A stretch of DNA of 60,226 nt, taken from a virus. The stretch is from IMG/VR virus record IMGVR_UViG_3300045988_163836; one strand, 5' to 3'. Below are positions 1-60,226 of the stretch, piece after piece. The notes under the pieces were generated by a model, which was given only the letters and a program-made list of their open reading frames with translations, was not told where the DNA came from and searched no databases. Positions within the stretch are counted from its first letter, which is position 1; the number at the start of each line of letters is the position of its first letter. Both the position numbers and the translations under genes were made by a program.

Positions 1-368
1 AGTAGTGAATTAGTTAAACGACAGTTGGAAATTTACAATAGTTATCTAGTGAGCATTAAGAATTGCAGACTTGCCCTTGCAGAAGTGTCTACGGCAAAGT
101 GGTGGTTGTATTTTGGTCATTAAATTAATGTTGACAATTATTCATTCTACATTAGACCCGCTATGGTTTCTCATTCCGGGTCTAATCCTATTAGGAGTAG
201 CTATTTATTTACGTTTACATTTAGAAGATTAAATTTTATATAGAACTATTTTCTAAATATATTATACAAAAAAATTTTAATTATGTCAAGCCATTTTGGG
301 CAAAGGAGGATAATATGGATAAAGATTATTTATACGAATTTTGGTCGCCAGAAGGCGATTATTAGAAA

Positions 369-752
369 GTGCGGGCCACTCCATCTGAAGCACGAAGGCA
401 TGATATCACTGGCAGCATGTTAATGAAAGTAGCTTGCGATTGTTATCATGAGCATTATATGGAATATCGTAATGTAGCTGATGTATTAAGTAAATGTTAT
501 TATAATAGGACTCTTATTACAGATGAAGCACGCGACAAGAAAGATGAAGATTGTTTTAGACTAATTGGTTATACACCTTATGGCGAATCTAATACCTGGA
601 TTGTAGCGAATGGGTCTGATAGTATAAAACAATTTGAACATGGGATGAAAACAGAATTAACAGTAGAATGGTGGCCGGAACATCGTGATGAATACGATAA
701 CAAAGAAGATTTCTATAATGCTTGTTATTGTAAGGTGGAACCTGTAAAATGA
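369..752 (+). CDS. hypothetical protein
   Basis: Intact ORF in the six-frame track with a non-ATG start at 369; compact early region. Confidence 0.4.
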   Translation: MRATPSEARRHDITGSMLMKVACDCYHEHYMEYRNVADVLSKCYYNRTLITDEARDKKDEDCFRLIGYTPYGESNTWIVANGSDSIKQFEHGMKTELTVEWWPEHRDEYDNKEDFYNACYCKVEPVK

Positions 753-1174
753 TGAATTATTATATTTTAAACTTCTATACACCAAAAGATGAAATGGTAA
801 AAGAAGTTTTTATAGATAAAGATACCATAACTCAATCATTTATTAATCGTATTCTATTGGATATTGCTGAAAATTTTTTTGGACATAAGTATGATAATTC
901 TGCGGCAATGGTTAATTATTTAGAGCATTGCTATTATACTAAAGAAAAAGTAAATCAAAACAGAAAAAAAGAATACTGGAATATTATCGTTGCCGACTAT
1001 CAAGGTAATACTGAAACAGAAAGTTATCTTGCTACTGAAGATTTTAATGTAGATAAAGCTATTGATCGGCTGAAACATTATTTAGCATTTATTCATAAAC
1101 CATCAGATATGAGTGAGCAAGAGTATGTTGATAAATATTGTTATTTAGTATCGGCAGAAAAAATTGAAAAATAA
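749..1174 (+). CDS. hypothetical protein
   Basis: 141-aa ORF with ATG at 749 overlapping the previous stop (ATGA). Confidence 0.5.
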   Translation: MMNYYILNFYTPKDEMVKEVFIDKDTITQSFINRILLDIAENFFGHKYDNSAAMVNYLEHCYYTKEKVNQNRKKEYWNIIVADYQGNTETESYLATEDFNVDKAIDRLKHYLAFIHKPSDMSEQEYVDKYCYLVSAEKIEK

Positions 1175-1220
1175 AAAATAATATTATATAATATTTATAT
1201 AATAAAGGAGGAAATATTAT

Positions 1221-2378
1221 ATGAGTTATTTATTTACCAGTGAGAGCGTTTTTGCCGGTCACCCTGATAAGGTTTGTGATTAGGTAAGTGATGCTATTCT
1301 GGATTATGTCCTCCAGCTTGACCCTGATGCACGAGTAGCTTGTGAATGTACTATTAGTCCAGGTCTTTTCCACATCATGGGAGAGATTACAGCTAAAACA
1401 GAACAATCTATTCCTTATCAGGAAATTGCAAGAGAGACTTTAAGATTTATTGGTTATGACAATGATGAAGCAGGATTTAACTGCGACACTTGTTCATATA
1501 TTATTAATGTAGTAAATCAATCCCCTGACATCGCTGCGGGTGTCGATAGGGATGGTGCTGGAGATCAAGGCATGATGTTTGGTTATGCAACTAACGAAAC
1601 AGAAAATTATATGCCTATTGCCCAGCAACTTGCTAACAATATCTCGGTCATTATGTTTAGTAAGTATAAAAATGATTTGCTACCTTGGGCATTACCTGAC
1701 GGCAAATGTCAGATAACTGTCCAATACGATGATGATGGCAACTTTGAAGGGGTAGATACAATTGTCGTATCGGCCCAACACAAAGACAAATATAGTATTA
1801 AGGAAATAACACCCGATATTACGAACATTTGTAATATTGCCCTTCAAGGTTATGCCATTAAGAAAGATTGTAAATTTTATATTAACCCAACAGGCAGATT
1901 CGTAATTGGTGGACCTGCGGCTGACATTGGATTAACCGGACGTAAAATCGTCGTAGATACATATGGTGGTTATGCTCCACATGGTGGGGGATGTTTTTCA
2001 GGGAAGTCGCCCTGTAAAGTAGATAGGTCTGGTGCTTATATGGCACGTTATGTAGCTAAAAATCTTGTAGCTTCTGGTGTTTGTGATAAATGTATGATTC
2101 AAGTTGCTTATATTATTGGGCAGACAGAACCTGTATCTATTAATATTAATTGTTTTGGTACAGAAAAGAAACCTATCGCTGAAATTCTTGAAGCAGTTAA
2201 TCAGACATTTGATTTTGCACCGCGTAGTATTATTCATAAATTTGATTTAAAACATACTCGCTATTTACCCTATGCTTGCTTCGGTCATTTTGGTCGTATT
2301 GAATGTAATAGTCCTTGGGAACAGCTTGATAAAGTAGAAGAATTAAAAACAATTTTTGATTTTAAAAAGGAGAACTAA
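1221..2378 (+). CDS. metK: S-adenosylmethionine synthetase (methionine adenosyltransferase), one in-frame TAG
   Basis: The N-terminus [30 protein letters not shown] aligns with E. coli MetK [29 protein letters not shown], with TAG at the Gln position. A GAGDQGMMFGYATNETE motif is present. SD aaaggagg is upstream. Confidence 0.85.
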
Positions 2379-2467
2379 TATGGACCCCGTAATTATTCTT
2401 GTTATTGCTATTGTCGTCCTTGGTGGATTGTATTTCTATAACTATAAGAAAGGAACCAAGTATTAAT

Positions 2468-2701
2468 ATGATTTATTGCCTTGTTCCAAAAGATGAACTA
2501 AAAGATTTGCTCTATGATAGTTTGCGACTTCAAGCATTAGACTGTGGTGGCGTTGACAATTGGGATTGGTATGGTGCATCTATTGGAGATTTTATTGATG
2601 CCGCCAAGGCAGACTATAATGTTTCAGAAGATGATGATGATTTCGACATTAGTGATATGGCTGATGTAGATGTTGAAGGTTACAGAACAATGGAGGAATA
2701 A
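2468..2701 (+). CDS. small acidic protein
   Basis: Short ORF with an Asp/Glu-rich C-terminus; start is inferred. Confidence 0.4.
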   Translation: MIYCLVPKDELKDLLYDSLRLQALDCGGVDNWDWYGASIGDFIDAAKADYNVSEDDDDFDISDMADVDVEGYRTMEE

Positions 2702-2703
2702 TT

Positions 2704-3114
2704 ATGTTATTGTATTTGTTGGCTATTGTTATCGGCGTAATTTGTTTTATCATTGCAAAATGTTTGAGTGATAATTTTAGTGATTGGGCTGCTCTTCCAT
2801 TTACTATTGGCTTTATACTTGCTCTTGTAGTATTATTTAGTACAATTGCTTTTATATGCCACAAAGCAACTGCATCTATTGACCGTGCTAATGTAGAAGC
2901 CGAACGAGATGTTATTGTTTATCAGATAGAACACCATGATAGTTTCCTTGAAACTTCAAGAGTTGGTGTAAATGAATTGTATTATACTCAAGTAAAAGAA
3001 TTCAATGAAAAAGTGCGTATTCATCAGTTCTATAGGAGTAATCCTTGGACAAGTTGGTATGAGCAGCCATTTTGGTCAGAAATTGAATTGATTGATTATA
3101 CAGAGGAGTCTTGA
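2704..3114 (+). CDS. membrane protein (2 TM helices)
   Basis: Hydrophobic N-terminal segments; followed by hairpin terminator 3098-3132. Confidence 0.5.
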   Translation: MLLYLLAIVIGVICFIIAKCLSDNFSDWAALPFTIGFILALVVLFSTIAFICHKATASIDRANVEAERDVIVYQIEHHDSFLETSRVGVNELYYTQVKEFNEKVRIHQFYRSNPWTSWYEQPFWSEIELIDYTEES

Positions 3115-3132
3115 TAAGAGACTCCTCTTTTA
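3098..3132 (+). terminator. rho-independent terminator
   Basis: Hairpin gaggagtctt..gagactcctc followed by a T-run. Confidence 0.6.
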
Positions 3133-3167
3133 TTTTTATAAAAAAATATTATAAAATATATATATAA
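3129..3167 (+). promoter_or_regulatory. conserved phage promoter cassette ttatttttataaaaaaatattataaaatatatatataa
   Basis: Almost the same 38-nt motif at 8667-8708 and 14689-14726 (tatatata there is tatttata here), each directly after a terminator. About 20 related AATATTATATAATAT-TATATA copies occur window-wide. Confidence 0.55.
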
Positions 3168-3207
3168 AGAAATGAGAGATATAAAGAATTTTAAAGGAGA
3201 CGATACT

Positions 3208-3366
3208 ATGGACAAGATTAGAAACGAAGAAGTTGTCAATGCTTATAATAAGGTCGTTGATCTCTGTGTAAGTAATTATGAGTATATTGACAATGCTGAA
3301 GCGGAAGAAATTGACATGGCTCTTGATATTCTTTATAAGCAGCTTTTTGAGGAGGGTGACAGATAA
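3208..3366 (+). CDS. small hypothetical protein
   Basis: ATG with SD aaaggagacgatact; the track ORF 3172-3366 shares this frame. Confidence 0.4.
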   Translation: MDKIRNEEVVNAYNKVVDLCVSNYEYIDNAEAEEIDMALDILYKQLFEEGDR

Positions 3367-4076
3367 TGGCTCTTGTTGCTAAATCTTATCAGGATTTGGA
3401 AATTGTCCGTGATACTTATATTGAAAATGGCAAGCGTTATTGTGATGTGCGGACCAAGGATGGCAAGGTCAAGAAGGTCAAGAGCTACACCCAGTCAGAG
3501 TATGACCGCTATTATCCTCCTGTAAAAATTATTAAACCTGGTAATCGTAAGCATATTCTTGGTTTTGATAATGGATATATTACCCTGTTTAAAGGTAATA
3601 CTTATGAAAATCTTGAATGGTTTGAACATTCTAATGCCCGTTTCCACACTACGTTCAAGTGGTATGTTGTTTCTACCGAAGAAGTTCCTGCCGATGTGCC
3701 GGAAGGTATTACGCCCGTGCAGCTGCCTTGGGAACTCGTAGGTAATGACGACGGCACTCTGAAAGATAATGCTGTTATTAATAAGGTAGTTGAAAATCTT
3801 ATTTATGATGAAGGCAATAGTCGTTATCAGGGTGAAGTTGGCGATAAGATTGAACGTGATGTAAAAGTAATTAAAAACATTGAAGCAGAAAATTACTATG
3901 GTGTTAATCATATTATGACGTTTATTGATGCCAATGAGAATCTGTACTGCTGGAGTACAGCCGCCAAGAATTGGGAAATTGGTAAGGAACTTACTATTAA
4001 GGGAACTATTAAGTCTCTTGGAACTTACCAGAAGCAGAAAATTACTTATTTGACGAGGTGTAGTGAAGTTGGATAA
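3366..4076 (+). CDS. hypothetical protein
   Basis: 236-aa ORF whose ATG overlaps the previous stop. Confidence 0.55.
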   Translation: MALVAKSYQDLEIVRDTYIENGKRYCDVRTKDGKVKKVKSYTQSEYDRYYPPVKIIKPGNRKHILGFDNGYITLFKGNTYENLEWFEHSNARFHTTFKWYVVSTEEVPADVPEGITPVQLPWELVGNDDGTLKDNAVINKVVENLIYDEGNSRYQGEVGDKIERDVKVIKNIEAENYYGVNHIMTFIDANENLYCWSTAAKNWEIGKELTIKGTIKSLGTYQKQKITYLTRCSEVG

Positions 4077-4344
4077 TTGGATGGATATATTTGATGCATA
4101 TGCTGAAGAAGTTTATCAACATATGGTTAATGAAAAGCATTCTAATGCTCTTAAATATGGTAAGATTGCTATTGATTTACAGAGTGAAGAGAATGGGAAT
4201 TATTATCGTTTGCGTATAATCCTTTGGGATGATATGGTTTATGCAGATTGGATGCGTAATGGAATAGTTATTTTTTGTGAGCCGATTTCTGACAAGAAAA
4301 GTTATAATGAGAGGATTGAATTGAGTAATTGGAATTTGACATGA
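4063..4344 (+). CDS. hypothetical protein
   Basis: Track ORF. Confidence 0.4.
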   Translation: MKLDNWMDIFDAYAEEVYQHMVNEKHSNALKYGKIAIDLQSEENGNYYRLRIILWDDMVYADWMRNGIVIFCEPISDKKSYNERIELSNWNLT

Positions 4345-4757
4345 GCAAGGTAATGTCTGGTCCAGGCAATCCTTTTGTATTTAATCAAATGGATTATTTA
4401 ATGGGTCGTATTAAAAAAGAAGACACATTACATAAATACCATGTTCTGCTTAAATCAGGTCAAGTTATTCTTGAAGACTATTGGTGTTGGCATGGTCATA
4501 AATGGTATAAAGCATTAATTAAATGCTTTGATGATTTTTATATTGTAATTACTACTGAAGAAGATGTAATTAGTATAGAAAAAATAGAAAATCCAACAGT
4601 AGATTCTATCTATATAGAATATATATTGGCAAGCAGACTGAGAGGAGATGAAGTTGATGGCGACTCTATATATGATGTGCGGCTTGAGTGCAAATGGAAA
4701 GACTACATTCGCGAAATCCTTCGCAAAGATGAATCACATCCGGTATGTAAACCCTGA
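4329..4757 (+). CDS. hypothetical protein
   Basis: Track ORF; its 3' end overlaps the next gene in another frame. Confidence 0.35.
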   Translation: MEFDMSKVMSGPGNPFVFNQMDYLMGRIKKEDTLHKYHVLLKSGQVILEDYWCWHGHKWYKALIKCFDDFYIVITTEEDVISIEKIENPTVDSIYIEYILASRLRGDEVDGDSIYDVRLECKWKDYIREILRKDESHPVCKP

Positions 4758-5193
4758 TGAATTGTATGCTGTCTTCAATGGTGATGAATGCAACCGCTGT
4801 CATAAGTTCGAAGTTTGGCAGACATTATATCAGATTGTACATTGTGCAGAGATGGATAAGGCAGATATTATCATTGATACTAATTGTTTGACTCTTGGAC
4901 AGAGAGAAGAAATCAGAAGCCGTTTTCCTCATTTTGATAACTACCAGCTTATGGTTATTATCGCTAGTGTAGAAAATTCAAAGGAATGGAACTCCAAGAG
5001 ACATAGAGTTGTGCCGCAGCAGGAGCTTGAACGGCAGGCACGTATTGTAGATTGGCCTGATTTGACTGATCATTATAATGGTTGGAATAGTATTAGATAT
5101 TATTATAATGATGGCTCTCTGTTTACTAAATATCGTGAAATTTATGATGGCGAAGACCATGATCTGCGACAGAAGAAGGAGGATAATAAGTAA
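4654..5193 (+). CDS. P-loop NTPase / kinase-like protein
   Basis: Walker A motif GLSANGKTT near the N-terminus; about 180 aa. Confidence 0.55.
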   Translation: MMATLYMMCGLSANGKTTFAKSFAKMNHIRYVNPDELYAVFNGDECNRCHKFEVWQTLYQIVHCAEMDKADIIIDTNCLTLGQREEIRSRFPHFDNYQLMVIIASVENSKEWNSKRHRVVPQQELERQARIVDWPDLTDHYNGWNSIRYYYNDGSLFTKYREIYDGEDHDLRQKKEDNK

Positions 5194-5750
5194 TGTTTTT
5201 AATTATTTTAGGTATTTTTATTGTATTTGCTATTATCTGTTTTATAGTATTTAGCTATTTTAAGAATTGGGAAGATTATCAGCGTTTTAAAAAGGAAGCC
5301 ATTGGATGGCATGATAAAACTGTTGAGCTTACCTTTGATGAAGTAATGAAATACTCTGCTATTAAGCCTGATAAATGGTGTATTAGTGATACTAGCATTT
5401 CTTATAAAATTGGTAAAAAAAATATTGTTGGTGAAAGTAAATTTTATGTGTATTTTAGTTCTTATAAGGAATACCGTAAATTTATCCAATGGTGGGAAAA
5501 TAAAAGAACTAAAGCAATGCAGGAAGCAGAACTGCTTAAGGGTCTTGAATTTTGTGACCTTATGAAAGCAGATTGTCAGACACTCAAAGAAGAAAGCCAA
5601 GAGGCAATTTGTAAGGCGGCAATTAGTAGTGCCCAGCTTATTAAGCAAACGGTTGAAAATGATGCTGAACTTAAACATATTTATAAGTGTGTAGTTAATG
5701 AGGATGGTATTGTTGAACTTGTTAAATATAATTATACTGCAACTGCATAA
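5193..5750 (+). CDS. membrane-anchored hypothetical protein
   Basis: Hydrophobic N-terminal helix; 185 aa. Confidence 0.5.
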   Translation: MFLIILGIFIVFAIICFIVFSYFKNWEDYQRFKKEAIGWHDKTVELTFDEVMKYSAIKPDKWCISDTSISYKIGKKNIVGESKFYVYFSSYKEYRKFIQWWENKRTKAMQEAELLKGLEFCDLMKADCQTLKEESQEAICKAAISSAQLIKQTVENDAELKHIYKCVVNEDGIVELVKYNYTATA

Positions 5751-5790
5751 TTGACTACCCGGAAGGTTCTATTTCTTGTTTGTAAATTTG

Positions 5791-5827
5791 AAAAAAATAA
5801 AAAAATATTATATAATTTATATATAAA
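5791..5827 (+). promoter_or_regulatory. promoter motif copy
   Basis: aaaaaaatattatataatttatatataaa followed by SD and ATG 5845. Confidence 0.45.
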
Positions 5828-5844
5828 GATAAGGAGTAATTAAT

Positions 5845-6069
5845 ATGTTTGGTTTTGATGATAGTTATTTTCTGTTCATGAATGAAGCAGAGGGTACTGG
5901 AATGGTAAACACTCGTACTGGATGTATTAATACTCTGGTACGTAAGATGCAAGAAAATCCTCGATGGTATGTTGAGGAAAATTTTAATATTATGTGTGAA
6001 GAGTGCGGGATTGAGGATATCACACCTGCCGAAGAAGATATGGTATGGGAGATGTATAGTCGAGGATGA
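5845..6069 (+). CDS. small hypothetical protein
   Basis: Track ORF. Confidence 0.4.
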   Translation: MFGFDDSYFLFMNEAEGTGMVNTRTGCINTLVRKMQENPRWYVEENFNIMCEECGIEDITPAEEDMVWEMYSRG

Positions 6070-7682
6070 AAGCTTATTTAAAAGACATATGGCCGATGGA
6101 CAAGAAAAGAACTTATAGTCCAGTCTATGATGCCAAAGTTTATAATAAAGAAGCCTGGGAAAAGCTACTAGATGATTTTAACAAAAATGTTAAAGCCGGA
6201 GCTTATAATAAACTGCTTTATACTGATTGGAAAGTTCTCCATTTAATGGATGGAGACTATAAGGTAGTATGGTTTGAGATTAATAATACCTGTCTTGCTC
6301 CTACTATAGTCCATATTCAGGAATTTAAGTATTTAAAAGATTCAGATAATTTTAGAATGGTAGGTACTGATAAGAAGTATAATACTTCTGAAGATGATTA
6401 TTCATTTGGTACATATTTGGCCGATATGTTGTTCTATGATTATTTTGATTGGGTAGAAGCTGATGAAAAGGTAGATGATTATAGGCTATTTGGCTTAACT
6501 AATTTAGGAGCTTATAGTTCAGAGGACGGCATCGGTTGGCGTGCTATTAATTGGGCACTTAATCCCGCGGTGGAGGGTACAACTGGTCAAGTGATTTTTA
6601 ATGATGTAAAAAAAGATATAAAGAAGCTCAATTGCGAATTTAATAAGACTACTGAGATTCTTAATAATTGTTATAATAAAATTAACGAAAATACTGAATG
6701 GCTTAATAAAGTATATGAAAATGTAGATAAAGTAAAAAATACCACATTTTCTGATACGGCAACTATTAATGTTAGCCCTATTGATCCAGCTAAATTGGAT
6801 ATTAAAGATGAAACAGCTTCTACTGCGTCTGTTAGTATAGATTGGGGATATCGTCCAACCGCTTCTACAGCTAGTTCTATTACTGGCGAAAGTGTTATAG
6901 GGAAAACTATTGAAGTTAATGGTGATTCTGGTATTACTTATAATCCATATACTACAGCTACTGTTTCAATCTGTAATAGTTTAACTAGCCGTATTGATAC
7001 AATGGAAGAAAGAATTAATAAACTTGAAACAAACAATGATGATGTGAAAGGTAAAGGAAATAATATGAAGATGTTTAATTTTGATTTTGGTCCGATTAAG
7101 GATAATGATGCTGTTCGTATGTCGCCGTATGGTCTGGCGGTTAAGAATGTTAATGGCACATATCAGGCTTATGATAAGAAGAATGGCGAGATTATGGATG
7201 TTGATATTTTCAACTTTAAGGCTGATAATATGTTCTTCAAGATGCCTGTTGGCATTGACGCCATTGAAGCTGGTGATGTGATTATTTTCAACAGACGTCC
7301 GTGTTTTGTCTTTGGTTTCTCCGAGCAGGGTGATGTAATTGCAATTGATATTGCAATGGGTGAAAAGAAGACTATTATGCCTACAAAGTCTCCTTTTGGT
7401 AATTTTAGTTTTATTACTAAAATTGTAAGCCTTTTTGATAATATGATGGCTCCTCCTTCTAAAGACAACCCTCTGGGCAATATGTGGATGTTTACTCTTC
7501 TTGATGACAATAATAAGTCCATGAAAGATATTCTTCCTATGATGCTGCTTATGAATGGTGCAAATGGTATGACCGGTTTTAATCCTATGATGCTCTATCT
7601 TATGTCGGATAAGGCTGATGGTGATAAAGATTGGCTTCTGCCGATGCTTATGATGAATAATTTTCCGGGTAAGACTAATTAA
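6066..7682 (+). CDS. hypothetical protein, Met-rich C-terminus
   Basis: 538-aa intact ORF. Confidence 0.55.
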   Translation: MKAYLKDIWPMDKKRTYSPVYDAKVYNKEAWEKLLDDFNKNVKAGAYNKLLYTDWKVLHLMDGDYKVVWFEINNTCLAPTIVHIQEFKYLKDSDNFRMVGTDKKYNTSEDDYSFGTYLADMLFYDYFDWVEADEKVDDYRLFGLTNLGAYSSEDGIGWRAINWALNPAVEGTTGQVIFNDVKKDIKKLNCEFNKTTEILNNCYNKINENTEWLNKVYENVDKVKNTTFSDTATINVSPIDPAKLDIKDETASTASVSIDWGYRPTASTASSITGESVIGKTIEVNGDSGITYNPYTTATVSICNSLTSRIDTMEERINKLETNNDDVKGKGNNMKMFNFDFGPIKDNDAVRMSPYGLAVKNVNGTYQAYDKKNGEIMDVDIFNFKADNMFFKMPVGIDAIEAGDVIIFNRRPCFVFGFSEQGDVIAIDIAMGEKKTIMPTKSPFGNFSFITKIVSLFDNMMAPPSKDNPLGNMWMFTLLDDNNKSMKDILPMMLLMNGANGMTGFNPMMLYLMSDKADGDKDWLLPMLMMNNFPGKTN

Positions 7683-7749
7683 TTAATTTATCTCCATAGT
7701 TAAAAAGTGTAGAAGATAATTTTACTTTTTAACTATGGAGGATTTTTAT

Positions 7750-8657
7750 ATGCCAGCAAAGAAAGATTTAACTGGAAAAAGATTTGGTAGATTGTTAGTA
7801 GAATATGATACGGGTAAAAAAAATAGTTATAATCGTATTCTATGGCATTGTAAATGCGATTGCGGTAATGAACTTGATATATCAAGTGCTTCTTTAAATA
7901 GAGCTAAACCTACATAGTCTTGTGGTTGTTTACAAAGAGAAAAAACAAGAGAGGCTAATCAATCTGAAGATTTAACTGGAAAAGTTTATGGATATTTAAC
8001 TGTTTTACGACGTATGCCTAATAGTGCCTTATGGGAATGTCAATGTAAATGTGGTAATAAAGTGATAGTAAATACAAATCATTTAAATACAGGTCATACT
8101 AAATCTTGCGGATGCTATTAAAAAGAAAGAACTTCTGAAACATCTACTGTTAATTTAGTAGGTAAAAGGTTTGGATTATTAACTGTTATAAAATTAGATA
8201 CAGAAAAATCAATTCCTAAAATTAAATATTGGATTTGTCAATGTGATTGTGGTAATATAGTTTCAGTGAGAGGAAGTCATTTAAGTAGCGGTGACACTCA
8301 ATCTTGTGGATGTTTAAAAATATCTCATGGAGAATTAAAAATACAATAGATATTAGAAGAATATCATATCCCTTATGTAAGAGAAAAGAGTTTTGATGAT
8401 TGTATTAATCCTAAAACTAATAAAAAATTAAGATTTGATTTTTTTGTTGATAATAAATATTTAATTGAATATGATGGAATATAGCATTCTATAGATGCTC
8501 CTACAAAAAATTGGGGAGAGTCAATAGATGATATGCAATATAGAGACAATATAAAAACTCAATGGTGTAGAGATAATAATATTCCATTAATTAGAATACC
8601 ATATACGAAATATAAAGATTTAACAATAGATGATTTACTTTTATAGGAGCCTTGTTA
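7750..8657 (+). CDS. Zn-ribbon repeat protein with C-terminal Vsr/DUF559-like endonuclease domain; in-frame TAG codons and one in-frame TAA
   Basis: Three tandem GK(R/V)(F/Y)G-LTV...C-C-CG...SCGC repeats. C-terminus LRFDFFVDNKYLIEYDGI-TAG-H matches the Vsr-like motif. TAG at 7915, 8347, 8482 and 8643; TAA at 8119 sits between repeats 2 and 3. Confidence 0.5.
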
Positions 8658-8668
8658 AAGGCTCCTTA
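8643..8668 (+). terminator. terminator hairpin
   Basis: ggagcc ttgttaaa ggctcc followed by a T-run. Confidence 0.6.
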
Positions 8669-8732
8669 TTTTATTTTTATAAAAAAATATTATAAAATAT
8701 ATATATAAATTAAAGGGAAAAGGTGAATTAAA

Positions 8733-10397
8733 ATGACAGATTTGAGGACACTCATTCCAGAAGAAGAAAAGAATCTGCTGCATGATTATATTAAAGAGTA
8801 CCTTCATTCTGATAATTACTGCACTGTAGATGAAATTAATCATCTTCTGCGGTTTTGGGCTGCTGAAAAGCCTGACCTGTATGAGTTGCTTGGTAATAAT
8901 TTGATGGTCGAAGACCATATTTCCTATCAGGCATCTGGAGATGATTTGATGGATAAATTCGGTGAAATGTATGAAGAAATTTATAATAATCCTGAATTAG
9001 CAAACGTCAAAAAATTCATTGATTCTTACGAGCAAATTACTAATATTTATTATTCTTGGATGGATACCACTCTTGATAAAGATGAACGTGTTAATTGTTG
9101 TAGCATGATTGACCATTGCCTTGATAGTGAATCTCTCGTAGCCAATAAAAATGTATATATGTTTGATTGGGGTCGCAAATCTGTTGTTATTCGCCGTGGT
9201 CCGCATGCAGATACTTCGAAGCCGCTTGAGTTGAAGAGTGATATGAAGCTGATGCGAATGATGGCTAAAATTGTCGATTGGTTTGAGCTGGATAAAGAAG
9301 CATTTGAGCAGTTTCGTATTCTTCATTCGCGTGTTTTGAATGATCGTATGATTAATGCTGATATTGTACTCTCTATTCATCCGCTTGATTATCTTACTAT
9401 GAGTGATAATGCTTGTGATTGGGAGAGTTGTATGAACTGGTATCAGGGCGGTGATTATCGTCTTGGCACTGTTGAAATGATGAATTCTCCTGTCATCCTT
9501 GAAGCATATGTTGAATCCGAGCATCCTTATTGTCCTATTGACCGTGACAAAAGAACTTGGAGTAATAAGCGTTGGCGGTGTCTTTATATTGTTAATAAGG
9601 ATATTATCACTGAAATTAAGCAGTATCCTTATAACAATATTTATCTGCGTGATTATGTGCTGAATAAAATTAAGCAGTTAGCTGAACAGAATATGGGCTG
9701 GCATTACGACGATAAGATGTATGAGGTTTGGCAGAATCAGAGCAATGATACTGATTTTGGTCAGGTTTATATCCGCATGAGAACTGGAGCTATGTATAAT
9801 GATTATTATGATAATCATTATGCTTATATCAATCCAGAAGTAAAAGAAGTAGAAGTTTACTATTCTGGTGTAGCTGAATGTATGTGCTGCGGTAAAGGCT
9901 ATGAAGCTGATCCGAGTGGAAATGTAGATGCATTTGTAGAATGTGATAAAGTCGTATGTGCAACCTGTGAAGGCAAAGTCCAGTGTGATGATTGTGGCTC
10001 TTGGATTGATAGTGAAGATGCTTGGTTCTGTGAAGGGGACGGTGCAACTTATTGTAGCTGGTGTGCAGATGGCCGCACTCAGACTTGTAGCTGTTGCGGA
10101 GAAACTAAATGGCTTGATTATGATTTCAAGAAGCAGGCTCTTCCCTATATGTTTGAAGTAAAAACTCCTAATGGTAAGCATCGTCGTGATGTTGGAAATC
10201 CCATTGATGTCTGTGATGATTGTTATGAAGATTATGATTTTGGTGATGCACCGAAGGAGCCAGACTTGTGGGGCGATTTTCAGTATATTGATGTTGACAA
10301 GGCAGATAAAAAGGTATGGGAGCCATTTCTGTCCCTTGAAAGAATTGCTGATGCCAAGATGCGGCTAAAGGCGACTTATCCTGATGATTATGTTTAG
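8733..10397 (+). CDS. paralog family protein 1 (SIHPLDY...CMNW core, C-terminal CxxC Zn-ribbon array)
   Basis: Shares SIHPLDYLTMSDNACDWESCMNW...GTVEMMNSP with the ORFs at 14749 and 18988. C-terminus is rich in CxxC pairs. Confidence 0.6.
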   Translation: MTDLRTLIPEEEKNLLHDYIKEYLHSDNYCTVDEINHLLRFWAAEKPDLYELLGNNLMVEDHISYQASGDDLMDKFGEMYEEIYNNPELANVKKFIDSYEQITNIYYSWMDTTLDKDERVNCCSMIDHCLDSESLVANKNVYMFDWGRKSVVIRRGPHADTSKPLELKSDMKLMRMMAKIVDWFELDKEAFEQFRILHSRVLNDRMINADIVLSIHPLDYLTMSDNACDWESCMNWYQGGDYRLGTVEMMNSPVILEAYVESEHPYCPIDRDKRTWSNKRWRCLYIVNKDIITEIKQYPYNNIYLRDYVLNKIKQLAEQNMGWHYDDKMYEVWQNQSNDTDFGQVYIRMRTGAMYNDYYDNHYAYINPEVKEVEVYYSGVAECMCCGKGYEADPSGNVDAFVECDKVVCATCEGKVQCDDCGSWIDSEDAWFCEGDGATYCSWCADGRTQTCSCCGETKWLDYDFKKQALPYMFEVKTPNGKHRRDVGNPIDVCDDCYEDYDFGDAPKEPDLWGDFQYIDVDKADKKVWEPFLSLERIADAKMRLKATYPDDYV

Positions 10398-10476
10398 TTT
10401 AAATTCTTGCCAAAATTGAATACTCGAAAATTTATAAAAAATTTGATATAATATATATAGAAAGGATGGGAGAGAT

Positions 10477-10932
10477 ATGGAACGCATTTATAGACTAACA
10501 TATGGTCCTTATTATGAAGAGCAGAAGCTTGGTTATCTTACTGAAGATAAGTTGAATGATTATCTTGAAGAGTTGTTTCATTCAACTCTAATGCAAAGTA
10601 GCATTCATAATCATTTTGAAACTCTCAAAGCTGAAAAAGCTCGATACGAAACTAAACGCCATGAAGCAATTCAGGACATGAATAAATATCTTCCCATCCT
10701 TCAGGTGGGTAAGGAAAATCCTGAATACAAAGACGCCAAGAAACAATATAAGAAATATGAACGTATTGTCATTGATTGTAACTGCCAAATGAAGAAAATA
10801 GATAAGTTAGTTGAAGAACATAATAAATGGACAGCAACTGATTGGCTTCACTGGGCTGATTACAATTGGGAACCTATTGAACTTAATGTAGTCAGACCGG
10901 TTAATGAAAGGGTAAGCGAGGATTGGATGTAA
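10477..10932 (+). CDS. hypothetical protein
   Basis: Track ORF after a promoter motif around 10425-10460. Confidence 0.5.
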   Translation: MERIYRLTYGPYYEEQKLGYLTEDKLNDYLEELFHSTLMQSSIHNHFETLKAEKARYETKRHEAIQDMNKYLPILQVGKENPEYKDAKKQYKKYERIVIDCNCQMKKIDKLVEEHNKWTATDWLHWADYNWEPIELNVVRPVNERVSEDWM

Positions 10933-11168
10933 TGGGAAAAAAAGAAATGGTAATTAAAATTCTTAAAGAAAGCGGCACTCTTACTGCAAAGCAAATTTCA
11001 GCGTTCGCAAAGCGTAAGTATGATTTTGATATTACATCACAAGGGGTTTCAGGTGTTATGCGTGGCCTCATCGGTCAGGGGCTAGCGGCGAGTTCTAAAG
11101 ATGGTAGTAATCAGACACGATACTGGCTTAATACTTGTACATGGAAGGATATGACTGCAAATGATTAA
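10923..11168 (+). CDS. hypothetical protein
   Basis: Track ORF. Confidence 0.4.
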   Translation: MDVMGKKEMVIKILKESGTLTAKQISAFAKRKYDFDITSQGVSGVMRGLIGQGLAASSKDGSNQTRYWLNTCTWKDMTAND

Positions 11169-11391
11169 AAAGTGTGTTATAACAATCCTATTGATTATAG
11201 CTGCCGGAATGATTCTTATTTCCTCTTGGAATTATACTTCTAATAGGATTCGTATTTTCCCTGATGCTATTGGTTCTCAAGGTGTTGAAATTCAAAAGCG
11301 AGATGGATATAAAATTGATCTTCATCATCCATATGAAATGGTTGAAACGGAAGAAGGTTATGATTTAATTATTCATTTTGTAGAGGAATAA
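11161..11391 (+). CDS. small membrane protein
   Basis: Track ORF with a hydrophobic N-terminus. Confidence 0.4.
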   Translation: MIKKCVITILLIIAAGMILISSWNYTSNRIRIFPDAIGSQGVEIQKRDGYKIDLHHPYEMVETEEGYDLIIHFVEE

Positions 11392-11393
11392 GT

Positions 11394-11639
11394 ATGACTG
11401 AATATAAATGTAAGGTGTATCTGATTGAACCACAGGTAGGGTGGCATGGATTTAGTCTAGTTGCTGCCCTTGATGCTGAACATGCCAATCAAATTATTCG
11501 CAAAGCCGCAGGAGAGAGTAGATATTATTGGGGCTATTCACACGTGCGAGAATACGATGCCATTGATAATGTTTATTCTGATACTATTGGATTTGTATAT
11601 GAAGGAATTTTTGAAGATGAACAGTTTTCAATGATTTAA
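11394..11639 (+). CDS. hypothetical protein
   Basis: Track ORF. Confidence 0.4.
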   Translation: MTEYKCKVYLIEPQVGWHGFSLVAALDAEHANQIIRKAAGESRYYWGYSHVREYDAIDNVYSDTIGFVYEGIFEDEQFSMI

Positions 11640-11652
11640 GGAGTTGATAATT

Positions 11653-12459
11653 ATGAATTACCATTTAGATAAATGGGTTATGGATAAAGTAGAAACTCAT
11701 TTAGAAGCAGTTAATGTCAGAGGAGAAAATTGGGTTAGCTTAATGGCTTATGGTAGCCAGAACTATGGTCTTGATACTCAATTGTCTGATGTAGATACCC
11801 GGCTTATTGTTCTTCCTTCATTTGAAGATATTGTATTGAATAAAAAGCCAGTGTCTTATACCAAGATTCTTCCTAATGATGAACACATTGATTTTAAAGA
11901 TATTCGTTTGTTCATTGATTGTTTGAAGAAACAGAATATGGCATATCTTGAATGTATCTTCACACCTTATAAAATGGCATCAAGCGTGTATTGGAATGAG
12001 TGGCAGGCACTGCTTAATGAGCGTGAAGCTATTGCACGTTATAATCCTTACAAGGCAGTTAAGACAATGAAGGGTATTGCTATGGAAAAATATCATGCAA
12101 TGGAGCATAGATATCCTACTAAAACTCATCTGATTGATACATATGGTTATGATAGTAAGCAGCTTATGCATTTGCTTCGTATCGAACAGTATCTTGGACG
12201 TTATATTGATGAGGTTAAGTATGCTGATTGTCTTCAGGCACCAAGGGGTGATTATCTTCTTGCTGTAAAAAATTATCACTATGATCTTGAAACTGCACGA
12301 ATTGTAGCAAATACTGCTATTAATAATATTACAAGAGTAGCTGATGATTATTGTTCTAAGACCAAGGATGAAGGTAATGAAGAACTTGAAGATTTTATGA
12401 ATAAGATTGTTTATCTTATTATGAAAAAAAGAATTGTAAAGGAAATGTTAAATGTCTGA
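11653..12459 (+). CDS. nucleotidyltransferase (Pol-beta superfamily)
   Basis: GSQNYGLDTQLSDVD matches the GS..G..SDxD minimal NTase motif. Confidence 0.55.
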   Translation: MNYHLDKWVMDKVETHLEAVNVRGENWVSLMAYGSQNYGLDTQLSDVDTRLIVLPSFEDIVLNKKPVSYTKILPNDEHIDFKDIRLFIDCLKKQNMAYLECIFTPYKMASSVYWNEWQALLNEREAIARYNPYKAVKTMKGIAMEKYHAMEHRYPTKTHLIDTYGYDSKQLMHLLRIEQYLGRYIDEVKYADCLQAPRGDYLLAVKNYHYDLETARIVANTAINNITRVADDYCSKTKDEGNEELEDFMNKIVYLIMKKRIVKEMLNV

Positions 12460-12643
12460 AGATAATATGACTATTGAAATTGATAGTCGAGATATTGAAG
12501 AAATTGAAAACAATTTTGATGATCTTGGTAAATGGTTGACTGAACATTTTACCAGATTTGGGGCTCAAGCTGTTGTGCTTAGTGCAGTTATAGAAAAAGT
12601 AGAAGAATTAAAGGAAGAGCTGGCTAAAGAAGAAAATACGTAA
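12452..12643 (+). CDS. small hypothetical protein
   Basis: Track ORF. Confidence 0.35.
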   Translation: MSEDNMTIEIDSRDIEEIENNFDDLGKWLTEHFTRFGAQAVVLSAVIEKVEELKEELAKEENT

Positions 12644-12656
12644 GGAGGGAACTTCA

Positions 12657-13436
12657 ATGTTCAAGGACTATCTGATTAGAGGCGATTGTCATGGTGATTT
12701 CACATGGCTTAATGCAAGAATGTTTAGAATTTTAAATCCAAAAGACTACGCAATTATTATCCTTGGAGACTGCGGTTTTAATACTGGTAGTGCATTCAGA
12801 GATAATATGAAGAAAGAATATGCAAGCCAGTTTGGATATTTTATTTATTGCGTGCATGGCAATCATGAAGTACGTCCTGAAAACGTTGAAGGTATGGAGC
12901 GTGTTTGGGATAGCAATGTTCAGGCTAATGTATGGTATGAGCCGACTCACCCTCTGATTAGATATTTTGATAATTACGGGATTTATTATCTTAAAACCGA
13001 AGATAGAGAATATCGTACATTAGTTATTGGTGGTGCTTATTCTGTTGATAAATATTATCGTCTTAAAAACAATTTGCTTTGGTGGGAAGATGAACAATTA
13101 AATAATAAAGAAAAAGTTGATGCTGAAATGCTTATTCGACAAACTAATAAGCATTTTGATCTTGTACTATCACACACCTGCCCTTATTCTCTTAGGCCAG
13201 TTGATAAATTCCTTTCAATAGTAGATCAATCTACCGTAGATACTTCTATGGAAGAATGGCTTGAAGAAATTAAGAATATGATTACATATGATGTATGGCT
13301 CTTTGGTCATTATCATTGTGATAGATTTATTAATAAGCATAATATTATCTTTTTTAATTGTATCGACCCTTTGGAAGATATTTTCCTCTGGCATGATAAA
13401 ATGGATGATGCTGTAAATAATATTGACCGCTTTTGA
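12657..13436 (+). CDS. calcineurin-like metallophosphoesterase
   Basis: Motifs RGDCHGD, ILGDCGFN and VHGNHE. Confidence 0.6.
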   Translation: MFKDYLIRGDCHGDFTWLNARMFRILNPKDYAIIILGDCGFNTGSAFRDNMKKEYASQFGYFIYCVHGNHEVRPENVEGMERVWDSNVQANVWYEPTHPLIRYFDNYGIYYLKTEDREYRTLVIGGAYSVDKYYRLKNNLLWWEDEQLNNKEKVDAEMLIRQTNKHFDLVLSHTCPYSLRPVDKFLSIVDQSTVDTSMEEWLEEIKNMITYDVWLFGHYHCDRFINKHNIIFFNCIDPLEDIFLWHDKMDDAVNNIDRF

Positions 13437-13529
13437 GTGGTCAATTCTTTTTAGCTATTAAATTTGACTTTTCATATGAAATATAGTATTATTTACTAGT
13501 TATTTATTTTATATTGAAGGAGAATTAAT

Positions 13530-14118
13530 ATGCGAAAATTCTTAAATGTCATTCTTGTAATCGCTATGGTTGCTTTAATGATGATGCCAGTAAATGCTTT
13601 TAACATAAAAAGTTATAGTGCTGATGGCGGAAGCAGGTCAGAAATCGAATACGGTCCTACAGAATATTGTAATTGCGGAATCGACCATACTAATAAACCC
13701 TTTGAATGGTGGACTGATATTATATCTACTGATAGTCCTCAATGGGATTTAATTCATAATTATTTAACCATTTAGGAGAACGGCACATTAGCTACTGATG
13801 ATGGCTATACTGCTTGTGCTCTTGGAAGGTATTTCGGTAAGATTGGTTCAAAATGGATTTTTATTTGTGAAGATGGTTCAGAGATTAAGGTCGTTAAAGC
13901 TGATGAAAAGCAAGACCGCCATACAAAAAACTGGGATTTAATTCACGGTATTATTTGTGATGAATTAATTGAGCTTGTTGTAGATAGTAAGATTAGTCAA
14001 ACTTGCCCAACTGGCAATTTCAAAGACCTTGAAGGTTTTGAAGGTAATATAATTGGGTGGAAAGAAGTTCTTAATAATGAATTACCCGATTTGTTAAAGG
14101 GAACAATTTATAAATAAA
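13530..14118 (+). CDS. secreted hypothetical protein (one TAG read-through)
   Basis: Signal-peptide-like N-terminus. ORF continues through TAG at 13773 to TAA 14116, with an internal WDLIH duplication. Confidence 0.45.
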
Positions 14119-14143
14119 ATAATATTAAATGAGGTAATATAAA

Positions 14144-14644
14144 ATGAGCGTAGTTGCCGCGAAGGTATATGATAATAATATTCAAATGTCTGCAGATAGT
14201 ATTTTAACTAATGGATGGGAAAAAGACCCCAATACTAACTTTACTAAAATTATTTCTTTAAATGATATGATTGTTGGTAGTGTTGGTAATGCAGATGAAT
14301 GTAGCCTTATGTGGCTATATATGGAAAATCATCAGCCGCTTAATGCTACAGAGAGAGAAATTCTTAATTATTTTGCTGAATTTGGTAAATGGAAAGGCGA
14401 TATTGCTAATACTCGTGATATTAAGAATAGTTATTTAATGGCTTTTGGAGGTCATCTTTTTCAGATTTGTGGATATTTGGTTAGAGAAATTAAAGATTAT
14501 TATGCCATCGGTGCTGGTGCTCCTTATGCTTTGACAGCCCTTCATCTTGGACATGATTCAGAAGAAGCTGTTAAAGTTTCTTGTGCTATGTGTTGCTTCG
14601 TTTGTGAACCTATTGTGACATATAATCAGACAAAAGATAATTAA
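14144..14644 (+). CDS. hypothetical protein
   Basis: Track ORF; terminator 14656-14689 follows. Confidence 0.5.
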   Translation: MSVVAAKVYDNNIQMSADSILTNGWEKDPNTNFTKIISLNDMIVGSVGNADECSLMWLYMENHQPLNATEREILNYFAEFGKWKGDIANTRDIKNSYLMAFGGHLFQICGYLVREIKDYYAIGAGAPYALTALHLGHDSEEAVKVSCAMCCFVCEPIVTYNQTKDN

Positions 14645-14748
14645 ACATAGATAAAAAAGGGATAAAGATTTGATTCTTTATCCCTTTTTTATTTTTATAA
14701 AAAAATATTATAAAATATTTATAGAAAAAATAAAGGGAGTAAATAATC

Positions 14749-16392
14749 ATGACACCTTATGAAGCATTAACGGCCCAAGATAAGAAATATATTACTGAAT
14801 ATATTGAAAAATGGGGTGGCATTAATTCCCCCGTTAAACTTAAAGCCCCTCTTGATTATATCCTTCGAGAATGGAATAAGAGTAAGCAAACTCTGTTTGA
14901 TATTTTTGGTGAAAAGTTAATGCTGGAGAAGGAAATCCAGGTTGAAGATGGAGATAATAAAAAAATAAGAGAAGTTAGTGAATATCTCTATAGTTTTAAT
15001 CCTGGTATTAATTTTATTAAGAATCTTCGTAAGTTATTTGAGCTTAATAATATTTATTTTGACGATAGTTATGCAACAAAACATGCAATATATAATTTAA
15101 TTCAAGCTTATCAACTTTTTACTAATAGAGTTGCTAAAGGATTTATTTATCATAATAAAGATGGTAAGGCAGTTAAAGTTCCAGAAGGAGCCAAGGTAAT
15201 GAAAGTTCTTCAAAAAATGGCTAAAGAATTTGATTTACCTGATTTTGAAATTTTCCGCAATCATATTTCACGTATTACCGAAGTACGCAAATCTAAAATC
15301 AAATTTACTCTATCTATTCATCCTTTGGATTATATGACTATGAGCGATAATGCAAATGGATGGGAAAGTTGTATGAACTGGACTCAAGGACCAGGAAGTT
15401 ATCGTGCTGGTACTATTGAGATGATGAATAGTCCATTAGTTGTTATAGCATATATTACTACTAAACCTTATTATCCAGCAAACACTTCTATTGAATGGAC
15501 TTCTAAAAGCTGGAGAGAATTAATTATTGTCCATCCGAATGCTATTTGTTCTGTAAAATCTTATCCTTATTATAATATTGCATTTGATAAAGCTCTTGTA
15601 AATTGGCTTGTTGATTTGGTTGAAGAAAAAACTGAATGGCGTTATAACAGAAAAAAGCCACAAGAGAGTTTGGAAAGTTGCTCTTATATTGGAGCTTGGC
15701 AAGATAAAGAAGATAAGAATAATCATTTTCTGTTGGATTTTGCAACAAATGAAATGTATAATGATTTTGGTAATACAGAGAATTATGGAATTTTTTCAAT
15801 TAATTCACCAAACAATAAATATCGTACATTTACAATTAATTATTCTGGTTTAATGACTTGTATGTGCTGCGGCGAGGATGCTTATTGGTCTGATGATACT
15901 GAAATGGTGGTTTGTGAAGACTGTGATCCACCCACTTATTGTTATTGCTGTGGCGAACGAGTTAATGCAAATGATGCAATTGAAGTAGATGGTGAATTGG
16001 TTTGCGAAGATTGTTATCATGATTTGCATAGATGCTTATGCTGTGAGGATGCTCATTTTGATGAAGATTTCACTACTGTATTTGTTGGACATATTGAAAA
16101 TCAAACTATTAATATTGATTATGATGAACATTATATTTGTAGTGAATGTCTTGCTAATAAAGAATATTTAAAGTATCTTGGAGATACTGATATTAGAGCT
16201 GAAACAATTCGATTGGATGGCGGTCCTTATTATGGTATGGTGGCTCTTTTAATTGAAGAAGATGATTTAAATGTAGAGGCTAAAAAGATAATTTCTAATG
16301 ATCCTTATTCTACTATAATTACTGATTATACTTATGCTATTCGTCGTTATCCTGAGCGTTTTTATAGTTACAATAGGTCAATCGCGATTTAA
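14749..16392 (+). CDS. paralog family protein 2
   Basis: SIHPLDYMTMSDNANGWESCMNW...GTIEMMNSP plus a C-terminal CxxC array. Confidence 0.6.
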   Translation: MTPYEALTAQDKKYITEYIEKWGGINSPVKLKAPLDYILREWNKSKQTLFDIFGEKLMLEKEIQVEDGDNKKIREVSEYLYSFNPGINFIKNLRKLFELNNIYFDDSYATKHAIYNLIQAYQLFTNRVAKGFIYHNKDGKAVKVPEGAKVMKVLQKMAKEFDLPDFEIFRNHISRITEVRKSKIKFTLSIHPLDYMTMSDNANGWESCMNWTQGPGSYRAGTIEMMNSPLVVIAYITTKPYYPANTSIEWTSKSWRELIIVHPNAICSVKSYPYYNIAFDKALVNWLVDLVEEKTEWRYNRKKPQESLESCSYIGAWQDKEDKNNHFLLDFATNEMYNDFGNTENYGIFSINSPNNKYRTFTINYSGLMTCMCCGEDAYWSDDTEMVVCEDCDPPTYCYCCGERVNANDAIEVDGELVCEDCYHDLHRCLCCEDAHFDEDFTTVFVGHIENQTINIDYDEHYICSECLANKEYLKYLGDTDIRAETIRLDGGPYYGMVALLIEEDDLNVEAKKIISNDPYSTIITDYTYAIRRYPERFYSYNRSIAI

Positions 16393-16463
16393 TTGAAATT
16401 TTTAAAATAAAATAATATAATATATACATAAAATAAAGGAAAAATAAAAGGAGTCATTAAATT

Positions 16464-16859
16464 ATGGAAAAGAAGTTTACGAAGCGTGAGCTGTATGATG
16501 CTCTGATTGGCAAGCTGTGCGGTGAAGAGGTCGAAGTTGATGCGCAGACTCTGGTTGATTTCTGTCAGACAGAAATTGACCGTATTGATCAGCGTAATGC
16601 CAAGGATCGCGAGAAGCGTGAAGCTAAGAAGGCTGAACCTGATATTGCACGCGAGAAGGTATTTGCTGCACTTGACGAGCAGTTCCGTACTGCTGATGTA
16701 ATTCATGATTTTATTGGTGATGAAGATATTACTCTGGGTAAGGTTCGTCATCGTCTTGCAGGTCTTGTCCGCGATGGTCTTGTAAAGAAGCAGGAAATGA
16801 AGATTCCTGGCGGCGAGGGCGAGAAGGCACGTCATGCCATGTGCTATGCAAAGGCTTAA
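16464..16859 (+). CDS. charged small protein, atypically GC-rich
   Basis: Intact ORF at about 50% GC against about 30% flanks; followed by terminator gggtcgggaaaccgaccctttt (16868-16892). Confidence 0.5.
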   Translation: MEKKFTKRELYDALIGKLCGEEVEVDAQTLVDFCQTEIDRIDQRNAKDREKREAKKAEPDIAREKVFAALDEQFRTADVIHDFIGDEDITLGKVRHRLAGLVRDGLVKKQEMKIPGGEGEKARHAMCYAKA

Positions 16860-17026
16860 TAAATGAAGGGTCGGGAAACCGACCCTTTTGTTTTGCCCTT
16901 TTAGGATGCTGCTCCGGCCAAGGTCAAGCGTCTATACCGAACATCCAAATTAAAAAGTGGTTTAAGAATTTTTTTGACTAAATATTAATAATATGATAAA
17001 ATAATATAAAAAAGGAGTAGATAAAA

Positions 17027-17854
17027 ATGAAAGTTTGTTTAAGACATAATCAAGAAGAACAATATCTCCAAAAGGCAGAATAGGTCGAGGTTAAGTGGGC
17101 ATATATTGACCAACTTCTTGATTTAGTAGAAAAATATCCTGATAAAGATTTTGTCATAGATGCTCCAAAAGGCAAACCAATGGATTGGAAAAGTATAGCT
17201 ACTTGTAAGGCCGGCCTACATTAGGGCCACACCTTCTATATTCGGTTGCATGATCTAAATCCTTTGCTTACATTACGCTGGATGGAGAAATACGATTTTA
17301 AATTTTTTTATAGTGAACCAGCAAAAACATATTATGAGCTGTATAATCTAAAAAAATTAGGTGTATCATATGCTTATATTGATGCTCCTATCTTCTTTGA
17401 TTTAAATGAAGTAAAAAAAATAGATATCCCGTTAAGGATTGTACCAAATCGGGCATATATCCAAGGGCATATTCCACAAATGAGTGGCTTACATGGCACT
17501 TGGGTTCGTCCAGAAAAACTTGATATTTATGAACCATATTTTGATGTTTGTGAATTTGAAAATGATGGGCCTACGCAAGAACGAGCCTTCTACCGCATTT
17601 ATTTTGAAGATAAGTCTTGGCCAAATGACATGAATTCATTGATTTTTGGACTTAATACTAATATTGATGATAGATTGGTGTATGAAGGTCTTGATGAAAT
17701 GCGTCTTAATTGTAAACAAGTATGTGAAACACCTAAGCCCTATTGTCAAATGTGTGATAAAGTATTATATTTCGAACGGGCTGGACGTCAATGGGCCAAG
17801 GAGTATATTGCCGAGCATGAGGGAGAAGACCAAGAACAGATAAGCCCTAATTGA
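17027..17854 (+). CDS. hypothetical protein (two TAG read-throughs)
   Basis: ATG 17027 is in frame with track ORF 17246-17854 through TAG codons near 17081 and 17222. Confidence 0.45.
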
Positions 17855-17908
17855 TTATTTAATAAAATTATTATATAATATTTATATAATAATAGAAGGG
17901 AATAAGAA

Positions 17909-18907
17909 ATGGGTAAAAAAGTTTTAGTTCCTGAGTTTACTGAAAATTGTAGAGGGCTTTTGGAAGGACTATTCAAGATTAGCGAAGTAGGTCTTTTGAA
18001 AGCTCTTGGTGATTTTGTATCTAATAAATATTCTAATGTAGAGATTACAGAAGATTATGTATATGCTGAAGGCAATATTCCTGTTATGCTTATCGCACAT
18101 GTAGATACTGTATTTAGACAGCCAATTCGTCAATTTACTTATAATGAGAAAAGAGCTGTTTATAAAGGCAAGGAAGGTCTTGGAGCAGATGATAGAGCAG
18201 GTGTTTTTGCGATTATTCAGATTTTACGCAAAAAGTATAGACCTTATGTTCTTTTTACAACAGATGAAGAAATGGGTGGCTATGGGGCACATATATTTGT
18301 TGAAGAACATCCAGTAGCTCCAAATATTAAGTACATGATTGAGCTTGATAGAGCTGGTGAAAGAGATTGTGTCTTCTATGAGTGTGAAAATTTTACGTTC
18401 ATGGATTATGTTGAAAGTTTCGGCTTTAAGCAAGCAATTGGATCATTTACAGATATTAGTATTATTATGCCTGAATGGGAAATTGCCGGAGTAAATTTAT
18501 CAGTTGGCTATCATCATGAACATACTCAAAATGAAGATTTGCATATTAGAACATTGTATAATACAATTAATAAAGTATGTAAAATGCTTGATGATATCGA
18601 AAATGCAGATAAATATAAATTTATTCCTAGCAAGGAATATCTTCAGTGGATTACATTAACTAATAAATATCATATGCCTTATGATTTTGATGATGATAAA
18701 CTTCTTAATTGTAGTTTTTGTAATCAGTTATATTATGAGTGGGAAGATTTTCCTCTTGATATTGATGGAGTAAAGGTCCATGTATGTCCTGAATGTTTAG
18801 CACTTGATCCTAATATTCATCAATGTGAAAGATGTTATAATTTATTTTATTCAAATAATATGAAAGAAAGAGTATGTAATAAATGTCGAGTCCCTATTGT
18901 AATTTAA
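17909..18907 (+). CDS. M20/M28/M42-family metallopeptidase-like protein with C-terminal Zn-ribbon
   Basis: Motifs IAHVDTVF, GADDRAG and FTTDEEMGGYGA; C-terminal CxxC...CxxC. Confidence 0.5.
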   Translation: MGKKVLVPEFTENCRGLLEGLFKISEVGLLKALGDFVSNKYSNVEITEDYVYAEGNIPVMLIAHVDTVFRQPIRQFTYNEKRAVYKGKEGLGADDRAGVFAIIQILRKKYRPYVLFTTDEEMGGYGAHIFVEEHPVAPNIKYMIELDRAGERDCVFYECENFTFMDYVESFGFKQAIGSFTDISIIMPEWEIAGVNLSVGYHHEHTQNEDLHIRTLYNTINKVCKMLDDIENADKYKFIPSKEYLQWITLTNKYHMPYDFDDDKLLNCSFCNQLYYEWEDFPLDIDGVKVHVCPECLALDPNIHQCERCYNLFYSNNMKERVCNKCRVPIVI

Positions 18908-18987
18908 ATGAAATTAAAGAACAAGTAAAGAAGGTTATTGCCTATTCATAGGGGCTGGATATTAACCTTTTAAATATTGATAAATTA

Positions 18988-20310
18988 ATGAATGATTGGG
19001 AAGAGAATAAATGCAAATTTTATAGCAGGCTTCCTGGTAATAAATTAATTTATCAAAGCCATGCACCTATTACAATGTCTATTTCAGAAGATGATAAAAA
19101 AGCTGAATTAGATTGTTTTATTGACAACATTCGTTGGCGTTATGGCTTATTTGAATTAAGAGATTTTGTTGAAAATAATAGAAAAGATTTTTATAATAAT
19201 ATTTTAAGCGAAGATTATCCAATGAATAATGGAACTATCATTCCAAAAGGAATGAAAATAATTAAAGCATTTAAATATTTTGTAGAAGATAAGGAAATTC
19301 TTACTGAAATACAAGATAAAGCCAGTATGCTCATTCAGAATACAAAAATTAGTGGATATTTTTGTATGTCAGTTCATCCATTGGATTATCTTAGTTTAAG
19401 TGAAAATACGCATAACTGGCGGTCATGCCATGCACTTGATGGAGAATATCGGGCTGGTAATTTATCTTATATGGCAGATAATTGTACAATTATATGTTAT
19501 ATTAAGAGTGAACATGACGCAGTTTTACCTAGATTTCCAGATGATGTGCCATGGGTGGATAAGAAGTGGCGTATGCTTCTTCATGTGTCTGATGATGATA
19601 CTATGGTTATTTCAGGTCGGCATTATCCTTATGAAAGTAAAGGATTACAAGATTTTGCTCTTGAACTGTATGAAACATTTTTCGGGCAAGGATACCGTTT
19701 TACTGATTGGTGTCATGAAAAATATAATACATTTACAATAAATGATAAAATTTTTTCTAATGAAGTTCGTTTATTGCCTACGGGATACGTAATGACCCCA
19801 GATATTAAGGTTATTGTTGACCCAAAAAATCCTTTGCATTACAATGACCCTCTTCATTCTACTGTATATGACTATTGGTTTAGTATTGCTTATAGTGAAC
19901 CTTATTGGCATGAAGAAGGTATTCCACAAGATAAGTTAATTCTTCCAAGAACTCGTACCACTACTAAAGTTAATATAGGACATGATGTAAAATGCTGTAT
20001 TTGTGGTAAAAATGATTGTGTTTTAACAGATACAATGCTTTGTATTGATTGCGAACTTAAATATGGTACAGAAGAAACAGAAGATTTTACTTTCTGTAGA
20101 GAGTGCGGTAGACGTATTTATATTCCTGAAGCAATATCATTAGATGATGATGATGGTTATGTATGCCGTAGTTGCGGAGACAATTATTAGATATGTGATA
20201 ATTGTAATATGTATTATGATAAAAAAGATTTAATTTATGATGAAGAAAACAATGCTTACTATTGTGAAGCTTGTTATGATGAAATTTTATTTGATAGGGA
20301 GAATGAATAA
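18988..20310 (+). CDS. paralog family protein 3 (TAG read-through at 20188)
   Basis: SVHPLDYLSLSENTHNWRSC core. Reading TAG as Gln extends the CxxC-rich C-terminus to TAA 20308. Confidence 0.55.
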
Positions 20311-20618
20311 TGGCAAAAGGTAGTATTGCTAAAGATGCTGTTGTAGAAAAAATTGCAGAAGCATTTGGTGAAGATTTCCTCGGATCTTATGATAAAAAGT
20401 ATTATGTGCGAGCTAAAGAAAATGGACAATATATTCAGATTGCAATTAGTTTAACTTGTCCGAAAACTCCTGTGGAAAATTTTGGTTCTATGGATTTTGG
20501 TAATAATGAACTTAATTTTGAAGATGGTGCAACAATTCAGTCTGTAAAGAAGGCTACAGAAATTAGTCCAGAAGAAGAAGAAAATTTAAAAGCTTTAATT
20601 GAAAAGCTTGGTTTATAA
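20310..20618 (+). CDS. hypothetical protein
   Basis: Track ORF; terminator hairpin 20620-20645. Confidence 0.45.
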   Translation: MAKGSIAKDAVVEKIAEAFGEDFLGSYDKKYYVRAKENGQYIQIAISLTCPKTPVENFGSMDFGNNELNFEDGATIQSVKKATEISPEEEENLKALIEKLGL

Positions 20619-20725
20619 GAGAAAGTCAAATTGACTTTCTCTTATTTTTATGTTATAATTATTTATATAGGGTATATTATATTAATTAAATAATTAAATT
20701 TCTTATATAAGAAAGGAATAAAAAT

Positions 20726-21007
20726 ATGAAGAAGATTATAATTCCTCAAGAAGAAGTAAATTATCTTTAGAAATTAAATTATGAAATTGAAGCTAGAAAA
20801 AATTTATGTCAATTTTTAATTAGACAAAATATTAGAAATAAAGCTTTTGATGATTATCATAATGAGTATATAGAATTATTTGCTGAATATGAATTAGCTA
20901 AATTAGAATTAGAAAATAATTATATCAAACCAGAAATTGGGAATCAAACTTGCAATTGGAATTTAGATTTTTATACAAATGAGGTAATTATTGATGTTAT
21001 TTCCTAA
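20726..21007 (+). CDS. small protein upstream of rSAM (RiPP accessory candidate)
   Basis: ORF with one TAG, overlapping the rSAM start. Confidence 0.4.
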
Positions 21008-22334
21008 AATAAGCCACATTCCTGAAGAATTTTCTGATTTTATAGGTCGTTTATATCCTGAAGATTGTTTAAATTCTTAGTCCGTATTTACATTAACATT
21101 TTAGGTTACAGATGATTGTTGTTTAAATTGTACTTATTGTTATCAAGGGCATAAAGGTAAACATAAATTATCTTTTGAAACAGCTAAACAGATGATTGAT
21201 TAGATATTAACCAGAGATAATAAAATTATTGGTTATATTGATTCTTATAAAATACCAGGAGTAATAATAGAATTTATAGGTGGAGAGCCATTTTTAGAAA
21301 TTGAATTAATTGATTAGATTACTGATTATTTTATTAATAAAATGATTGAATTGCGGCATCCTTGGGCTACTAAATATAAAATTTCAATTAGTTCTAATGG
21401 TATTTTATATTTTGAACAAAAAGTACAAGAGTATATTAAAAAAAATAATGAAAATTTAAGTTTATCAATTTCTATTGATGGAAATAAAAAATTACATGAC
21501 GCTTGTAGAGTTTTCCCTGATGGTAGTGGTAGTTATGATAAAGCATTGTCTGCCGCATTACATTATAGTCATAATTATAATAAATGGATTGGGAGTAAAA
21601 TGACTATCTCTCCATTTAATATAGATTATTTATATGACGCTGTTTTAGAAATGATAAACAATGGTTATAGTCAAATCAATCTAAATTGTGTGTATGAAAA
21701 AGGTTGGGAACTTAACCATGCCACTACATTATATTATTAGTTAAAAAAAATTGCTGATTATTTATTAAATAATGATTTGTGGGATAAAGTTTATTTATCT
21801 ATTTTTTATATTAATGATGGAAGTAAAAATTTATCTAATGATAATTGGTGTGGCGGGAATGGTCGTATGTTAGCCTTAAATTGGAAAGGTAAATATTATC
21901 CATGTTTACGTTATATGGAAGATAGCATAAGTAATCAGCCAGAATATTATATTGGAGATATTTATTAGGGAATAGGCCAAGATAATTTAACCATCAATAG
22001 ATTAAAAGATTTATCTGAAATAACAGTTATTAGTCAATCTCCTCAAGAATGTTTAGATTGTGAAATTTCTGGAGGATGCTCTTGGTGTACAGCTTATAAT
22101 TATCAAGAAACAGGTAATGTTAATAAAAGAGTTACTTATATTTGTGATATGCATTATGCTACAGTTCTAGCTTCTTTATATTATTTAAATTCTATTTTAA
22201 AAAAAATAAACTCGAATAAACGATTTAAATTTAATGGAGATAGGGAAAAAGCATTAAAAATTATCTCTTAGGATGAATATAATATAATAAAGGAGACAAT
22301 GACAAATGAAAATAGGAACGACAATAACTTCTGA
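20994..22334 (+). CDS. radical SAM / SPASM-domain peptide-modifying enzyme (8 in-frame TAG)
   Basis: CLNCTYC CX3CX2C cluster, GGEPFL, and a C-terminal SPASM-like CLDCEISGGCSWC...C..C. The track shows only a 132-aa fragment because of TAG codons. Confidence 0.7.
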
Positions 22335-22956
22335 TAGATTCAATGAATTAAAGAAAAAAATAAAGGCTGAATGTTTACGTCGTAAATATACCGGTAGTGT
22401 AAGTTCATATGGAGGGACTTCTTATGATTATACTACTTAGCCTGATAATGGAAAAGTTATTTCAAAAGAACACATAACAAAACTGGTAGAACCTATGGCG
22501 GCAATAAATATTGAAAATCAGAATGAAAATATAAATGTTATTAAAGATGATGATTTAAGTACATTAGAGGCAAAAATTACAGCTTATCAAGCTATGGGAT
22601 TAACTGATTCGAATACTGGATGTTCAGCTTATTGCACTGGATTATGTTCTACCAGTTGTAGCGAAAGTTGTGGAGTACAATGTTAGGGAACTTGTTTAGG
22701 TAGTTGTAAGAATACTTGCCAAGGAGGTTGTCAAAACACTTGCAGAGGCGGATGTCGAAGCAGTTGTAGTGGTAGCTGTAGCGGATGTAGTGGTTCTTGC
22801 TCAGGTGGATGCTATACAGGATGTAGTGGATGCAGTGGTAGCTGTACAAGACATTGTGCTAACGATTGTACTGGATTGTGTGGAGGAAGTTGTTCAGGTT
22901 TATGTAAAAGCTGTACTGGCACATGTAGTGGCACAGGTAGAAATGAACCATTATAA
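22306..22956 (+). CDS. Cys-rich repeat peptide/protein (candidate rSAM substrate), 2 TAG
   Basis: 216 aa with a Cys-poor N-terminal half, then about 40 Cys in G/S-C-x2-3-C repeats. Lies immediately downstream of the rSAM-SPASM gene with an SD. Confidence 0.55.
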
Positions 22957-23002
22957 TTTAAAAATATTTATCGAAAATACATATAACTGTAAGATATATT
23001 AT

Positions 23003-23644
23003 ATGTATCTTATACAAGATAATATTTTATTTTGTATAAGTAATTATAAGAATATAAATTTTCAAAAATATAATATGGATATTTAGATTTTATCTGTTTA
23101 TGAATATTTATGTCAAAAATATATTTTACATAAGGATATATTAAAACAATATAAAGGTATAGAATTATATAAAATTATGGAAATTCAAGATAAAATTTTT
23201 ATTAATAGATATAAATTATTATTGTAGATTATTAATAATAATTATAATTTTGATAATTAGTTAATATATACTGATTTTAATAATTTTAATTTTGAACAAA
23301 ATATTAGTTATATAAATTATTGTTTAAAATTGCTATTTAATAATTTTAAAAAAATAGATAAACAATTTTGGAAAATTTTAGATTAGATTTATTTTTTAAT
23401 TAATGGTAAAACTAATTTATTTTTATTGTTGGGAAATTTTTATTTGAATAAAAGTAATTTATAGCAATTTACTGAAGAAATAAAAAAAATTCCTGGAATT
23501 AAAGAATAGCTCTCTTTTAGTTATACAGCTTTAAATTTAGCTATTGAAATTGATAAAGTTGCAGAAAATAAAAATTATCTTAATGAATTAATTGAAATTA
23601 TTGATAATCATTCACAAGAAAAAATTTATAAATTTGATATTTAA
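23003..23644 (+). CDS. TAG-rich hypothetical protein
   Basis: 213-codon frame with no TAA or TGA but about 6 TAG, in sequence of about 80% AT; an uninterrupted frame this long is unlikely by chance. Confidence 0.35.
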
Positions 23645-23689
23645 TAAAAATTAATATATAATATATATACAAAATAAAGAAAATAAAGA

Positions 23690-23805
23690 CTTTAACAGCA
23701 AAAAATGGACAGTAAATCCGTCGCAAATGCTACGCAGGTTCGAATCCTGCCCTCCCCACCATTATATGGCGGAGGTAGGGAAGCGGTTAAACCCAGCGGA
23801 ACCAA
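23690..23805 (+). other. tRNA-like unit 1: T-arm/acceptor 3' half with CCA, followed by a tRNA 5'-half-like segment (possible permuted tRNA)
   Basis: tccgt-cgcaaatgctac-gcagg ttcgaat cctgc cctcccc a cca (to 23761), then gcggagg ta ggg aagcggttaaa ccc a gcgga. The gcgga/tccgt and gcggagg/cctcccc segments can pair. Confidence 0.3.
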
Positions 23806-23912
23806 ATCAAATAAGTCTTGTTTGAATAAAATAATTATTTGATTTTTAATAAAAAATATTATATAATATTTATATAAAAAGAGAAAGGCTTTTACAGCAA
23901 CTTAAACTTTTT

Positions 23913-23987
23913 TCCGTGGTCGAATAACTGGATAATTCATCAGAGTTAATTCTGAAAATAAGGATTCGAATTCCTTCCTTGGAGCCA
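23913..23987 (+). tRNA. tRNA-like unit 2, noncanonical 6-nt anticodon loop GUUAAU
   Basis: Acceptor tccgtgg/ccttgga, D gaat-aactggata-attc, anticodon tcaga-gttaat-tctga, T aagga-ttcgaat-tcctt, then g-cca. Leader and trailer are paralogous to unit 1. Confidence 0.4.
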
Positions 23988-24078
23988 AGTATAAAAAGTC
24001 TTGGGTAAATTTCTTAATTTGAAAAAATTAAAAAAATATAATATAATATATAAGTAATCAATAAGAAATTAAATAAAT

Positions 24079-24226
24079 GGGGTCGTGGCCAAGCGGTAAG
24101 GCCGGCAACTTATCCAAGATTAGTTTAAATGGTAAAATAGTCTATGCGCAAGAAAGATGTGAGTTCAAACCTAACATTTTGGGCCAAATTGCCAAATCGT
24201 TGGTTCGAATCCAACCGGCCCCACCA
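24079..24226 (+). tRNA. tRNA (Gln-like D-arm) with about 78-nt ORF-less intervening sequence in the anticodon loop
   Basis: Acceptor ggggtcg/cggcccc, D gcc-aagcggtaa-ggc, anticodon stem ggcaa...ttgcc, T gttgg-ttcgaat-ccaac, a-cca. Insert helix ccaagat/attttgg is adjacent to the anticodon stem. Anticodon is ambiguous (UAU, UCA or CCA depending on splice position). Confidence 0.55.
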
Positions 24227-24561
24227 TATTCCAATAGAAAGGAATCAAAATAATGAAGTTGACAAATATTAAGTAGGTTGAAGATTTTATCGCAGCAGTT
24301 AATCGGGCACATAGTAATGTATGGCTGGTTAGTCCGCAGGGTGATAGATATAATATGAAATCTGCACTTTCACAGTATATTGCACTTGGTGCATTGCTCG
24401 GCCAGCATGGTGATGAATTGGAACTTTTCTGTGATAGTAAGCAGGATGAAGGCTTGTTTATTGAATTTTTTGTTCGTCATCCTGAAGTTTAATTGAAAAA
24501 TTAAAAAAAATATTATAAAATATATATACAAAATAAATGAGAAATAAATTCTCATTTGTAT

Positions 24562-24638
24562 GGGACAGTAGCTTACGAGGTCGGAGCATTGGTCTGAAAA
24601 ACCAAAGGATGGAGGTTCGATACCTCTCTGTCCCACCA
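24562..24638 (+). tRNA. tRNA-Phe (GAA)
   Basis: Cloverleaf gggacag..gctt-acgaggtcg-gagc..ttggt-ctgaaaa-accaa..ggagg-ttcgata-cctct-ctgtccc-a-cca. Confidence 0.8.
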
Positions 24639-24891
24639 ATTGGTCTTATACATGGGGTTTCCGATTTGAACTAGGTAGATTAGTCACCTACCGTTGGCAA
24701 TAGACCAATTAAAAATAAACTGAGGCAAAGGGAAATCGGGTTTTAATATATATAGCTATAAAGAAATTTTATAGTTAGCTATGATGAACTTCATAGTAAA
24801 ATCCTCTTGTAATCAAGCTAATTGGGAGAGGGGTAGCGCGGGAACGGGGAGAAGCGCGCTATAAAAGGTGAAATACTTCTTTCCACCATAT

Positions 24892-24967
24892 GCCGGTGTA
24901 GCCGAATGGCATAGGCGAATGATTTAGGATCATTAATCTGAAGGTTCGAGTCCTTTCACCGGTACCA
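24892..24967 (+). tRNA. tRNA with anticodon UAG but short variable loop (type I body)
   Basis: gccggtg..gcc-gaatggcata-ggc..aatga-tttagga-tcatt-aatct-gaagg-ttcgagt-ccttt-caccggt-a-cca. Confidence 0.6.
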
Positions 24968-25575
24968 ATAGTGAAGTAGTAGCTATACTCACTATAATCA
25001 AGGCTCGGTGGTTGGTGGCTCCATCGTTATGTAAATAAGCCATATGTATATTACTTCTTGGTGTAATGGAAGCATGCTGCCTGAAAGAGGCGGAGGTATT
25101 GGTTCAATTCCAATAGAAGGATTAATTAAAGCTGGGAAATAATAGTCGCCCATAACTAATTATTTAATATAGGACTATTATTAAAGGTTATTTAAGTTAA
25201 AGAAATGCGGTTGAAGTTATTACTTACTTGATTATAAAATAACATGACCGCAAGACGAGTTTATAGTGTGCGTCTATAAATGATCTGCCTATATGTTATC
25301 TTTTTATACTTTCTCTTTGGTTGTTTCTTGACATATAAGTAAAAACGGAAAGGGAGTTAAAGGTTCAGCTAAAAAACTGGTTTGTTTTTTGATAAGGTTT
25401 TAAAAATTAGGTGACAAAATCTTATTTGAGTGACGCTGCTCAGGAGGGTCCGGAACCTCTGAAATGCGATATGCGGTTGTAGCTCAGTCGAAAAAAATAA
25501 ATTTGGACGAAGTGAGCTAATTAATTACTTTTATTTCCTAAATATAATAGAATAAAATAGAAAGAAGGTAATTAA

Positions 25576-26139
25576 TTGCCAAAAGCCTTAGATTTAACGA
25601 ATAAAGTATTTGGAAATTTAAAATGTATTTAGAAAGCTCCTACTAGAAATAAAAAGACTTATTGGGAATGTGAATGTTTATTATGCGGAACTCATAAAAT
25701 TATTTAGACTTGTCATTTAACAGATGGTAGAACTACAAGTTGCGGGTAGCATAATGAAAATAATCTTTTTAATATTAGCAAAGAAAAGCAATGCTTAATT
25801 TGTGGAGAAAAGTTTATAACTAATAATCCTAAAAGAAAATATTGTTTTAATTGTTCTCCAGACAATATATCAGCAGCTGACCGATTAAGACATATCAAAA
25901 GAATTATTAAACATAAATTAATAGTATATAAAGGCGGAAAATGTGAAATTTGTGGTTATGATAAATGTGAAGGAGCTTTATAGTTTCATCATTTAAATCC
26001 GCAAGAAAAAGAATTTACAATTTCTCAAGTAAATTTAAATGAAGGTGAATTTTCTTTTGAAAATTTATTAAAAGAAGTTGATAAATGTTAGTTATTATGT
26101 GCTAATTGTCATGCTGAACAACATTATAAAATTGAATGA
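25576..26139 (+). CDS. HNH homing endonuclease (TTG start, 5 in-frame TAG)
   Basis: CxxC...GAL-TAG-FHHLNP...DKC-TAG-LLCANCHAEQH. TAG aligns with Gln of NFQLLCPNCH in the 59479 HNH gene. The stop overlaps the start of tRNA-Lys. Confidence 0.65.
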
Positions 26140-26212
26140 TGGTGTGGCCTAGTGGTAAGGCACCTGCCTTTTAAGCAGGGTACCGAGGGTTCAAATCCCT
26201 CCACCATCACCA
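26138..26212 (+). tRNA. tRNA-Lys (UUU)
   Basis: gatggtg..gcc-tagtggtaa-ggc..cctgc-cttttaa-gcagg-gtacc-gaggg-ttcaaat-ccctc-caccatc-a-cca. Confidence 0.85.
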
Positions 26213-26745
26213 GGTCAAGTTTGAGAAATTTCATAAAGCATCGCTGACGTTAAATGGCACTTATATGAAAACGCGTAAGTAATATAAGATAGCAAAATTC
26301 TCGTAGTTCATCCTATTAGAGAATCTTAAAGAGTAATGGCAAGATCATATTGCGGGAGACCGTGCGTATGAGATACCAATAAAGGTAGCACATCTTGTGT
26401 TGAACAAGATAAAAGATGGAAAGGATACCTGCCATGTTTGGACAGCAAAAGAAGGCGTTGAATGTAATCGAAAAACATTCCGTTGGTTCTTAGGGGAGCG
26501 ACGTAACAGTGAAACCCGAGGTTTGAGTTACCTTGTCCAAACGCTATGTATAGTCAAAGTCTAGGCAACAAGGCTTTAATTAGAGTTAAAATTGTTTTAA
26601 TTAAACTCATACTTGTGGAAATCAAGCAGATCCACTTTACTGGGCCTACTGTAAAAGCCAGTTTGATATAGCCTCCATACCCAATGAGGAATTTTTATAA
26701 AAGTCTATTTAATTTTTCTTGGCAGTTTAATTAAGTAGACTATAT
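26213..26745 (+). ncRNA. ORF-free structured block, candidate large ncRNA
   Basis: About 530 nt with no ORF in any frame, locally GC-enriched with many complementary segments, between tRNA-Lys and tRNA-Val. Confidence 0.3.
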
Positions 26746-27302
26746 GCGGGATTAGCTCAGCTGGTTAGAGCGTTTGGTTTACTCGGCAAACTCTTTTAAT
26801 TTCTATTTTATGACACGAAATTCTAAAGAAGTCGGTAATTTAGCAGAATTACAATGTATTACTGGTCTTTATGAACTGGGATGTGATATTTCATTTCCTT
26901 TTGGAAATAGTCAAAAGTATGATTTAATTATGGATTATAAAGGTAAACTTTATAAAGTTCAAGTTAAACATGCTAAAGATGAATATACATTAGGAGAAAT
27001 TACACATTTTTCTTTTGCTACGAGATGGCAAAGTCATAATACGACTGGTTATAAAAAAACTCCATACACAAAAAATGATATTGATTTTTTCGCTACTTAT
27101 CACCAAGGAAAAGTTTATTTAATTCCTGTTGAAGAATGTAGCGGAGCTACTAAATCTATTCGTTATACCCCCCCTAAAAATGGACAACGAATTGGTATTA
27201 ATTTTGCTCAAGATTATTTGGCGGAGGAGGTGTTGAAGAAATTGTAAGAGCATTGCTAAGTAATCCAAGAGGTCATTGGTTCGAATCCAATATCCTGCAC
27301 CA
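26746..27302 (+). tRNA. tRNA-Val (UAC), anticodon loop interrupted by a 482-nt ORF-containing intervening sequence
   Basis: 5' exon gcgggat ta gctc-agctggtta-gagc g tttgg tttac (Val-like GAUUAGCUCAGCUGG). 3' exon from 27265: ccaag aggtc attgg-ttcgaat-ccaat atcctgc a cca. Junctions form an extended helix ttact/agtaa + ggcaa/ttgct. Confidence 0.7.
26810..27247 (+). CDS. intron-encoded Hjc/PD-(D/E)xK-like nuclease (paralog A)
   Basis: MTRNSKEVGNLAELQC...YDLIMDYKGKLYKVQVK matches Hjc-like ERExx...D-x-x-A...(E/Q)VK. Fills the tRNA-Val intervening sequence with about 27 nt 5' and about 17 nt 3' non-coding. Paralogs at 56076 and 57052. Confidence 0.65.
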   Translation: MTRNSKEVGNLAELQCITGLYELGCDISFPFGNSQKYDLIMDYKGKLYKVQVKHAKDEYTLGEITHFSFATRWQSHNTTGYKKTPYTKNDIDFFATYHQGKVYLIPVEECSGATKSIRYTPPKNGQRIGINFAQDYLAEEVLKKL

Positions 27303-27367
27303 ATAAATTTGAAAATTTAAAAAAAATATTATATAATATATATATAATAATAAAGGAGATATTTGAA

Positions 27368-27535
27368 ATGGCAACTACTAAAAAACCTGCAATTAAAATG
27401 GATAATACAGAGTTGAACGAGTATCTTCTGTTTCGTCGTCGTAGATCTATTGTGCCTGCCAAGAAAGGTAAGGGTATGGAATATGATAGGGCGAAAGAAA
27501 AAGAGAAATCTGAAAAAATGATTTCTGATGAATAA
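27368..27535 (+). CDS. small basic protein
   Basis: 56-codon ORF after promoter motif 27310-27350 and an SD. Confidence 0.3.
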   Translation: MATTKKPAIKMDNTELNEYLLFRRRRSIVPAKKGKGMEYDRAKEKEKSEKMISDE

Positions 27536-27537
27536 AT

Positions 27538-27614
27538 CGGCGCATAGACAAATAGGTATAGTCACTACCCTTTCAAGGTAGAATGTAGGGGTTCGATCCC
27601 CCTTGCGCTGACCA
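27538..27614 (+). tRNA. tRNA-Glu (UUC)
   Basis: cggcgca..gac-aaataggtata-gtc..ctacc-ctttcaa-ggtag-aatgt-agggg-ttcgatc-cccct-tgcgctg-a-cca. Confidence 0.75.
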
Positions 27615-27619
27615 TTTAT

Positions 27620-27695
27620 GGTGCTGTAGTTTAGTTGGAAGAATGCCAGCCTGTCACGCTGGAGGTCATGGGGTCAGGACCCATCAGCATCGCCA
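27620..27695 (+). tRNA. tRNA-Asp (GUC), unusual T-loop GUCAGGA
   Basis: ggtgctg..ccagc-ctgtcac-gctgg-aggtc-atggg-gtcagga-cccat-cagcatc-g-cca. Confidence 0.65.
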
Positions 27696-27725
27696 TTCGC
27701 TTTCCCGATATAAGCGATTTTGAAA

Positions 27726-27787
27726 CATAGAACTTGATAGAGCGTTCTATTAATCTGATTAGATTAAGTTTTATAACTATCATATTT
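27726..27787. repeat. about 62-nt structured leader element, copy 1
   Basis: catagaacttgatagagcgttctattaatctgattagattaagttttataactatcatatttgg has a second copy at 28813-28883 with a 7-nt insertion. It has two hairpins and immediately precedes a tRNA. Confidence 0.6.
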
Positions 27788-27863
27788 GGGGCACGGGACT
27801 GCATGGAGTGGTCGTCTCCCTTGCAAGGAGAAAAGCAGATGAGTTCGATTCTCATGTGTTCCA
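27788..27863 (+). tRNA. tRNA-Ala (UGC), no encoded CCA
   Basis: ggggcac..tctcc-cttgcaa-ggaga..atgag-ttcgatt-ctcat-gtgttcc-a; G3-U70 is present; 7-nt variable region. Confidence 0.6.
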
Positions 27864-27995
27864 GTCATCTAATATTCACAACCGCCACGAGGTAGATGAT
27901 GGGTAATGCTAATAGTGGATAAAACGAAAATCGGGCAAAGCAAGTTAAACTCCTTAAAGTTTTTATCAAATATAGTAGAAAAGGAGTTGAATTAA

Positions 27996-28628
27996 ATGCC
28001 TAAAAAATTAACTCAAGAAGAATTTGAGCAAAGAGTTTATGAATGCGTTGGAGATAAATATTCTGTTATAAGCGAATATAATGGAAAATCTAAACCAATA
28101 GATTTAAAGTGTAATATTCATAACATTATATTTCAAGTATCGGCAGAGTGTTTTATGCGAGGTCCAAAAGAAATAAGATGTTCTTGTCCTAAATGTTCAG
28201 AAGAAAAGAAAAATGAAAAATTTTCTATAAATAGAACAGAATTAGAATGTGCTTATTGCGGAAGAAAATTTATTCGTTCAAATTCTAAATTAAATAATTC
28301 AAAAAGTGGAATATATTTTTGTTGTAGAGAACATAAAGATTTGGCTCAAAGAATAGATTTCGGATTAAAAGAAATTCAGCCAAATCATTATGGAAATGCT
28401 GTTGAAAATATTCATAACTATCGTAAAAATGCTTTTCGATATTATTCTCATAAATGTGCAGTCTGTGATTGGAATGAAGATGAAGATATCTTAGAAGTTC
28501 ATCATATTGATGAAAATCGAGATCATAATGAACTATCTAATTTAATTATTCTTTGTCCTATATGTCATAGAAAACTTAGTTCACATAAATATAAATTGAT
28601 TGATAGAGAACAAATTGTTCTTTGTTAA
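27996..28628 (+). CDS. HNH homing endonuclease
   Basis: Zn-finger CxxC pairs plus EVHHIDENRDHN...LIILCPICH; no internal TAG. Confidence 0.75.
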   Translation: MPKKLTQEEFEQRVYECVGDKYSVISEYNGKSKPIDLKCNIHNIIFQVSAECFMRGPKEIRCSCPKCSEEKKNEKFSINRTELECAYCGRKFIRSNSKLNNSKSGIYFCCREHKDLAQRIDFGLKEIQPNHYGNAVENIHNYRKNAFRYYSHKCAVCDWNEDEDILEVHHIDENRDHNELSNLIILCPICHRKLSSHKYKLIDREQIVLC

Positions 28629-28702
28629 TAAATAGTGTGATATATTCCAAACACGTAGGGTGGTAAGCACACGGGTTTTCTAGAAGCCTTCCCTATGAAC
28701 AT

Positions 28703-28778
28703 GGATGCATAGCTCAGTTGGTAGAGCAATTGACTGTTAATCAATGGGTCGGAGGATCATACCCTTCTGCATCCGCCA
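28703..28778 (+). tRNA. tRNA-Asn (GUU)
   Basis: ggatgca ta gctc-agttggta-gagc a attga-ctgttaa-tcaat gggtc ggagg-atcatac-ccttc tgcatcc g cca. Confidence 0.7.
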
Positions 28779-28812
28779 CCGCACTTGCGGAAAACATACA
28801 ACTCAACTGGTG

Positions 28813-28883
28813 CATAGAACTTGATGGAGCGTTCTATTAGTCTGATGCCTGCATTAGATTAAGTTTTATAACCATCATACTTG
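28813..28883. repeat. structured leader element, copy 2
   Basis: catagaacttgatggagcgttctattagtctgatgcctgcattagattaagttttataaccatcatacttgg. Confidence 0.6.
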
Positions 28884-28957
28884 GGGACATAGTTTATGGT
28901 AGGAAAACGTTGAATTTAATTCAAAGTCGAGGGTGCGATTCCCTCTGGCTCCACCAT
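28884..28957 (+). tRNA. noncanonical tRNA, anticodon arm ttgaa-tttaa-ttcaa (possible anticodon UUA)
   Basis: ggggaca ta gttt-atggtagga-aaac g ... agtc gaggg-tgcgatt-ccctc tggctcc a cca. The loop is 5 nt, or 7 nt (atttaat) if the last stem pair opens. Confidence 0.45.
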
Positions 28958-29089
28958 TTATGAAAGACAATACAGCAATTATACATTTGCTTTGGGAGCC
29001 GTGTGTTATAGGTTCGAGTCCTATTGTTTGGTCGAAGACCGAATATAGCGTAATTGGTAGCGCAACGTATAAAATTGTCTTGTTAATAT

Positions 29090-29162
29090 TGCGGGATCGT
29101 CAAGTGGTTAAGACACCAGCCTCATAAACTGGTTATCGTGGGTTCGAATCCCACTCCCGCAA
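29090..29162 (+). tRNA. tRNA-Met (CAU)
   Basis: tgcggga tc gtc-aagtggttaa-gac a ccagc-ctcataa-actgg ttatc gtggg-ttcgaat-cccac tcccgca a; loop CUCAUAA. Confidence 0.6.
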
Positions 29163-29288
29163 GAGATACATTAATCAAGCCTCCACGGGGCGTATCTTGG
29201 GTAATGCTAATTGATTAAAAAATTTTTGGTCGCGGAAAATTAATTTTGCAACCAAAATTTCCATAATATTATGGAGGAGATAATAATT

Positions 29289-29939
29289 ATGGCTTATATT
29301 TATTAGATAACAAATAATATTAATGGAAAAATTTATGTTGGTAAAACATTAAAAAATAATATTTAGGAACGTTGGAAAGAACATTTAAGAGATTATAAAA
29401 AATCTAAATATGAAAAACGTCCTTTATATAACGCAATAAATAAATATGGTCCAGAAAATTTTTCTATTAAGGAATTAGAAGAATGTTCTGCTGAAGAAGC
29501 TAGCGAAAAAGAAATTTATTGGATTGAGAAATTAAACTCTTTTAAATATGGATATAATGCTACTAAAGGAGGAGATGGCAAGATAAAATATGACCATCAA
29601 AAAATTTTAGAAGCATTAAGAATAAATCCACGTCCAATTGAAATAGCTAAATTATTTAATTGTAGTTGTGATTTAGTTCAATAGATAGCTAAAGAACACC
29701 AAATTTAGATAATTAATCAAAGTAATGAATAGATGAAAAAAGAAAAATCCAAAAGTATTAGGCAATATAATAAAAATGGAATATTAATTAATACTTTTGA
29801 TTCTGTAGCAGAAGCTGGACAATGGTGTTTTGAAAATAAAAAATGTCTAAATTATAATTCTGGAGTTAGAAGTCATATTGCTGAATGTGCAAATGGAAAA
29901 CGTAAAACAGCATATGGTTATATCTGGAAATATATATGA
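29289..29939 (+). CDS. GIY-YIG homing endonuclease (6 in-frame TAG)
   Basis: MAYIY-TAG-ITNNINGKIYVGKT...YWIEKLNSFKYGYN is a GIY-YIG motif. A conserved leader (agcctccacggggcg) is shared with the 54788 paralog. Lies just downstream of tRNA-Met. Confidence 0.7.
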
Positions 29940-30066
29940 TTTATATGAAAAGCCCATACAGCAACTTTTAATAGGATAAATAAGAAATTCTGCAAAAATT
30001 TTTTAGAGTTGGTTCAAATCCAGCAAATGATTTTAGGGTTTTGTTAAAATTGTTAAGGAGAAAATA

Positions 30067-30252
30067 ATGAAGTTTAATCCAGGAGACAAGGTCTGGTGCA
30101 AGAGATATGGTAAGGGTAAGTGCCGCAAGGCTGATAATAAGGATAATTTTATGACTTATCTTTTCAGATTTTATGATGGCACTTTAATTTGGATGTCAAA
30201 ATATCAGGCTGAACATTTTGTAAAAGTTCGTTCCACCGAGGCCACGGTGTGA
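30067..30252 (+). CDS. small hypothetical protein
   Basis: Track ORF with SD aaggagaaaataatg. Confidence 0.35.
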   Translation: MKFNPGDKVWCKRYGKGKCRKADNKDNFMTYLFRFYDGTLIWMSKYQAEHFVKVRSTEATV

Positions 30253-30411
30253 ATATAAAGTCCGGTTATAGGAAATCCTGTCATTAGGCAGCAGGCTACC
30301 GGTAATCCTTTCTTATATATTTAAATATGTAAGGAACAAAAACTATACAATAGATAGAGTTTTTACGCCTTGGCGCAATGCTTGTTTTTTACTATCTATT
30401 TTTTTATATTT

Positions 30412-30498
30412 GGAGTCGTGGGATAATGGTATTCCAATGGATTGCTAATCCATCCTACCTCTTAGGTAGTCCGCGTTCGAGTCGCGGCGATTCCGCCA
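30412..30498 (+). tRNA. tRNA-Ser (GCU), type II
   Basis: ggagtcg..atgga-ttgctaa-tccat + long arm cctacctcttaggtagt + ccgcg-ttcgagt-cgcgg-cgattcc-g-cca. Confidence 0.85.
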
Positions 30499-30501
30499 TA
30501 T

Positions 30502-30595
30502 GTAGGAGTGCCAGAGTGGTCGATTGGGTTAGTCTCCAAAACTAATTGTAGCTACACATCCAGGGTTCGAATCCCTTGCTCCTATGCGGTATCAT
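30502..30595 (+). tRNA. type II (long variable arm) tRNA with anticodon CCA
   Basis: gtaggag tg ccag-agtggtcga-ttgg g ttagt-ctccaaa-actaa + arm ttgtagctacacatc + caggg-ttcgaat-ccctt..ctcctat. Confidence 0.45.
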
Positions 30596-30990
30596 ATAGA
30601 GAACCTTTCCGTGGTGATACTATTTAAACTAATCTCTATGAAACTTATTTCCACTTTTTTAAGTTTCTATGGTTAAACCCTGTTGAGGGCAAAGACTACA
30701 GGGTATTCCTTTCCATCCCTCATACATTAAGACTCATTTTCAGCAAACTTTTGCCTGCAAAGGTTCTACATACTTATTTATTACTAATAGATGAAAAAGT
30801 ATAATAAAGAAAATAAAGTATATTTTGAAAAGTTTTTTCTTTTTAGCTAGTTTAGTAAGCTAAATTCCGCGTTTTTATTTTGGCTTTTCAATGAGTCTTG
30901 TTTTTTAAAATAATTGGTATCGCTAAGCTTCATGGTAATTGTGGCGTATTTAAATCATAGATAGTTAAGGGTCTATAGCCAATTATAATA
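30596..30990 (+). ncRNA. ORF-free structured block
   Basis: About 390 nt without ORFs between two tRNAs; contains hairpins. Confidence 0.25.
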
Positions 30991-30991
30991 T

Positions 30992-31080
30992 GCGGAATTA
31001 ACTTGCCCGGCGGTAAGCCTTGTCTTGAAAACAAGTGGTCCTGTGACAGGGATGGGGATCGACACCTCAGTTCCGCGCCA
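30992..31080 (+). tRNA. tRNA-Ser (UGA), type II
   Basis: gcggaat..cttgt-cttgaaa-acaag + arm tggtcctgtgacagggat + gggg-atcgaca-cctca gttccgc g cca. Track ORF 31003-31227 overlaps it and is rejected. Confidence 0.7.
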
Positions 31081-31122
31081 CTCGTTTCAAATTCGTTCAT
31101 TGCATTTCATCCTTTCTGTAAA

Positions 31123-31165
31123 GATGGACTGATTAGATTAATCAGTCCATCTTTTTTTTTATATA
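31123..31165 (+). terminator. rho-independent terminator
   Basis: aaagatggactgattagattaatcagtccatcttttttttt. Confidence 0.7.
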
Positions 31166-31442
31166 TTTTAAAGACAGTAGGTTATAGGGGTTCGGGCCGA
31201 CTTGGACCATTAAAACCGAATGCTTGAATTAAAATTCCATTTAAGAAATTTTCGGTCCAACAGGTATAGAGCAATATAAAATAATTTTAAATATGAAAGG
31301 AGAAGAACAATATGAAAATGTTTATTCTTTCATATAAGGGCGGCAAAGATGGCGGCGACATTGATAAAGAAGATACTTCCAAGTCAACGGGCGGCTGGGA
31401 TGGCGGCTCTATAGATGATGATTAAAGAAAGGAGAACACGAG

Positions 31443-32516
31443 ATGGCTGAAATTATTAAATTAAGACGCGGTAAATCAACTAGCTGGTCTAAAAAGAATA
31501 TAATTCTTGCAGCTGGTGAAATCGGCGTAGAACTTGATACACATTAGATTAAAGTCGGCGATGGTTCAACCCCTTGGAATGAACTATCTTATGTAGGCGG
31601 AACTAAAGTTGTTAATGTTCAAGAATACACTGATAATCCTGCGGTTGTAGATGGTGTGCCTTATCAATCTATTGATGTGGCATTTATGAAAGCTCCAGCA
31701 GGAAGTACAATTCGTCTTAATGCTAACTTTGATAACAGTGTTTCTATTGATAAAGCATTGACTATTGAATTAAATGGTAATGATATTATTAATAATGAAA
31801 AAACGCCAATAGATATCAAAGCAAACGGCGATTTAACTATTAAGGGCCAAGGTACTATTGAATGTAATAAGAATGAAAATGCCGCAGTTTTTAATAATGG
31901 TAATATTACTATTAATAATGGTAAATTACAACGTACTACTGATGTAGCAGGTAATGGTTATTATACTGCTGTTAATCATGGCACTATGACAATCAATGGC
32001 GGCATGTTTATGAGTGGTGGCGAATTTTCTAGCATGATTGAAAATGGCTATTGGGATTATCACGCTGGTAATACTACTAATGGCTATGTTCAAGGCCAAA
32101 ATGCTGAAATGCCTACATTAACTATTAATGATGGTACATTCGCTGGCGGCTTATATGCTATAAAAAATGATGATAATGCTGTTTTAAATATTAATGGCGG
32201 CACATTCTATAATACTATTCTTGCTAATGGTAAGTCAATAACTATCACTGATGGGTATTTTGAAAATAGTAAGCCAAGTCAAGGCGAATATAATTTTTAT
32301 CTTCGTAAATTAAGTGAAGATTTAAATCCTCAAAATACATATATTAGCGGTGGTACATTTATTACTGCACAAGATAAGAATTTCAAGGTTGAGGGCGACC
32401 CTCGTATTGAAATTAGTGGTGGTCGTTTTAATAGAGAATTAGATCCTTCTTATCTAGCTCCTGGCTATAGACAAGTACTTGTCAATGGCTTCTATACTGT
32501 CTAGAAGGAGGAATAA
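31443..32516 (+). CDS. tail fibre protein with HylP-like N-terminal domain (TAG read-through)
   Basis: MAEIIKLRRGKSTSWSKKNIILAAGEIGVELDTH-TAG-IKVGDGSTPWNELSYVGG resembles the streptococcal phage HylP/tail-fibre N-terminus. The pectate-lyase-like G-rich body matches track ORF 31656-32504. Confidence 0.6.
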
Positions 32517-32519
32517 TCT

Positions 32520-33035
32520 ATGGCTGATATCATCAAGTTCAAAAGAGGTCGATCAATTACATGGCGCGAAAAAAACTTATTGCTTAAGGATGGCGAGCCT
32601 GGATTTGAATTAGACACTCATAAACTGAAAATTGGTGATGGTAAAACCTTATGGAATGATTTACCATATATTGGTGGCGAAAGTGGTACAATTGATCTTC
32701 CTGATAATGTAATGGAATTTTTAGGCACAGTTGATACACTTCCAGCTACCGCTGAGGATGGAGAAATGTGTATTTATAATGGTAAATTATATATTTACGA
32801 TGGTAAATGGACAACTACAGAAACTTCCTCTCCAGCACAAAATTCTTTCAATTCTTTAGTAGATGCAATTAACTATATTACCTAGCATAATTGTGTTGGT
32901 CAAATTGTATCTATTTTTTAGAATAATAAATGGTTGCCTTATATTGTAGATGTAAATAATGATCTTGTACCTATTCAATATGGAGAAGATAGTTATGATA
33001 TCCTCAATGGCGGTGACGCAAATACTCTTAATTAA
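32520..33035 (+). CDS. tail fibre-associated protein (2 TAG)
   Basis: The same N-terminal motif, IIKFKRGRSITWREKNLLLKDGEPGFELDTHKLKIGDG. Reading TAG through gives C-terminus ILNGGDANTLN-TAA, homologous to the 34302 gene C-terminus LDGGNANTL-TGA. Confidence 0.6.
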
Positions 33036-33057
33036 TTTTATAGGAGGAAAATGATTT

Positions 33058-34278
33058 ATGGCTGATAAAACTCTTAATACTCGTATTCAAGTATTAAATG
33101 ATACTACTGCCAATCTTGCGGCGAAGAAAGATAAAGTTCCCCTTCGTGGTGAAATTGTCTATGATAGTGATCTTCATAAAATGAAGATTGGTGATGGTGA
33201 ATCCACTCTTGAAAACTTAACCTTTGTTGGCGGTGATGAAGCTAAAAATTTCGAAGCTATTCCAGCAGGTGAGGAAACTGATGTTCAGGCTATTACTCGT
33301 GTTGTAGCTTCTGCAGAACTTCATAATGGCGATACTGCTATTGTAAAGCGTGTTATTACTGGCGATAAGATTTCTTATACTGCTTATGTATATGATGGTA
33401 CTTGGAAAGCTATGGATGGCAATTATCGCGCTGACAATGTTTATTTTGATGATGACATTACTTATACCGTTGCTATTGGTACTCTTTCTAAGCCTTCGGG
33501 TTCTGCTAAATTTGCGGCGAAAGGTAAGAATGTCGAACAGGTGCTTTCTAGCCTAATGGCTCAAGAGGCTAATCCCACTAAGTCCAATCCTGCTGTTAGC
33601 TTCAGCGCACAGGGCGGCTTTGGTACATTTGAGATTGGTACTAAAAAGAATCTAACATATACAGCAGCTCTATCTACTGGTAGTTATACCTATGGTCCAG
33701 CTACTGGTATTGCGGCTTAGACTTGGGAAGTTAGTTGCACTGGTGTAACCGAAAAGAAAACAACTGCAACAGGTACTTTTGAAAATGTTGTTGCTGAAGC
33801 TACTGCTAAGAAGATTACAGCTAAAGCAACTTATAATGAAGGATCTATTCCAGTAACCAATTTGGGCAATCCTTATCCTGCGGGTAAAATTGCAGCAGGC
33901 TCTGCTTCTAAGGATAGTAATATTCTTCAGGGTGTTCGTTATATGTTCTGGGGTCCTATGACTTCTGATGCTGGACTTAACTCTGCTAATGTTCGTGCTC
34001 TTGCTCATAAACAAGCTTAGGGCGCTGGTACATTAGGCGCATTTGGTGCTGGAGCTGGCGCAAAGAAAGTTATCGTTGCAGTTCCTGCTGGTTGTAAGAT
34101 TACGAAGGTTCTTATGCTAAGTGCTCTTAATGCTGATGTTACAGCTCTATTTGTTAAACAAGGCACTACTGTTAGTGTTGAAGGTGCTGAAAGCTATGCT
34201 GCAGCTCCTTATGATGTATATGTCTATCAACCTGCTTCTATTGACGCTGGTGAAACATATAGCGTTACGATTGGTTAA
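33058..34278 (+). CDS. tail fibre protein (2 TAG)
   Basis: N-terminal MADKTLNTRIQ...KMKIGDG; contiguous frame through TAG at 33718 and 34018. Confidence 0.55.
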
Positions 34279-34301
34279 TTTTGAAGGAGGAATAATATAA
34301 T

Positions 34302-36935
34302 ATGGCTACTATTTTAAATAATGCTGCTTATATGGGTTTCCCGCTGTCTATTAAGCGTGGTAATCCTGCTCCTGTTGATACTACCGCTGTATGGTATAAT
34401 AAAACAGAATTAGAAACTTATGCTAAATCTGGCGCTACAGCTTATGTCGGTCAGATTTTAACTTTAGTTGTAGATAATAAGTGCGAAGCTTACATGATCA
34501 GTAATGCAGCTGGCACTCTTGTTAAGCTTGCTTCTACTACTGCTTCTGGTGACCTTGCTTCTGATGTCTCTACATTACAAGGTAAAGTTGCTTCTCTTAT
34601 TGAGAAGGTCGGTGCAGCTAAGGAAGGCGAAACCGCAGCAACTGGTTTATATGCATTAATTGAAGCTGCCCAAAAGCAAGCAGATAAAGGCGTCACTAAT
34701 GCAAAGACTGCTGATGATAAAGCTGTTGCAGCACAGGCTGATGTAGATGCCCTTGAAACTGTTGTTGGTGCTGATGATACTACTGGTCTTCGTAAGCGTA
34801 TTAAGACTAATGAAGATGCTATTGGTGTTCTGAAAGGCACTGGTGAAGGTTCAGTCGCGAAGGCTGTTAATGATGCTATTGATGCATTTGCTACCAAGGC
34901 TACTGATAATGGCACTATTGATACCTTCAAAGAATTAGTTGACTGGGTCGCAAAGCATCCAGAAGTTGTTAATGGTTTAACTGGTGATATTAATAAATTA
35001 AAAGCTATCCTTAAAGGATTTGGTACTGCTGAAGGCGAATCTCCTGAAGTAAAGGCTTATATTGATGGCGCCATTAAGGCTCTCAAAATTGGCGATTATG
35101 CTAAGGCTGCTGATTTAACTACTCTCGCCGGACGTGTTAGCGTAGTTGAAAATCTTCCTGCGGCTGGTATTACTGCTGAAGATATCGCTAAGTGGAATGC
35201 AAAGCAAGATGCGGGTAATTTTGTTGATCAATCTGCTTATGATACTAAGATGACAGCTCTTGATCAAGCTGATAGCGATAATGCAACTGCTATTGCTGCT
35301 GTGAAAAAAACGGCTGATGCGGCTGTCGTTGCCAATAAAGATATTACCGCTGGTACTGCTACTAAAGTTACTTATGATGCTAAAGGTCTTGTAACTAAAG
35401 GTGAGAATCTTGCTGTTTCTGACATTCCTACTCTTGGTATTTCCAAGATTGATGGTCTTCAGGATGCTCTCGATGCTAAGCAGAATAATTTAACATTTGA
35501 GGGTACTTATAATGCTGGCACTAACAAAGTTGCTACTGAAAGCACTGTTAATACTGCTGTTGATAATTTAATCCATACTCTTGGCGGCAAAGATGGTAAG
35601 ACTGATATTGATACTAAGGATAGCAATACTATCCATGGCGCAAAGATGTATGCAGATGAAGTCGGTAAGACTACTCTTGCTTCTGCTAAAACTTATGCTG
35701 ATGGTTTAGTTGGCGATACTTCTGCCATTGGTAAAAAAGTTGCCGCTCTTGAAGGTAAGGTTGATGTTGATAGCGTAAGTGGTGCAATTGATACAGCTAA
35801 GACCGAAGCTATTAATACCGCAGGCACTAATGCTGATACTAAAATTGCAACTGCTAAGACTGCTATTCTTGGTGAAGAACATACTGGCACTGTAAAAGAA
35901 GCTTATGAACTTGCTGCTTCCAAGGCTACAATGAAAGAAGTCGAAGCTAAGGGCTATGCTGTTAAGACTGAAGTTGATACGGCTGTTGCTGATGCAAAGA
36001 AAGCGGGCACTGAGGCTCAGACTTCTGTTAATGCATTAAGCGATAAAGTTGGCACTGTTTCAGCAGACAAGACAATTGTTTAGATGATTGCTGATGCTCA
36101 AAAGGCTGCTACTTATGATGATAGCACTGTTAAGGCAAGTATCAAAGCTAATGCTGATGCTATTACTAAGTTAAATGGTGCTGATACTGTTGAAGGCTCT
36201 GTGGCTAAGACAGTTAAGGATGCTGTTGCTGTTGAACAGAAGCGTGCAGAAGGTAAAGAACAAGCAAATGCTACTGCAGTTGCTGATGTTAAATCTCGTG
36301 TTGACACCTTCCTTGCAGCTGCAGAAGTCGGCGATGCTGCTGTTGATACCTTAAAAGAAATTCAGACTTACATTAGCACGCATGGCTCTGCTGCTGATCA
36401 AATGGTTAAAGATATTGCAGCTAATAAGAAAGCAGTTGAAGATGAAGCTGCTCGTGCTAAGGCCGAAGAAACAAAACTTAATACTGCAATTACCGATGAA
36501 ACCAGTCGTGCGACAGGTATTGAAAGTGGTTTAGCTACTCGTCTTACTACTCTTGAAGGCGCTGACACTGTTGAAGGTTCTGTAGCGAAAACTGTTAAAG
36601 ATGCTATTGATACCCTTAATATTACTCAGTATGCAAAAGATGCTGATGTTGTCAAGAAAGAAACTGGTAAGAGCTTAATTGCTGATACCAAGATTACTAA
36701 ACTTGATGGTATTGCAGAAGGCGCTCAAGTTAACGTAATTGAAAAGATTACAGTTAATGGTACAGAACAGACTCCTACTAAGAAGACAATAGCTCTTGAA
36801 AGCTATAAGGGTGATGGCACTTCTATTGAGAATAATGCTAATCATACTCTTAGCGTGAAGGCAGTTTCTACTGATCTTCTTAAATAGGGTGCTGATACTC
36901 TTATCCTTGATGGTGGTAACGCTAATACGCTTTGA
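34302..36935 (+). CDS. long tail fibre, coiled-coil Ala/Thr/Lys-rich (2 TAG), 877 aa
   Basis: Track ORFs 34302-36083 and 36084-36887 share one frame, joined by TAG. Internal repeats GADTVEGSVAKTVKDA. Terminates at TGA, with terminator 36951-36970. Confidence 0.65.
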
Positions 36936-36988
36936 TTTAATAAATTATAAGGGGAGAGAAATCTCCCCTTTCCATTAGGAGGATTGGA

Positions 36989-37330
36989 ATGGCTGATAAA
37001 ACTTTAAATATTCGTATTAAGTCAAAATACGATACACTTGCTAATTGGACTGCAAACAAATCAAAAGTTTTACTTGCCGGTGAAGTGGGATTTTGTTATG
37101 TACCAGCACTTACATCTGGTACAACAACCACAGCTCCTACTGTATTATTTAAAGTTGGTGATGGTACGACCACATGGGAAAAACTACCTTGGGGAGCAGG
37201 GCTTGGAGCAGATGTCCCGGCATGGGCTAAGGCACCTACAAAGCCATCCTATACCCTTGATGAAATAGGCGCTAACCCTGATGCCAACTATGTAATTTTT
37301 GATTGCGGTTCTTCAACTGTAAATATATAA
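36989..37330 (+). CDS. tail fibre N-domain protein
   Basis: MADKTLNIRIKS...KVGDGTTTWEKLPWG; terminator 37335-37368. Confidence 0.55.
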   Translation: MADKTLNIRIKSKYDTLANWTANKSKVLLAGEVGFCYVPALTSGTTTTAPTVLFKVGDGTTTWEKLPWGAGLGADVPAWAKAPTKPSYTLDEIGANPDANYVIFDCGSSTVNI

Positions 37331-37448
37331 TAATAAAGACTCCATTTTGGAGTCTTTATTTTTTTTTATCTGGACTAATTTAAATAATTTGATATTTTTA
37401 TTTTTTATATAATTTTAGAATAAGAAACATTGAAAGGAGGAACTTTCA

Positions 37449-38587
37449 TTGGCAGATAAACAATTAAAATCATTATAGTTTCCTAATATAAGTGATAAAT
37501 ATGTCGTTAAATTAACAGTAGAAGAATTACAAAATTTATTATCTGATATTAGACTTAATGGCGGAATAGCTTATTAGAAAGATATAGTTACAAGCTACAA
37601 TGATTTAAATGATAAACCTAAGATTTTAACAGAAAAAAATTTATCTGAAGAAGTAAATAATAAATTTGTAGAACTAAAATGTGTAACATTAGATGATTTA
37701 AAAAATCATACTAAAATGTTAGAAGCAAAATTTAATGGTAATGAAGAAAATGATTTAAGTGAAACCTGGATTATTCATAAAGCCCCATCTTTCTATTTTA
37801 AAAGTAATATTGAATTTGTTTCTAATGGAATAACTTATTCTTCTATAGAATATAAAAAAAATACTTAGCCCAAGAAAGATGGTATTATTCTTGAAGATAT
37901 GTTATATTATGATACCACTTGTGTTGGTCATAGTCCTCAAGATAATTCTGCTATTAATTATAAAGAAATATCTTGGGAAAATTAGGCTTATAATATAATT
38001 AAATTTACCAAAGAAAAGCCAACAGGTGATTTATTAAGATGGTTACAAGAAGATGGAACAATTAAAGGACCTAATACATTTCAAGGATTATTTAATTATG
38101 TAAATAATTAGGATAATGAAACTTTAAAAAAGGCTAAAACGTATATAAATGATGTCATGAATAATTATCATGCTCCAATAGCTAGTGAAAATACATTAGG
38201 TATAGTTATGGGCGGCGGAACTGGTATCGGTATTGATGAAAATGGTAGATTATATGCAACAGGAGAAATTATAGCTGATGCAAATATCTTATGGTCTAAG
38301 ATAGTAGAAAAACCTACTACTTTAGAAGCAATCAGCAAAGATGCGATGTGTCGAGCTATTATAAATAGTTTACCATCTAGTAGCTAGTCAGGTAATTATG
38401 CTGATTTATTAAATAAACCAGATTTATCTAAATATGCTTTAAAAACAGACATATCTGAATACACATTACCAACTGCTTCAACCTCTACTCTTGGCGGTGT
38501 AAAAATAGATAATAGTACAATTGGTATTAGTGATGGATTTATTTATGTAAAAAATACTAATTCAGCTGTTTGGACTAAATGGACAGG
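37449..38587 (+). CDS. tail fibre/structural protein (TTG start, 6 TAG)
   Basis: M(TTG)ADKQLKSL-TAG-FPN..., continuous frame to TAA 38585; every internal stop is TAG. Confidence 0.5.
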
Positions 38588-38736
38588 ATAAGTTTGAAAT
38601 TGATAACTTATTTATTATAATCTTTACTCTTTTGAAAATAGATGATTGAGAAAGATATTTAATATAGGGAAATAAATATCTTGAACTATTTTCAAAATAT
38701 TTATTTCCCTATATTTTTGTTTAAGGAGGAAATATA

Positions 38737-39729
38737 ATGGCAAATAATACATTCCAAGGCCGTATGATTTAGAAGCATGATACAAAAGCTAATTGGGATA
38801 AAGCAACTAATTTTGTCCCCTTAAAAGGCGAAATTATTATATATGATGATTTAAAGAAAATAAAAATAGGTGATGGAGCTACTAAAGTAGGAAATCTGGT
38901 TTTTATTAATGACTTAGATACTATAAATGGAAAATATTTACCTCTTGCTGGTGGTACTATGACTGGTAATATTAATATTAATAATAAAACAATTACTAAT
39001 TTAAAAACTCCAACAGCCGATACAGAAGCCGCAAATAAAAAATATGTAGATGACTAGGTTGCCGCTAATGACCATATAGTAAATAGATTTACATTTACTG
39101 CAACAGCAGGTTAGTCTACATTTACTATTCCATTTGATTTTGAAGACAGTAGCGCACTTACTGTTTATTATAATGGTATAATGATGAGGGAGATAGATAA
39201 CTATACAGTATCTAGTAAAGTAATTACACTTGCTGGATTCACAGCCGAAGCTGGTGATTATCTTACTGTAATGGGTATAGAAGGAGCTGCAGCAATTGAT
39301 TTTGGTAAAGAAGCAGAAGATGCAATTAAACAAATACAAGCTATAAAAACTTCATCAATTAATGAAATAAATACTGTGAAAGAAAAGACTCTTAAAGAAA
39401 TTAATGATTTAGTTGCCACATTACCATCGGATACTTCCAATATTATGTTTTTAAATAAAACAAACACAATGGCTGCTGATAGTAAGATTACTATGTATAG
39501 TACTTATACTCCTTCAGCAAACGGAGATGTTGCTACAAAAAAATATGTAGATGATAGTAAACCTTCAATAGTTGGTACAGCTACTACTTTTCCAATCTAT
39601 ATTGGCTCATCTACTCCCGCGTCAGGCACAGCACCTTTATTATGGATTGACACATCTTCATCTGGTACTTTTAAATATCGTACATCTAAAACTGGAACTT
39701 GGACTATCGTACCTGTTGCTTGGAGTTAA
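38737..39729 (+). CDS. tail fibre protein (TAG-containing)
   Basis: MANNTFQGRMI-TAG-KHDTKANW...KIKIGDG; C-terminus PLLWIDTSSSGTFKYRTS..WTIVPVAWS. Confidence 0.6.
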
Positions 39730-39744
39730 TAAGGAGAATAATAG

Positions 39745-40731
39745 ATGGAAATAAAAAACAATGAAAAATTATTAGATTCTTTAGTTATAAATAAAGTTCC
39801 ATCTAGGAAAATTTATAATCAAATGGTGAAACAAGGAAAAGTAAATAATGATGAAATATACATTGTAAATAAAGAAGATGACCTTCCTTATAAATATTCT
39901 TTCATTGCACAAGAAGGAGATACAACATTTACTTTTCCTTTTACTGTTGAAAATCCTGAAGATTTAAATATATTTTTTAATGGTATATTAATGACTAAAA
40001 ATATAAACTATACAATTCAAGATAATAAAATTAAGTTATTAGATTTTGCGGCATCAGCTAATGATAGTATTATTGTTCTTAATATTCGAGGAATAGAACC
40101 AGAAGACTATTTATTAGATGTGATAAATGACTTATAGATTATAAAAAATGATACTATTTAGGCTATTGATAATAAAATAAATGAATTGCCAAAAGATATG
40201 AATGAAATGCTATTAACCTCAAAAAATAATATTATGACAACAGGCAAAATAACTATGAATAGTACTTATACACCATCTAATACTGGAGACTTAACCGATA
40301 AAAAATATGTTGATTAGTAGATATAGAATAACAAAATTTCTAAAGTAAGTCAATTAACTAATGATGCTGGATATCTTACATCTCATTTGGTTAGATCAGT
40401 AAATGGAATGACTGGCGATATAAGTATCAAAGGAGCTTATGTTGGAAGTTATATAGGAAATAATGCTTTAATAAAAACTCTTAATTTTAATTTTGAACCT
40501 GCTTATTTGATGCTATTTATGGTGCAAACTAACGCTGGTACTGCTCAAAATTATATGTGTGGCATACAAGGAATGAAATACCCATTTCCTAACAATAATG
40601 GCACTTATGTTAGCTTTACTTGGAATTCAAAATCAGTTATTATTACTGCTGCTAGTAGTTATTATACTAGTATATTCAATAATAACGGTTATACTTATTA
40701 TTATATAGCGATTCCTAAATTTAATAATTAA
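39745..40731 (+). CDS. tail fibre/structural protein (multiple TAG)
   Basis: Track ORFs 39745-40137 and 40387-40731 share a frame bridged by TAG codons. Confidence 0.5.
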
Positions 40732-40744
40732 AGGAGGTTTTTAA

Positions 40745-41185
40745 ATGTCTAAACCTAAACTTATAGAATAGATTGAAAATGCAGGTGGCGTATTTATCGC
40801 AACTAAAGATATTACCACTTATAAAGAAATTAAAGATGCTTGGGACAGTGGTAAAGATATTATTGTAGTATTTAATTCAGATATTTATATGCTAACTGAA
40901 ATCCCTACTGGTAGTAATACTATAAAATTTTATTATAGAGATTTCCGTAATAGAGGTTATTCTACTACGAGTACTAAATATCTAACCTTAACTTCTACTA
41001 ATACTTGGTCTCCGTCAGTAACAATCGAATAGCCAACAGGAATAACTACACCAATGACTTGGAATGGCACTACTCCAATTACTGCATCAGTAAAATATTT
41101 ACGCCCAATATTAATATCTACTGCAGAACCAACAGCATCAGATGGTAATATCGGCGATATTTGGATACAATATGATACAAATTAA
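40745..41185 (+). CDS. structural protein (TAG-containing)
   Basis: MSKPKLIE-TAG-IENAGG...; SD aaaggagg. Confidence 0.45.
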
Positions 41186-41198
41186 GGAGTTGATTTAA

Positions 41199-43928
41199 TT
41201 GGCAAAACAAACAATTACTTTAACTAATTTATTAACTAATCCAAGTTTTGAAAAGACAGGTTGGACTGCTAATTCAGCTTGCTCAGTTAGTTACGCCACC
41301 TCTCCTAAACATTCCGGCTCTTATAGCTTAAAAGTCACATCTACCTCAAGTTCTGAATCATTAATTGTAACCTCTGACACATATGCTATCAGAAAAAATC
41401 ATATATATTATATAAGTGTTTATTTTTATGAAACTGTTAATGTATGTTCTGAAATGCAATGTTATTGGCCAATAGCAGAACCATTAGTAGGTATTGCTAA
41501 AGTAGATAAAACTAAATTAAATCAATGGCAGCGATTAAGTTGGCATAATGTACGTGCTAACTGGAATGATAATTAGACAGCTCAATTTAGATTTGATTTT
41601 GAAGGCATGGTGGGAAATACAGTAGCATATATTGATGATGCTATGCTTATTGATTTAACTGCTGCATTCGGCACAGGTAATGAACCTACTCAGGAATGGT
41701 GCAATACTAATATTGAATATTTTACTGGTAATAAAACAATTCAATATGAAGCTCCTAATAAATATGATTTAACTGTTACAACTCCTACAAAAATATAGAC
41801 TGGTGATATATTAAATTGTCCTTATAGTGGGTCTATGAAATCAGTAATTCTTCCAAAAGGATAGTATCAATTAGAATGCTGGGGCGCCTAGGGAGGCAAT
41901 GGAACTAATAATACTTCCTAGCCTGGCGGTAAAGGCGGTTATAGTAAAGGAATTATAACTCTAAATAAGAAAACTAATTTATATTTATATACCGGTGGAT
42001 AGGGCCTTAATGGAACTACTTATAATTCAAATGGAGCAACCACTGCTGGAGGATTCAATGGAGGCGGTTCTGCTACCTCAGTTAATAGTCGAGGAAGCGG
42101 TGGCGGCGGCACAGATATTCGCATTGCTGTCGATTCTTTATATGCTAGAGTTTTAGTCGCTGGTGGTGGCAGTGGTTCTAGTGGCTATACTAGTTTGGCT
42201 GGTTTTGCTGGTGGAGGAATATCAGGCAAGACATATAATAATCAAGACTCATCTAGTGGTGGCAGCTGGTATGGTGGTGGTGGTAGCCAAACCTAGGGTG
42301 GTGCAGCAAATACTAGTTATTCTAATTATACTACTGCAGGAAGCTTCGGACAAGGTGGAAATTATAATAGTGGTTCAAACACTTATTATGGCTCAGGAGG
42401 GGGCGGCGGCTGGTATGGCGGCGGTGGTGCTATCGGTGTTGGAGGTGGTGGTTCTGGTTATATGTACACTTCCAGCTCAGCCTCTTATTATCCTTCTGGT
42501 TGTTTATTGAATTCATCTTATTATTTAACTAATGCTACTATATTAGCAGGAAATGCTGCATTTATTTCTCCAACAGGTACAAGTGAAACAGGCCATGCAG
42601 GTAATGGCTATATACGTATTACCGTTATAGAAGCTAGTTCTGGAAATACTTTAGTGAAAACTACTTCGAATAATTGGAAAGAACCAGTACAAATGTTCGT
42701 AAATACTGGAAGTAGTACTACTATTTCTAGTGGATTAGTTGAATTAGAATACATTGAAAGTACCGGTACACAATATATTGACACTGGCATTAAAGCTTCA
42801 AAAAACCTAAAGGTTGAAGCTGATATAGATGTATCTGCTGCGAGTGGATGGGTTATGATACTAGGTGATTATACTAGTGGTTCATATTTTTCTTGGTGGA
42901 GACAAAATACGACTATGTATGCTTATTATGGAAGTAATAATAAAACGCTTGCAGAATTAACTGGGAAAAGAAAATATATTTCAAATAATACTAATAATAT
43001 ATGGAGCATTGACACTAGCAAAATAACTGTTACTCCAAATTCTAGTGATTTCTCAAAGGATGGAAATAATTTATATTTATTTAGTGTAAATAATGGTGGC
43101 AATTATAATAAAGCTTCAATGAAATTATATTCTTGTAAAATATATGATAATGGTACATTAGTTCGTGATTTCATCCCAGCTAGAAGGATATCTGATGGGA
43201 AAGCTGGCTTATGGGATAAAGTTAATCTTAAATTTTATACTGATGAAAATGGTGGCAATTTTACAGCAGGCACAGAAAAATCTGCTATTGCAGCAATAGG
43301 AACACCGATTGAATATATATAGTCTAGTGGCACATAGTATATTGATAGTAATTTTATTCCCAAAGCTACAACTCGCACTATTATGAAAGCTGAACCAATG
43401 TCTTGGAGTACTTGGGGTGCATTTTTTGGCACAAGAAATGCTACTTCTCCTACTGCTTCTCAAGCTTATAATGCTGCAATTCCAGCCGCTACATTATATC
43501 GTAGTGATTATTTTGGTTCATCATTAACTGCTGAAACTCCTACTGTTATGCAAATAACAAATATTGATAAAAATAAAAATATATGTTCATTTAATAATAT
43601 TATGATTACCAATACTTCTAGCACAGTAAATGCTACAACTAATATGTTTTTATTGGCATTAAATGATGTTGGAACCGCTAAATACTTTTTAAGTGCAAAA
43701 TTATATTCTTGTCAAATTTATGATGGAAACACTTTAGTCCGCGATTTTATTCCAGTTAAAACTACAACTAATATTTATGGTCTATGGGATAAAATAAATA
43801 AAGTATTCTATAAAAACGCCGGAACAGGCACCTTCACTGGCGGACCTGCTGTTACCTTGACCGGCTGGCATAAAATAAAAGGTATATGGGCAAAAACTGC
43901 CGCAAACACATGGAGTTAGGCATTATAA
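41199..43928 (+). CDS. giant Gly-rich fibre/receptor-binding protein with duplicated C-terminal domain (TTG start, about 15 TAG), about 909 aa
   Basis: Track ORFs 41199, 41607, 42462 and 43383 are all in frame 0. The G-rich segment 41877-42460 holds TAGs and Gly runs. The duplicated C-terminal module has shared motifs such as GTQYIDTGI/GTQYIDSNF and KLYSC(K/Q)IYD(N)GTLVRDFIP, with GLWDK. Confidence 0.55.
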
Positions 43929-44011
43929 AATTTGATTTTTAAAAAATTATTTTATATAATATAAATGTAAATAAGAAATAAATTTTTTATTTACAGCATT
44001 TAACTCACCCC

Positions 44012-44050
44012 CTTTCTTGAATAGGACATAATAATTAAATTATTATGTCC
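44012..44050 (+). terminator. terminator
   Basis: aataggacataataatt aaattattatgtcctatttttt. Confidence 0.6.
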
Positions 44051-44097
44051 TATTTTTTATTTATATAAGAAAGAAAAAGTAAGAAGGAGGTATACAA

Positions 44098-44532
44098 ATG
44101 GCTTCAAAAACTAGTACAAATTTAAATACTCTTTCTATCAATCAAATCCCTACTAGAGCTTTATATAGACAATTAAAAGAGGATAATTAGTTAAATGAAG
44201 AACAATCATTAGTAATTATAGACGATGATTTTGAATAGCGTCTTTATAAAGATGAAGTAAATGTAATGAGCGCCAATGGTAAAATTTAGATGGCGAATAA
44301 CTATGTCCCAATATCTGGTAATGATATAGCTACTAAAAATTATGTGGATAATAGTAATCCAACTATAACTCCTACTGTTGGTTTTACGTCAAACAATTAG
44401 ATTTATATTGGGACTACTGCTCCTTCTTCTTCATCTGCTCTTATTTGGGTAGATATTTCTAGTAATGGAGTATTGAAATATCGTACATCATCAAGCGATT
44501 CATGGAAACCTATCCCAGTTGCTTGGGGCTAA
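44098..44532 (+). CDS. fibre-like protein (TAG-containing)
   Basis: C-terminus ALIWVDISSNGVLKYRTSSSDSWKPIPVAWG is homologous to the 38737 gene C-terminus. Confidence 0.5.
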
Positions 44533-44556
44533 TAAAAAATAAAAGGAGAAAGAAAA

Positions 44557-44880
44557 ATGAAAATTATAATTAATAATTTAGTTGATAAACCTATTGATAA
44601 TTTAAGTTTTGTTACAGAACGAGCTTACCATCCTGCTTCTGATGATTAGCCAAAAACAATGTTTTTATTAGAAGCAGCTAGAGGAAATGTGCCATCTAAT
44701 TATAATATAAAACAAATGTTAGGATGGCTTATGGAATTAGATAAAATTGAAAATATAAAAGTTTATAATGATAATGAAGAACTAATTTGGGAATATAATA
44801 ATTATAATAAAGTAGATGAAATTTTTATTATGAATGATAATGGAGTCCAAATTAATAATTTAATTATTCATTTTGTTTAA
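44557..44880 (+). CDS. hypothetical protein
   Basis: Track ORFs joined by TAG; terminator 44889-44927. Confidence 0.45.
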
Positions 44881-44953
44881 CATCAATGCTTGAAAAGCTT
44901 GTTCTTAAAATTTGCTTTTCAAGCATTTTTTTTATATAATAATAAAAAAAGAA

Positions 44954-46946
44954 GGTGAATAAAATAAATTAGTATAGAGATGGACCTACTAGAGCATTTT
45001 GGCCTACAGTTTTTGATGGATTTGAATTAGAAATTCATTTAGTAGACCATTGCAACTTACAATGTAATAATTGTAATCATTTTTCTCCTTTGGCTTCTCC
45101 ATTTTTTATTACTTACGAAGATTTTCAAAATTAGCTAAAATTAGTAAAAAAAACTTTGCCTTCTATTAAAGTTTTAATGCTATTAGGGGGAGAACCATTT
45201 TTACATCCTAATTTAATAGAATTATGTTAGATAGCTAGAAATATTCTCCCAGAGATAGAAATAAAGATATTAACTAATGGTATAATTTTAAATAATTATG
45301 ATACAAAAAAATTAAAAAAATTAGAAGAATTAAATATACATATAAGTATTTCTAAATATCCTAATCAAGACTACAAAGATTTTAGCAATAATAAAAATAT
45401 CTCATATTTAAATGATAGATTTTTCTTTGATTAGACATTGGTTGACCCTTTAGGTAAACAAGATAATAAAACTCGTATATATAGTTGTCCAAATAGGATT
45501 CCTTGCTTTACATTAAAAGATTTTAAAATATATTTTTGTCAGTTTGGGGCACACATAAATAATTTTTGTAATTATTTTTTTAAACAAATTCCATTAATAG
45601 AAAATAAAGATTTTATAAAACTAACAGAAAAAACAAATTTACAAGATTTATAGAATTTAAAATTATGTGAAAAAAATATATGTAAATATTGTCGGCCAGG
45701 AGATGTGGTTGATTGGGATCAATCGACTAAAACTTATGATGAATATACTAAAACAGAAAAAGAATTATTCTTAACAAATTATAATGAATATTATAAAAAA
45801 TTTGTTGATTTTTCTAATTTTTAGGATTTTTCAAAAAAGAAATCTTGGAATAACGTTGATTCTTGGTATGCTCCTGATAAAATGAGGACATTTAGAAAGC
45901 GCAACGAAGGAAAAATTGATATTATAATTCCTTTTTATACAATAAATAAAATATATTTTTAGAAATGTTTAGATTCTGTCTTTAAACAAAGTATTATTAA
46001 TGATTGTGTAATCTATTTAATTAGTGATAATTCTCCAGATAAAAAATATGTATATGAATTTTATAAAACTTATAATAATATATACAATATAATATTATTA
46101 GATACTTAGAAAACTAAATCAGGCCCTGCATCAGCTAGGACTCTAGGAATTAATAATAGCTTCAATAAGTATTTTTTCTGTTTAGATAGTGATGATTATT
46201 TTTATGATAATAAGGCTTTAGAAAATTTATATATATATGCTGAAAATAATAATTATGGAATTGTAAATGGATAGACCTATGATAAAAATGAATTTATCCA
46301 TGACGCTCATAGTTATTTATATAATAGAGAATTTTTTATAAAAAATAATTTTTCTTATGGCAAATTTATTTATAATGAAGATAGATTTTTATCATTATAG
46401 ATTTTTGATTTTTATAATGGTGCAATTCCCTTCTTAGAATAGCCTATTTACGTATATAATAGAAATAATGAAAGTATGGGTAAAGATATTAATTTTTTAT
46501 ATATGACAATAAATGAATTAATTGTTTTTACTTATTTTTATAGACAATATTTAACAAATAAAAAATATGAAAATAATCATTTTATTTTCGAACATATTTT
46601 TAATAAAATTATTGTAAATTTATCTATAATAGAAGAAGTAACTGATAAAGACAAAGAATATCTAAAAGATATAAAACAAGAAGAAGCAATTTGTTTAAGT
46701 CTTATTTGTTTAATTTTAATTAATGATAAAATTTTGTTTAATAAGTTATCATTGTTTTATAAAGATTTATTAAATAAAATAAAAAAAGAAGATTTTATTA
46801 AATTAAATAATACTGTATTATTTAATTTAAATAGTCTATTTAATAAAGGAAATCATATACTTGATAATAATAAACTAATTAAACAATTTATTAACAAAGA
46901 GTATATTGATTTTATAAAATACGAGGAGGAAAAATATGGCAATTAG
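44954..46946 (+). CDS. radical SAM domain fused to family-2 glycosyltransferase (about 12 TAG)
   Basis: HCNLQCNNCNH (CX3CX2C), LLGGEPFLHP; GT2 motifs ISDNSPDKKY and CLDSDDYFYD (DxD). Probable GTG start. Confidence 0.55.
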
Positions 46947-47451
46947 TTCAAACTCTAAAATAAATTGGAGTGATATTTAGACTATTTTTACTAATTTAAA
47001 TACCGCAAGAAAAAAATTTTTCCCTAGTTAGAGTGATTTTCAAGCGACTCCTGGAGGATAGTCAACACAAGCTATGGCTCAATTAGCTCAGAATTTAAAT
47101 AAGTATATAGAATCTTTTTCCAGTAGCAGTTATGTTGGTTCAAGAGCAAATATTAGTGAAAATCCTCCTTCGGCAGGAGATTTAATTAGTCCTATTATTT
47201 TTAATAGATTTACTACTACAATTAGAAGCATAAATGATACTTGCGCTCATGATGCGAGTTATAATGCTAGCCATAGAGGTAGTGGATATAATAGTAGTTG
47301 GGATAGTTCTGATTATGGAGCAGGATGGGATACTTCTTATAATTCTTCTCATGATGGTTCAGGTTATCATTCTTCCTATTGGTCAGGGGTTAATCAAACC
47401 TGGTGTTCATCTCATGGATGCTCTAGTCATTACGGTTCTAGGCACACTTAA
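46936..47451 (+). CDS. Ser/His/Tyr/Gly-rich small protein (candidate modification substrate)
   Basis: 171 aa with 3 TAG; C-terminal half is low-complexity: SYNASHRGSGYNSSWDSSDYGAGWDTSYNSSHDGSGYHSSYWSG. Confidence 0.45.
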
Positions 47452-47471
47452 CATTTAAAGGAGAAAAAGGA

Positions 47472-48905
47472 ATGAAATATATATCGGATTTTTCAATAGA
47501 AGAATTATCTATTATTGGAGCTTGTGGATGTAATTTAAATTGTAAATATTGTCATTCAGCTTAGGCTGTAAATGAATATAGTAAATAGTTACAAGAATAG
47601 ACTATAAAGGCTCTTAAAGATGGAAGTTATTTATAGAATATTAAAAATGTTATGAAAAAATTAGAAGTTGATCCATTAAATATCCATAAAATAAGTTTTT
47701 GGGGTCAAGAACCTACATTAGTATTAGAACATTTTACTAAAAATTTAAAAGATTTTTTTGAATTATGTCCCAATATTAATGAATTTTTTACTTCTACTAA
47801 TGGTATGGCTAATACTGATAAAATAATTGATTTTTTAAAAACTTTTGATAATTTAACTAAAAAACATTCATTTATTTGTATTTAGTTTTCTTATGATGGA
47901 GATTATAGTACTGATAATGTAAGAAGAGCTAATTCTAAAGTAGTATATAATAATTTAAAATATTTAATAGAAACTTTAAATACAATTCGTTTTAATAATA
48001 TTACTATTGCTCTTAATACTCATGGAGTTATTAGTAATGAACTCATAAATCATTTTAATAATAATTACAAAGAAATAGAATAGTATTTTATTTAGGCTAA
48101 TGAAAAAATTCAATATTTAACTAATTTAAATCTAAATAAATCTGTTTTTATCAAAAATACTATAAATTTCTCTAGCGAATTACCTATTAATACTTCTAGC
48201 ATTGATGGTATTAATTGGAGTAATTTTATAAAAATTTGTAAATCAATTGGAGAACATTATCCAGAAATTAATAATCCAGATAAAGACTCTATTGAAGGAT
48301 TATTGTGTTTACCTCGAAAAGCAAAAAAATTTTTATTAAAAAATTTGGAATGTTCTAATTTAGATGAAGCTCTTGATAAAGTTTTAGCATTCTCTAATAA
48401 AGAATTAAAGAATTATAATAGAAACTTAACTCCATTCTTATATTGCGGAGAAAAAACAGGAAGCTTAAAACTTTTATATGATGGAACATTAGTAAATTGT
48501 TAGAGTTCTCTTTATGATACTAATCCAGAATATATTAATACTAATGATAAAATTGGGATTATTAAGCAATTTGCCGCAAATCATCATAATTATATAAATC
48601 CATTGAAAGATAAAGATGAAGATATAAAAAATTGTTGTTTTTTATTTGAAACTTTATCTGTATCTAGTTTTTTTTATGTATATAATTAGATTGTTTCTTT
48701 ATTATGTAATTTACGAGAAGTGCATTAGATAAGTCAAAAATTTAATGATGATAAATTTTTAATGAAAGCAGCATTATTATTAGTACCTATACATTCTTGC
48801 TTTTTTAACAGTTTAATCAGTACTGGTTCTTATTTCTTTAGAGATAGTGGATTTTTAAGAAGATATTGTAATGGAATTATTGAAGAAGTTTTGGAGGAAA
48901 AATAA
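47472..48905 (+). CDS. radical SAM / SPASM-like enzyme (multiple TAG)
   Basis: GACGCNLNCKYCH, GQEPTL; Cys-rich C-terminus. Confidence 0.55.
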
Positions 48906-50275
48906 TGATAACAACGTCTATTGATTTCCAATAGGAAGAAAATATTCTATTTTAGAATTTTATTTTTAATCATGAATTAAAAAAGATGGAAAATGAAATA
49001 TTAGAATTAATTATAAGACAAGACTGTAATCAAAAATGTGATTATTGTTATATAACTAATTATGGCAAAGAATTATATCCAGAACATTTTTCTAATTCTT
49101 AGATATTAGATAATTTAAAATTATTATTAGATTATTTTGATAAAAAACAAATAAAACCTTTAGAATGGTCATTATTCGCCGGAGATTTATTTTATGATGG
49201 ATTAATTTTTGAAATACTAGATGTATTTTTTCCGTATTTAAAAAAATGGTATGAATTTGCTTATAAAATAAAAGAAAAAGGTAAACTAGTAATACCTACT
49301 AATGGTAGTTTTATTTCTGATAATGAAAAAGTAATAAAAATAAAAAAATATATCCAAAAGATGAAAGATATAAATGTAGAAATTCATTTTTCATTTTCTA
49401 CTGATGGGCCGTATAGCACTGAATTTAGAGAACATAAAGATTTAAATGATGAATATTTTAATAAATTATTTGAATTTGCTACAGAAAATAATGATGGCTT
49501 CCATCCTATGATTTCTAGCCAAAATGTTGATAAAGCCATTAAAACTTATGATTGGTTTAAAAAGAAATTAAAAGAATACAATTCATGGTAGAAAACTCCT
49601 TATATGTTAGAAGTTCGAAATAATAATTGGACTCAAGAATCTATAGAGAATTATAAAAAATTCTTAAAACATATCTTTGAAGATAGATTGAATGATTGCA
49701 ATAATGATATTAATACTATGGCTTATGCAATGTTTAAAGGGGATGGGGCTAATAATACTCCTACATTTAATGAGCACAATGGAGATCCTATACGATTAAT
49801 GAATTTATCAGATAAAGAAGACAGACATAACCGAATAAGCTGTGCATTGTAGTCTACTGTCCATATAAGGGTTGGAGATTTAGCTATCGTTCCTTGTCAT
49901 CGTACTTGTTATAATCATTTAATTGGTGGACATTTTAAAATAAATGATGAAAAAACAGAGATAATTGATTTAATAAGTGATAATGCCACAGCTTATATAG
50001 GAATGAAATCTTTTAACCCTGTTTATGCTCCAAGATGTTTAGAATGCTGGTGTAGAGATGTCTGTATTAAAGGATGTTTGGGAGCTTAGATAGAAACTTA
50101 TGGTGATTTTTCTATCCCTTGTTTATCAGTTTGTAATTTATTTCAAGAAAAATATAATTATTTATTTAAATTATATTTTGAAACTGGAGTTTTGAAAAGT
50201 GCGAAAGATCAAAAAATATTACCAAAAGTAATAGAAAACATAGCTATAGAATTGGGGTATGATTTAAATGGATAA
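48905..50275 (+). CDS. radical SAM / SPASM-domain enzyme (multiple TAG)
   Basis: RQDCNQKCDYCY; C-terminal CHRTCYNH...CLECWCRDVCIKGC. An alternative start is ATG 48986. Confidence 0.55.
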
Positions 50276-50527
50276 TTTAGATAATATTTTAAAAGAAATT
50301 ACAAATAATATTATAAAAGAAAATAAGGGATATATGGATTTATTATTTGTTATATACAATAATATGGTTACTTTAGAAGAACCAAATCCAGAAGTCAATA
50401 AAAAAATAATTTATACCTTAGCAAATTTATTATAGAATTAGGATTTACGACTAAAAGATTTAAATATAGATTATTCAAAAGAATTAAATAAATTAACAAA
50501 TTAGCTATATTCTATAGGAGAATAAAA

Positions 50528-51376
50528 TTGATTAAATTTACCTTACCTGATTTTTACTATTTTCATACTGTAAATGATAAATTTATTAATTTATCAAGAA
50601 GCCATACTAATTGGCTTCTTGATAAAAACATAGTTTTTTCCTATATTAGAGGGACATTCCCTTATAATATTTGGAATGGAGGATTAAATAACATGGTTGG
50701 TGATACTTTATTGTATCCTAATATAGAATTAATAATTAAGCAAAGTAATTTACCTTTGTGGTTAGATTTTTCTAATATTTTATTAGAAAAATCAGATTTC
50801 TATGATGTAATGAGTAATGTAATTTTAAAATTATTACCAAATAATTGCATTTTTGAAATTAGTAATTTAGATTTATTAAATTATATAAATAACAAATTTC
50901 CTAATTTGAAATATGTTATTTCTAAAAATGCTAATATCTTATATCCTCTTACTCCCGATATTATAAATAATTTTCATCAAAATTTAAATCCATTATATAT
51001 AATAATCCCTAACGAGTTTAAAACTTCACAGCAATATTTAAATGAAATTAATAATAAAGAAAATATTATAATTCCAGTTAATAATCTTTGTAATCCAAAA
51101 TGTAAAAATTATTTTCAATGTCCAATAGTAGAAAATAATAATATATTAAATTATACATTTGAACCTACATTTTGTAATTGTAAAAATTCTATAAATAATA
51201 AACAATATATAACGATTAAAGAAATTAAAGATATTTATATCCCTATGGGTATCACTAATTTTTTAATAGATTATTTCTCTAACAATGAAAATGAATACGG
51301 TCTATTTTTAATTAATTATTTTATTAAACCAGAATTTAAAGAATATGCCTTTCAAGAATTATTTATAAGGAGATAA
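50528..51376 (+). CDS. paralog triad member A (unknown function)
   Basis: MIKFTLPDFYYF...WNGGLNN; paralogous to 51387 and 53695. Confidence 0.5.
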   Translation: MIKFTLPDFYYFHTVNDKFINLSRSHTNWLLDKNIVFSYIRGTFPYNIWNGGLNNMVGDTLLYPNIELIIKQSNLPLWLDFSNILLEKSDFYDVMSNVILKLLPNNCIFEISNLDLLNYINNKFPNLKYVISKNANILYPLTPDIINNFHQNLNPLYIIIPNEFKTSQQYLNEINNKENIIIPVNNLCNPKCKNYFQCPIVENNNILNYTFEPTFCNCKNSINNKQYITIKEIKDIYIPMGITNFLIDYFSNNENEYGLFLINYFIKPEFKEYAFQELFIRR

Positions 51377-51386
51377 AATATAAGTA

Positions 51387-52319
51387 ATGATTAATTTTAA
51401 TTTACCAGGTATGTATGAAACATACCAATTAAATAAATTAACAATTGAACAACTTAATAAATAGCCAGAAATTTTTAATAAAAATATTACAATTCATGCT
51501 TGTTATGGAAATTTCCAATTTTGTTCTTGGGAAGGCGGCAGAACTTTTACTAATTTTAAAACTCATTAGGCTTTAAAGAAAGATATTGAGGAAATTTTTA
51601 ATTTTTATAATTCTTATAATATTGCGGTCAGATTAGTTTTTACAAATTAGTTATTAACTAAAGAAAATTATAATAATCGTTTTGAAAATCTCATTTTAGC
51701 TATTGGAAATAATGGATTGAATGAAATTGTAATTAATAATGAAGGGTTAGAAGAATATATTAGAAATAAATATAATAAGTATAATTTTATTTCTTCAACC
51801 ACTAAAAGAATTACAAATTTAGAACAAAGTTTAAATGAAATTAAGAAAGCTCAATATAAATTTATTTGTTTAGATTATGATTTAAATTCTAATATAGATT
51901 TTTTAAAACAAATTCCTTTAAATTTAAAAAATAAAATTGAATTATTATGTAATGCAATTTGTATTCCTAATTGTCCAAATCGTATTAATCATTATAAAAT
52001 CAATAGTGAATATGCTTTATCTTATGGAAAACCTTATACATTAAATTGTAAAGCAGTTAAAAGTGTTAATAGCCCAGAAGTTATTGCTTATAAGAATACA
52101 GTAACATTAGATAATATTTATAATTTGTATTATCCTCTTGGTATTGAATAGTATAAATTAGAGGGACGTTCTTTAAATTATATTGATAATATATGTACTT
52201 ATGCTCGATATTTATTATTACCAGAATACCAATATGATTTTATTGAACATTGTGTAACAGATATTTTAGGAGTCACTGATGAACGACAAATACTGCTTTG
52301 TAACACTTGCAACAACTGA
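51387..52319 (+). CDS. paralog triad member B (4 TAG)
   Basis: MINFNLPGMYETYQ...; in frame with track ORF 51717-52151 through TAGs. Confidence 0.5.
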
Positions 52320-52914
52320 TAAATATATTAAATGTGCTTGTGCCTTATATTTTTCATTAAAAAAAGTTAATAGTAAATATCCATTTTTACTATTAACTAC
52401 TAATAATGTATCAGATATTTATTTTAAAATTTTAAAAAAAAATAATATAAATTATAAAATAATAGAATAGCCAATTTATTTTTGTGGAGATTCTAATTTT
52501 TATAAAGATACCGCTAATAAATTTTTTATTTATACTTTAACTTAGTACAAAAAAATTTGTTTTATAGATGCTGATATTTTAATTGCTGAAAATATTGATA
52601 ATATTTTTGATTATCCAGATGGTAGTTTTTATGAAGTATATGATAACTAGGAATCTAAAGGACGATTAAGTGGCGGAATAGCTATAATAAAGCCAAATAA
52701 AAATTTATATAAATCAATATTATAGTTTTATATAAATTTTCAAACAGATGAAGAAATATTTAATATCTTATATCCTAAATATTATCATTTACCAAAATTT
52801 TATTATAAACATGATACTGACCATTATCCTGATAAATGGGCTTTTCATTTAACAATATTTAAAATAAAAAAATTAATTGAACATACAAAAAATTTAACTA
52901 TACTATTGAGGTAA
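52279..52914 (+). CDS. family-8 glycosyltransferase (4 TAG)
   Basis: CFVTLATTDKY...FIDADILI matches the LgtC/glycogenin-like GT8 N-terminal motif. Confidence 0.55.
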
Positions 52915-52916
52915 CT

Positions 52917-53663
52917 ATGGATTATTTTTTATATGGATTGATCGATGGTTCTTACCAGCATGGAATAAATAATAACACAAGTGATATAGATATTATTGAA
53001 ATCTATTCTTCTTTTATAAATATGGAAAAAGAATTAAAAAAAATTTCAAATTTTGATTTAAATTTAATTCCATAGGAATAGTCTAATAATTTTATGAAAA
53101 AATTTAATATTATAAATTGGAATCCTTCAAGGCGGATTTATACAGGAGAACATTTTATTTATAATTTATTTTATAATAATAACTATAGTTATTATAGATG
53201 GTTATTCCCTTATCATTATTTAAGTGATAATGAATTTACTTTAGAAATAAAAAAAATTAATGAAGATATAGTTAAAGAAAATTTACCAGTCATTTATTCT
53301 CAATTAATTAATGAAAGTAATAGATTATTTTAGACTGGATTACGAGAAAATTATTATAAATTAAAAAATTATTATAAATTAATTTATAAATCTTTTATTG
53401 ATCTAATAATAATAATTGAATATTATAAAACAAAAAGTTATAAACAAAGTTTATAGCTAGGAATGTATAAACCATATATTTTAGATATAAAAAATAATTT
53501 TAATAATTACAGTAATTTTGATTTTATAGTAAAAAGAAATGAACTTTTAAATAAAATTTCAGAAATAAAAAATTTTTATTTAAATGCTCCTACTAACACA
53601 AAATATCAAAATTAGTTAATTCAAAAAATGGAGAATACAAATTATTCAAAATTTTATATTTGA
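52917..53663 (+). CDS. nucleotidyltransferase-like protein (TAG-containing)
   Basis: GSYQHGINNNTSDIDII minimal NTase motif. Confidence 0.45.
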
Positions 53664-53694
53664 TAAAAAGTAAAAAATATTATATAATTTAAAT

Positions 53695-54570
53695 ATGAAA
53701 AAAATAAATTTAAATTGTCCGGGATTTTATACTGGATTTAATATATATAAAACTCTTTTAGAATTACAATAGACAGCTCCAGAATGTTTCAATTTTAATG
53801 TAGCTATAGAGAGTATATTCGATACATTCCCAAATATGATTTGGAATGGAGGAACTGTCAATCAAGGCTATCAACCTTCATTAGAAAAAATAAAAGAAAT
53901 TATTGATTTTTATTATGGAAATAATATAGAAATTGCTTTAACCTTAACAAATCCATTATTAACAAAAGAAGACTTGTATGATAGATATTGTAATAAAATC
54001 GTTTCCTTATGTGAAAATGAAAATAATTCAATTTTAGTTTCTTCCTCTATTTTAGAAGAATATATAAGAAATAAATATCCTAAATTTAAAATTAAAAGAA
54101 GTATAATAGCTTCAAATAAAAATACAGATTATTTGTCTCTTTTAAATAAATATGATAAAATTGTTTTACCTCGAAGACAAATAAAAGATTTTAAGTTTTT
54201 AGAATCAATTCCAATAGAAGTAAGAAATAGATTTGAACTTTTATGCAATGACCCTTGCCCGATTATTTGTCCATATTTATATAAACATTATAATGGATTT
54301 GCTAAAATAACTTTATATGAAGAAGTAACTTCAAAAGATATTTTAAAATGTAAAACATTAAAAAGTGATGATCCTTTAAAGAATTTTCATTATAAGAATG
54401 ATCAAATTACTTATAATGAAATATGTGAAAAATATTTACCATTATTTTATAACAGCTTTAAATTAAGCGGTCGAAATGATGTATTCACTATAATTTTTTC
54501 AATAGTTCCTTTTTTCTTTAAGCAAGAATATCAATTAGAATTAGCACATTATTTATGTTGTATAATTTGA
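53695..54570 (+). CDS. paralog triad member C
   Basis: MKKINLNCPGFYTGFNIYK...MIWNGGTVNQGYQP. Confidence 0.5.
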
Positions 54571-54635
54571 AAATTTAAAAAAAATTTTATATAATATATA
54601 TAGAAATTGAGGGAAAAATAAATTCTCTCTTAAAT

Positions 54636-54708
54636 GCCGGCATAGCACAGTTGGTAGTGCAATTGATTTGTAATCAATAGGTCGGGGGTTCGAATCCGTC
54701 TGCCGGCT
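54636..54708 (+). tRNA. tRNA-Thr (UGU), no encoded CCA
   Basis: gccggca ta gcac-agttggta-gtgc a attga-tttgtaa-tcaat aggtc ggggg-ttcgaat-ccgtc tgccggc t. Confidence 0.7.
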
Positions 54709-54787
54709 CGCTATCATGTGAAAGCCTTCTCGTGGCGATAGTGTTTTAACTAATTTCACAATTATTTATTAAAGGAGTCATTTAGAT

Positions 54788-55423
54788 ATGGCATACATTT
54801 ATTAGATAATAAATAATATTAATGGAAAAATTTATGTTGGTAAAACAGTAAAAAATAATATTTAGGAACGTTGGAAAGAACATCTTAAAGATTATAAAAA
54901 ACCTAGATGTGAAAAACGTCCTTTATATGACGCAATGAATAAATATGGTTCAGAAAATTTTTCTATTAAAGAGTTAGAGGAATGTCCATTAGAAGAACTT
55001 AATGATAAAGAAGTTTATTGGATTGAAAAATTAGGTTCTTTTAAATATGGATATAACGCTACAATTGGCGGAGATGGCAAACAATATATTGACTATGATT
55101 TAGTATGCGAAACATATAAGAATTTACAATGTATTGTAGATACTGCTAAACAATTAAATATTAGTGAAGATTCAGTTTCTAAAATTTTAAAATTATATAA
55201 AATTGATATTATTCCTAATGCTAAAATAGTTCAAAATAAGTATGGGAAAATAATTAATATGTATGATTTAAATGATAATTATTTAAGGACTTTTCCATCA
55301 ACAACTGAAGCAGCTAAATTTATGGTAGAAAATAAATTAACTAATTGTAAAATGACTACTATAAAACAACATATTTCTGAAGTATGCAAATGTAAACGAA
55401 ATACAGCTGCTAAGTTTAAATGA
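54788..55423 (+). CDS. GIY-YIG homing endonuclease 2 (in-frame TAG)
   Basis: MAYIY-TAG-IINNINGKIYVGKT; paralog of the 29289 gene. A long hairpin lies downstream around 55463-55545. Confidence 0.7.
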
Positions 55424-55629
55424 AAATATGCTTAATTATTATACCATTAGCCAAGATTGGATAGTTAATAAAACCGTTTCTAGTTAATAGATTCTAGATG
55501 GCCGGGACTCAAAACTGCTGGCAATTCTAATCTTGGCTATTTTCTTTTATTTGAAAAAATTAAAAAAATAGTATATAATATATATACAAAATAAAGAAAA
55601 AAATAAATGAGAAAAAGGTGTTAAAAGTT

Positions 55630-55983
55630 ATGGAATATTCTCTGGATAAGTACAAGTATTTTATTCCCACTAAGGCAGATGGTACGCCGTATAAGGTTGT
55701 TGCAGTTTCTACTTATGCTGGTAGGACTGTGCGTGGTGTAGCCAAGTGTGATCCGAAGGATACATTTGATACTGAAAAGGGTAAGCAGCTTGCCGCAGCA
55801 CGTTGCCAGGCGAAGGTCAGTTCTCAGCGTCTGAAGCGTGCTACTAAGAAGCTTGATGAAGCTGCTAAGGCACTTGAGAAGGCACAGAAGTATTATGATG
55901 ATATGACTGTGTATTTCAATGATAGTGCAAGAGATAAGGAAATGTATGATAGCGTAGTTGAAAGACTCGCTAAGGAAATGTAA
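55630..55983 (+). CDS. Lys/Ala-rich small protein, atypically GC-rich
   Basis: Intact ORF with higher GC than the genome; followed by terminator gggtaattaattaccc (55991-56008). Confidence 0.5.
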   Translation: MEYSLDKYKYFIPTKADGTPYKVVAVSTYAGRTVRGVAKCDPKDTFDTEKGKQLAAARCQAKVSSQRLKRATKKLDEAAKALEKAQKYYDDMTVYFNDSARDKEMYDSVVERLAKEM

Positions 55984-56013
55984 TAAATAAGGGTAATTAA
56001 TTACCCTTTATAT

Positions 56014-56569
56014 CCGGGTGTAGTTCAGTTTGGTAGAACGCTTGATTTGGGAAAAGAGATTTTTGTCTAAAAAATATGTTAGATATTACTCAACAGAAAG
56101 GAACTGTAACAGAGTTAAGATGTATTCTTGATTTAACTAATCTTGGATATAGATGTTTAAAATCTGTTGATGAAAGTTCTAAATATGATGTAGTAGCTGA
56201 TATGGGGATGGGTAAATTTATCCGTATTCAATGTAAAACATCTTCTTGGGTTACTGATACAAAAGAACCTAATGTAGCTTTTGCAATTGCTACAAGTTGT
56301 ATTACCACTAATACAAAATCTACTACTCGTCATAAGTATTCAAAAGATGATATTGATTATTTTTATACTTGGTTTGAAGGCCAAGGATATTTAGTTTCCA
56401 TTGAAGAAGCTACTGGTGCAACTTTTAGATGGCGGTATGAATATCCTTCATCTGGTCAAAAACAGGGTATTCATATCGCTAATGATTACAAAATTGAGGA
56501 GGTCTTAAAGACAATCTAAGATTTTCCTGGATCAAGAGGCCGTGAGTTCAAGTCTCGCCACTCGGACCA
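56014..56569 (+). tRNA. tRNA-Pro (UGG) interrupted by about 480-nt ORF-containing intervening sequence
   Basis: 5' exon ccgggtg ta gttc-agtttggtag-aac g cttga tttggg. 3' exon from 56532: tcaag aggcc gtgag-ttcaagt-ctcgc cactcgg a cca. Junction helix tttgggaaaa/ttttcctgga plus ttgtct/agacaa. Confidence 0.7.
56076..56519 (+). CDS. intron-encoded Hjc/PD-(D/E)xK-like nuclease (paralog B)
   Basis: TELRCILDLTNLGYRCLKSV...YDVVADMGMGKFIRIQCK; fills the tRNA-Pro intervening sequence. Confidence 0.65.
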   Translation: MLDITQQKGTVTELRCILDLTNLGYRCLKSVDESSKYDVVADMGMGKFIRIQCKTSSWVTDTKEPNVAFAIATSCITTNTKSTTRHKYSKDDIDYFYTWFEGQGYLVSIEEATGATFRWRYEYPSSGQKQGIHIANDYKIEEVLKTI

Positions 56570-56918
56570 TCAGGGTTCTGTTAAAGATACATAATTGAAA
56601 AGGATTGATCTCCCTAAGTAGATTTGTATTGGAATGAAAAAATGAGGTCTAGATGACACAGATAACCTCCCCTGAACCATCCCTTTTGTTAGTAGGTTGT
56701 CGGGGTTAAATAACTAACAGTAAAGACACACGCAGCAAATATTAGATAAAATCTATGTGTTATTGGTTCAAGTCCAATATTATCTCTGTTAAGATAATTC
56801 ATCCAAAGGGTAGGATAATAGTTAATTTATTTAATGTGTCTTGTAAATTTGAATTTTAAAAAAAAATATTATATAATATATAAGTAATCAATAAGAAATT
56901 ATTAATTACTTATAATTT

Positions 56919-56993
56919 ACTGGTGTCGCCAAGCGGTAAGGCACAGGACTTTGACTCCTGTATTCGTTGGTTCAAATCCAGCCACCAGTGCCA
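56919..56993 (+). tRNA. tRNA-Gln (UUG)
   Basis: actggtg tc gcc-aagcggtaa-ggc a cagga-ctttgac-tcctg tattc gttgg-ttcaaat-ccagc caccagt g cca; leader is shared with the tRNA at 24079. Confidence 0.8.
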
Positions 56994-56997
56994 ATAT

Positions 56998-57525
56998 AGG
57001 TCAGTACAGTGTAATTGGTATCACCCCTGACTGGTTTGAAGGAGGTTCATTTTGTAGTCAAAAAGTAACAAAGATAAAGGACGTTTTGGATTAGCTATGG
57101 CTATTGCCTATTTCACTGACAAAGGCTATACAGTCTCAACTCCTTTAAATGATACTCAGTGGTATGATTTAATTATAGAACGAAATGGTAAATTTTAGAC
57201 AGTTCAATGTAAATGTACTGGAAGTTAGGATAATGTTATAATGTTAAGATCTTGCGGTGGTACTAAAGGAACTGTTTATGATAATGTTTTAAATCATTCT
57301 GAGCTTGATTTATTATTTTGTATAGATGTTCAAGGTAATATGTATGTAATTCCATTAAAAGAAATTTTAAAATCAGGAAATACAAAATAGATTACTTTAC
57401 GAACAGCTCCAACAAGCAATAATCAAGGCTTTTAGACTTATAAATTTCGAGTTCGATTCTCGTTTCAAACACCATAAATCAGGTGCTTAATGCGGTTGTT
57501 GGTTCAAGTCCAACCTGGCCTACCA
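56998..57525 (+). tRNA. tRNA-Tyr (GUA, type II) interrupted by about 440-nt ORF-containing intervening sequence
   Basis: 5' exon aggtcag ta c agtg-taattggta-tcac c cctga ctg (to 57033). 3' exon from 57475: taaa tcagg + arm tgcttaatgcggtt + gttgg-ttcaagt-ccaac ctggcct a cca. The spliced loop CUGUAAA matches the Tyr consensus. Confidence 0.6.
57052..57477 (+). CDS. intron-encoded Hjc/PD-(D/E)xK-like nuclease (paralog C, TTG start, 6 TAG)
   Basis: KGRFGLAMAIAYFTDKGYTV...YDLIIERNGKF-TAG-TVQCK; SD aaggagg; the TAA stop overlaps the first nt of the 3' exon. Confidence 0.55.
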
Positions 57526-57584
57526 TTTAAAATAAAATTTGAAAATTTAAAAAAAATATTATATAATATATATATAATAAATGA

Positions 57585-58925
57585 ACTTTAAAAATTAAAT
57601 AATAATTTAATTACGGTTATAGTACAACTCAGTGCAGACTTAACACCATAAGGCTGAGAAATCGATCCACTCTGGCGGAGATTGTAGAATGGAATATTCA
57701 AAGGATACTTTGAAATTATTTCTAAATCTTTTGTAGTGATACATTAGATTCACGCATCGAAGGATGCGGCTACGGGGAGATTGTGCTGGGATAATCGCAT
57801 TTAAGGTCCTGTTCTTCTCGCTTCCATAATAGACAGCATTGTTAACAGCAATGCCGAATCCTTGTTAGGGTAAGGCTGGTAACCTTGCCAAACCAAGGAA
57901 ATACCAATAAGGAAGTTGGCAATTGATGTGGCGTAATCTACTATAAGAGAAGGTCAAGGGTCAAGTAGCCGAAATTTGCCAAGACAGTATGATATTAATT
58001 TAGTAAAAATTATTGGTAATACTATTCTGAATGGTCGGTGAAAGATAGAGGTAGTCAGTCCTCTGTGAGATTTGGCTTAGGCCGGGGCAAGAAGTTATGA
58101 AGTCGCTATTCATAGCTCAGACTTGTTTCCTTACTTACCTAATAAAATGAAGATTATTAACCAGTAGGGCGAAGGTCCGTAGTATAATTGTAATTAAGTT
58201 ATTATTTAATAACTTACGATTTCCTTTCCTGTTAAAAATAAATCATTAAATGATTTATTTGAAATGAATTATGTAGATGCTAATATAGGCGGTGGCTTGC
58301 ACATTAACCTCATTGGGTAGCCAATCCCACATCGTTAGAGGCCTCTGCGGAACCTGCTCCTATGGCTGTAGGGTTCTTACATAATCTAATCAAATAAGGT
58401 TGACTCGCCTGTTGTCCGGTGAAATGATATATCTGGAAACCGTACTGATACGTATCAGATATTTGATTAGCGTCCTAATCTTGGTTAATTAGGTAGTGGA
58501 ACAATACGCTAAACCAGCCAGCTCTCCACTATAAATAAGCTGAATAGGGATGTTTGTGGCTCACATACCAAAAAGCCATTACCAAGTGCGGAAATAAGAT
58601 CCTTGGTAGTCTCTCATATAAAGGCGTGGAAAATGAGACGTAATGGACTACGAAAAAGACATATAATAGGTAGAGTTATTATTTATTGTGTTAGATTATA
58701 GAATGAAAATCCTATTATTAAAAACTGTATATTCTACTTCCTATTGGTAGGTATTATAAGTTTAATGGTAGGTCAAAAATTTAATATATTCCAATAGCTA
58801 ATGAATGAGGTAGGCTGAAGTACTTAGTGGCGTGGGCAGGCATAGAGGCGACCTATAAATGGTTAGTGGCTATGGTGTAGTTTATTCCTATTGGATATAT
58901 TAATTTTTGTAAATATATTCTACTG
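57585..58925 (+). ncRNA. large ORF-free structured RNA candidate (GOLLD/ROOL-like by size and context)
   Basis: About 1.3 kb with no ORF of 60 aa or more on either strand, locally GC-enriched and rich in complementary stretches. Preceded by promoter motif 57545-57580 and flanked by tRNAs. Confidence 0.45.
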
Positions 58926-59087
58926 AATAATTTGATTTTAAAAAAATTATTTAGTATAATATATTTACAAGATAAAGAGAAGTTAGGATAATTTCTCTAA
59001 GACAGTTTCAGTAAATTTTTATTAAAGATAATCATATGTTTTTTGGTTCATAAGAAGATACTTTATTAAACTGTCTTGTATATATAT

Positions 59088-59162
59088 TCCGGCTTTGGGT
59101 AACGGTTAGCTCAGCTGACTCTAAATCAGCAAGTCTCAGTTCGACTCTGAGAGCCGGTGCCA
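59088..59162 (+). tRNA. amber suppressor tRNA (anticodon CUA), glutamine-type identity
   Basis: tccggct tt gggt-aacggtta-gctc a gctga-ctctaaa-tcagc aagt ctcag-ttcgact-ctgag agccggt g cca. Loop CUCUAAA; weak 1-72 pair (U-U) and G73, as in tRNA-Gln. Confidence 0.8.
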
Positions 59163-59261
59163 GGCGTAAGGCTCACGCAGCAAATTTACTTTTGAAAGTT
59201 CACCTAAAATGAATTGCTATTTTTCAAAATTGAGTCTTGATTTAATTAATATAGTTTATTT

Positions 59262-60085
59262 GCCGGTGTGGTGGAATGGTAGACACAAGGGACTTTTGAC
59301 TTAGCAAACGTTAAAATGGAGTGCCTAAGAGGAAACTCTTAGAGCAGAAGTTGGCTAAAACGGTGAATGGCTAAGAGAACGCCGTGCTAAGTTTTGGAAC
59401 ACATTCTAAAAAATTGGACGACACTCATTAAAATACCTTTTTTAATTTTTAAGTAATAATGAAAGAGAGGTAATATAAATGAGAACTGATATTTTAGAAC
59501 GCAAAGAAGAAATTGAGCAATGGATTACTGAAGGTAAAACTAAAGCTCAAATGGCAAGAGAATTGGGTTGTAATCCTAAAACAATTAATCCAGTATTAAA
59601 AAAGCTTGGTCTTGAATATGCTGGAAATCAAGGTTGTAAAGGATTGTCAAAACCCAATGGACATGAATTATCTTTGTTAGAATACTTAGAAAAAAGTATT
59701 GATATACAGAGTAATAAAGTAAGAAAAAAACTTCTTGATGAAGGTTATAAAGAGTACAAATGTGAATGTTGTGGATTAACCGAATGGTTAGGAGAACCAA
59801 TTCCTTTAGAACTTCATCATAAAGATGGAAATCATTTTAATAATGAATTAGATAATTTCCAATTATTATGCCCAAATTGTCATGCAAAAACATCTTCTTA
59901 TCGTGGAAAAAATTGTTCCAAATAAATGTGTAGAGAGTATATACCAACTATCTAAGTGCAAGTCGTGCATATGATAAAGACGTATTCCAGACTACAACAC
60001 AAAAATGTGGCTATGGTGACATAGAGTAGTAAGAAAATCCCTCGGTGGCAACACCATGCGGGTTCGAGTCCCGCCACCGGCACCA
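59262..60085 (+). tRNA. tRNA-Leu (UAA, type II) with about 738-nt group-I-like intron carrying an HNH ORF
   Basis: 5' exon gccggtg tg gtg-gaatggtaga-cac a aggga ctt (to 59295). 3' exon from 60034: aaaa tccct + arm cggtggcaacaccat + gcggg-ttcgagt-cccgc caccggc a cca. Insertion lies between 34 and 35, the classic tRNA-Leu(UAA) intron site; about 290 nt of non-coding intron sequence flanks the ORF. Confidence 0.65.
59479..59925 (+). CDS. HNH homing endonuclease (intron-encoded)
   Basis: CxxC...ELHHKDGNHFNNELDNFQLLCPNCH; intact, with no TAG. Confidence 0.75.
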   Translation: MRTDILERKEEIEQWITEGKTKAQMARELGCNPKTINPVLKKLGLEYAGNQGCKGLSKPNGHELSLLEYLEKSIDIQSNKVRKKLLDEGYKEYKCECCGLTEWLGEPIPLELHHKDGNHFNNELDNFQLLCPNCHAKTSSYRGKNCSK

Positions 60086-60226
60086 TTAAACAATAGTAGC
60101 TAACGGCAGTTGAACAGACGGGTCGGGGCTAACATAGAAAGGTTAGCAGGTAGTACGGCGGTAGGTAACAAATCCGCAAGTCGAAATGAGTCGGGAAATC
60201 CGAATGATACGGCTTAGATGTTTTCC

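Follow-up and report, generated by a model that had tools for sequence, protein, structure and literature searches.

A TAG-recoded radical SAM/SPASM enzyme and its adjoining CXXX-repeat protein in a gut phage: a candidate system for modifying a virion protein

A radical SAM/SPASM enzyme of the TIGR04115 family, encoded by a recoded gut phage, very probably acts on the adjacent protein with a period-4 Cys repeat (TIGR04114), as judged from family membership and gene co-occurrence. Both genes stand with a third for a small partner protein, and sequence comparison indicates that the family of such trios is common in phages of Clostridia, where it is usually sited among tail-fibre genes; taken alone, the locus is unremarkable within a family that NCBIfam and PHROGs already define. 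We tentatively propose that phages of anaerobic Firmicutes co-opted RiPP-type radical SAM chemistry, such that a tail-fibre-associated virion protein would be stapled by dozens of thioether or other Cys-derived crosslinks. A previously undescribed adaptor of 90-130 aa would replace the RRE, and here the system would operate under TAG suppression in a phage that encodes its own SAM synthetase.

Layout and TAG recoding of the locus

In order to describe the locus, the window (the whole stretch of 60,226 nucleotides in IMG/VR record IMGVR_UViG_3300045988_163836) was translated with TAG as Gln, which gave three overlapping genes at 20726-22956 encoding proteins of 93, 446 and 216 aa. These and other features of the window are as follows.

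1221..2378, + strand: phage S-adenosylmethionine synthetase (MetK), with three Pfam S-AdoMet_synt domains (E 1e-34 to 1e-59)
20615..20645, + strand: terminator-like hairpin closing the upstream 102-aa gene, a 14-bp stem followed by a T run
20631..20659, + strand: best sigma-70-like promoter match (TTGACT, 17 nt, TG-TATAAT), 11/12 consensus positions
20726..21007, + strand: small partner protein, 93 aa, 1 TAG
20994..22334, + strand: radical SAM/SPASM enzyme, 446 aa, 7 in-frame TAG
22306..22956, + strand: CXXX-repeat protein, 216 aa, 2 TAG
22306..22620, + strand: N-terminal domain of the CXXX-repeat protein, residues 1-105, with E22, R25, R26 and P63 invariant across 42 relatives
22621..22926, + strand: CXXX repeat region with 27 Cys (residues 106-207), presumed from its spacing, TIGR04114 and phrog_6085 to be the enzyme substrate
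23003..23644, + strand: lineage-specific ORF, 213 aa, 6 TAG, outside the conserved system
41199..43928, + strand: tail-fibre-block protein with CBM_4_9 and ALK_LTK glycine-rich domains, from domain matches
59088..59162, + strand: suppressor tRNA with anticodon CUA, required by all three genes of the trio, whose TAGs lie at conserved Gln positions

The small ORF overlaps that of the enzyme by 14 nt, and the 3' end of the enzyme gene overlaps the Cys-protein gene by 29 nt. The latter gene was originally predicted to be driven by a Shine-Dalgarno sequence, and AAGGAG is located 10 nt 5' of its ATG. The hairpin upstream was one of two terminator-like sites found in 3.6 kb, where shuffled sequences gave an expectation of 0.5. 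The promoter match lies 67 nt from the first gene of the trio and is a consensus match alone, promoter-like sites being no more numerous in the region than in shuffles. The match suggests that the three genes (in the order small-enzyme-CXXX) form a separate transcription unit.

The reading of TAG as Gln had been claimed at the outset and is genuine, since a CUA tRNA is encoded and the TAGs fall on conserved Gln columns. The TAG at enzyme codon 37 corresponds to a column with Gln in all 10 aligned relatives, and that at codon 108 to a column with Gln in eight of the 10. Expression requires TAG suppression, also as originally claimed, because the first TAG is already at enzyme codon 29; all three proteins of the trio are produced only if the CUA suppressor tRNA reads TAG as Gln. 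The TAG density of the enzyme gene (7 of 446 codons) is like that of the tail-fibre genes and those after them, and higher than in the upstream genes.

The G+C content of the region is 26%, and many spurious ORFs are lengthened in it by TAG read-through. Two overlapping ORFs, 22670-23644 (+) and 22577-22951 (-), were frame artefacts. We give practically no weight to the idea that the Cys ORF or the small ORF is likewise an artefact or a decaying remnant, which is refuted by conservation data: both proteins have invariant residues and are conserved in hundreds of clusters with identities of 25-60%, both are in fixed association with the enzyme, and their TAG positions coincide with Gln columns.

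The 213-aa ORF downstream was 98-99% conserved in loci L001-L003 and 37% in L004, with no homologue at any other locus and no family match in NCBIfam, Pfam or PHROGs. An immunity or export function, as once suggested for it, thus finds no backing.

The enzyme and its probable Cys-repeat target

The enzyme scored 431.3 bits (cut-off 350) against NCBIfam model TIGR04115, "radical SAM peptide maturase, CXXX-repeat target family", with a match spanning model positions 3-359 of 359, which bears out its first description as a radical SAM/SPASM maturase. It also matched Pfam Radical_SAM and phrog_1802 (1e-63). The domain searches that had been suggested as a check were thus positive for Radical_SAM, but no match to the SPASM model was reported by the Pfam search at E<=0.01, although the Cys pattern of such a domain is present. 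We assigned the SPASM domain because of this pattern and because the alignment with CteB runs to CteB residue 447 of 453.

Both the CX3CX2C SAM-cluster motif and a seven-Cys SPASM pattern were found in the enzyme. The predicted CLNCTYC cluster is present, but the triad begins one residue earlier, at C42-x3-C46-x2-C49 (CCLNCTYC). Also as predicted, GGEPFL was found at residues 96-101 and a C-terminal SPASM-type motif, CLDCEISGGCSWC, at residues 353-365. The Cys residues kept in all 10 aligned relatives are C42/C46/C49, those of C286-x12-G-x4-C304 and of C353-x2-C356-x5-C362-x2-C365, and C384. The SAM that the phage's radical SAM enzymes consume may be supplied by its MetK.

The neighboring 216-aa protein passed the TIGR04114 cut-off marginally (20.6 bits against 20) and matched phrog_6085. 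It contains 28 Cys rather than the roughly 40 first counted, and all except one are located within residues 106-207, in agreement with the description of its N-terminal half as Cys-poor. Successive Cys in this region are spaced by 4 in 23 of 26 cases and by 3 in the remainder, and a spacing of 4 accounts for 83% of cases family-wide (171 members). Targets across the family range from 160 to 830 aa with 20-95 Cys, and many homologues of the Cys protein carry the precomputed Pfam domain PF27846.1. The repeat is conserved at the protein level in 574 clusters and is not a DNA-slippage array. AF2 predicted four helices in the N-terminal domain (pLDDT 70-91) and gave pLDDT <50 for the repeat region. 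The N-terminal domain had no match among solved structures, known fibre domains included, by fold or by sequence, and for the protein as a whole no fibre-domain match was found in Pfam, PHROGs or fold searches.

That the adjoining Cys-repeat ORF is the target of the enzyme, as first claimed, is well supported by family membership and co-occurrence. NCBIfam defines TIGR04115 and TIGR04114 as a pair. Across 161 loci, nearly every enzyme scoring at least 500 bits had, no more than 4 kb away and in the same orientation, ORFs for a small partner and a CXXX protein, while those below about 460 bits mostly lacked them. Gene order differed by lineage (small-enzyme-CXXX, CXXX-small-enzyme or small-CXXX-enzyme), and the trio was kept together nonetheless.

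Since both cut-offs were passed, the locus belongs to a kind that is already defined by sequence, with which it shares the adjacency of the two genes and the Cys period of 4. It differs from these families at large in being written with TAG as Gln and carried by a gut phage of large size, with related contigs of 105-155 kb, and from their definition in having a third conserved component, which matches no NCBIfam, Pfam or PHROG model. A pair of this kind in a virus had been regarded as unusual, but viral carriage turned out to be the norm. Relatives of the enzyme are encoded by at least 101 IMG/VR contigs, of which 80 were kept, nearly all with a CXXX ORF as well, and PHROGs families already exist for the enzyme and the Cys protein. 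For copies in bacterial genomes, the flanks resembled those of IMG/VR viral loci in 42 of 48, and most of the copies checked in Clostridia genomes have phage-like flanks.

A search of GenBank phages with the locus DNA gave nothing useful. At the protein level, GenBank yielded only two unannotated faecal metagenome records with 35-37% identity, along with unrelated jumbo-phage radical SAM genes; one of these two records, MT835573, encodes a divergent enzyme and a CXXX protein. For homologues held at NCBI, source names were missing or read 'hypothetical protein'. Our literature search on the enzyme/CXXX-target family returned no report of the system and no experiment on any member.

The small partner protein

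The small overlapping ORF upstream, which was flagged in the original prediction, encodes a conserved third component. In almost all close relatives a homologue adjoins the enzyme gene, sited just upstream of it and often with an overlap. The family comprises 106 protein-database clusters, all without a name or Pfam domain, and contains an invariant Trp. The predicted topology of the 93-aa protein is a strand, two long helices and a beta-hairpin, with an AF2 pLDDT of 96 (on a 96%-identical homologue). Searches of solved structures with this protein and the Cys protein, by sequence and by the fold of AF2 models, returned nothing informative, and a BFVD search returned only unnamed gut-virus homologues. 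One locus (L108) has the small partner gene duplicated in tandem.

There is no RRE fused to the enzyme, which has only about 35 residues ahead of its cluster motif. Because the alignment with CteB starts at CteB residue 86, the enzyme is without a counterpart of the N-terminal 85 residues of CteB, which we take to be its RRE domain. Since the enzyme is without a fused RRE and the partner is nearly always co-encoded, the 93-aa helical-hairpin protein is probably the enzyme's adaptor or chaperone. Its identification as a PqqD-type RRE was rejected, as it has neither a PqqD sequence match nor the winged-helix fold of three strands and three helices. No fusion of the small partner to the enzyme was found in relatives, where TAG stops intervene.

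Likely reaction and fate of the product

The closest solved relative of the enzyme is CteB (5wgg), which aligns over 380 residues (E 6e-36) including the radical SAM core and the full SPASM domain, and both systems have a Cys-rich substrate. The differences are that the enzyme reached 108.4 bits against TIGR03974 (cut-off 425), that it has no RRE at its N-terminus, and that its substrate has 216 aa and 27 repeat Cys where the SCIFF peptide has about 45 aa and six Cys. The second-best NCBIfam match was to the PapB/freyrasin model NF047865 at 161.9 bits, under its cut-off of 340. In the PapA precursor, PapB joins the Cys of recurring motifs to Asp or Glu (PMC9413430), whereas in the phage protein the residue at i+4 is Cys, not Asp or Glu, and no acidic acceptor is conserved; the phage system also has a separate helper protein in place of the RRE. 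At no intervening repeat position did Asp exceed 9% or Glu 5%, and none was consistently acidic, nor did the composition of the repeats show a conserved Asp/Glu or Thr residue that could act as acceptor in the manner of PapA or SCIFF. Thioether crosslinks are the most likely reaction because the nearest characterised enzymes (CteB, SCIFF maturases and PapB) make thioether links, and by this analogy we give thioether chemistry about an even chance.

Dense CxxxC arrays also resemble metal-binding proteins, and the product may instead be an intracellular metal-, Fe-S- or redox-active Cys-rich infection protein, with the enzyme carrying out formylglycine formation, desulfurisation or methylation and no crosslinking. 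SPASM enzymes do include the anaerobic sulfatase maturase, and a repeat region that is unstructured in AF2 would be expected of cofactor-dependent folding. We consider this improbable, as the enzyme reached only 64.7 bits against the anSME model (TIGR03942, cut-off 349.45) and the residues between the repeat Cys are Gly/Ser/Thr, with no conserved His, Asp or further ligand pattern. A cytoplasmic metabolic role is also a poor fit to the fusion with tail-fibre domains and the synteny with tail modules.

This fusion is found in the L041 lineage (about 35 contigs), where the CXXX repeats continue into two ALK_LTK glycine-rich domains (PF12810) with no table 11 stop between them. The same domain type occurs in the tail-fibre-block protein of the window (41199-43928). 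In contrast to these fibres, the CXXX protein of the window is stand-alone at 216 aa, has its own N-terminal domain and is encoded 8.5 kb upstream of the fibre genes, with a tRNA and homing-endonuclease island between. Apparent fusions of tail fibres to CXXX repeats in L090, L111 and L120 were rejected as TAG read-through artefacts, a TAG stop separating the genes each time, which leaves a single lineage to supply the fusion evidence. The trio was located between baseplate/tail-fibre genes and holin/endolysin genes in six loci (L006, L024, L028, L037, L041 and L096), and synteny with fibre genes was seen in several unrelated phages. Locus L096 is a prophage of Neglectibacter timonensis.

A released RiPP-like product was the main reading in the original prediction. 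On this view the first 105 residues would form a long leader and the Cys-rich core would be crosslinked, and the product, let go at lysis or by lysogens, would serve as an antimicrobial or signal. The enzyme falls in a SPASM clade whose characterised members make RiPPs and carries the NCBI name 'peptide maturase', and some loci (L072) encode several successive CXXX paralogues, like precursors in RiPP clusters. Like the long leaders of the Nif11/NHLP type, the N-terminal part is conserved and poor in Cys, and in temperate phages the slot that separates tail fibres from lysis genes is also used by cargo genes. RiPP clusters have a short precursor, a cleavable leader and genes for a protease, exporter or immunity, whereas here the precursor is 216 aa and its 105-residue domain is predicted to be folded, with no GG-type cleavage motif at the junction with the repeats. 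No leader peptidase or other protease, transporter/exporter or immunity gene was found among the neighbors examined (the window flanks, L006, L024, L028, L041 and L096). Targets of the L041 type have no leader at all and run on into tail-fibre domains, and repeat regions reach about 95 Cys, far above any known RiPP core. The window genes, in turn, need TAG suppression for translation, which argues against expression in a lysogen. We therefore regard a released peptide as unlikely, and the N-terminal 105 residues may act in docking or assembly instead of being cleaved off as a leader.

Between the two readings, a secreted RiPP and a modified virion or tail-fibre protein, we favour the second because of the large targets (160-830 aa), the tail-fibre modules, the L041 fusion and the lack of a protease or exporter among the genes found. 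The last alternative of the original prediction, a crosslinked structural protein, thus fits the genomic context best. The three genes, if co-transcribed, would constitute one maturation module, in which the enzyme, by analogy with its relatives, would install many Cys-derived thioether crosslinks in the repeats. Through them the Gly/Ser/Thr-rich repeat would become a rod held by covalent staples, and the product, judged from its context, would be not an exported peptide but most likely a virion component associated with the tail fibres. Disulfides are unreliable under the reducing, anaerobic conditions of the gut, and thioethers would keep the product covalently stable there. Against the structural reading are the repeats without a PapA/SCIFF-type acceptor, the searched literature without a family experiment, the position of the trio off the tail-fibre block, the cargo-hosting slot, the one-lineage fusion, and an N-terminal domain without a structural match to known fibre domains. 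On balance, a structural or tail-fibre role for the product could go either way, and the odds that the structural reading as a whole is right are about level.

If this reading is true, a radical SAM "peptide maturase" works on a structural virus protein, and in its anoxic, reducing habitat the virion would gain covalent stability without reliance on disulfides. Gut viromes contain the family in abundance, with 574 clusters of target proteins in addition to the enzyme contigs counted above. Cultured bacteria with the trio in or near prophage-like DNA, namely Neglectibacter timonensis SN17 (L096), Desnuesiella massiliensis mt10 (L090), Anaerobacterium chartisolvens DSM 27016 (L111) and Vallitalea maricola AN17-2 (L110), are the practical way into it, since the related phage records found include no cultured phage. 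The conserved small partner, if its role is as proposed, would represent a novel type of protein that handles substrates for SPASM enzymes without an RRE.

A recoded three-gene module

The genes for a small partner protein, a radical SAM/SPASM enzyme and a CXXX-repeat Cys protein (together, the trio) make up a module that is real, complete and conserved. Consecutive ORFs overlap by 14 nt (partner and enzyme) and 29 nt (enzyme and Cys protein) and a hairpin and a promoter-like match lie just upstream, so the trio looks like a single transcription unit.

Features of the trio and its expression (ORFs translated with TAG as sense)
20615-20645, strong terminator-like hairpin, just upstream of the first trio gene
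20631-20659, best promoter-like match of the region, just upstream of the first trio gene
20726-21007, plus strand, small partner, 93 aa, 1 TAG
20994-22334, plus strand, radical SAM enzyme, 446 aa, 7 TAG
22306-22956, plus strand, Cys protein, 216 aa, 2 TAG
23003-23644, plus strand, downstream ORF, 213 aa, 6 TAG
59088-59162, suppressor tRNA, anticodon CUA

TAG is a sense codon in this phage, and many long plus-strand ORFs of the window are visible only with TAG read-through. The alignments indicate that it is read as Gln, because two TAG codons of the enzyme gene sit on Gln columns of relatives: Gln is invariant at codon 37 (10 of 10 aligned relatives) and occupies the column of codon 108 in 8 of 10. 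With in-frame TAG in all three genes, we consider the need for suppression established, as originally proposed. The suppressor tRNA is identical to the phage tRNA-Gln(UUG) (56919-56993) at only 33 of 75 positions, so it did not arise from that gene by a recent anticodon mutation. G+C is 26% across 20000-24000, against 31-35% in the flanks, and this stretch resembles the TAG-rich block at 44-54 kb in both G+C and TAG density.

The maturase and its CXXX-repeat target

The enzyme passes the NCBIfam model TIGR04115 ("radical SAM peptide maturase, CXXX-repeat target family") with 431 bits (cut-off 350), and is below cut-off in every other maturase model: PapB (162 vs 340), SCIFF (108 vs 425) and anaerobic sulfatase maturase (65 vs 349). 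The Cys protein is barely above the cut-off of TIGR04114, the model for the Cys-rich repeat target (20.6 vs 20). PHROGs matches are phrog_1802 for the enzyme and phrog_6085 for the Cys protein, and through these four families the pair is already defined in public libraries; we found no paper on it in the literature. We consider the enzyme-target pairing established, and the original prediction had identified it correctly. The trio is a new member, recoded at TAG, of a family so far defined from sequence.

The seven-Cys SPASM pattern is complete in the enzyme. A SAM-cluster motif is present as predicted, but its string had to be corrected, the triad being C42/C46/C49. The closest solved structure is that of CteB (5wgg, E 6e-36), but the alignment begins only at CteB residue 86; the phage enzyme therefore has no counterpart of the RiPP recognition element (RRE) domain, which we take to be the N-terminal 85 residues of CteB. 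If the enzyme works as CteB, the SCIFF maturases and PapB do, its reaction would install multiple thioether crosslinks.

Inteins interrupt the CX3CX2C cluster-binding loop of CXXX-family enzymes in three phages (L072, 5356-7521; L075, 4804-7200; L077, 4768-7188; L numbers denote IMG/VR contigs or bacterial genomes encoding a relative of the enzyme). Their insertion points vary from phage to phage, and by inspection at least one has a LAGLIDADG-type endonuclease. The window phage also encodes a complete S-adenosylmethionine synthetase (1221-2378, plus strand, all three MetK Pfam domains) alongside at least two radical SAM genes. The second, fused to a GT2 glycosyltransferase (667 aa, 12 TAG), is the first gene of a plus-strand block (44955-54570) of very low G+C (20-25%) and TAG-dense genes.

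The Cys protein has 28 cysteines rather than the predicted 40 or so. The x2-3 spacing first assigned to its repeats is corrected to a strict period of 4: residues 106-207 have 23 spacings of 4 and 3 of 3. The target is no short peptide but a family of proteins, for which the search returned 574 clusters. An N-terminal domain of about 100 residues is conserved in the clusters examined, with E22, R25, R26 and P63 invariant, and the repeats open with a conserved G-C-x-A-S-C-T-G-L-C motif. AF2 predicts four helices for this domain (pLDDT 70-91) and gives no model of the repeats; no solved-structure match was found to either part. Among 171 family members, Cys-Cys spacing is 4 in 83% of cases, the intervening residues are Ser, Thr, Gly, Ala, Asn and Asp (middle position Gly in 43%), and the repeats contain no conserved acidic acceptor. 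No long DNA tandem array was seen in the window repeat, so the period looks to be maintained at the protein level.

The small partner and the spread of the family

The small upstream ORF had been suggested as a component of the locus, and conservation shows it to be a real third one. In every class of related locus, a homologue of 89-130 aa sits directly upstream of the enzyme gene, with which it often overlaps. The partner profile matches 106 clusters in a 5.8-billion-protein database, none with a Pfam domain or with any source name other than "hypothetical protein". The protein may act as an adaptor in place of the RRE that the enzyme lacks. In L108 (7301-7984) the partner is tandemly duplicated (228 aa, two domain copies), which hints that it normally acts as a dimer. 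A fourth small gene of about 100-120 aa, starting 'M..V.LKDG...', directly follows the enzyme gene in Clostridia phage or prophage-like loci (9272-9640 in L096, Neglectibacter timonensis; also L037, L038, L085, L087, L098, L100 and L109) and is absent in the window.

At least 101 IMG/VR contigs encode an enzyme relative. L001-L003 represent the same lineage of phage (94-98% identity, on contigs of 105-145 kb), the L004 relative is 66% identical and the remainder are near 50%. Nearly all of the 80 kept IMG/VR loci have a same-strand CXXX ORF. Bacterial matches, from one-genome-per-species contigs, amount to at least 596 stretches, the best being from Clostridia (Oscillospiraceae, Lachnospiraceae, Blautia, Neglectibacter, Desnuesiella, Anaerobacterium and Vallitalea). 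In an HMM census of all 161 loci, enzymes of at least 500 bits almost always had both partner and CXXX protein, and those below about 460 bits mostly belonged to other maturase families with short Cys peptides. Flanking ORFs resembled those of viral loci in 42 of 48 bacterial-genome copies. Given this and the IMG/VR abundance, viral carriage is typical for the TIGR04115/TIGR04114 family, and its description as unusual was overstated. No cultured phage was found among the related GenBank phage records.

Genomic context and the predicted product

The context across loci points to the tail-fibre apparatus. Tail-fibre or tail proteins flank the trio on one side in L006, L024, L028, L037 and L041, with an endolysin on the other side in L037 and L041. 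In the N. timonensis isolate genome, the trio comes after the genes for baseplate J, tail protein I and a fibre, in the order CXXX protein, partner, enzyme, and is followed by a conserved 122-aa gene, collagen-like fibres, holin and GH25 lysin. The L041 lineage, of about 35 contigs, has an 816-829 aa protein whose N-terminus consists of the CXXX repeats and which runs into two ALK_LTK glycine-rich domains with no stop codon (table 11). Apparent tail-fibre::CXXX fusions in three bacterial genomes, which arose in stop-to-stop translation reading through TAG, were rejected because each has a TAG stop under table 11.

The window trio lies 8.5 kb upstream of a tail-fibre block (31443-43928) that includes a protein with the ALK_LTK glycine-rich domain type. 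The L073/L074 lineage has the same flanks, with an M28-like peptidase, a 475-aa and then a 102-aa protein before the trio and tRNA-rich sequence after it; the trio-internal order is different there. The downstream 213-aa ORF is conserved in L001-L004 only and has no family match, so the immunity or export role suggested for it was overstated.

Trio and tail-fibre block are separated by a tRNA array at 24.0-30.6 kb, in which genes for HNH and GIY-YIG homing endonucleases are scattered. One of its tRNAs (24079-24223, plus strand, Rfam 46.6 bits, no ARAGORN call) has a 76-nt insertion in the anticodon loop. Two plus-strand tRNA-like 3' halves (T-arm, acceptor strand, CCA) at 23734-23830 and 23968-23995 lack a 5' half upstream; after the first comes a 5'-acceptor-strand-like piece, a permuted layout, and their sole database match is a weak, non-significant one to permuted tmRNA (E 0.62). 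Three large plus-strand paralogues (8733-10451, 14749-16392 and 18883-20310) share a 'SIHPLDY..SDN..W.SC' core and end in arrays of CxxC zinc-ribbon-like motifs. None has an informative family match; only the third matched anything, phrog_18912, of unknown function.

We infer that the product would be a structural protein associated with the tail fibres. Its main rival, a RiPP-like product with a long leader that is released at lysis, would fit the enzyme family and L072, a locus with several paralogues. However, processing or export genes were not found among the neighbours examined (no protease or transporter), the L041-type targets are fused to fibre domains without a leader, and the repeat regions are very large. 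It is the whole family that is of interest, as a possible case of virion proteins matured by radical SAM enzymes; this could be tested directly in several cultured bacteria that have the trio in or near prophage-like DNA.

What the first reader, a model, noticed from the sequence alone, without database searches (positions are those of the whole stretch)
23655..24010. Two paralogous promoter-driven tRNA-like units: one truncated or permuted, one with a 6-nt anticodon loop
Two paralogous units end in a textbook T-arm, acceptor 3' strand and encoded CCA.

Unit 1 (leader ctttaacagcaa...) has only about 56 nt of tRNA-like sequence: a 3' anticodon-stem strand, a long variable region, the T-arm and the acceptor 3' strand. 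About 8 nt downstream lies a tRNA 5'-half-like segment, gcggagg-ta-ggg-aagcggttaaa-ccc-a-gcgga. Its acceptor and anticodon-stem strands are complementary to those of the upstream 3' half (gcgga/tccgt; gcggagg/cctcccc with one mismatch). This is the order expected for a circularly permuted tRNA gene, as in Cyanidioschyzon, or for separately processed halves, as in Nanoarchaeum. Leader aagacttta and trailer ataagtctt are also complementary.

Unit 2 (leader cttttacagcaa...) folds as a near-complete cloverleaf but with a perfect 5-bp anticodon stem closing a 6-nt loop GUUAAU.

Either these are novel small RNAs using tRNA-like 3' ends, or tRNA genes with non-canonical organisation. They sit directly upstream of the interrupted tRNA at 24079.
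Basis: partly seen in the sequence, partly recalled or inferred. Interest (0 to 1): 0.6.

Follow-up and report, generated by a model that had tools for sequence, protein, structure and literature searches.

The report
Phage Y-RNA-like tRNA mimics
The two units are real small-RNA genes of a gut phage that imitate tRNAs (one is a circularly rearranged copy of tRNA-Tyr); they most likely work as Y-RNA-like partners of the phage's own Ro60-like protein, a kind of RNA already known from bacteria and other phages, rather than as decoding tRNAs.

Summary
Unit 1 (23686-23819) has the order: anticodon-arm-like hairpin, long variable region, T arm, acceptor 3' strand-ACCA, 7-nt linker, acceptor 5' strand, D arm, anticodon-stem 5' strand. 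Unit 2 (23885-24002) is a normal-order cloverleaf with a 6-nt anticodon loop.

Both units sit inside the same scaffold: their own promoter-like block, a covarying 7-9 bp terminal stem, and an ACAGCAA motif just 3' of its 5' strand.

Sixteen homologues of Unit 1 keep the rearranged order, and 15 of 28 base pairs covary. In most relatives where enough flank is held, the unit lies within about 4 kb of a Ro-like RNA-binding protein gene (DUF2828+vWA) on the same strand; in one clade it is 57 nt upstream. The window's own genome (188 kb) encodes that protein 8.5 kb past the window end.

The stem+ACAGCAA module also occurs next to this gene in a mycobacteriophage (weak full-length YrlA hit) and an E. 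coli phage.

This is the architecture of bacterial YrlA (Unit 1) and, partly, D. radiodurans Yrn1 (Unit 2). I file it as a new variant of a known kind.

A functional permuted tRNA-Tyr gene is not excluded but unlikely (about 0.07).

The parts
23634..23664 (+). Promoter-like block of Unit 1 (TTGATA-N17-TATAATAT)
   Evidence: The consensus TTGAHW-N17-TAWAATAT has 15 matches in the window against 0.31 expected, 14 of them on the + strand. No transcription data.
23686..23819 (+). Unit 1: complete YrlA-type Y-RNA-like gene, a circularly permuted tRNA-Tyr mimic inside a terminal stem
   Evidence: Model R1 scores it at 157.8 bits. There are 16 homologues in other contigs. Covariation: 15 of 28 pairs change on both sides.
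23686..23692 (+). Terminal stem, 5' strand (AAGACTT); pairs with 23813-23819
   Evidence: 4 of 6 modelled pairs covary: AAGACTT/AAGTCTT, AGACCT/AGGTCT, GGATGC/GCATCC, GATATGAA/TTCATATC.
23695..23701 (+). ACAGCAA motif, presumed protein-binding element
   Evidence: Conserved directly 3' of the stem in Units 1 and 2. Also present in 95 stem-forming sites upstream of Ro-like genes in 60 loci, and in mycobacteriophage Lumos and E. coli phage REP8.
23705..23721 (+). Local anticodon-arm-like hairpin ATGGA-CAGTAAA-TCCGT (tRNA-Tyr loop with A33)
   Evidence: The loop is CTGTAAA in 8 of 17 homologues, CAGTAAA in 6 and TTGTAAA in 1. The hairpin is absent in the two distant homologues L001 and L004.
23717..23721 (+). 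Anticodon-stem 3' strand TCCGT; its conserved partner is GCGGA at 23796-23800
   Evidence: 3 of 5 pairs covary: CCCGT/ACGGG in L019, TCAGT/ACTGA in L004, ACCGA/TCGGT in L001.
23734..23750 (+). T arm GCAGG-TTCGAAT-CCTGC
   Evidence: 3 of 5 pairs covary.
23751..23775 (+). Acceptor-like stem closed by a loop: CCTCCCC, A, CCA, TTATATG, GCGGAGG
   Evidence: 5 of 7 pairs covary. The 2:71 position is unpaired in 15 of 17 homologues. CCA is invariant in the 13 aligned homologues, distant ones included.
23778..23794 (+). D arm GGG-AAGCGGTTAAA-CCC (class II type)
   Evidence: It is invariant in homologues. The same D arm occurs in a contiguous bacterial tRNA-Tyr (L185).
23796..23800 (+). Anticodon-stem 5' strand GCGGA
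23813..23819 (+). Terminal stem, 3' strand (AAGTCTT)
23839..23869 (+). Promoter-like block of Unit 2
23885..24002 (+). Unit 2: same scaffold (AAGGCTTTT / AAAAGTCTT stem, ACAGCAA at 23894-23900) around a normal-order tRNA-like body
   Evidence: Found only in 4 close relatives at 95-98% identity, so there is no covariation power.
23913..23987 (+). tRNA-like body of Unit 2 (acceptor, D arm, anticodon arm with a 6-nt loop at 23945-23950, T arm, G, CCA)
   Evidence: ARAGORN calls it a tRNA only after one base is added to the loop. CCA reads CAA in L005.

Best explanation
Units 1 and 2 are genes for phage Y-RNA-like small RNAs. Each has two modules.

The first is a scaffold: a 7-9 bp stem formed by the 5' and 3' ends, plus the adjacent ACAGCAA. 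I infer that this scaffold is the binding site of the phage's Ro60-like protein (DUF2828 plus a vWA-type domain), which this genome encodes 8.5 kb beyond the window.

The second module is a tRNA mimic.
- In Unit 1 the mimic is YrlA-type: T arm, acceptor stem closed by a loop, D arm, and an anticodon-like stem that runs into the scaffold. This amounts to a circular permutation of a class II tRNA-Tyr. It keeps the GUA loop heptamer, A73 and an encoded CCA.
- In Unit 2 the scaffold is attached at the acceptor end. The body is a normal-order cloverleaf with a 6-nt loop, which resembles D. radiodurans Yrn1.

Shown here: the fold (by covariation), the conservation, and the genomic link to the Ro-like gene.

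Inferred:
- The units are transcribed from their own promoters.
- The Ro-like protein binds the scaffold.
- RNase P cuts the acceptor loop 5' of G23769, and the 3' end is trimmed back to the invariant CCA. This would give a two-piece RNA, as in M. smegmatis YrlA.
- The tRNA-like module tethers or titrates a tRNA-binding factor, such as an exoribonuclease, a modification enzyme, TyrRS, or a host anticodon nuclease.
For: 1. Conserved order. All 17 Unit 1 sequences (window plus 16 homologues), including a Rhizobium phage and the divergent contig L004, keep the same order.

2. Covariation. 15 of 28 pairs change on both sides and 96.8% of cells are paired. No shuffle out of 500 reaches this, and structures slid by 1-3 columns give 0-2 such pairs.

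3. Neighbouring gene.
- In the L003 clade the unit ends 57 nt before a DUF2828+DUF7788 gene. In L007, L008, L014 and L004 the gene lies within about 4 kb on the same strand.
- In Rhizobium phage RHph_Y65 the unit lies directly upstream of an annotated TROVE protein.
- The DUF2828-type and TROVE-type proteins both match PHROG 850 'RNA-binding protein'.
- The DUF2828-type protein is 35-36% identical over its full length to mycobacteriophage proteins annotated 'Ro-like RNA binding protein'.

4. The window's own genome. The window is 99.99% identical to a 188-kb contig (L180). That contig carries the DUF2828+DUF7788 gene 8.5 kb past the window end, on the same strand.

5. The scaffold as a family.
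- In 60 non-redundant loci, 95 of 190 '+' strand CAGCAA sites have a perfect 7-bp partner for the upstream 7-mer, against 8.4 expected. On the '-' strand the figures are 5 of 72 against 5.1 expected.
- The same stem+ACAGCAA is present in mycobacteriophage Lumos, at a full-length but sub-threshold Rfam YrlA hit just 3' of its Ro-like gene.
- It is also present in E. coli phage REP8.

6. Rfam YrlA gives a sub-threshold hit on a sister unit in the window at 29000-29070 (26.7 bits).

7. Literature (PMC4201824).
- YrlA consists of a T arm, a closed acceptor stem, a D arm and a terminal stem, with a motif near the 5' end.
- M. smegmatis YrlA has a 7-bp acceptor stem, is cut by RNase P and receives CCA.
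- Yrn1 has a 5-bp anticodon stem with a 6-nt loop.
- Phage Ro60 with Y-like RNAs has been studied experimentally (PMC12135203).

8. tRNA-arm mimicry across the family. 42 of 121 inner modules contain a 5-bp stem with a 7-nt 'YU NNN R N' loop, against 4.6 expected.
Against: - No binding, expression or processing data exist. The link to the protein is by position only.
- In the window's own genome the Ro-like gene is about 45 kb from Unit 1, not within the 4 kb typical of YrlA.
- Both the units and the Ro-like gene sit in phage tRNA clusters, so co-location could partly reflect that shared context.
- The described GNCGAA/CGAA motif is absent. ACAGCAA takes its place.
- Rfam YrlA does not hit Unit 1 or Unit 2 at E<=10.
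- Pfam TROVE does not hit the protein. A profile of the protein finds no Ro60 among PDB sequences. hhalign against one TROVE protein gives only 60% probability.
- A Y-RNA role does not require the canonical anticodon heptamer, A73 and the invariant CCA, yet they are retained.
- Most covariation comes from two distant homologues, and the alignment was fitted to the model.
- Unit 2 has no covariation support at all.
Confidence: 0.66

Rival explanations
1. Unit 1 is a true circularly permuted tRNA-Tyr gene. The leader-trailer stem with ACAGCAA would be a processing signal. The transcript is cut after GCGGA (23800) and before CAGTAAA (23710), and the ends are ligated. RNase P and 3' trimming then open the acceptor loop, giving an 84-nt decoding tRNA-Tyr. 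The same element inside the anticodon loops of other phage tRNA genes would be an intron removed by the same machinery.
For: - Joining the halves at 31/32 gives a sequence that ARAGORN calls tRNA-Tyr(GTA).
- The 7 nt directly 5' of the anticodon-stem 3' strand are CTGTAAA in 8 of 17 homologues. In the Rhizobium phage they are CTGTGGA, together with a G-1:C73 pair.
- A73, G1-C72, the long variable region and CCA are retained, and CCA is invariant.
- Other phage tRNA genes (three in L073, three in L088, two in L004) carry a hairpin plus (A)CAGCA insert at about position 31/32. In several of them the insert is followed by a plausible 7-nt anticodon loop: ATGTCAA, ATGGTAA, ATCCAAT, GTGAAAA.
- The window's canonical tRNA-Tyr gene is interrupted by a 441-nt insert.
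Against: - The window clade has A33 (CAGTAAA), and L004 has AGATAAA.
- There is a conserved C2xC71 mismatch.
- Uninterrupted canonical tRNA-Tyr genes coexist with Unit 1 homologues in L017, L021 and, by inference, L178.
- No bulge-helix-bulge motif is present, and no RNA ligase or splicing endonuclease was found among the window ORFs scanned. Only GIY-YIG, HNH and PD-(D/E)XK homing-type nucleases turned up.
- The same scaffold encloses modules that cannot become tRNAs: lone T arms, lone anticodon-like hairpins, and 50-70 nt units.
- Some 'exon' combinations do not fit any tRNA identity, for example a GGA anticodon in a class I body.
Confidence: 0.07
2. The units are tRNA or anticodon-arm decoys that act without the Ro-like protein. 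They would soak up or mislead host tRNA-targeting factors such as anticodon nucleases, tRNA-guanine transglycosylase or other modification enzymes. The terminal stem would only stabilise them against exonucleases.
For: - Family members display anticodon-arm-like hairpins, with loops for Lys UUU, Tyr GUA, Asn GUU, Phe GAA, Thr GGU, Arg UCU and others.
- The anticodon arm of Unit 1 matches that of the L021 phage's own tRNA-Tyr (GCGGA-CTGTAAA-TCCGT; Unit 1 there has ACGGA).
- From my own knowledge, not tested here: host nucleases that cut tRNA-Lys or tRNA-Tyr are known phage defences.
Against: - The ACAGCAA motif and stem are conserved across phages of Actinobacteria, Enterobacteria and gut Clostridia-type hosts, always alongside the Ro-like gene. 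This argues for a dedicated protein partner.
- A decoy role and Ro binding are not mutually exclusive.
Confidence: 0.12
3. The units are decayed remnants of tRNA genes, scrambled by recombination in a tRNA cluster rich in homing endonucleases. They would have no function.
For: - The cluster holds GIY-YIG, HNH and PD-(D/E)XK endonuclease genes and interrupted tRNAs.
- L002 shows a recombinant in which the 5'-half segment follows a complete tRNA-Leu.
- CCA reads CAA in Unit 2 of L005.
Against: - The permuted order is conserved in 17 sequences from very different phages, with compensatory changes in all four main helices.
- Each unit has its own promoter-like block.
- Unit 1 is better conserved than its flanks between the window and L029 or L022 (86-89% against about 65-70% in the neighbouring segments).
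Confidence: 0.03

Closest known systems
YrlA (Rfam RF02553), bacterial and phage Y RNA; closest are M. smegmatis YrlA and the mycobacteriophage YrlA RNAs (Chen et al. 2014, PMC4201824)
   Same: - A terminal stem formed by the two ends, with a short conserved motif just after its 5' strand.
- A tRNA-like module in the order T arm, closed acceptor stem, D arm.
- Encoded near a Ro60-type gene, on the same strand.
- Several Y-like RNAs per genome.
- A 7-bp acceptor stem and a CCA, as in M. smegmatis YrlA, which is cut by RNase P.
- Mycobacteriophage Lumos carries the same stem+ACAGCAA at its YrlA hit.
   Different: - The motif is ACAGCAA, not GNCGAA.
- The body is class II tRNA-Tyr-like, with a 12-nt variable region and a 3-bp D stem.
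- It has an extra anticodon-loop heptamer and a competing local anticodon hairpin.
- CCA is fully encoded.
- The Rfam model does not score it.
- In this genome the protein gene is 45 kb away.
D. radiodurans Yrn1 (Y RNA)
   Same: For Unit 2: the tRNA-like arms are in normal order relative to the 5' end, and a 5-bp anticodon-like stem closes a 6-nt loop (PMC4201824). The terminal stem takes the place of free acceptor ends.
   Different: Unit 2 also has a full 7-bp acceptor stem, a regular D arm, a discriminator and CCA inside the terminal stem. No sequence similarity was tested or expected.
Circularly permuted tRNA genes of Cyanidioschyzon merolae and other algae (from my own knowledge)
   Same: The 3' half lies upstream of the 5' half in one transcript. 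The halves rebuild a canonical cloverleaf. The leader and trailer pair with each other.
   Different: The algal genes rely on a bulge-helix-bulge motif, the splicing endonuclease, a ligase and a circular intermediate. None of these was found here. The window's loop also has A33.
Two-piece (permuted) tmRNA (Rfam RF04321)
   Same: The gene order puts acceptor 3' strand and CCA before the acceptor 5' strand. The transcript is processed into two base-paired pieces. There is a weak Rfam hit on 23734-23777 (15.9 bits).
   Different: The units have no mRNA-like reading frame, no pseudoknots and no alanine identity. The score is far below the gathering threshold of 47 bits.
Vault RNA with TEP1 (TROVE) and major vault protein
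   Same: Small RNAs with a terminal stem are encoded in a genome that places a TROVE-related protein gene next to a major vault protein homologue.
   Different: There is no sequence or Rfam match to vault RNA, and no evidence that the phage MVP forms particles or binds RNA.

Membership tests
Bacterial/phage Y RNA, YrlA type | Long stem formed by pairing of the 5' and 3' ends | tested here: met
   The stem is 7 bp in Unit 1 and 9 bp in Unit 2. In Unit 1, 4 of the 6 modelled pairs covary. MFE folds recover the stem in all six window units folded.
Bacterial/phage Y RNA, YrlA type | tRNA-like module in the order T arm, stem-loop in the acceptor position, D arm | tested here: met
   Met for Unit 1. 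Unit 2 does not meet it: its order is D arm, anticodon arm, T arm, which resembles Yrn1.
Bacterial/phage Y RNA, YrlA type | Conserved GNCGAAN0-1G (CGAA) motif near the 5' end | tested here: not met
   No such motif is present. ACAGCAA sits at the equivalent place. ACAGCAA is also found in the mycobacteriophage Lumos unit that gives a full-length YrlA hit.
Bacterial/phage Y RNA, YrlA type | Encoded within about 4 kb of the Ro60 orthologue, on the same strand | tested here: inconclusive
   Met in relatives: L003, L002, L006, L010, L012, L013, L017, L018, L021, L007, L008, L014, L004 and L001. In the window's own genome and its closest relatives the gene is on the same strand but about 44-45 kb downstream.
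Bacterial/phage Y RNA, YrlA type | Score at or above the Rfam RF02553 gathering threshold (69 bits) | tested here: not met
   Neither unit gets a hit at E<=10. A sister unit at 29000-29070 scores 26.7 bits. Units next to Ro genes in L001 and L176 score 34-39 bits.
Bacterial/phage Y RNA, YrlA type | Physically bound by the Ro60 protein | not testable with these tools
   This needs RIP/CLIP or EMSA.
Ro60/TROVE protein family (the presumed partner) | TROVE (HEAT-repeat ring) plus vWA/MIDAS domain | tested here: inconclusive
   - Pfam gives DUF2828+DUF7788 with a weak VWA_2 hit, and no TROVE.
- It matches the same PHROG 850 as an annotated TROVE protein.
- hhalign gives 60% probability.
- A profile finds no Ro60 among PDB sequences.
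- Homologues are annotated 'Ro-like RNA binding protein'.
- A preprint reports a Ro60-like structure for Bas63 gp130 (PMC11482910). I assume, but did not check, that gp130 is a member of this family.
Circularly permuted tRNA gene | 3' half upstream of 5' half; the halves rebuild a canonical cloverleaf | tested here: met
   ARAGORN calls the joined sequence tRNA-Tyr(GTA).
Circularly permuted tRNA gene | Bulge-helix-bulge motif at the leader/trailer junction, plus a splicing endonuclease and ligase | tested here: not met
   The junction is a 7-bp helix next to a 24/12-nt asymmetric internal loop. No ligase or splicing endonuclease was found among the window ORFs scanned. The rest of the 188-kb genome was not scanned.
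Circularly permuted tRNA gene | Canonical anticodon loop (U33) in the rebuilt tRNA | tested here: not met
   The window and its five closest relatives have CAGTAAA (A33). Eight homologues have CTGTAAA.
Circularly permuted tRNA gene | Circular intermediate and a mature contiguous tRNA | not testable with these tools
   This needs RNA sequencing.
tRNA (Rfam RF00005 / ARAGORN) | Contiguous cloverleaf with a 7-nt anticodon loop that scores above threshold | tested here: not met
   Neither ARAGORN nor Rfam tRNA hits either unit. Unit 2 is called only after a base is inserted into the loop.

The most novel reading that the evidence does not exclude
The stem+ACAGCAA element is a protein-guided RNA processing signal used by these phages in three topologies. 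Placed as an insert between nucleotides 31 and 32 of tRNA genes, it is an intron. Placed as leader plus trailer around swapped halves (Unit 1), it marks a permuted gene. It also occurs around free-standing modules. On this reading Unit 1 is a functional circularly permuted tRNA-Tyr gene matured by cleavage, ligation and RNase P. That would be the first permuted tRNA gene, and the first protein-dependent tRNA splicing, in a bacterial virus. The Ro-like protein, possibly with the neighbouring vault-protein homologue, would serve as the platform.
Probability: 0.07. Interest if true: 0.9.

Novelty: new variant of a known kind. Interest (0 to 1): 0.55.

Why it matters
Y RNAs that mimic tRNA are known, but what the tRNA-like part does is still unknown.

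Unit 1 is an unusually complete mimic. It keeps the tRNA-Tyr anticodon heptamer, A73, the long variable region and an invariant encoded CCA. This makes concrete hypotheses testable: RNase P cleavage, aminoacylation by TyrRS, and capture of anticodon nucleases or modification enzymes.

The work also defines a simple signature: a terminal stem plus ACAGCAA. This signature finds hundreds of such RNAs next to the DUF2828-type Ro-like gene in gut, enterobacterial and mycobacterial phages. Many of them display T arms or anticodon arms.

In practical terms, tRNA finders and Rfam miss these genes, so phage tRNA clusters are under-annotated.

The same genomes place the Ro-like gene beside a major vault protein homologue. 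A preprint on phage MVPs (10.1101/2023.11.10.566534) reported no TEP1 homologue. The pairing seen here suggests that a TROVE-type partner and candidate RNAs do exist.

Tried and rejected
- Rfam at E<=10 over 23400-24300 gave nothing useful for either unit. Only a weak permuted-tmRNA hit and plastid UTR models matching the T arm appeared.
- tblastn of the Rhizobium phage TROVE protein and of the DUF2828 protein against the window found no partner gene inside the 60 kb.
- Megablast of 20 kb of the window against GenBank phages found nothing.
- The DUF2828 protein, as a single sequence and as a 38-sequence profile, found no Ro60 among PDB sequences.
- MFE folding does not recover the cloverleaves. 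It recovers only the terminal stems and single arms. Z-scores are modest: -2.4 for Unit 1 and -0.3 for Unit 2.
- A genome scan for a contiguous tRNA with Unit 1's D arm plus anticodon arm found nothing. The D arm alone found two Clostridium-labelled MAG contigs carrying Unit 1 itself and one Bacteroidia tRNA-Tyr.
- Pfam scans of about 18 window ORFs found no RNA ligase, kinase/phosphatase or splicing endonuclease.
- ARAGORN's intron mode places the 'introns' of interrupted tRNAs inconsistently. My own parser recovered only 6 cases, some of them mis-parsed. The regularity of the 31/32 insertion site therefore rests on few examples.
- Burroughs & Aravind 2016 could not be retrieved. What I say about it is from memory.
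- I considered the ACAGCAA element as a DNA or promoter feature and rejected that, because the two strands of the stem covary.
Full report
**Context**

The window is 31% G+C, and nearly all genes lie on the + strand. It reads TAG as a sense codon: ORFs with up to 12 in-frame TAGs close the coding gaps, and a tRNA with anticodon CTA lies at 59088. It holds two RNA-gene clusters, at 23.6-30.9 kb and 54.6-60.2 kb. These clusters contain about 17 tRNAs, ROOL and RAGATH-33, interspersed with GIY-YIG, HNH and PD-(D/E)XK homing-type endonuclease genes. The window is 99.99% identical over its last 10.7 kb to a 188-kb metagenomic contig (L180). It is therefore a piece of a large gut phage genome.

**The observation**

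Unit 1 runs from 23686 to 23819:
- AAGACTT
- TA-ACAGCAA-AAA
- ATGGA-CAGTAAA-TCCGT
- a 12-nt variable region
- T arm GCAGG-TTCGAAT-CCTGC
- CCTCCCC-A-CCA
- linker TTATATG
- GCGGAGG, then TA
- D arm GGG-AAGCGGTTAAA-CCC, then A
- GCGGA
- 12 nt
- AAGTCTT

Unit 2 runs from 23885 to 24002:
- AAGGCTTTT
- ACAGCAA and a 12-nt linker
- a complete cloverleaf (23913-23987) whose perfect 5-bp anticodon stem closes the 6-nt loop GTTAAT
- G-CCA
- AAAAGTCTT

ARAGORN and Rfam tRNA call neither unit. Joining the two halves of Unit 1 in silico at position 31/32 yields a sequence that ARAGORN calls tRNA-Tyr(GTA). Unit 2 is called a tRNA once one base is added to its loop.

Each unit is preceded by a copy of a promoter-like block, TTGAHW-N17-TAWAATAT. 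This block occurs 15 times in the window against 0.31 expected.

What the two units share is a scaffold: promoter, terminal stem and ACAGCAA. The order of their tRNA-like parts differs.

**Relatives of Unit 1**

- A distant blastn search hit Rhizobium phage RHph_Y65. There the same rearranged order lies directly upstream of an annotated TROVE (Ro60-type) gene, in a stretch that also gives two sub-threshold Rfam YrlA hits.
- A pattern spanning the T loop and the D arm in permuted order found 20 viral contigs.
- A covariance model built on 13 of these sequences scores 17 sequences at 109-162 bits.
- On the model-fitted alignment, 96.8% of cells pair and 15 of 28 pairs show changes on both sides. 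No shuffle out of 500 reaches this. Sliding the partners by 1-3 columns leaves 0-2 such pairs.
- Every main helix is supported: terminal stem 4 of 6 pairs, long-range anticodon-like stem 3 of 5, T stem 3 of 5, acceptor 5 of 7.
- Two caveats apply. Most double changes come from two distant homologues (L001, L004), and the alignment leans towards the model.
- The local hairpin ATGGA-CAGTAAA-TCCGT is as stable as the long-range pairing in the window (-24.7 against -24.1 kcal/mol). But L001 and L004 lack it, and in L019 only the long-range pair is compensated. The long-range stem is therefore the conserved one.
- The CCA after the discriminator is invariant in the 13 aligned homologues, including both distant ones.

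**The neighbouring gene**

In the L003 clade the unit ends 57 nt before a 496-aa gene with Pfam DUF2828 + DUF7788 and a weak vWA hit. A DUF7192 protein and a MoxR-like AAA ATPase follow it. tblastn finds the same gene within about 4 kb on the same strand in most other loci where enough flank is held.

What this protein is:
- It matches the same PHROG (850, 'RNA-binding protein') as the Rhizobium TROVE protein.
- It is 35-36% identical over its full length to mycobacteriophage proteins annotated 'Ro-like RNA binding protein'. Homologues occur in 694 GenBank phage records, including Felixounaviruses.
- Direct evidence for a TROVE fold is weak: hhalign gives 60% probability, and there is no PDB sequence hit.
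- A preprint reports Ro60-like structure for Bas63 gp130, a Felixounavirus protein lying directly upstream of a run of tRNA genes (PMC11482910). I assume this protein belongs to the same family, but I did not check it.

The window itself lacks the gene. Its genome does not. In L180 and L178 the DUF2828+DUF7788 gene starts 8.5 kb beyond the window end, on the same strand. In the closest IMG/VR relatives it lies 44-45 kb downstream of Unit 1.

**The scaffold is a family signature**

I examined the 5 kb upstream of the Ro-like gene in 60 non-redundant loci.
- CAGCAA occurs 190 times on the gene's strand and 72 times on the other strand.
- On the gene's strand, 95 sites have a perfect 7-bp complement to the 7-mer lying 3-5 nt upstream, against 8.4 expected.
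- On the other strand the figures are 5 against 5.1 expected.
- The consensus is AAGAC-N3-5-(A)CAGCAA ... GTCTT.

The inner modules vary: permuted tRNA-like bodies, lone T arms, or short hairpins. Of 121 unique inner modules, 42 contain a 5-bp stem with a 7-nt 'YU NNN R N' loop, against 4.6 expected. Some are T loops and others are anticodon-like loops such as CTTTTAA, CTGAAAA, CTGTTAA and CTGTAAA.

The same stem+ACAGCAA is present in mycobacteriophage Lumos, at a full-length sub-threshold Rfam YrlA hit just downstream of its Ro-like gene. It is also present in E. coli phage REP8, including a YrlA-type unit. This recurrence across very different phages, always alongside this protein family, is my main reason to take the scaffold as the protein's binding site.

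The window carries at least five more such units: 28964-29081, 29949-30042, 30731-30897, 56723-56842 and 59168-59238. Rfam YrlA scores the first of these at 26.7 bits.

**Comparison with what is known**

Chen et al. 2014 (PMC4201824) describe YrlA as follows:
- a tRNA-like domain made of a T arm, a stem-loop in the acceptor position and a D arm;
- found in more than 250 bacteria and 22 phages, usually within 4 kb of the Ro60 gene on the same strand.

M. smegmatis YrlA has a 7-bp acceptor stem, is cut by RNase P in vivo and in vitro, and acquires CCA, giving two halves that stay bound to Ro60. D. radiodurans Yrn1 has the opposite arm order and a 5-bp anticodon-like stem with a 6-nt loop.

Unit 1 matches the first description. 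Unit 2 matches the second only in part.

Phage Ro60 with two Y-like RNAs has been studied structurally (PMC12135203).

The differences here are these:
- the motif is ACAGCAA rather than GNCGAA;
- the body is class II tRNA-Tyr-like;
- the anticodon heptamer is retained;
- CCA is fully encoded;
- the protein gene is distant in this genome;
- Rfam scores are well below threshold.

**The permuted-tRNA reading**

This reading cannot be dismissed outright.
- The heptamer directly before the anticodon-stem 3' strand is a canonical tRNA-Tyr loop in 8 of 17 homologues.
- The Rhizobium copy looks tRNA-His-like (CTGTGGA plus a G-1:C73 pair).
- Several phage tRNA genes carry a hairpin+ACAGCAA insert at about position 31/32. 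This is topologically the same RNA as Unit 1, with the chain ends moved.

Against it:
- A33 in the window clade;
- the conserved C2xC71 mismatch;
- coexisting canonical tRNA-Tyr genes;
- no bulge-helix-bulge motif and no ligase or splicing nuclease among the ORFs scanned;
- the many family members that could never become tRNAs.

I put it at about 0.07.

**Verdict**

Units 1 and 2 are most likely Y-RNA-like tRNA mimics that partner the phage's Ro-like protein (confidence 0.66). They are a new variant of a known kind. Function beyond binding is inferred, not shown.

Noticed in passing
L180 19249-20447; L178 17887-19425 and 20004-20447; L022 5001-6524 and 7008-9506 (window-equivalent about 68.7 kb, beyond the window end): [quoted passage not shown] The pair recurs in 19 of 80 Ro-like loci and in the window's clade. 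A preprint on phage MVPs reported finding no TEP1 homologue, so a TROVE-type neighbour and candidate RNAs may have been overlooked.
   Followed up: partly
window 56998-57525: A tRNA-Tyr(GTA) gene is split after G34 by a 441-nt insert (57034-57474). The insert encodes a protein that, by eye, resembles a PD-(D/E)XK homing endonuclease, with in-frame TAGs. Its ends form a tRNA-like minihelix (GTTTGAA ... CGAG-TTCGATT-CTCG-TTCAAAC-ACCA). The gene is uninterrupted in the close relative L178 (7114-7200). It may be a mobile intron-like element excised by tRNA-processing enzymes.
   Followed up: partly
window 24079-24223: A tRNA with a 73-76 nt insert in the anticodon loop (Rfam tRNA 46.6 bits). The insert itself looks like a small nested tRNA-like fold (outer pairing CCAAGATTAG / CTAACATTTTGG, T-loop-like GAGTTCAAAC). 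It does not carry the ACAGCAA motif.
   Followed up: partly
window 28964-29081, 29949-30042, 30731-30897, 56723-56842, 59168-59238: Five more units have the same terminal stem + (A/G)CAGCAA scaffold. Two are YrlA-type (T arm, closed acceptor, D arm), one holds a lone T arm, and two are other types.
   Followed up: partly
L073 4370-4759; L088 1756-2135 and 4645-4772; L004 3608-3860: These are tRNA genes with a 34-64 nt insert at about position 31/32. The insert consists of a 5-6 bp hairpin followed by NN-(A)CAGCA(A/C). In several cases a plausible 7-nt anticodon loop follows directly. They are either Ro-binding tRNA mimics or an undescribed type of intron.
   Followed up: partly
window 26413-26578 (stem GTTTGGAC 26436-26443 / GTCCAAAC about 26536-26543): This 166-nt stretch is 95% identical to L029 2218-2383, far above the identity of the flanks. 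It folds with a terminal stem followed by AGCAA (z = -2.0). It may be another structured RNA of the same family.
   Followed up: partly
window 28883-28956: A tRNA (Rfam 48.5 bits, not called by ARAGORN) whose anticodon arm reads TTGAA-TTTAA-TTCAA. That is either a 5-nt loop or, with the last pair open, ATTTAAT with anticodon TTA. It is possibly an ochre-suppressor-like tRNA in a TAG-recoded phage.
   Followed up: no
window 29163-29218: There is a weak HDV-like ribozyme hit (HDV-F-prausnitzii, 20.7 bits, E=0.64) immediately 3' of tRNA-Met. This is where theta ribozymes of recoded gut phages are reported to sit (PMC10879173 seen only as title and abstract).
   Followed up: no
window 57604-58197 and 60099-60211: ROOL RNA (323 bits) and RAGATH-33 (139 bits) lie in the second RNA cluster, among tRNAs and Y-like units.
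   Followed up: no
window 20991-22956: Just upstream of Unit 1 lie a 447-aa ORF with a CxxxCxxC motif, which I judged radical-SAM/SPASM-like by eye, and an overlapping ORF encoding a very Cys/Gly/Ser-rich 216-aa protein. Both have in-frame TAGs. This may be a peptide-maturation pair. No family search was run on them.
   Followed up: no
L002 4285-4420: A recombinant form: a complete tRNA-Leu(CAA) ending in CCA is followed by the linker, the Unit 1 5'-half segment and the trailer. This suggests exchange at the T arm or acceptor.
   Followed up: no
L017 2031-2104; L021 902-975: ARAGORN reports a tRNA with a four-base anticodon (taaa), which implies an 8-nt anticodon loop, in phages that carry a Unit 1 homologue.
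   Followed up: no
L183 and L184 (GTDB MAG contigs labelled Clostridium sp.): Near-identical copies of Unit 1, with their promoter blocks, occur on short contigs binned into Clostridium MAGs. This hints at a Clostridia host or at phage contigs mis-binned into the MAGs.
   Followed up: no

Follow-up and report, generated by a model that had tools for sequence, protein, structure and literature searches.

The gene at positions 24079-24226 of the window, by which we mean the whole 60,226-nt stretch of viral DNA that was analysed, is very probably a tRNA-Ile(UAU) interrupted by a mobile insert that is itself shaped like a tRNA. The insert, a 73-nt module, is an ORF-less member of a family of tRNA-shaped insertions in gut phages that have recoded TAG. 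Its shape suggests that it may be removed by ordinary tRNA-trimming enzymes, and not as a self-splicing ribozyme.

The window, a section of a large phage genome, has a low G+C content and a one-sided GC skew. Related contigs of 80-240 kb derive from human-gut metagenomes, and no close relative of the region was found among INPHARED phages. ARAGORN identified 14 uninterrupted tRNA genes in the window, to which the Rfam tRNA model adds one at 28883-28953, and the Rfam scan also located ROOL and RAGATH-33 RNAs. Long ORFs are rich in in-frame TAG (for example, 10-12 per ORF of 667-909 codons) and a tRNA with a CUA anticodon is encoded; the phage therefore reads TAG as a sense codon. AUA codons occur at 10 per 1000 codons in the TAG-poor block versus 22-40 in the TAG-rich blocks, a 2-4x difference. 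ARAGORN revealed no second Ile(UAU) gene in the window, though AUA codons are frequent.

The interrupted tRNA itself is confirmed. The Rfam tRNA model (RF00005, model positions 1-71) aligns end to end at 24079-24223 with 46.6 bits (cut-off 29) and places a 76-nt insertion in the anticodon loop, and ARAGORN, with introns allowed, reports a tRNA spanning 24079-24226 with a 73-nt insert. Both agree with the initial annotation, which had described a tRNA with intact acceptor, D and T arms. It had also placed the two halves of the anticodon stem about 78 nt apart; the split stem is real, but the measured gap is 80 nt. The D arm, GCCAAGCGGTAAGGC, was correctly recognized as Gln-like, as it is identical to that of the tRNA-Gln at 56919, and the T arms of the two genes are nearly identical. 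The promoter and leader said to be common to these two genes were recovered as well: a promoter-like site precedes the gene (Table 1), and the 24-nt leader ATATAAGTAATCAATAAGAAATTA has exactly two copies in the window, at 24048 and 56878, where shuffles expect none. The same leader lies upstream of the orthologous gene in five related phage contigs (L022 and L024-L027). An exact-match search with the 5' exon gave no match in IMG/VR, and the Gln-like outer body of the window copy was found in no other sequence. Two outer bodies that differ greatly both form a perfect cloverleaf, and their acceptor, D, anticodon and T stems show compensatory changes.

Table 1. Features of the interrupted tRNA gene in the window, followed by tRNA-shaped inserts in the tRNA genes of related phages (^, insert boundary; square brackets, insert).
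Feature	Position in window or phage locus	Strand	Insert length	Description and basis
Sigma-70-type promoter-like site	24019-24047	+		TTGAAA-17-TATAAT; 11/12 consensus matches, consensus match only
Leader common with tRNA-Gln(UUG) (56878-56901)	24048-24071	+		Two exact copies in window
5' exon of predicted outer tRNA-Ile(UAU)	24079-24113	+		Acceptor, Gln-like D arm, anticodon stem 5' strand GGCAA (24104-24108), C32-U36 (CUUAU); Rfam, ARAGORN; junction fixed by intron-less alleles
tRNA-shaped insert	24114-24186	+	73 nt	Rfam tRNA 31.8 bits when scanned alone; ARAGORN at relaxed threshold
Insert acceptor stem, 7 bp	24114-24120 / 24176-24182	+		CCAAGAT / ATTTTGG; Rfam, ARAGORN
Insert U8 A9	24121-24122	+		Cloverleaf reading
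Insert D arm	24123-24138	+		GTTT-AAATGGTA-AAAT; A14, G18, G19 and A21 in place
Insert anticodon-like arm	24140-24158	+		Degenerate; cloverleaf reading
Insert T arm	24159-24175	+		GTGAG-TTCAAAC-CTAAC, directly 5' of acceptor 3' strand; cloverleaf reading
Insert discriminator	24183	+		G
Insert CCA	24184-24186	+		
3' exon	24187-24226	+		A37 A38, anticodon stem 3' strand TTGCC (24189-24193), variable loop, T arm, acceptor 3' strand, A73, CCA; Rfam, ARAGORN
Lys(UUU)	L001, L005		58 nt	CUUU^[GUGGGAU...AUUCCGC-A-CCA]^UAA
Lys(UUU)	L003, L018, L027		735 nt	HNH ORF; CUUU^[GAUUUAG...UUAAAUC-A-CCA]^UAA
Glu(UUC)	L024		863 nt	HNH ORF; UUUUC^[GUUAGAU...AUUUAAC-A-CCA]^AU
Glu(UUC)	L010		875 nt	HNH ORF; without CCA
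Asn(GUU)	L009		65 nt	Ends at discriminator
Amber suppressor (CUA)	L014		77 nt	CUCU^[GGGGCGA...CGCUCC-A-CCA]^AAA

Scanned alone, the insert matches the Rfam tRNA model above the cut-off of 29 bits over 24114-24183 (E = 1.2e-5 in that search), with its anticodon arm essentially unaligned; in the scan of the whole window it is hidden because the higher-scoring outer match overlaps it. ARAGORN reports a 73-nt tRNA with exactly the boundaries given in Table 1, only at a lowered threshold. A decoding tRNA would have an anticodon stem of 5 bp and, in its 7-nt loop, U33 and a purine at 37. The insert does not have this arm: the best one proposed by ARAGORN has three pairs, two mismatches and a C at position 37. 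One Lys relative of 58 nt has no such arm, and in other members HNH ORFs occupy its place. With this arm degenerate, the insert is therefore not itself a decoding tRNA. The remainder carries the sequence features that RNase P typically meets, namely 11 of 12 acceptor and T-stem pairs, U8, A14, G18 G19, TTCAAAC, G73, CCA and a U at position -1, and the fifth pair of the acceptor helix varies compatibly among relatives (G.U, G-C or A-U). This helix had been described as directly abutting the anticodon stem of the outer tRNA. It exists and closes the insert, but its strands are set off from that stem by CUUAU (5') and GCCAAA (3').

The nested tRNA architecture of the insert is beyond chance. In the test used, 12 pairs (seven of the acceptor and five of the T stem) were scored over 32 combinations of junction register and tail length and the best was taken; scores of at least 11/12 arose in 0.45% of loop shuffles and 1.7% of random window segments, and when an NCCA tail and a TTCRA T loop were required as well, 2 of 20,000 random window segments qualified. 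Thermodynamic folding, which had been proposed as a check, gives no signal for the 148 nt, whose stability is not above that of shuffles (z = -1.07), or for the insert (z = +0.51). For the lone module the cloverleaf (-5.8 kcal/mol) is not the minimum-energy fold (-10.8 kcal/mol), a G.A or A.A mismatch is conserved in its T stem, and one paired change, of G5 to A and C29 to U, is equally compatible with an alternative hairpin.

Excision of 24114-24186 leaves the 7-base loop CUUAUAA (CUUAU joined to AA), with anticodon UAU followed by A37 and A38. Intron-less phage tRNA-Ile(UAU) genes contain GAGCCGGCGACTTAT|AATCGCCAGATG, which corresponds to the joined exons of the interrupted allele of the relatives, and uninterrupted phage tRNA-Ile(UAU) genes read ...GAGCCGGCGACTTATAATCGCCAGATG... 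at the predicted junction; the match is lost if the boundary of the insert is moved by one base either way. The anticodon stem of the window copy differs from that of the relatives and intron-less genes by one compensated pair, A-U versus G-C, and its leader, trailer and anticodon arm are orthologous to those of the Ile-bodied genes. The loop and the junction match identify the outer gene as a predicted tRNA-Ile(UAU). Among the anticodons initially considered (UAU, CCA and the opal-reading UCA), UAU stands, while the insert boundaries and the intron-less alleles rule out the other two, Trp(CCA) being also the call of ARAGORN, as well as Leu(UAA). The identity set by which bacterial IleRS recognizes tRNA-Ile in E. 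coli consists of A73, C4-G69, U12-A23 and C29-G41. The Ile-type body of the relatives has all four, whereas the window copy has A73 and C29-G41 with G4-C69 and C12-G23 in place of the other two. Its charging is therefore uncertain, and the chimeric outer body may or may not be a substrate of IleRS.

A search with the small ORF directly downstream of the tRNA locus recovered 15 phage loci, and in five viral contigs among them the 73-nt insert occupies an identical position. A pattern specific to the insert led to five metagenome contigs that also have it there. The outer tRNA in all ten contigs has a typical Ile-type body (GCTCTCGTAGCTCAATTGGTCAGAGC...), unlike that of the window, and their leader, trailer, anticodon arm and insert are orthologous to those described above. 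In a six-sequence alignment, 93% of the nested double cloverleaf is paired, versus 33-51% in slid controls, and both partners have changed in seven pairs, most of which belong to the outer tRNA and one to the acceptor stem of the insert. The genomes with this locus are closely related (the neighbouring protein has 96-100% identity, and the tRNA loci of the metagenome contigs are near-identical), so conservation alone proves little.

An unsupervised register scan, defined by a 7-bp acceptor, a tail of only 1-4 nt and a 5-7-5 T arm directly before the 3' strand of the acceptor, detected this architecture in seven families from the relatives, comprising the 73-nt Ile insert and the six other families listed in Table 1 (Lys-58, Lys-735, Glu-863, Glu-875, Asn-65 and Sup-77, named for tRNA and length), and again in an eighth, from tRNA-Tyr of Lak phages. 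Five of the eight end in NCCA and three lack CCA, ending 1-3 nt past the acceptor; base -1 of the module is U in five, including Ile-73. In every one of the eight, the loop left after removal of the insert has 7 nt and a sensible anticodon. Across the seven families (11 sequences) the acceptor and T arm are 94.7% paired, versus 30-51% in slid controls, and 10 of the 12 pairs have changed on both sides. The Lys-58 module is scored above the cut-off by the Rfam tRNA model (30.4 bits), though it has no anticodon arm; the Sup-77 module is not recognized as a tRNA by Rfam. Besides Ile-73 there are at least six families in the relatives, three of them with an HNH ORF. Where an HNH gene is present, it lies between the D arm and the T arm, with its stop codon in the T stem. 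In Bacillus phage SDFMU_Pbc (OQ884030.1, 37.0-37.8 kb), which infects B. subtilis, a homologous HNH ORF is flanked by tRNA-like parts, one 5' and one 3'.

These HNH endonuclease-bearing members, together with presence/absence alleles at the Lys and Ile(UAU) sites, indicate that the family is mobile. The window holds one of the empty alleles. Its tRNA-Lys at 26138-26212 has exons near-identical to those of the Lys-735 gene in one relative (L003), with one D-loop difference, and an uninterrupted CUUUUAA loop, and is the intron-less allele of that HNH-bearing gene. The 73-nt element in turn looks like an ORF-less derivative of an HNH-bearing element. In ungapped comparison of its ends with the Glu-863 insert, 21 of 30 positions are identical at the 5' end and 25 of 34 at the 3' end, and AGAAAGATGTGAGTTCAAAC within it matches the last codons and stop of the Glu-863 HNH ORF, GAAAAGATATAAGTTCAAAT. 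The match of the ends and the ORF remnant support the idea of an ORF-less relic, which the initial annotation had put forward, but the partners are not those that it had in mind.

It had taken the insert for a minimal or decayed version of the element in the ORF-containing tRNA genes of the window, assigned to Val, Pro and Tyr, with the same layout. If the insert were a decayed copy of these, it might be removed as they are, by way of the junction helix near the anticodon stem; all four inserts do have a long-range helix joining their ends near the anticodon loop, and the Pro insert reaches 10/12 in the acceptor and T-arm test, with the Val and 'Tyr' inserts at 7/12 each. However, the ends of the 73-nt insert have no similarity to those of the other inserts, and no T arm or CCA was found in the latter. 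The Val (26746-27302) and Pro (56014-56569) inserts are almost filled by ORFs for PDDEXK_5 endonucleases, not HNH, and their helices take in exon (anticodon) bases. The gene at 59262-60085 was misassigned to Tyr, as its exons are identical to an uninterrupted tRNA-Leu(UAA) in a relative (L002). Its 736-nt insert encodes an HNH ORF, occupies the classic group I site U34^A35 and has a terminal G, and Rfam recognizes no group I core in it. The true ORF-bearing relatives of the 73-nt module are the HNH-containing tRNA-shaped inserts of other phages. Identity with the Val, Pro and 'Tyr' elements is largely refuted, and decay from and common removal with them is improbable.

We infer that the module is an intron removed by proteins. 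Bacterial RNase P prefers a U at position -1, RNase P and tRNA 3' endonucleases leave 3'-OH and 5'-phosphate ends, and Rnl1 seals broken anticodon loops during T4 infection. In the proposed route, RNase P would recognize the nested stack of acceptor and T arm with its CCA and cut at the 5' end of the module, between 24113 and 24114, leaving a 3'-OH on U36. An endonuclease acting on tRNA 3' ends, of the RNase Z or RNase E type, would then cut directly after CCA, between 24186 and 24187, to leave a 5'-phosphate on A37. The outer acceptor and anticodon stems would keep the exon halves together until an ATP-dependent, T4 Rnl1-like RNA ligase sealed the loop. The product would be a 75-nt tRNA-Ile(UAU) that reads AUA, with a predicted spliced junction of ...GGCAACUUAU|AAUUGCC in the window and ...GGCGACUUAU|AAUCGCC in the relatives. 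That the insert is removed at the RNA level at all is, judged from these sequences, somewhat favoured. A tRNA-shaped intron following the route of RNase P, 3' endonuclease and ligase is the best overall explanation that we can offer, and a plausible one that falls a little short of being probable; the specific enzymatic route, taken alone, is perhaps slightly more doubtful.

The ends of the insert, at +1 and, in five of eight families, after CCA, are the two points cut by tRNA-processing enzymes. In many bacteria CCA is usually inhibitory to RNase Z, which counts against the proposed 3' cut. The RNase Z of T. maritima makes a one-step endonucleolytic cut directly after encoded CCA, as cited in PMC7479834, and E. 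coli RNase E cuts proline tRNAs directly after encoded CCA (PMC5291269). The UA and GCU tails of two families that lack CCA misfit a cut directly after the discriminator. The Thr(UGU) and Tyr genes of Lak-A1 have a spacer of 28-31 nt between the 5' exon and the module, and RNase P alone cannot set the exon end there.

A gene for an Rnl1-type ligase adjoins the tRNA array in one related phage (L012; tblastn with T4 Rnl1 and Rnl2 queries), and a profile search found such ligases in 283 viral contigs, some of which have intron-less Ile(UAU) genes. None of the five insert-bearing viral contigs is among the 80 matches listed of these 283, and no RNA ligase was found in the 60-kb window by Pfam and PHROGs searches of about 30 ORFs or by tblastn. 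The window does encode an RlaP nucleotidyltransferase, a metallophosphoesterase and a protein with an AAA_33 domain of the P-loop kinase type; this last protein also matches, more weakly, a PHROG for polynucleotide kinase.

The insertion could instead be purely selfish and never spliced, with the outer tRNA either dead or serving as a folded leader and trailer, so that the products would be a tRNA-like RNA and two halves. RNase P and 3' processing would free the module with or without rejoining of the exons, and this reading fits with the failure to find a ligase gene in the window and with the close kinship of the locus-bearing genomes, which makes conservation weak as proof. It nonetheless seems rather unlikely, given that both of the widely differing outer bodies keep a perfect cloverleaf, with compensatory changes in four stems, and that a 7-nt loop with a sensible anticodon is restored in all eight families. 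The interrupted genes include those for Lys, Glu, Asn and the amber suppressor, the last of which a TAG-recoded phage presumably needs, and the window has no second Ile(UAU) gene in view despite frequent AUA. With its degenerate anticodon arm, the module is not a decoding tRNA in its own right.

Alternatively, a dedicated splicing endonuclease of phage or host might read the nested L-shape and make both cuts, after which a kinase, phosphatase and ligase would heal and seal the ends. Such an enzyme would accommodate the variable 3' tails and the Lak spacers, which misfit a scheme of RNase P and RNase Z alone, and the AAA_33 protein, the metallophosphoesterase and the RlaP protein, whose family is named for an RNA repair pathway, could take part. 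No candidate endonuclease was identified, the junctions have no bulge-helix-bulge geometry on inspection, and the kinase and phosphatase domains are generic ones that phages commonly have for other reasons; we consider this unlikely. A self-splicing group I-like ribozyme or an archaeal-type bulge-helix-bulge intron is more improbable by far. Both kinds typically sit in the anticodon loop, and the U at the end of the 5' exon is as in group I introns. A group I core takes about 200 nt, however, and the insert has 73, ends in A where a G would be expected, and is seen by Rfam only as a tRNA, with no group I match even at E values up to 10. The other kind would call for two 3-nt bulges, bearing the splice sites, around a 4-bp helix, and inspection shows no such symmetric pair: the 5' site is at the foot of the 7-bp helix, and the 3' site falls 4 nt past it. 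Bacteria are not known to possess the EndA splicing endonuclease.

Returning to excision by tRNA-processing enzymes, we tentatively suggest that these elements may represent a third kind of phage tRNA intron, a tRNA-shaped mobile element that would hijack RNase P and a 3'-end endonuclease and have its exons rejoined by a phage RNA ligase. Because one family member interrupts an amber-suppressor tRNA, ligase-dependent splicing could time the switch of genetic code, and also the supply of the AUA-reading tRNA. Protein-dependent tRNA splicing is generally regarded as archaeal and eukaryotic, and bacterial tRNA introns as group I ribozymes. If the proposal is correct, such an intron would solve, in a novel and highly economical way, the problem that confronts mobile elements landing in essential RNA genes. 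It would explain the introns of Lak megaphages that have been called enigmatic, give the RNA ligases of large phages a routine job besides repair, and make possible the timing of suppressor and rare-codon tRNA supply during infection. In addition, tRNA annotation in recoded phages would be corrected, since standard tools miss such genes or call them Trp or stop-reading.

tRNA-shaped modules that are embedded in longer RNAs and excised by RNase P and RNase Z are well known from mitochondrial tRNA punctuation, plant t-elements, MALAT1 mascRNA and tRNA-gRNA arrays. The flanks of those modules are not rejoined, whereas here the flanks are tRNA halves that would need ligation. Full-text literature searches returned no account of tRNA-shaped introns or their mechanism apart from the Lak megaphage preprint (10.1101/356790), which mentions a 'possible tRNA' inside one tRNA intron and calls the introns 'enigmatic'. 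Like the insert in the window, the Lak introns interrupt anticodon loops in TAG-recoded gut phages, and the Thr(UGU) and Tyr inserts of Lak-A1 and the Tyr insert of Lak-B1 were each confirmed to contain a tRNA-like module. Unlike it, the Lak module is preceded by a spacer hairpin of 28-31 nt and has no CCA, while the window insert consists of the module only, from +1 to CCA. The text of the preprint describes no mechanism, HNH-bearing versions or common architecture. This kind of intron was thus glimpsed before but not explained, and the common architecture, the exact boundaries from +1 to CCA, the HNH-bearing relatives, the empty alleles and the model of enzymatic excision appear to be new.

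Group I introns of bacterial and phage tRNAs (tRNA-Leu(UAA), and tRNA-fMet with I-Ssp6803I; PMC13011429) resemble the present family in their anticodon-loop sites, homing-endonuclease ORFs, presence/absence alleles and ORF-less derivatives. They differ in being self-splicing, about 200 nt or longer and terminated by G, whereas the insert described here is tRNA-shaped, has only 73 nt and a CCA end, and lacks a recognizable core. The archaeal and eukaryal tRNA introns processed by EndA and RtcB (PMC4090602) are likewise protein-dependent and located in the anticodon loop, with homing endonucleases in some of the archaeal examples; they require a bulge-helix-bulge and EndA, both absent here, and their cleavage leaves 2',3'-cyclic phosphate and 5'-OH ends. 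The proposed joining step is most like the repair carried out by Pnkp and Rnl1 of T4 (PMC3400036), in which a phage ligase seals a break in an anticodon loop whose halves are held by the tRNA fold. In T4 a host anticodon nuclease causes the break, whose ends must be healed, whereas in our proposal the cuts would be those of tRNA processing and the ends directly ligatable.

In a comparison with related-phage loci L001-L005 and L022-L027, the outer tRNA-Ile(UAU) gene of the window has D and T arms like those of the window's tRNA-Gln, with a different acceptor stem. All 10 relatives have an Ile-type body that encloses the same anticodon arm and insert as the window gene. The tRNA-Lys genes of relatives with 58-nt and 735-nt tRNA-shaped inserts have an anticodon arm in common, whereas their bodies differ. 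The presence of the same arm or insert in different bodies suggests that the anticodon arm, together with its insert, has been swapped between tRNA genes.

Features of the window and of related phage loci, with insert lengths where a tRNA gene is interrupted
Feature	Locus	Position	Insert	Remark
tRNA-Ile(UAU), interrupted	window	24079-24226	73 nt	
tRNA-Val(UAC), interrupted	window	26746-27302	480 nt	
tRNA-Pro(UGG), interrupted	window	56014-56569	479 nt	
tRNA-Leu(UAA), interrupted	window	59262-60085	736 nt	
RAGATH-33 RNA	window	60099-60211		13 nt downstream of tRNA-Leu(UAA) gene
ROOL RNA	window	57604-58197		323 bits
PDDEXK_5 ORF, free-standing	window	57052-57477		between tRNA-Gln and ROOL
Amber-suppressor tRNA(CUA)	window	59088-59162		
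Four large paralogous ORFs	window	6045-7682, 8733-10451, 14749-16392, 18883-20310		
Cluster of TAG-rich, very AT-rich ORFs	window	20991-22334, 44955-54570		
Small protein rich in Cys/Gly/Ser	window	22306-22956		adjoins one ORF of the TAG-rich cluster
Amber-suppressor tRNA(CUA), interrupted	L014	8562-8713	77 nt	3' end ACCA
Interrupted tRNA gene	L012	1362-1487	52 nt	in anticodon loop
Interrupted tRNA gene, neighbouring	L012	1494-1613	38 nt	in anticodon loop
Rnl1-type RNA ligase gene	L012	11336-12235		same locus as the two genes above
HNH ORF	L028 (OQ884030.1)	37096-37671		

The inserts of tRNA-Val and tRNA-Pro consist over nearly their whole length of a PDDEXK_5 (I-Ssp6803I-type) endonuclease ORF, and lack a T arm and CCA. 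The non-coding bases outside the ORF (~25 in tRNA-Val, ~13 in tRNA-Pro) are much too few for a group I core. Intron-less alleles of these two genes are held by the related loci L001 and L002. The gene that the initial annotation took for "Tyr" proved to be tRNA-Leu(UAA). Its insert contains an HNH ORF, ends in G, and lies at U34^A35, the classic group I site; the Rfam group I model gave no match to it at E up to 1. ROOL sits within the tRNA cluster, with tRNA-Gln on one side and the suppressor tRNA on the other, and two interrupted tRNA genes are nearby.

TAG is a sense codon in this phage, which encodes an amber-suppressor tRNA and has long ORFs with as many as 12 TAG codons in frame. TAG and AUA usage co-vary (low at 1-20.6 kb, high at 20.7-24 kb and 44-55 kb). 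None of the three intron ORFs contains a TAG codon. Judging from their sequences, several ORFs of the TAG-rich cluster look like radical-SAM/SPASM-type proteins and one looks like a glycosyltransferase. Together with the Cys/Gly/Ser-rich protein, these may compose a peptide-maturation cassette. The motif HPLDY..S.N...W.SC...G.YR.G is found in all four paralogous ORFs, which also carry C-terminal zinc-ribbon clusters. None has a Pfam family, and just one of the four matches a PHROG, of unknown function.

Interrupted tRNA genes also occur in related phages. The insert of the suppressor tRNA in L014 has a minihelix-like acceptor and hairpin. If a phage enzyme is needed to remove it, this could set when the recoded genetic code takes over. 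The two inserts in L012 have the motif AACAGCAAGTTT in common, are not tRNA-shaped, and may represent an additional small-insert class.

A homologous HNH ORF is found in Bacillus phage SDFMU_Pbc (L028; 34% identity, E = 1e-27). On one side of the ORF, an acceptor and D arm make up a tRNA-like 5' part; on the other are a T arm and acceptor 3' strand. This phage of B. subtilis has been cultured and could be an experimental model.

Follow-up and report, generated by a model that had tools for sequence, protein, structure and literature searches.

The conserved leader that precedes both GIY-YIG endonuclease genes of the window (the whole stretch of 60,226 nucleotides analysed, from a TAG-recoded phage, IMG/VR record IMGVR_UViG_3300045988_163836) is best explained as a self-cleaving RNA, a theta ribozyme of minimal HDV-like type, situated at the 3' end of a CCA-less tRNA gene, within a gene order tRNA, ribozyme and free-standing endonuclease gene that would form one transcription unit; we give this reading, as a whole, a probability of about 0.75. 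The endonuclease behind the ribozyme is of the GIY-YIG type at two loci of the window and of the HNH type at one. The link between element and endonuclease is statistical and holds well beyond the window, the slot behind theta ribozymes being a strongly preferred home of mobile GIY-YIG genes in many gut phages.

Theta ribozymes are minimal HDV-like ribozymes that gut-phage tRNAs carry at their 3' ends; the published tables use for them the segment layout P1, J, P2, P3, U, P1.1, NCGN, P3', P1', P1.1', J, CNRA and P2' (Kienbeck et al., Nat Commun 2024, PMC10879173). A re-implemented descriptor of this layout detected four copies in the window (27864, 29163, 30588, and 54710), all on the + strand and each beginning at most 2 nt from a tRNA end, with a nuclease gene behind three of the four and none behind the copy at 30588. 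Control motifs in which the catalytic C was replaced by A, G or U had no independent match. The shared upstream leader of the original prediction is genuine and conserved, with coordinates 29163-29217 and 54710-54760; both leaders have AAGCCTYCNCGKGGCG in common (2 matches in the window with ≤3 mismatches vs. 0.47 expected). The recurrence of a tgggtaatgctaat box before HNH and GIY-YIG genes also held, at positions 27900 and 29198 and not at the 27899 and 29200 first given; the 14-mer TGGGTAATGCTAAT matches the window exactly at these two positions (n = 2), and a 43-nt repeat relates 27882-27924 to 29180-29222. The box (GGGTAATGCTAAT) is found 393 times in the published theta-ribozyme tables (PMC10879173) and corresponds to the predicted P1'/P1.1/J4/2 of the ribozyme, holding the catalytic C. 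The only tRNAs of the window without encoded CCA were the four ribozyme-bearing ones and, by reading, an odd tRNA at 25052; the suppressor tRNA has its CCA encoded and lacks a ribozyme.

The canonical copy, at the Met locus (29163..29217, +; GAGATAC-AT-TAATCAA-GCC-T-CC-ACGG-GGC-GTATCTT-GG-GTAATG-CTAA-TTGATTA), follows tRNA-Met(cat) (29089..29162, +; no encoded CCA) with zero mismatches to the published segment layout. The other three depart from the published motif and are regarded as predicted ribozymes. An unusual variant of tRNA-Ala(tgc) without encoded CCA (27787..27863, +) is followed by a theta-like ribozyme of Ala type (27864..27920, +; GTCATCT-AAT-ATTCACA-ACC-G-CC-ACGA-GGT-AGATGAT-GG-GTAATG-CTAAT-AGTGGAT), recognised by descriptor parse and by Rfam RF02682, which carries G at the first L3 position, where U exceeds 97% in the published set. 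Behind an unusual long-arm tRNA (30502..30587, +; anticodon CCA according to ARAGORN, no encoded CCA), the descriptor parsed an orphan theta-like ribozyme of the U21.U39 subclass (30588..30639, +; GGTATC-AT-ATAGAGA-ACC-T-TT-CCGT-GGT-GATACT-AT-TTAAA-CTAA-TCTCTAT), after which there are about 480 nt of non-coding DNA; no nuclease relic was found downstream of it. The descriptor also parsed a Thr-type copy of the U21.U39 subclass (54710..54760, +; GCTATC-A-TGTGAAA-GCC-T-TC-TCGT-GGC-GATAGT-GT-TTTAA-CTAA-TTTCACA), adjacent to tRNA-Thr(tgt) (54636..54709, +; up to discriminator U54708, plus C54709). Both the 30588 and 54710 copies have a single Watson-Crick P1.1 pair beside a U.U mismatch. The Rfam model HDV-F-prausnitzii (RF02682) gave sub-threshold full-length matches at 27864 (32 bits, E = 8.5e-5 in a local search) and 29163 (20.7 bits); none of the four copies attained the gathering score of 44, and the Thr copy had no match at all.

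Orthologous copies differed mostly by compensatory changes in P1, P2, P3, and P1.1, with L3 and J4/2 constant. The Ala-type orthologue in L169-L174 presented three changes in P1, two of them compensatory and one a wobble, and a single change in P2; compensatory changes affected P1, P2, P3, and the P1.1 22-38 pair in the L109 orthologue of the 30588 copy, and P1, P2, and P3 in the Thr-type orthologues of L375, L303, L165, and L428. Among 94 core-anchored segments of the reference ribozyme sample, P1 was fully paired in 88 (6.1 expected with swapped partners) and P2 was paired 7/7 in 46 (2.6 expected). Conservation in relatives had been proposed as a refuting test; the leaders are conserved, with compensatory base changes, so that this test leaves the original observation standing. 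The fold with its covariation and the position at tRNA ends are observed, and from them we infer self-cleavage of these particular copies.

A sigma-70-type promoter, TTGAAA-17-TATAAT (27309..27337, +; 11/12 match), part of a 34-nt motif with 8 occurrences in the window vs. 0 expected, heads an operon that runs from a 55-aa ORF through tRNAs and nuclease genes to a strong intrinsic terminator (31120..31164, +; a 16-bp stem, then a T run). No comparable + strand promoter was found between 27337 and 29830. For the nuclease-bearing tRNA units, TTGAAA-17-TATAAT occurs only at 27309 and at 54567 (54567..54595, +; promoter of the tRNA-Thr unit), the next promoter being at 55551. The absence of promoter matches in between suggests that tRNA, ribozyme, and nuclease gene are likely co-transcribed. 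Closer to the genes, the HNH gene has its own 5' leader (27921..27995, +; anti-SD pairing ACUCCUU:AAGGAGU; fold z = -2.9), whose motif is also present upstream of an 80%-identical HNH gene in L165, with the ribozyme absent there. GIY-YIG cassette 1 (29220..29940, +) comprises a two-hairpin leader (fold z = -3.6; conserved in L001) and ORF 29289-29939 (5 TAG); its hairpins span approximately 29224-29292, the second (29261-29292) covering part of the SD. Conservation of the predicted, partly SD-covering hairpins between ribozyme and ATG (29218-29300 and 27921-28007) was seen in L001 and L165.

In the original interpretation, the shared hairpin and box would regulate the endonuclease genes, as a translational operator or as a leader for co-regulation, which would agree with the location of the element ahead of three nuclease genes and with the separate conserved SD-covering hairpins nearer the start codons. 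We consider this highly improbable, given that the element parses as a theta ribozyme with its first base directly behind the tRNA 3' end and that conservation falls exactly on the nucleotides of the HDV-like catalytic core and pseudoknot helices. It adjoins the tRNA and not the RBS, with a spacing to the ATG of 27, 71, and 75 nt (element-to-gene spacing of 27-75 nt in the window and 1-82 nt elsewhere); it occurs without a nuclease gene at window position 30588, L109 tRNA-Met, and L428 tRNA-Thr, and its variable helices track the tRNA, not the nuclease. A weaker operator idea survives for the predicted SD-covering hairpins, separate from the ribozyme. T4 intron and free-standing endonucleases are under translational control by RBS-sequestering hairpins, and the predicted SD hairpins of the first GIY-YIG gene and of HNH 27996 may be similar, being distinct from the element originally flagged. 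The probability that the element is a chance resemblance in AT-rich DNA is negligible; although the 14-mer with ≤3 mismatches was not enriched (21 matches vs. 12 expected), such coincidence was ruled out by the two exact 14-mers and the 43-nt repeat, by a four-helix architecture with covariation across relatives, and by control motifs without independent matches.

The two tRNA islands contain eight homing-endonuclease ORFs (two GIY-YIG, three HNH, and three PDDEXK_5) in roughly 10 kb, instead of the seven first counted, and in-frame TAG is present in four of them rather than three (ORFs 25576, 29289, and 57052 with 5 each, and 54788 with 2). The GIY-YIG genes, located as claimed behind tRNA-Met (29089-29162) and tRNA-Thr (54636-54708), are genuine ORFs once TAG is taken as a sense codon, with Pfam GIY-YIG matches (E = 1.5e-11 for 29289-29939 and 9.3e-11 for 54788-55423) and NUMOD1 matches. 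The two HNH genes proposed were borne out as well: the free-standing 27996..28628 (+; no TAG) by Pfam HNH (2.1e-6), with 564 homologues at E ≤ 1e-10, and the free-standing 25576..26139 (+; 5 TAG) by PHROG HNH families (phrog_2255, 6.6e-25), a Pfam search of the latter giving zero matches even at E ≤ 1. This second gene abuts tRNA-Lys (26138-26212), the predicted overlap being that of its stop (26137-26139) with the tRNA start at 26138. The PDDEXK_5 ORFs lie in an intron of tRNA-Val(tac) (26783..27264, +) and in its sister introns of tRNA-Pro (56053-56528) and tRNA-Tyr (57034-57474), with Pfam PDDEXK_5 E values of 1.3e-25, 3.7e-19, and 1.7e-17 for the three, and the remaining HNH ORF lies inside a split tRNA (59479..59925, +; PHROG HNH, 1.6e-27).

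Dense colonisation of the islands by mobile nucleases was confirmed against the nearest relative, the near-identical contig IMGVR_UViG_3300045988_164919, from which seven of the eight genes are missing with exact junctions; this indicated that these seven were recently mobile. Only HNH 59479..59925 is common to both, and 57475-60226 is collinear with L373 (98.2% identical). The three PDDEXK_5 introns are missing in the relative, where the tRNAs are intact. At the tRNA-Ala locus, L109 (nearest relative) presents a canonical tRNA-Ala with CCA and neither ribozyme nor HNH 27996..28628; segment 25476-26143 is also missing there, and the tRNA-Lys allele is different. The Met-locus ribozyme is 100% identical in L109 with no GIY-YIG gene behind it, about 20 nt occupying the place of cassette 1, whose left junction lies 2 nt past the ribozyme. 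Thus, tRNA-Met occurs with CCA only (L386, L388), with ribozyme only (L109), and with ribozyme plus GIY-YIG (window). At tRNA-Thr, comparison with the nearest relative shows one insertion of 734 nt (54710..55443, +), made up of ribozyme, 27-nt leader, GIY-YIG ORF 54788-55423 (2 TAG), and 20 nt, which splits the tRNA body from its CCA, displaced to 55444-55446; on either side, 54132-54709 and 55444-56052 match L373 with 99.8% identity, and L373 reads ..gccggctCCAttagcc.. at this point. Where L166 has tRNA-Glu-CCA, the order in L165 is tRNA-Glu, ribozyme, GIY-YIG, and a CCA relic; L251 and L219 share an identical ribozyme, and 3 nt past it a 689-nt GIY-YIG insertion begins in L251. Ribozyme-only alleles exist.

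A wider sample of 120 loci was retrieved with the ribozyme core alone, and association was defined as a GIY-YIG gene of the window's GIY-YIG family ≤300 nt behind the tRNA. Such a gene was found behind 23 of 54 ribozyme-bearing tRNAs (~43%), unlike in the published account of theta ribozymes, and behind only 3 of 538 tRNAs without ribozyme (3/323 with no other tRNA near; Fisher P ~ 1e-20, related phages being counted as independent with de-duplication at sequence level only). The genes behind ribozymes formed 12 protein clusters at 60% identity and followed 6 tRNA types; the other 31 of the 54 ribozyme-bearing tRNAs had no GIY-YIG gene behind. HNH genes of the 27996 type were never found behind canonical ribozymes (0/119), the one in L165 following a tRNA-like gene with CCA. 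Close GIY-YIG relatives in SD-using phages lie directly behind ribozyme-less, CCA-encoding tRNAs (L294, L295, L298, and L299), which indicated that the ribozyme is not required by the nuclease family.

In the mechanism that we propose, the tRNA-operon promoter would transcribe through tRNA, ribozyme, and nuclease gene, and the ribozyme would fold and cut immediately 5' of its own G1, releasing the tRNA at its discriminator base (for Thr, the discriminator plus C) and remaining on the nuclease mRNA as a structured 5'-OH leader. Host or phage enzymes would end-heal the tRNA and add CCA; an RlaP nucleotidyltransferase and a metallophosphoesterase encoded at 11644-13436 are possible candidates for tRNA end repair. 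The ribozyme would make the tRNA 3' end independent of downstream sequence, so that the slot behind it could tolerate and transcribe an inserted endonuclease gene, and homing of this gene would bring the neighbouring ribozyme allele along into tRNA-CCA alleles that lack a ribozyme. Co-transcription, endonuclease activity with its target site, and the fitness logic are presumed in this scheme.

The ribozyme could also have resided in the tRNA gene from an earlier time and be the target of the nuclease rather than its partner, with the GIY-YIG enzyme recognising DNA of the ribozyme core and/or the tRNA T-arm and inserting 2-4 nt behind, an explanation that we entertain tentatively. It overlaps partly with the one we prefer. 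The finding of one and the same tRNA plus ribozyme both with a nuclease gene (junction 2-3 nt past P2') and without one would fit it, as would the presence of one GIY-YIG cluster (≥60% identity) behind at least four tRNA-ribozyme pairs with unrelated P1/P2 and identical cores, and the recognition of the tRNA T-psi-C motif by T4 SegB (PMC2330249). The ribozyme subclass, moreover, tracks the tRNA, the U.U class accompanying tRNA-Thr(tgt) in the window, L375, L379, L303, L241, L428, and L214/L249, the last with a different gene behind. Empty ribozyme-less tRNA-Thr-CCA and tRNA-Glu-CCA alleles become ribozyme plus nuclease in one step, however, so the ribozyme is not needed in the recipient, and related enzymes home behind tRNAs with a plain CCA end.

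Arrival of ribozyme and endonuclease gene as a single selfish cassette is suggested by the single 734-nt indel at tRNA-Thr with the CCA relic at its right junction (a relic also seen in L165), by the three-state allelic series at tRNA-Met and tRNA-Thr, and by the lack of a known mobility mechanism for a ribozyme alone. Ribozyme-only alleles would then be leftovers after decay of the nuclease gene, kept because the tRNA no longer has its CCA or its normal signals for 3' processing. We regard this origin as unlikely, since the variable ribozyme helices do not move together with the nuclease clade, and the two GIY-YIG paralogues of the window, 82% identical over the catalytic domain, have different ribozyme classes. 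The ribozyme-only allele of L428, in addition, is no simple deletion derivative of the window allele (CCATT is absent and P2 differs), and an unrelated small ORF family lies behind suppressor-tRNA ribozymes.

The preferred arrangement of tRNA, ribozyme, and endonuclease gene resembles published theta ribozymes in the P4-less double pseudoknot with G1 at the 3' end of tRNAs without encoded CCA, and in its occurrence in gut Caudoviricetes with TAG recoding. The comparison originally drawn with the T4 seg genes is apt, SegB being a free-standing GIY-YIG enzyme of the T4 tRNA cluster, missing in close relatives, whose spread co-converts flanking tRNA genes and whose recognition site includes tRNA T-arm DNA (PMC2330249). 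The indels and swapped tRNA alleles beside the nuclease genes of the window are signs of the same kind; unlike in the window, segB has no associated ribozyme, nuclease density in the window is far higher, and insertion there occurs between discriminator and CCA or immediately past the ribozyme. As in group I intron and intein endonuclease genes, a self-processing element beside the nuclease gene would keep the invaded host gene, here a tRNA, functional, whereas in the window there would be a single 3'-end self-cleavage of the host RNA with no excision or ligation step, the mature product of the host gene does not include the nuclease gene, and the partnership is loose, either part occurring alone. 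R2 is a eukaryotic retroelement of rRNA genes, in which the cut serves the element; HDV-like ribozymes reportedly occur at the 5' end of R2 and of other non-LTR retrotransposons. The likeness would consist in a mobile element in a highly transcribed RNA gene, co-transcribed with it, freed by its own 5' HDV-like ribozyme and retaining it as the 5' leader of its mRNA; in the window, by contrast, it would be a cassette of phage tRNA operons that homes at the DNA level, and the cut would also make the functional end of the tRNA.

Kienbeck et al. associated theta ribozymes with the code switch and with the maturation of tRNAs, and the main text of their paper makes no mention of endonucleases (PMC10879173). 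A link between ribozyme and homing endonuclease was not found in the searchable part of the literature and appears to be new. Phage tRNA-end ribozymes, until now tied to tRNA maturation and the code switch (PMC10879173), are linked by these results to homing endonucleases.

The phage DNA has a base composition of about 30% G+C, all its genes lie on the + strand, and its long ORFs emerge only if TAG is read as a sense codon; a suppressor tRNA(CTA) is encoded at 59088-59162. Megablast of both tRNA islands (about 24.0-31.2 kb and 54.6-60.2 kb) gave nothing or tRNA-sized matches only, and no close relative among GenBank phages. With TAG as sense (read as Q in the GIY-YIG genes), the predicted GIY-YIG and HNH ORFs were borne out by Pfam and PHROG, all on the + strand. 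Both GIY-YIG 1 (29289-29939; Pfam GIY-YIG 1.5e-11, with a weak NUMOD1 match at 0.0021) and GIY-YIG 2 (54788-55423; GIY-YIG 9.3e-11, NUMOD1 7.8e-9) combine an N-terminal catalytic GIY-YIG domain with a C-terminal DNA-binding module, as in SegB-like proteins, with a PHROG homing endonuclease match at 8.6e-33; they are paralogues with 54% identity overall and about 82% over residues 1-97. HNH genes were found at 27996-28628 (Pfam HNH 2.1e-6), at 25576-26139 (no Pfam match, PHROG HNH families 6.6e-25), the stop of which overlaps tRNA-Lys by 2 nt as had been claimed, and at 59479 inside a split tRNA (PHROG 1.6e-27). Three PDDEXK_5 ORFs also lie inside split tRNAs: tRNA-Val(tac) at 26746-27296, tRNA-Pro(tgg) at about 56005-56562 and tRNA-Tyr(gta) at about 56997-57530 are each interrupted by an intron of about 440-480 nt which is nearly all PDDEXK_5 nuclease ORF and has no match to the Rfam intron models. 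The window thus holds eight nuclease genes, four of them with in-frame TAG, instead of the seven and three counted originally.

The original prediction described a leader motif preceding both GIY-YIG genes (29163-29215 and 54709-54760) and a 14-mer box recurring before the HNH gene at 27996 and GIY-YIG 1. Both are present at positions correct to within 1-2 nt, and a chance match was refuted by two exact 14-mers plus a 43-nt repeat of 72% identity joining both sites. At gathering thresholds Rfam reported no ribozyme there; sub-threshold matches appeared in E-value mode alone, where an island scan gave a full-length match to RF02682 (HDV-F-prausnitzii) at 27864-27931 (32.0 bits) and a weaker one at 29163-29218 (20.7 bits), the gathering threshold being 44, and no RF02682 match at 54710 even in that mode. 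Theta ribozymes are minimal HDV-like ribozymes the cleavage site of which abuts the 3' end of gut-phage tRNAs, mostly without encoded CCA (PMC10879173). A descriptor script re-implementing the segment layout of that paper, as displayed in its supplementary tables, in which GGGTAATGCTAAT occurs at least 393 times, gave four matches in the window, every one on the + strand and beginning at a tRNA 3' end: the Ala copy (G1 at 27864, tRNA end 27863), the Met copy (29163, tRNA end 29162), a copy at 30588 behind an odd long-arm tRNA (end 30587), and the Thr copy (54710, tRNA end 54708/9). In all four, G1 lies within ±5 nt of the 3' end of a same-strand tRNA; elsewhere in the window the tRNAs, by reading, all encode a terminal CCA except an odd one at 25052. 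The copies were filed as theta ribozymes rather than as RF02682 because they score below 44 bits and RF02682 includes a P4 which the minimal forms lack. The two leaders coincide with the Met and Thr ribozymes, and the box corresponds to the P1' end, P1.1', a short linker in place of P4, and the J4/2 strand, which includes the catalytic C. The leader is a member or variant member of a ribozyme family that is itself already known; the exact window sequences are not among the entries listed from the supplements, which says little as some of those files use delimiters.

In all four copies P1 is 6-7 bp long and starts with a G1.U wobble, P3 has 3 bp, P4 is missing, and CTAA occupies the J4/2 position (CNRA), which the catalytic C opens; control motifs with A, G or U for this C gave no independent match in the window. 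P2, the pseudoknot that joins the 3' terminus to the strand 5' of P3, has 7/7 pairs in the Met, Thr and 30588 copies; the Ala copy has 6/7, or 7/7 if read in an alternative register. P2 covaries in four IMG/VR loci (L109, L303, L165 and L169). The Met copy has zero mismatches to the published theta pattern, with the full L3 U-NN-NCGN and two Watson-Crick P1.1 pairs formed with the dinucleotide that follows P1'; the first L3 base of the Ala copy is G instead of U, and the Thr and 30588 copies have one covarying P1.1 pair (22-38) and a conserved U21.U39 mismatch as the second. Compared with its orthologue in L109, the nearest relative, the 30588 copy differs by double changes, three of them in P2 and others in P1, P3 and the P1.1 pair 22-38; the Ala copy shows two double changes in P1 against the L169 clade, and the Thr copy several further compensatory changes against L375, L303 and L165. 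Across the orthologues, compensatory changes include P1 and P3, and L3 and J4/2 are invariant throughout. Recurrence of the variant cores (U.U in P1.1, G in L3) in relatives suggests selection, and since these variants recur and change by compensation, the four copies are best regarded as theta-type ribozymes under selection. Mg2+-dependent self-scission was shown for four other theta ribozymes (PMC10879173), and it is plausible that the variant Ala, Thr and 30588 copies may be active too.

Comparison with relatives revealed the mobility of the nuclease genes. In the nearest relative, contig IMGVR_UViG_3300045988_164919 (loci L109 and L373), the second-island flanks are 99.8% identical to the window; compared with it, window 54710-55443 is a single 734-nt insertion that consists of the ribozyme and GIY-YIG 2 with a 27-nt leader between them and another 20 nt behind; the tRNA-Thr junction reads ..gccggctCCAttagcc.. 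in L373 and ..gccggctC[insertion]CCAttagcc.. in the window. This relative likewise lacks the PDDEXK_5 introns at 56053-56528 and 57034-57474, its tRNA-Pro and tRNA-Tyr being intact. The first island is 80-94% identical to L109, from which four elements are missing: HNH 25576, a different tRNA-Lys allele being present; the PDDEXK_5 intron of tRNA-Val, with the tRNA intact; the entire block of odd tRNA-Ala, ribozyme and HNH 27996, replaced by a canonical tRNA-Ala-CCA; and the GIY-YIG 1 cassette (29220-29940), yet tRNA-Met and a 100% identical ribozyme are kept. Two other contigs, L386 and L388, have the same tRNA-Met, which there encodes CCA and is followed by no ribozyme, so that this site has three allelic states. 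For tRNA-Thr, CCA-only alleles occur in L373, L374, L377, L372, L376 and L395, a ribozyme-only allele in L428, and ribozyme plus GIY-YIG in the window, L375 and L379; a metagenome scan of tRNA-Thr 3' ends, in which L428 was the one informative ribozyme-only allele, gave mostly alleles without ribozyme or nuclease gene, many without encoded CCA. In a pair of loci more distant from the window, L165 carries a different tRNA-Glu allele followed by ribozyme, GIY-YIG and a CCA relic; in L166 the corresponding position, between identical flanks, holds tRNA-Glu-CCA. In a further lineage L251 and L244 have a 689-nt GIY-YIG insertion, lacking in L219 and L264, that begins 3 nt past a ribozyme identical in both pairs. 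Presence or absence of GIY-YIG genes with precise junctions and co-converted flanks was thus seen for the window against L373, L109 and L386/L388, for L165 against L166 and for L251 against L219. HNH 27996 and 25576, missing from L109, show both the HNH motif and the indel polymorphism of HNH homing endonucleases. These presence/absence patterns upheld the view of a dense, mobile SegB-like colonisation of the tRNA islands. Along the same relative contig, identity differs between the first island (24043-31612; 80-94%) and the second (54132-60226; 98-99.8%), which fits heavy gene conversion near nuclease genes or a first island of mosaic origin.

In order to see how general the link is, 120 IMG/VR loci were retrieved by the ribozyme core alone (ACCTCCACGTGGT-N6-7-GGRTWA), P1 and P2 being unconstrained. 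Among 94 unique segments P1 was fully paired in 88 (6.1 expected with swapped partners) and P2 perfect in 46 (2.6 expected), so the sample consists of genuine ribozymes. The loci were scanned with ARAGORN, the descriptor scan and a local GIY-YIG-family HMM, and duplicate tRNA-plus-flank sequences were removed. A GIY-YIG gene lay ≤300 nt downstream of 23 of the 54 ribozyme-bearing tRNAs vs. 3 of 538 tRNAs without ribozyme in the same loci, and of 3 of 323 ribozyme-less tRNAs with no other tRNA within 150 nt (Fisher p about 1e-20 to 1e-23, which is overstated because related phages are not fully independent). The typical ribozyme-linked gene begins 15-40 nt downstream (to ATG) and encodes 208-219 aa; these genes form 12 clusters at 60% identity and follow tRNA-Met, Leu(taa), Leu(tag), Thr, Gln and Pro, in standard-code and recoded phages. 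Members of one such cluster stand behind four tRNA-ribozyme pairs that differ from one another and have P1 and P2 helices unrelated in sequence, and the U.U ribozyme class goes with tRNA-Thr(tgt) with or without GIY-YIG behind. In SD-using phages the closest GIY-YIG relatives lie 29-42 nt behind ordinary CCA-encoding tRNAs. A ribozyme obligatory for the GIY-YIG family was dropped as an idea, since the descriptor scan found none upstream in 45 loci retrieved by GIY-YIG similarity, and in a profile-based set of 80 loci, the closest dozen of which were alone in lying in tRNA islands, 2-3 of that dozen had one. A general ribozyme link for the HNH 27996 type was likewise dropped (0/119); the bare 14-mer box, found in more than 119 unrelated IMG/VR loci, L109 among them, was too unspecific. 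The ribozyme is first of all a part of the tRNA allele, and the nuclease family is first of all one of tRNA neighbours; phages with the ribozyme have both together far above chance, and the pair can be gained or lost as one block. In L181, L188, L193, L201 and L287 the ribozyme follows a suppressor tRNA(CTA) and is itself followed, 19-34 nt downstream, by a conserved family of 93-103-aa ORFs that is not a nuclease; the one member checked (93 aa) had no Pfam or PHROG match.

These data bear on the order of arrival. Some observations favour a landing pad, with the ribozyme resident first and the nuclease gene arriving later: the tRNA-Met ribozyme is the same with or without GIY-YIG 1, and the 689-nt insertion starts past an unchanged ribozyme. 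Others favour a composite cassette in which both arrive together and the nuclease gene later decays; at tRNA-Thr the 734-nt insertion includes the ribozyme itself. A search behind the orphan ribozyme 30588 detected no decayed nuclease gene, even at E<100.

The window has eight copies of a 34-nt promoter motif (TTGAAA-17-TATAAT), vs. none expected. Copies at 27309 and 54567 lie upstream of the relevant tRNAs, the next downstream copies being at 55551 and beyond. HNH 27996 and GIY-YIG 1 would be embedded in a tRNA operon of about 3.9 kb, bounded by the promoter at 27309 and a strong terminator at 31120-31164, and promoters on either side delimit a unit of tRNA-Thr, ribozyme and GIY-YIG 2; judging from these promoter and terminator matches, tRNA, ribozyme and nuclease gene are probably co-transcribed. 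A separate leader lies between each ribozyme and the nuclease start codon. That of GIY-YIG 1 (29218-29300) has two predicted hairpins (z=-3.6), the second overlapping part of the SD, and both recur in an orthologue 66% identical in locus L001; that of HNH 27996 (27921-28007) has a predicted anti-SD pairing (z=-2.9) which recurs in L165, where there is no ribozyme; for GIY-YIG 2 no SD-pairing hairpin is predicted (z=-1.5). The conserved element had been proposed as a translational operator. This does not hold for the element, the same sequence being a theta-type ribozyme at a tRNA 3' end, and may hold for the predicted hairpins close to GIY-YIG 1 and HNH 27996, which could be ribosome-binding-site-sequestering operators like those of phage endonuclease genes and are distinct from that element.

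Several other features were observed in the tRNA islands. The 86-nt tRNA at 30502-30587 preceding ribozyme 30588 has a long variable arm, the ARAGORN anticodon CCA and no encoded CCA, and Rfam ranks tRNA-Sec (39 bits) above tRNA. The tRNA-Lys of L109 (reverse strand, about rc 1424-1570) has a 58-nt anticodon-loop insert resembling a tRNA 3' half (T arm, acceptor strand, CCA); an Rfam tRNA match at 24079-24223 in the window exceeds tRNA length by about 70 nt and may reflect a mini-insert of that type. At 28954-29088 there is a tRNA-like, possibly circularly permuted element, in which a GAA loop closes T arm and acceptor and a D arm comes next (sub-threshold Rfam matches: YrlA 26.7 bits, permuted tmRNA 25 bits), conserved at 95% in L109 and 74-89% in several unrelated phage loci. 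The second island includes a ROOL RNA (57604-58197, 323 bits) and a RAGATH-33 RNA (60099-60211, 139 bits), the ROOL-side units each being preceded by the promoter motif. Long non-coding stretches at 26213-26745, 30640-31120 and 58200-58900, of above-average G+C and 86-93% conserved in the relative, have no Rfam match and may be undescribed structured RNAs. A spacer repeat of 66-74 nt with two small hairpins (27726-27791 and 28813-28886, 94% identity) directly precedes tRNA-Ala and the tRNA at 28883, and the motif GGAGGGNCCGG..CC(U)CU.AAAUGCGAU occurs in non-coding spacer of three related phages (window 25440-25475, L001 1640-1690 and L109). Elsewhere in the window, a SAM synthetase is encoded at 1221-2378.

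We infer cleavage by the window copies, the nuclease specificity and the fitness logic of the following scheme, which is the one we favour. The tRNA promoter would read through tRNA, ribozyme and nuclease gene to give a single RNA, and the ribozyme would cut 5' of G1, leaving the tRNA to end at the discriminator (Ala, Met) or the discriminator plus C (Thr) and freeing a nuclease mRNA that begins, at a 5'-OH, with the folded ribozyme. The cut tRNA end would be a 2',3'-cyclic phosphate requiring healing and CCA addition, for which candidate enzymes are encoded side by side by the phage: an RlaP-family Pol-beta nucleotidyltransferase ('RNA repair pathway'; 11644-12459) and an adjoining calcineurin-like phosphoesterase, a metallophosphoesterase (12657-13436). 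Because tRNA maturation would be indifferent to downstream sequence, the slot behind the ribozyme would be a transcribed, low-cost site for a SegB-like gene. Homing by the nuclease could then copy the neighbouring ribozyme allele into tRNA-CCA alleles, and the in-frame TAG codons of GIY-YIG 1 and 2 (five and two) may limit translation to the phase in which the suppressor tRNA is active. A more far-reaching reading, held tentatively with a probability of about 0.4, is that theta ribozymes co-evolve with SegB-like GIY-YIG genes in a selfish module at phage tRNA 3' ends, in which the ribozyme keeps the invaded gene working and homing spreads ribozyme-bearing tRNA alleles in gut-phage populations; many 'orphan' tRNA ribozymes would be invasion footprints or immunity alleles, not code-switch devices.

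The 2024 paper on theta ribozymes treated them as tRNA-maturation devices tied to stop-codon recoding and left their origin and spread open (PMC10879173); the word 'endonuclease' is absent from its main text. Comparison with the T4 seg genes, made in the original prediction, is apt: the gene for SegB is one of the T4 tRNA cluster, its product recognises T-arm DNA, and tRNA genes on its flanks are carried along by co-conversion (PMC2330249); the window nucleases behave alike in their indels and the tRNA alleles swapped beside them. No report linking theta or HDV-like ribozymes to homing endonucleases was found in the literature searchable without subscription, and the tight association, apparently undescribed, is worth following up. 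R2 retrotransposons carry an HDV-like ribozyme at their 5' end, which works like the arrangement in the window, and by analogy a tRNA-end ribozyme could be the functional counterpart of the intron or intein that partners a homing endonuclease. Annotators should check behind ribozyme-bearing tRNAs for TAG-split nuclease genes; the natural empty, ribozyme-only and full alleles are ready substrates for cleavage and homing work, and the variant cores are natural tests of HDV-fold tolerance. If nucleases and ribozymes travel together, homing and co-conversion would be a mobility engine for the ribozymes. If true, 3'-terminal self-cleavage would be a third route to homing-endonuclease genes harmless to the host gene, beside intron and protein splicing, and prokaryotes would have a counterpart to the HDV-like ribozyme at the 5' end of R2.
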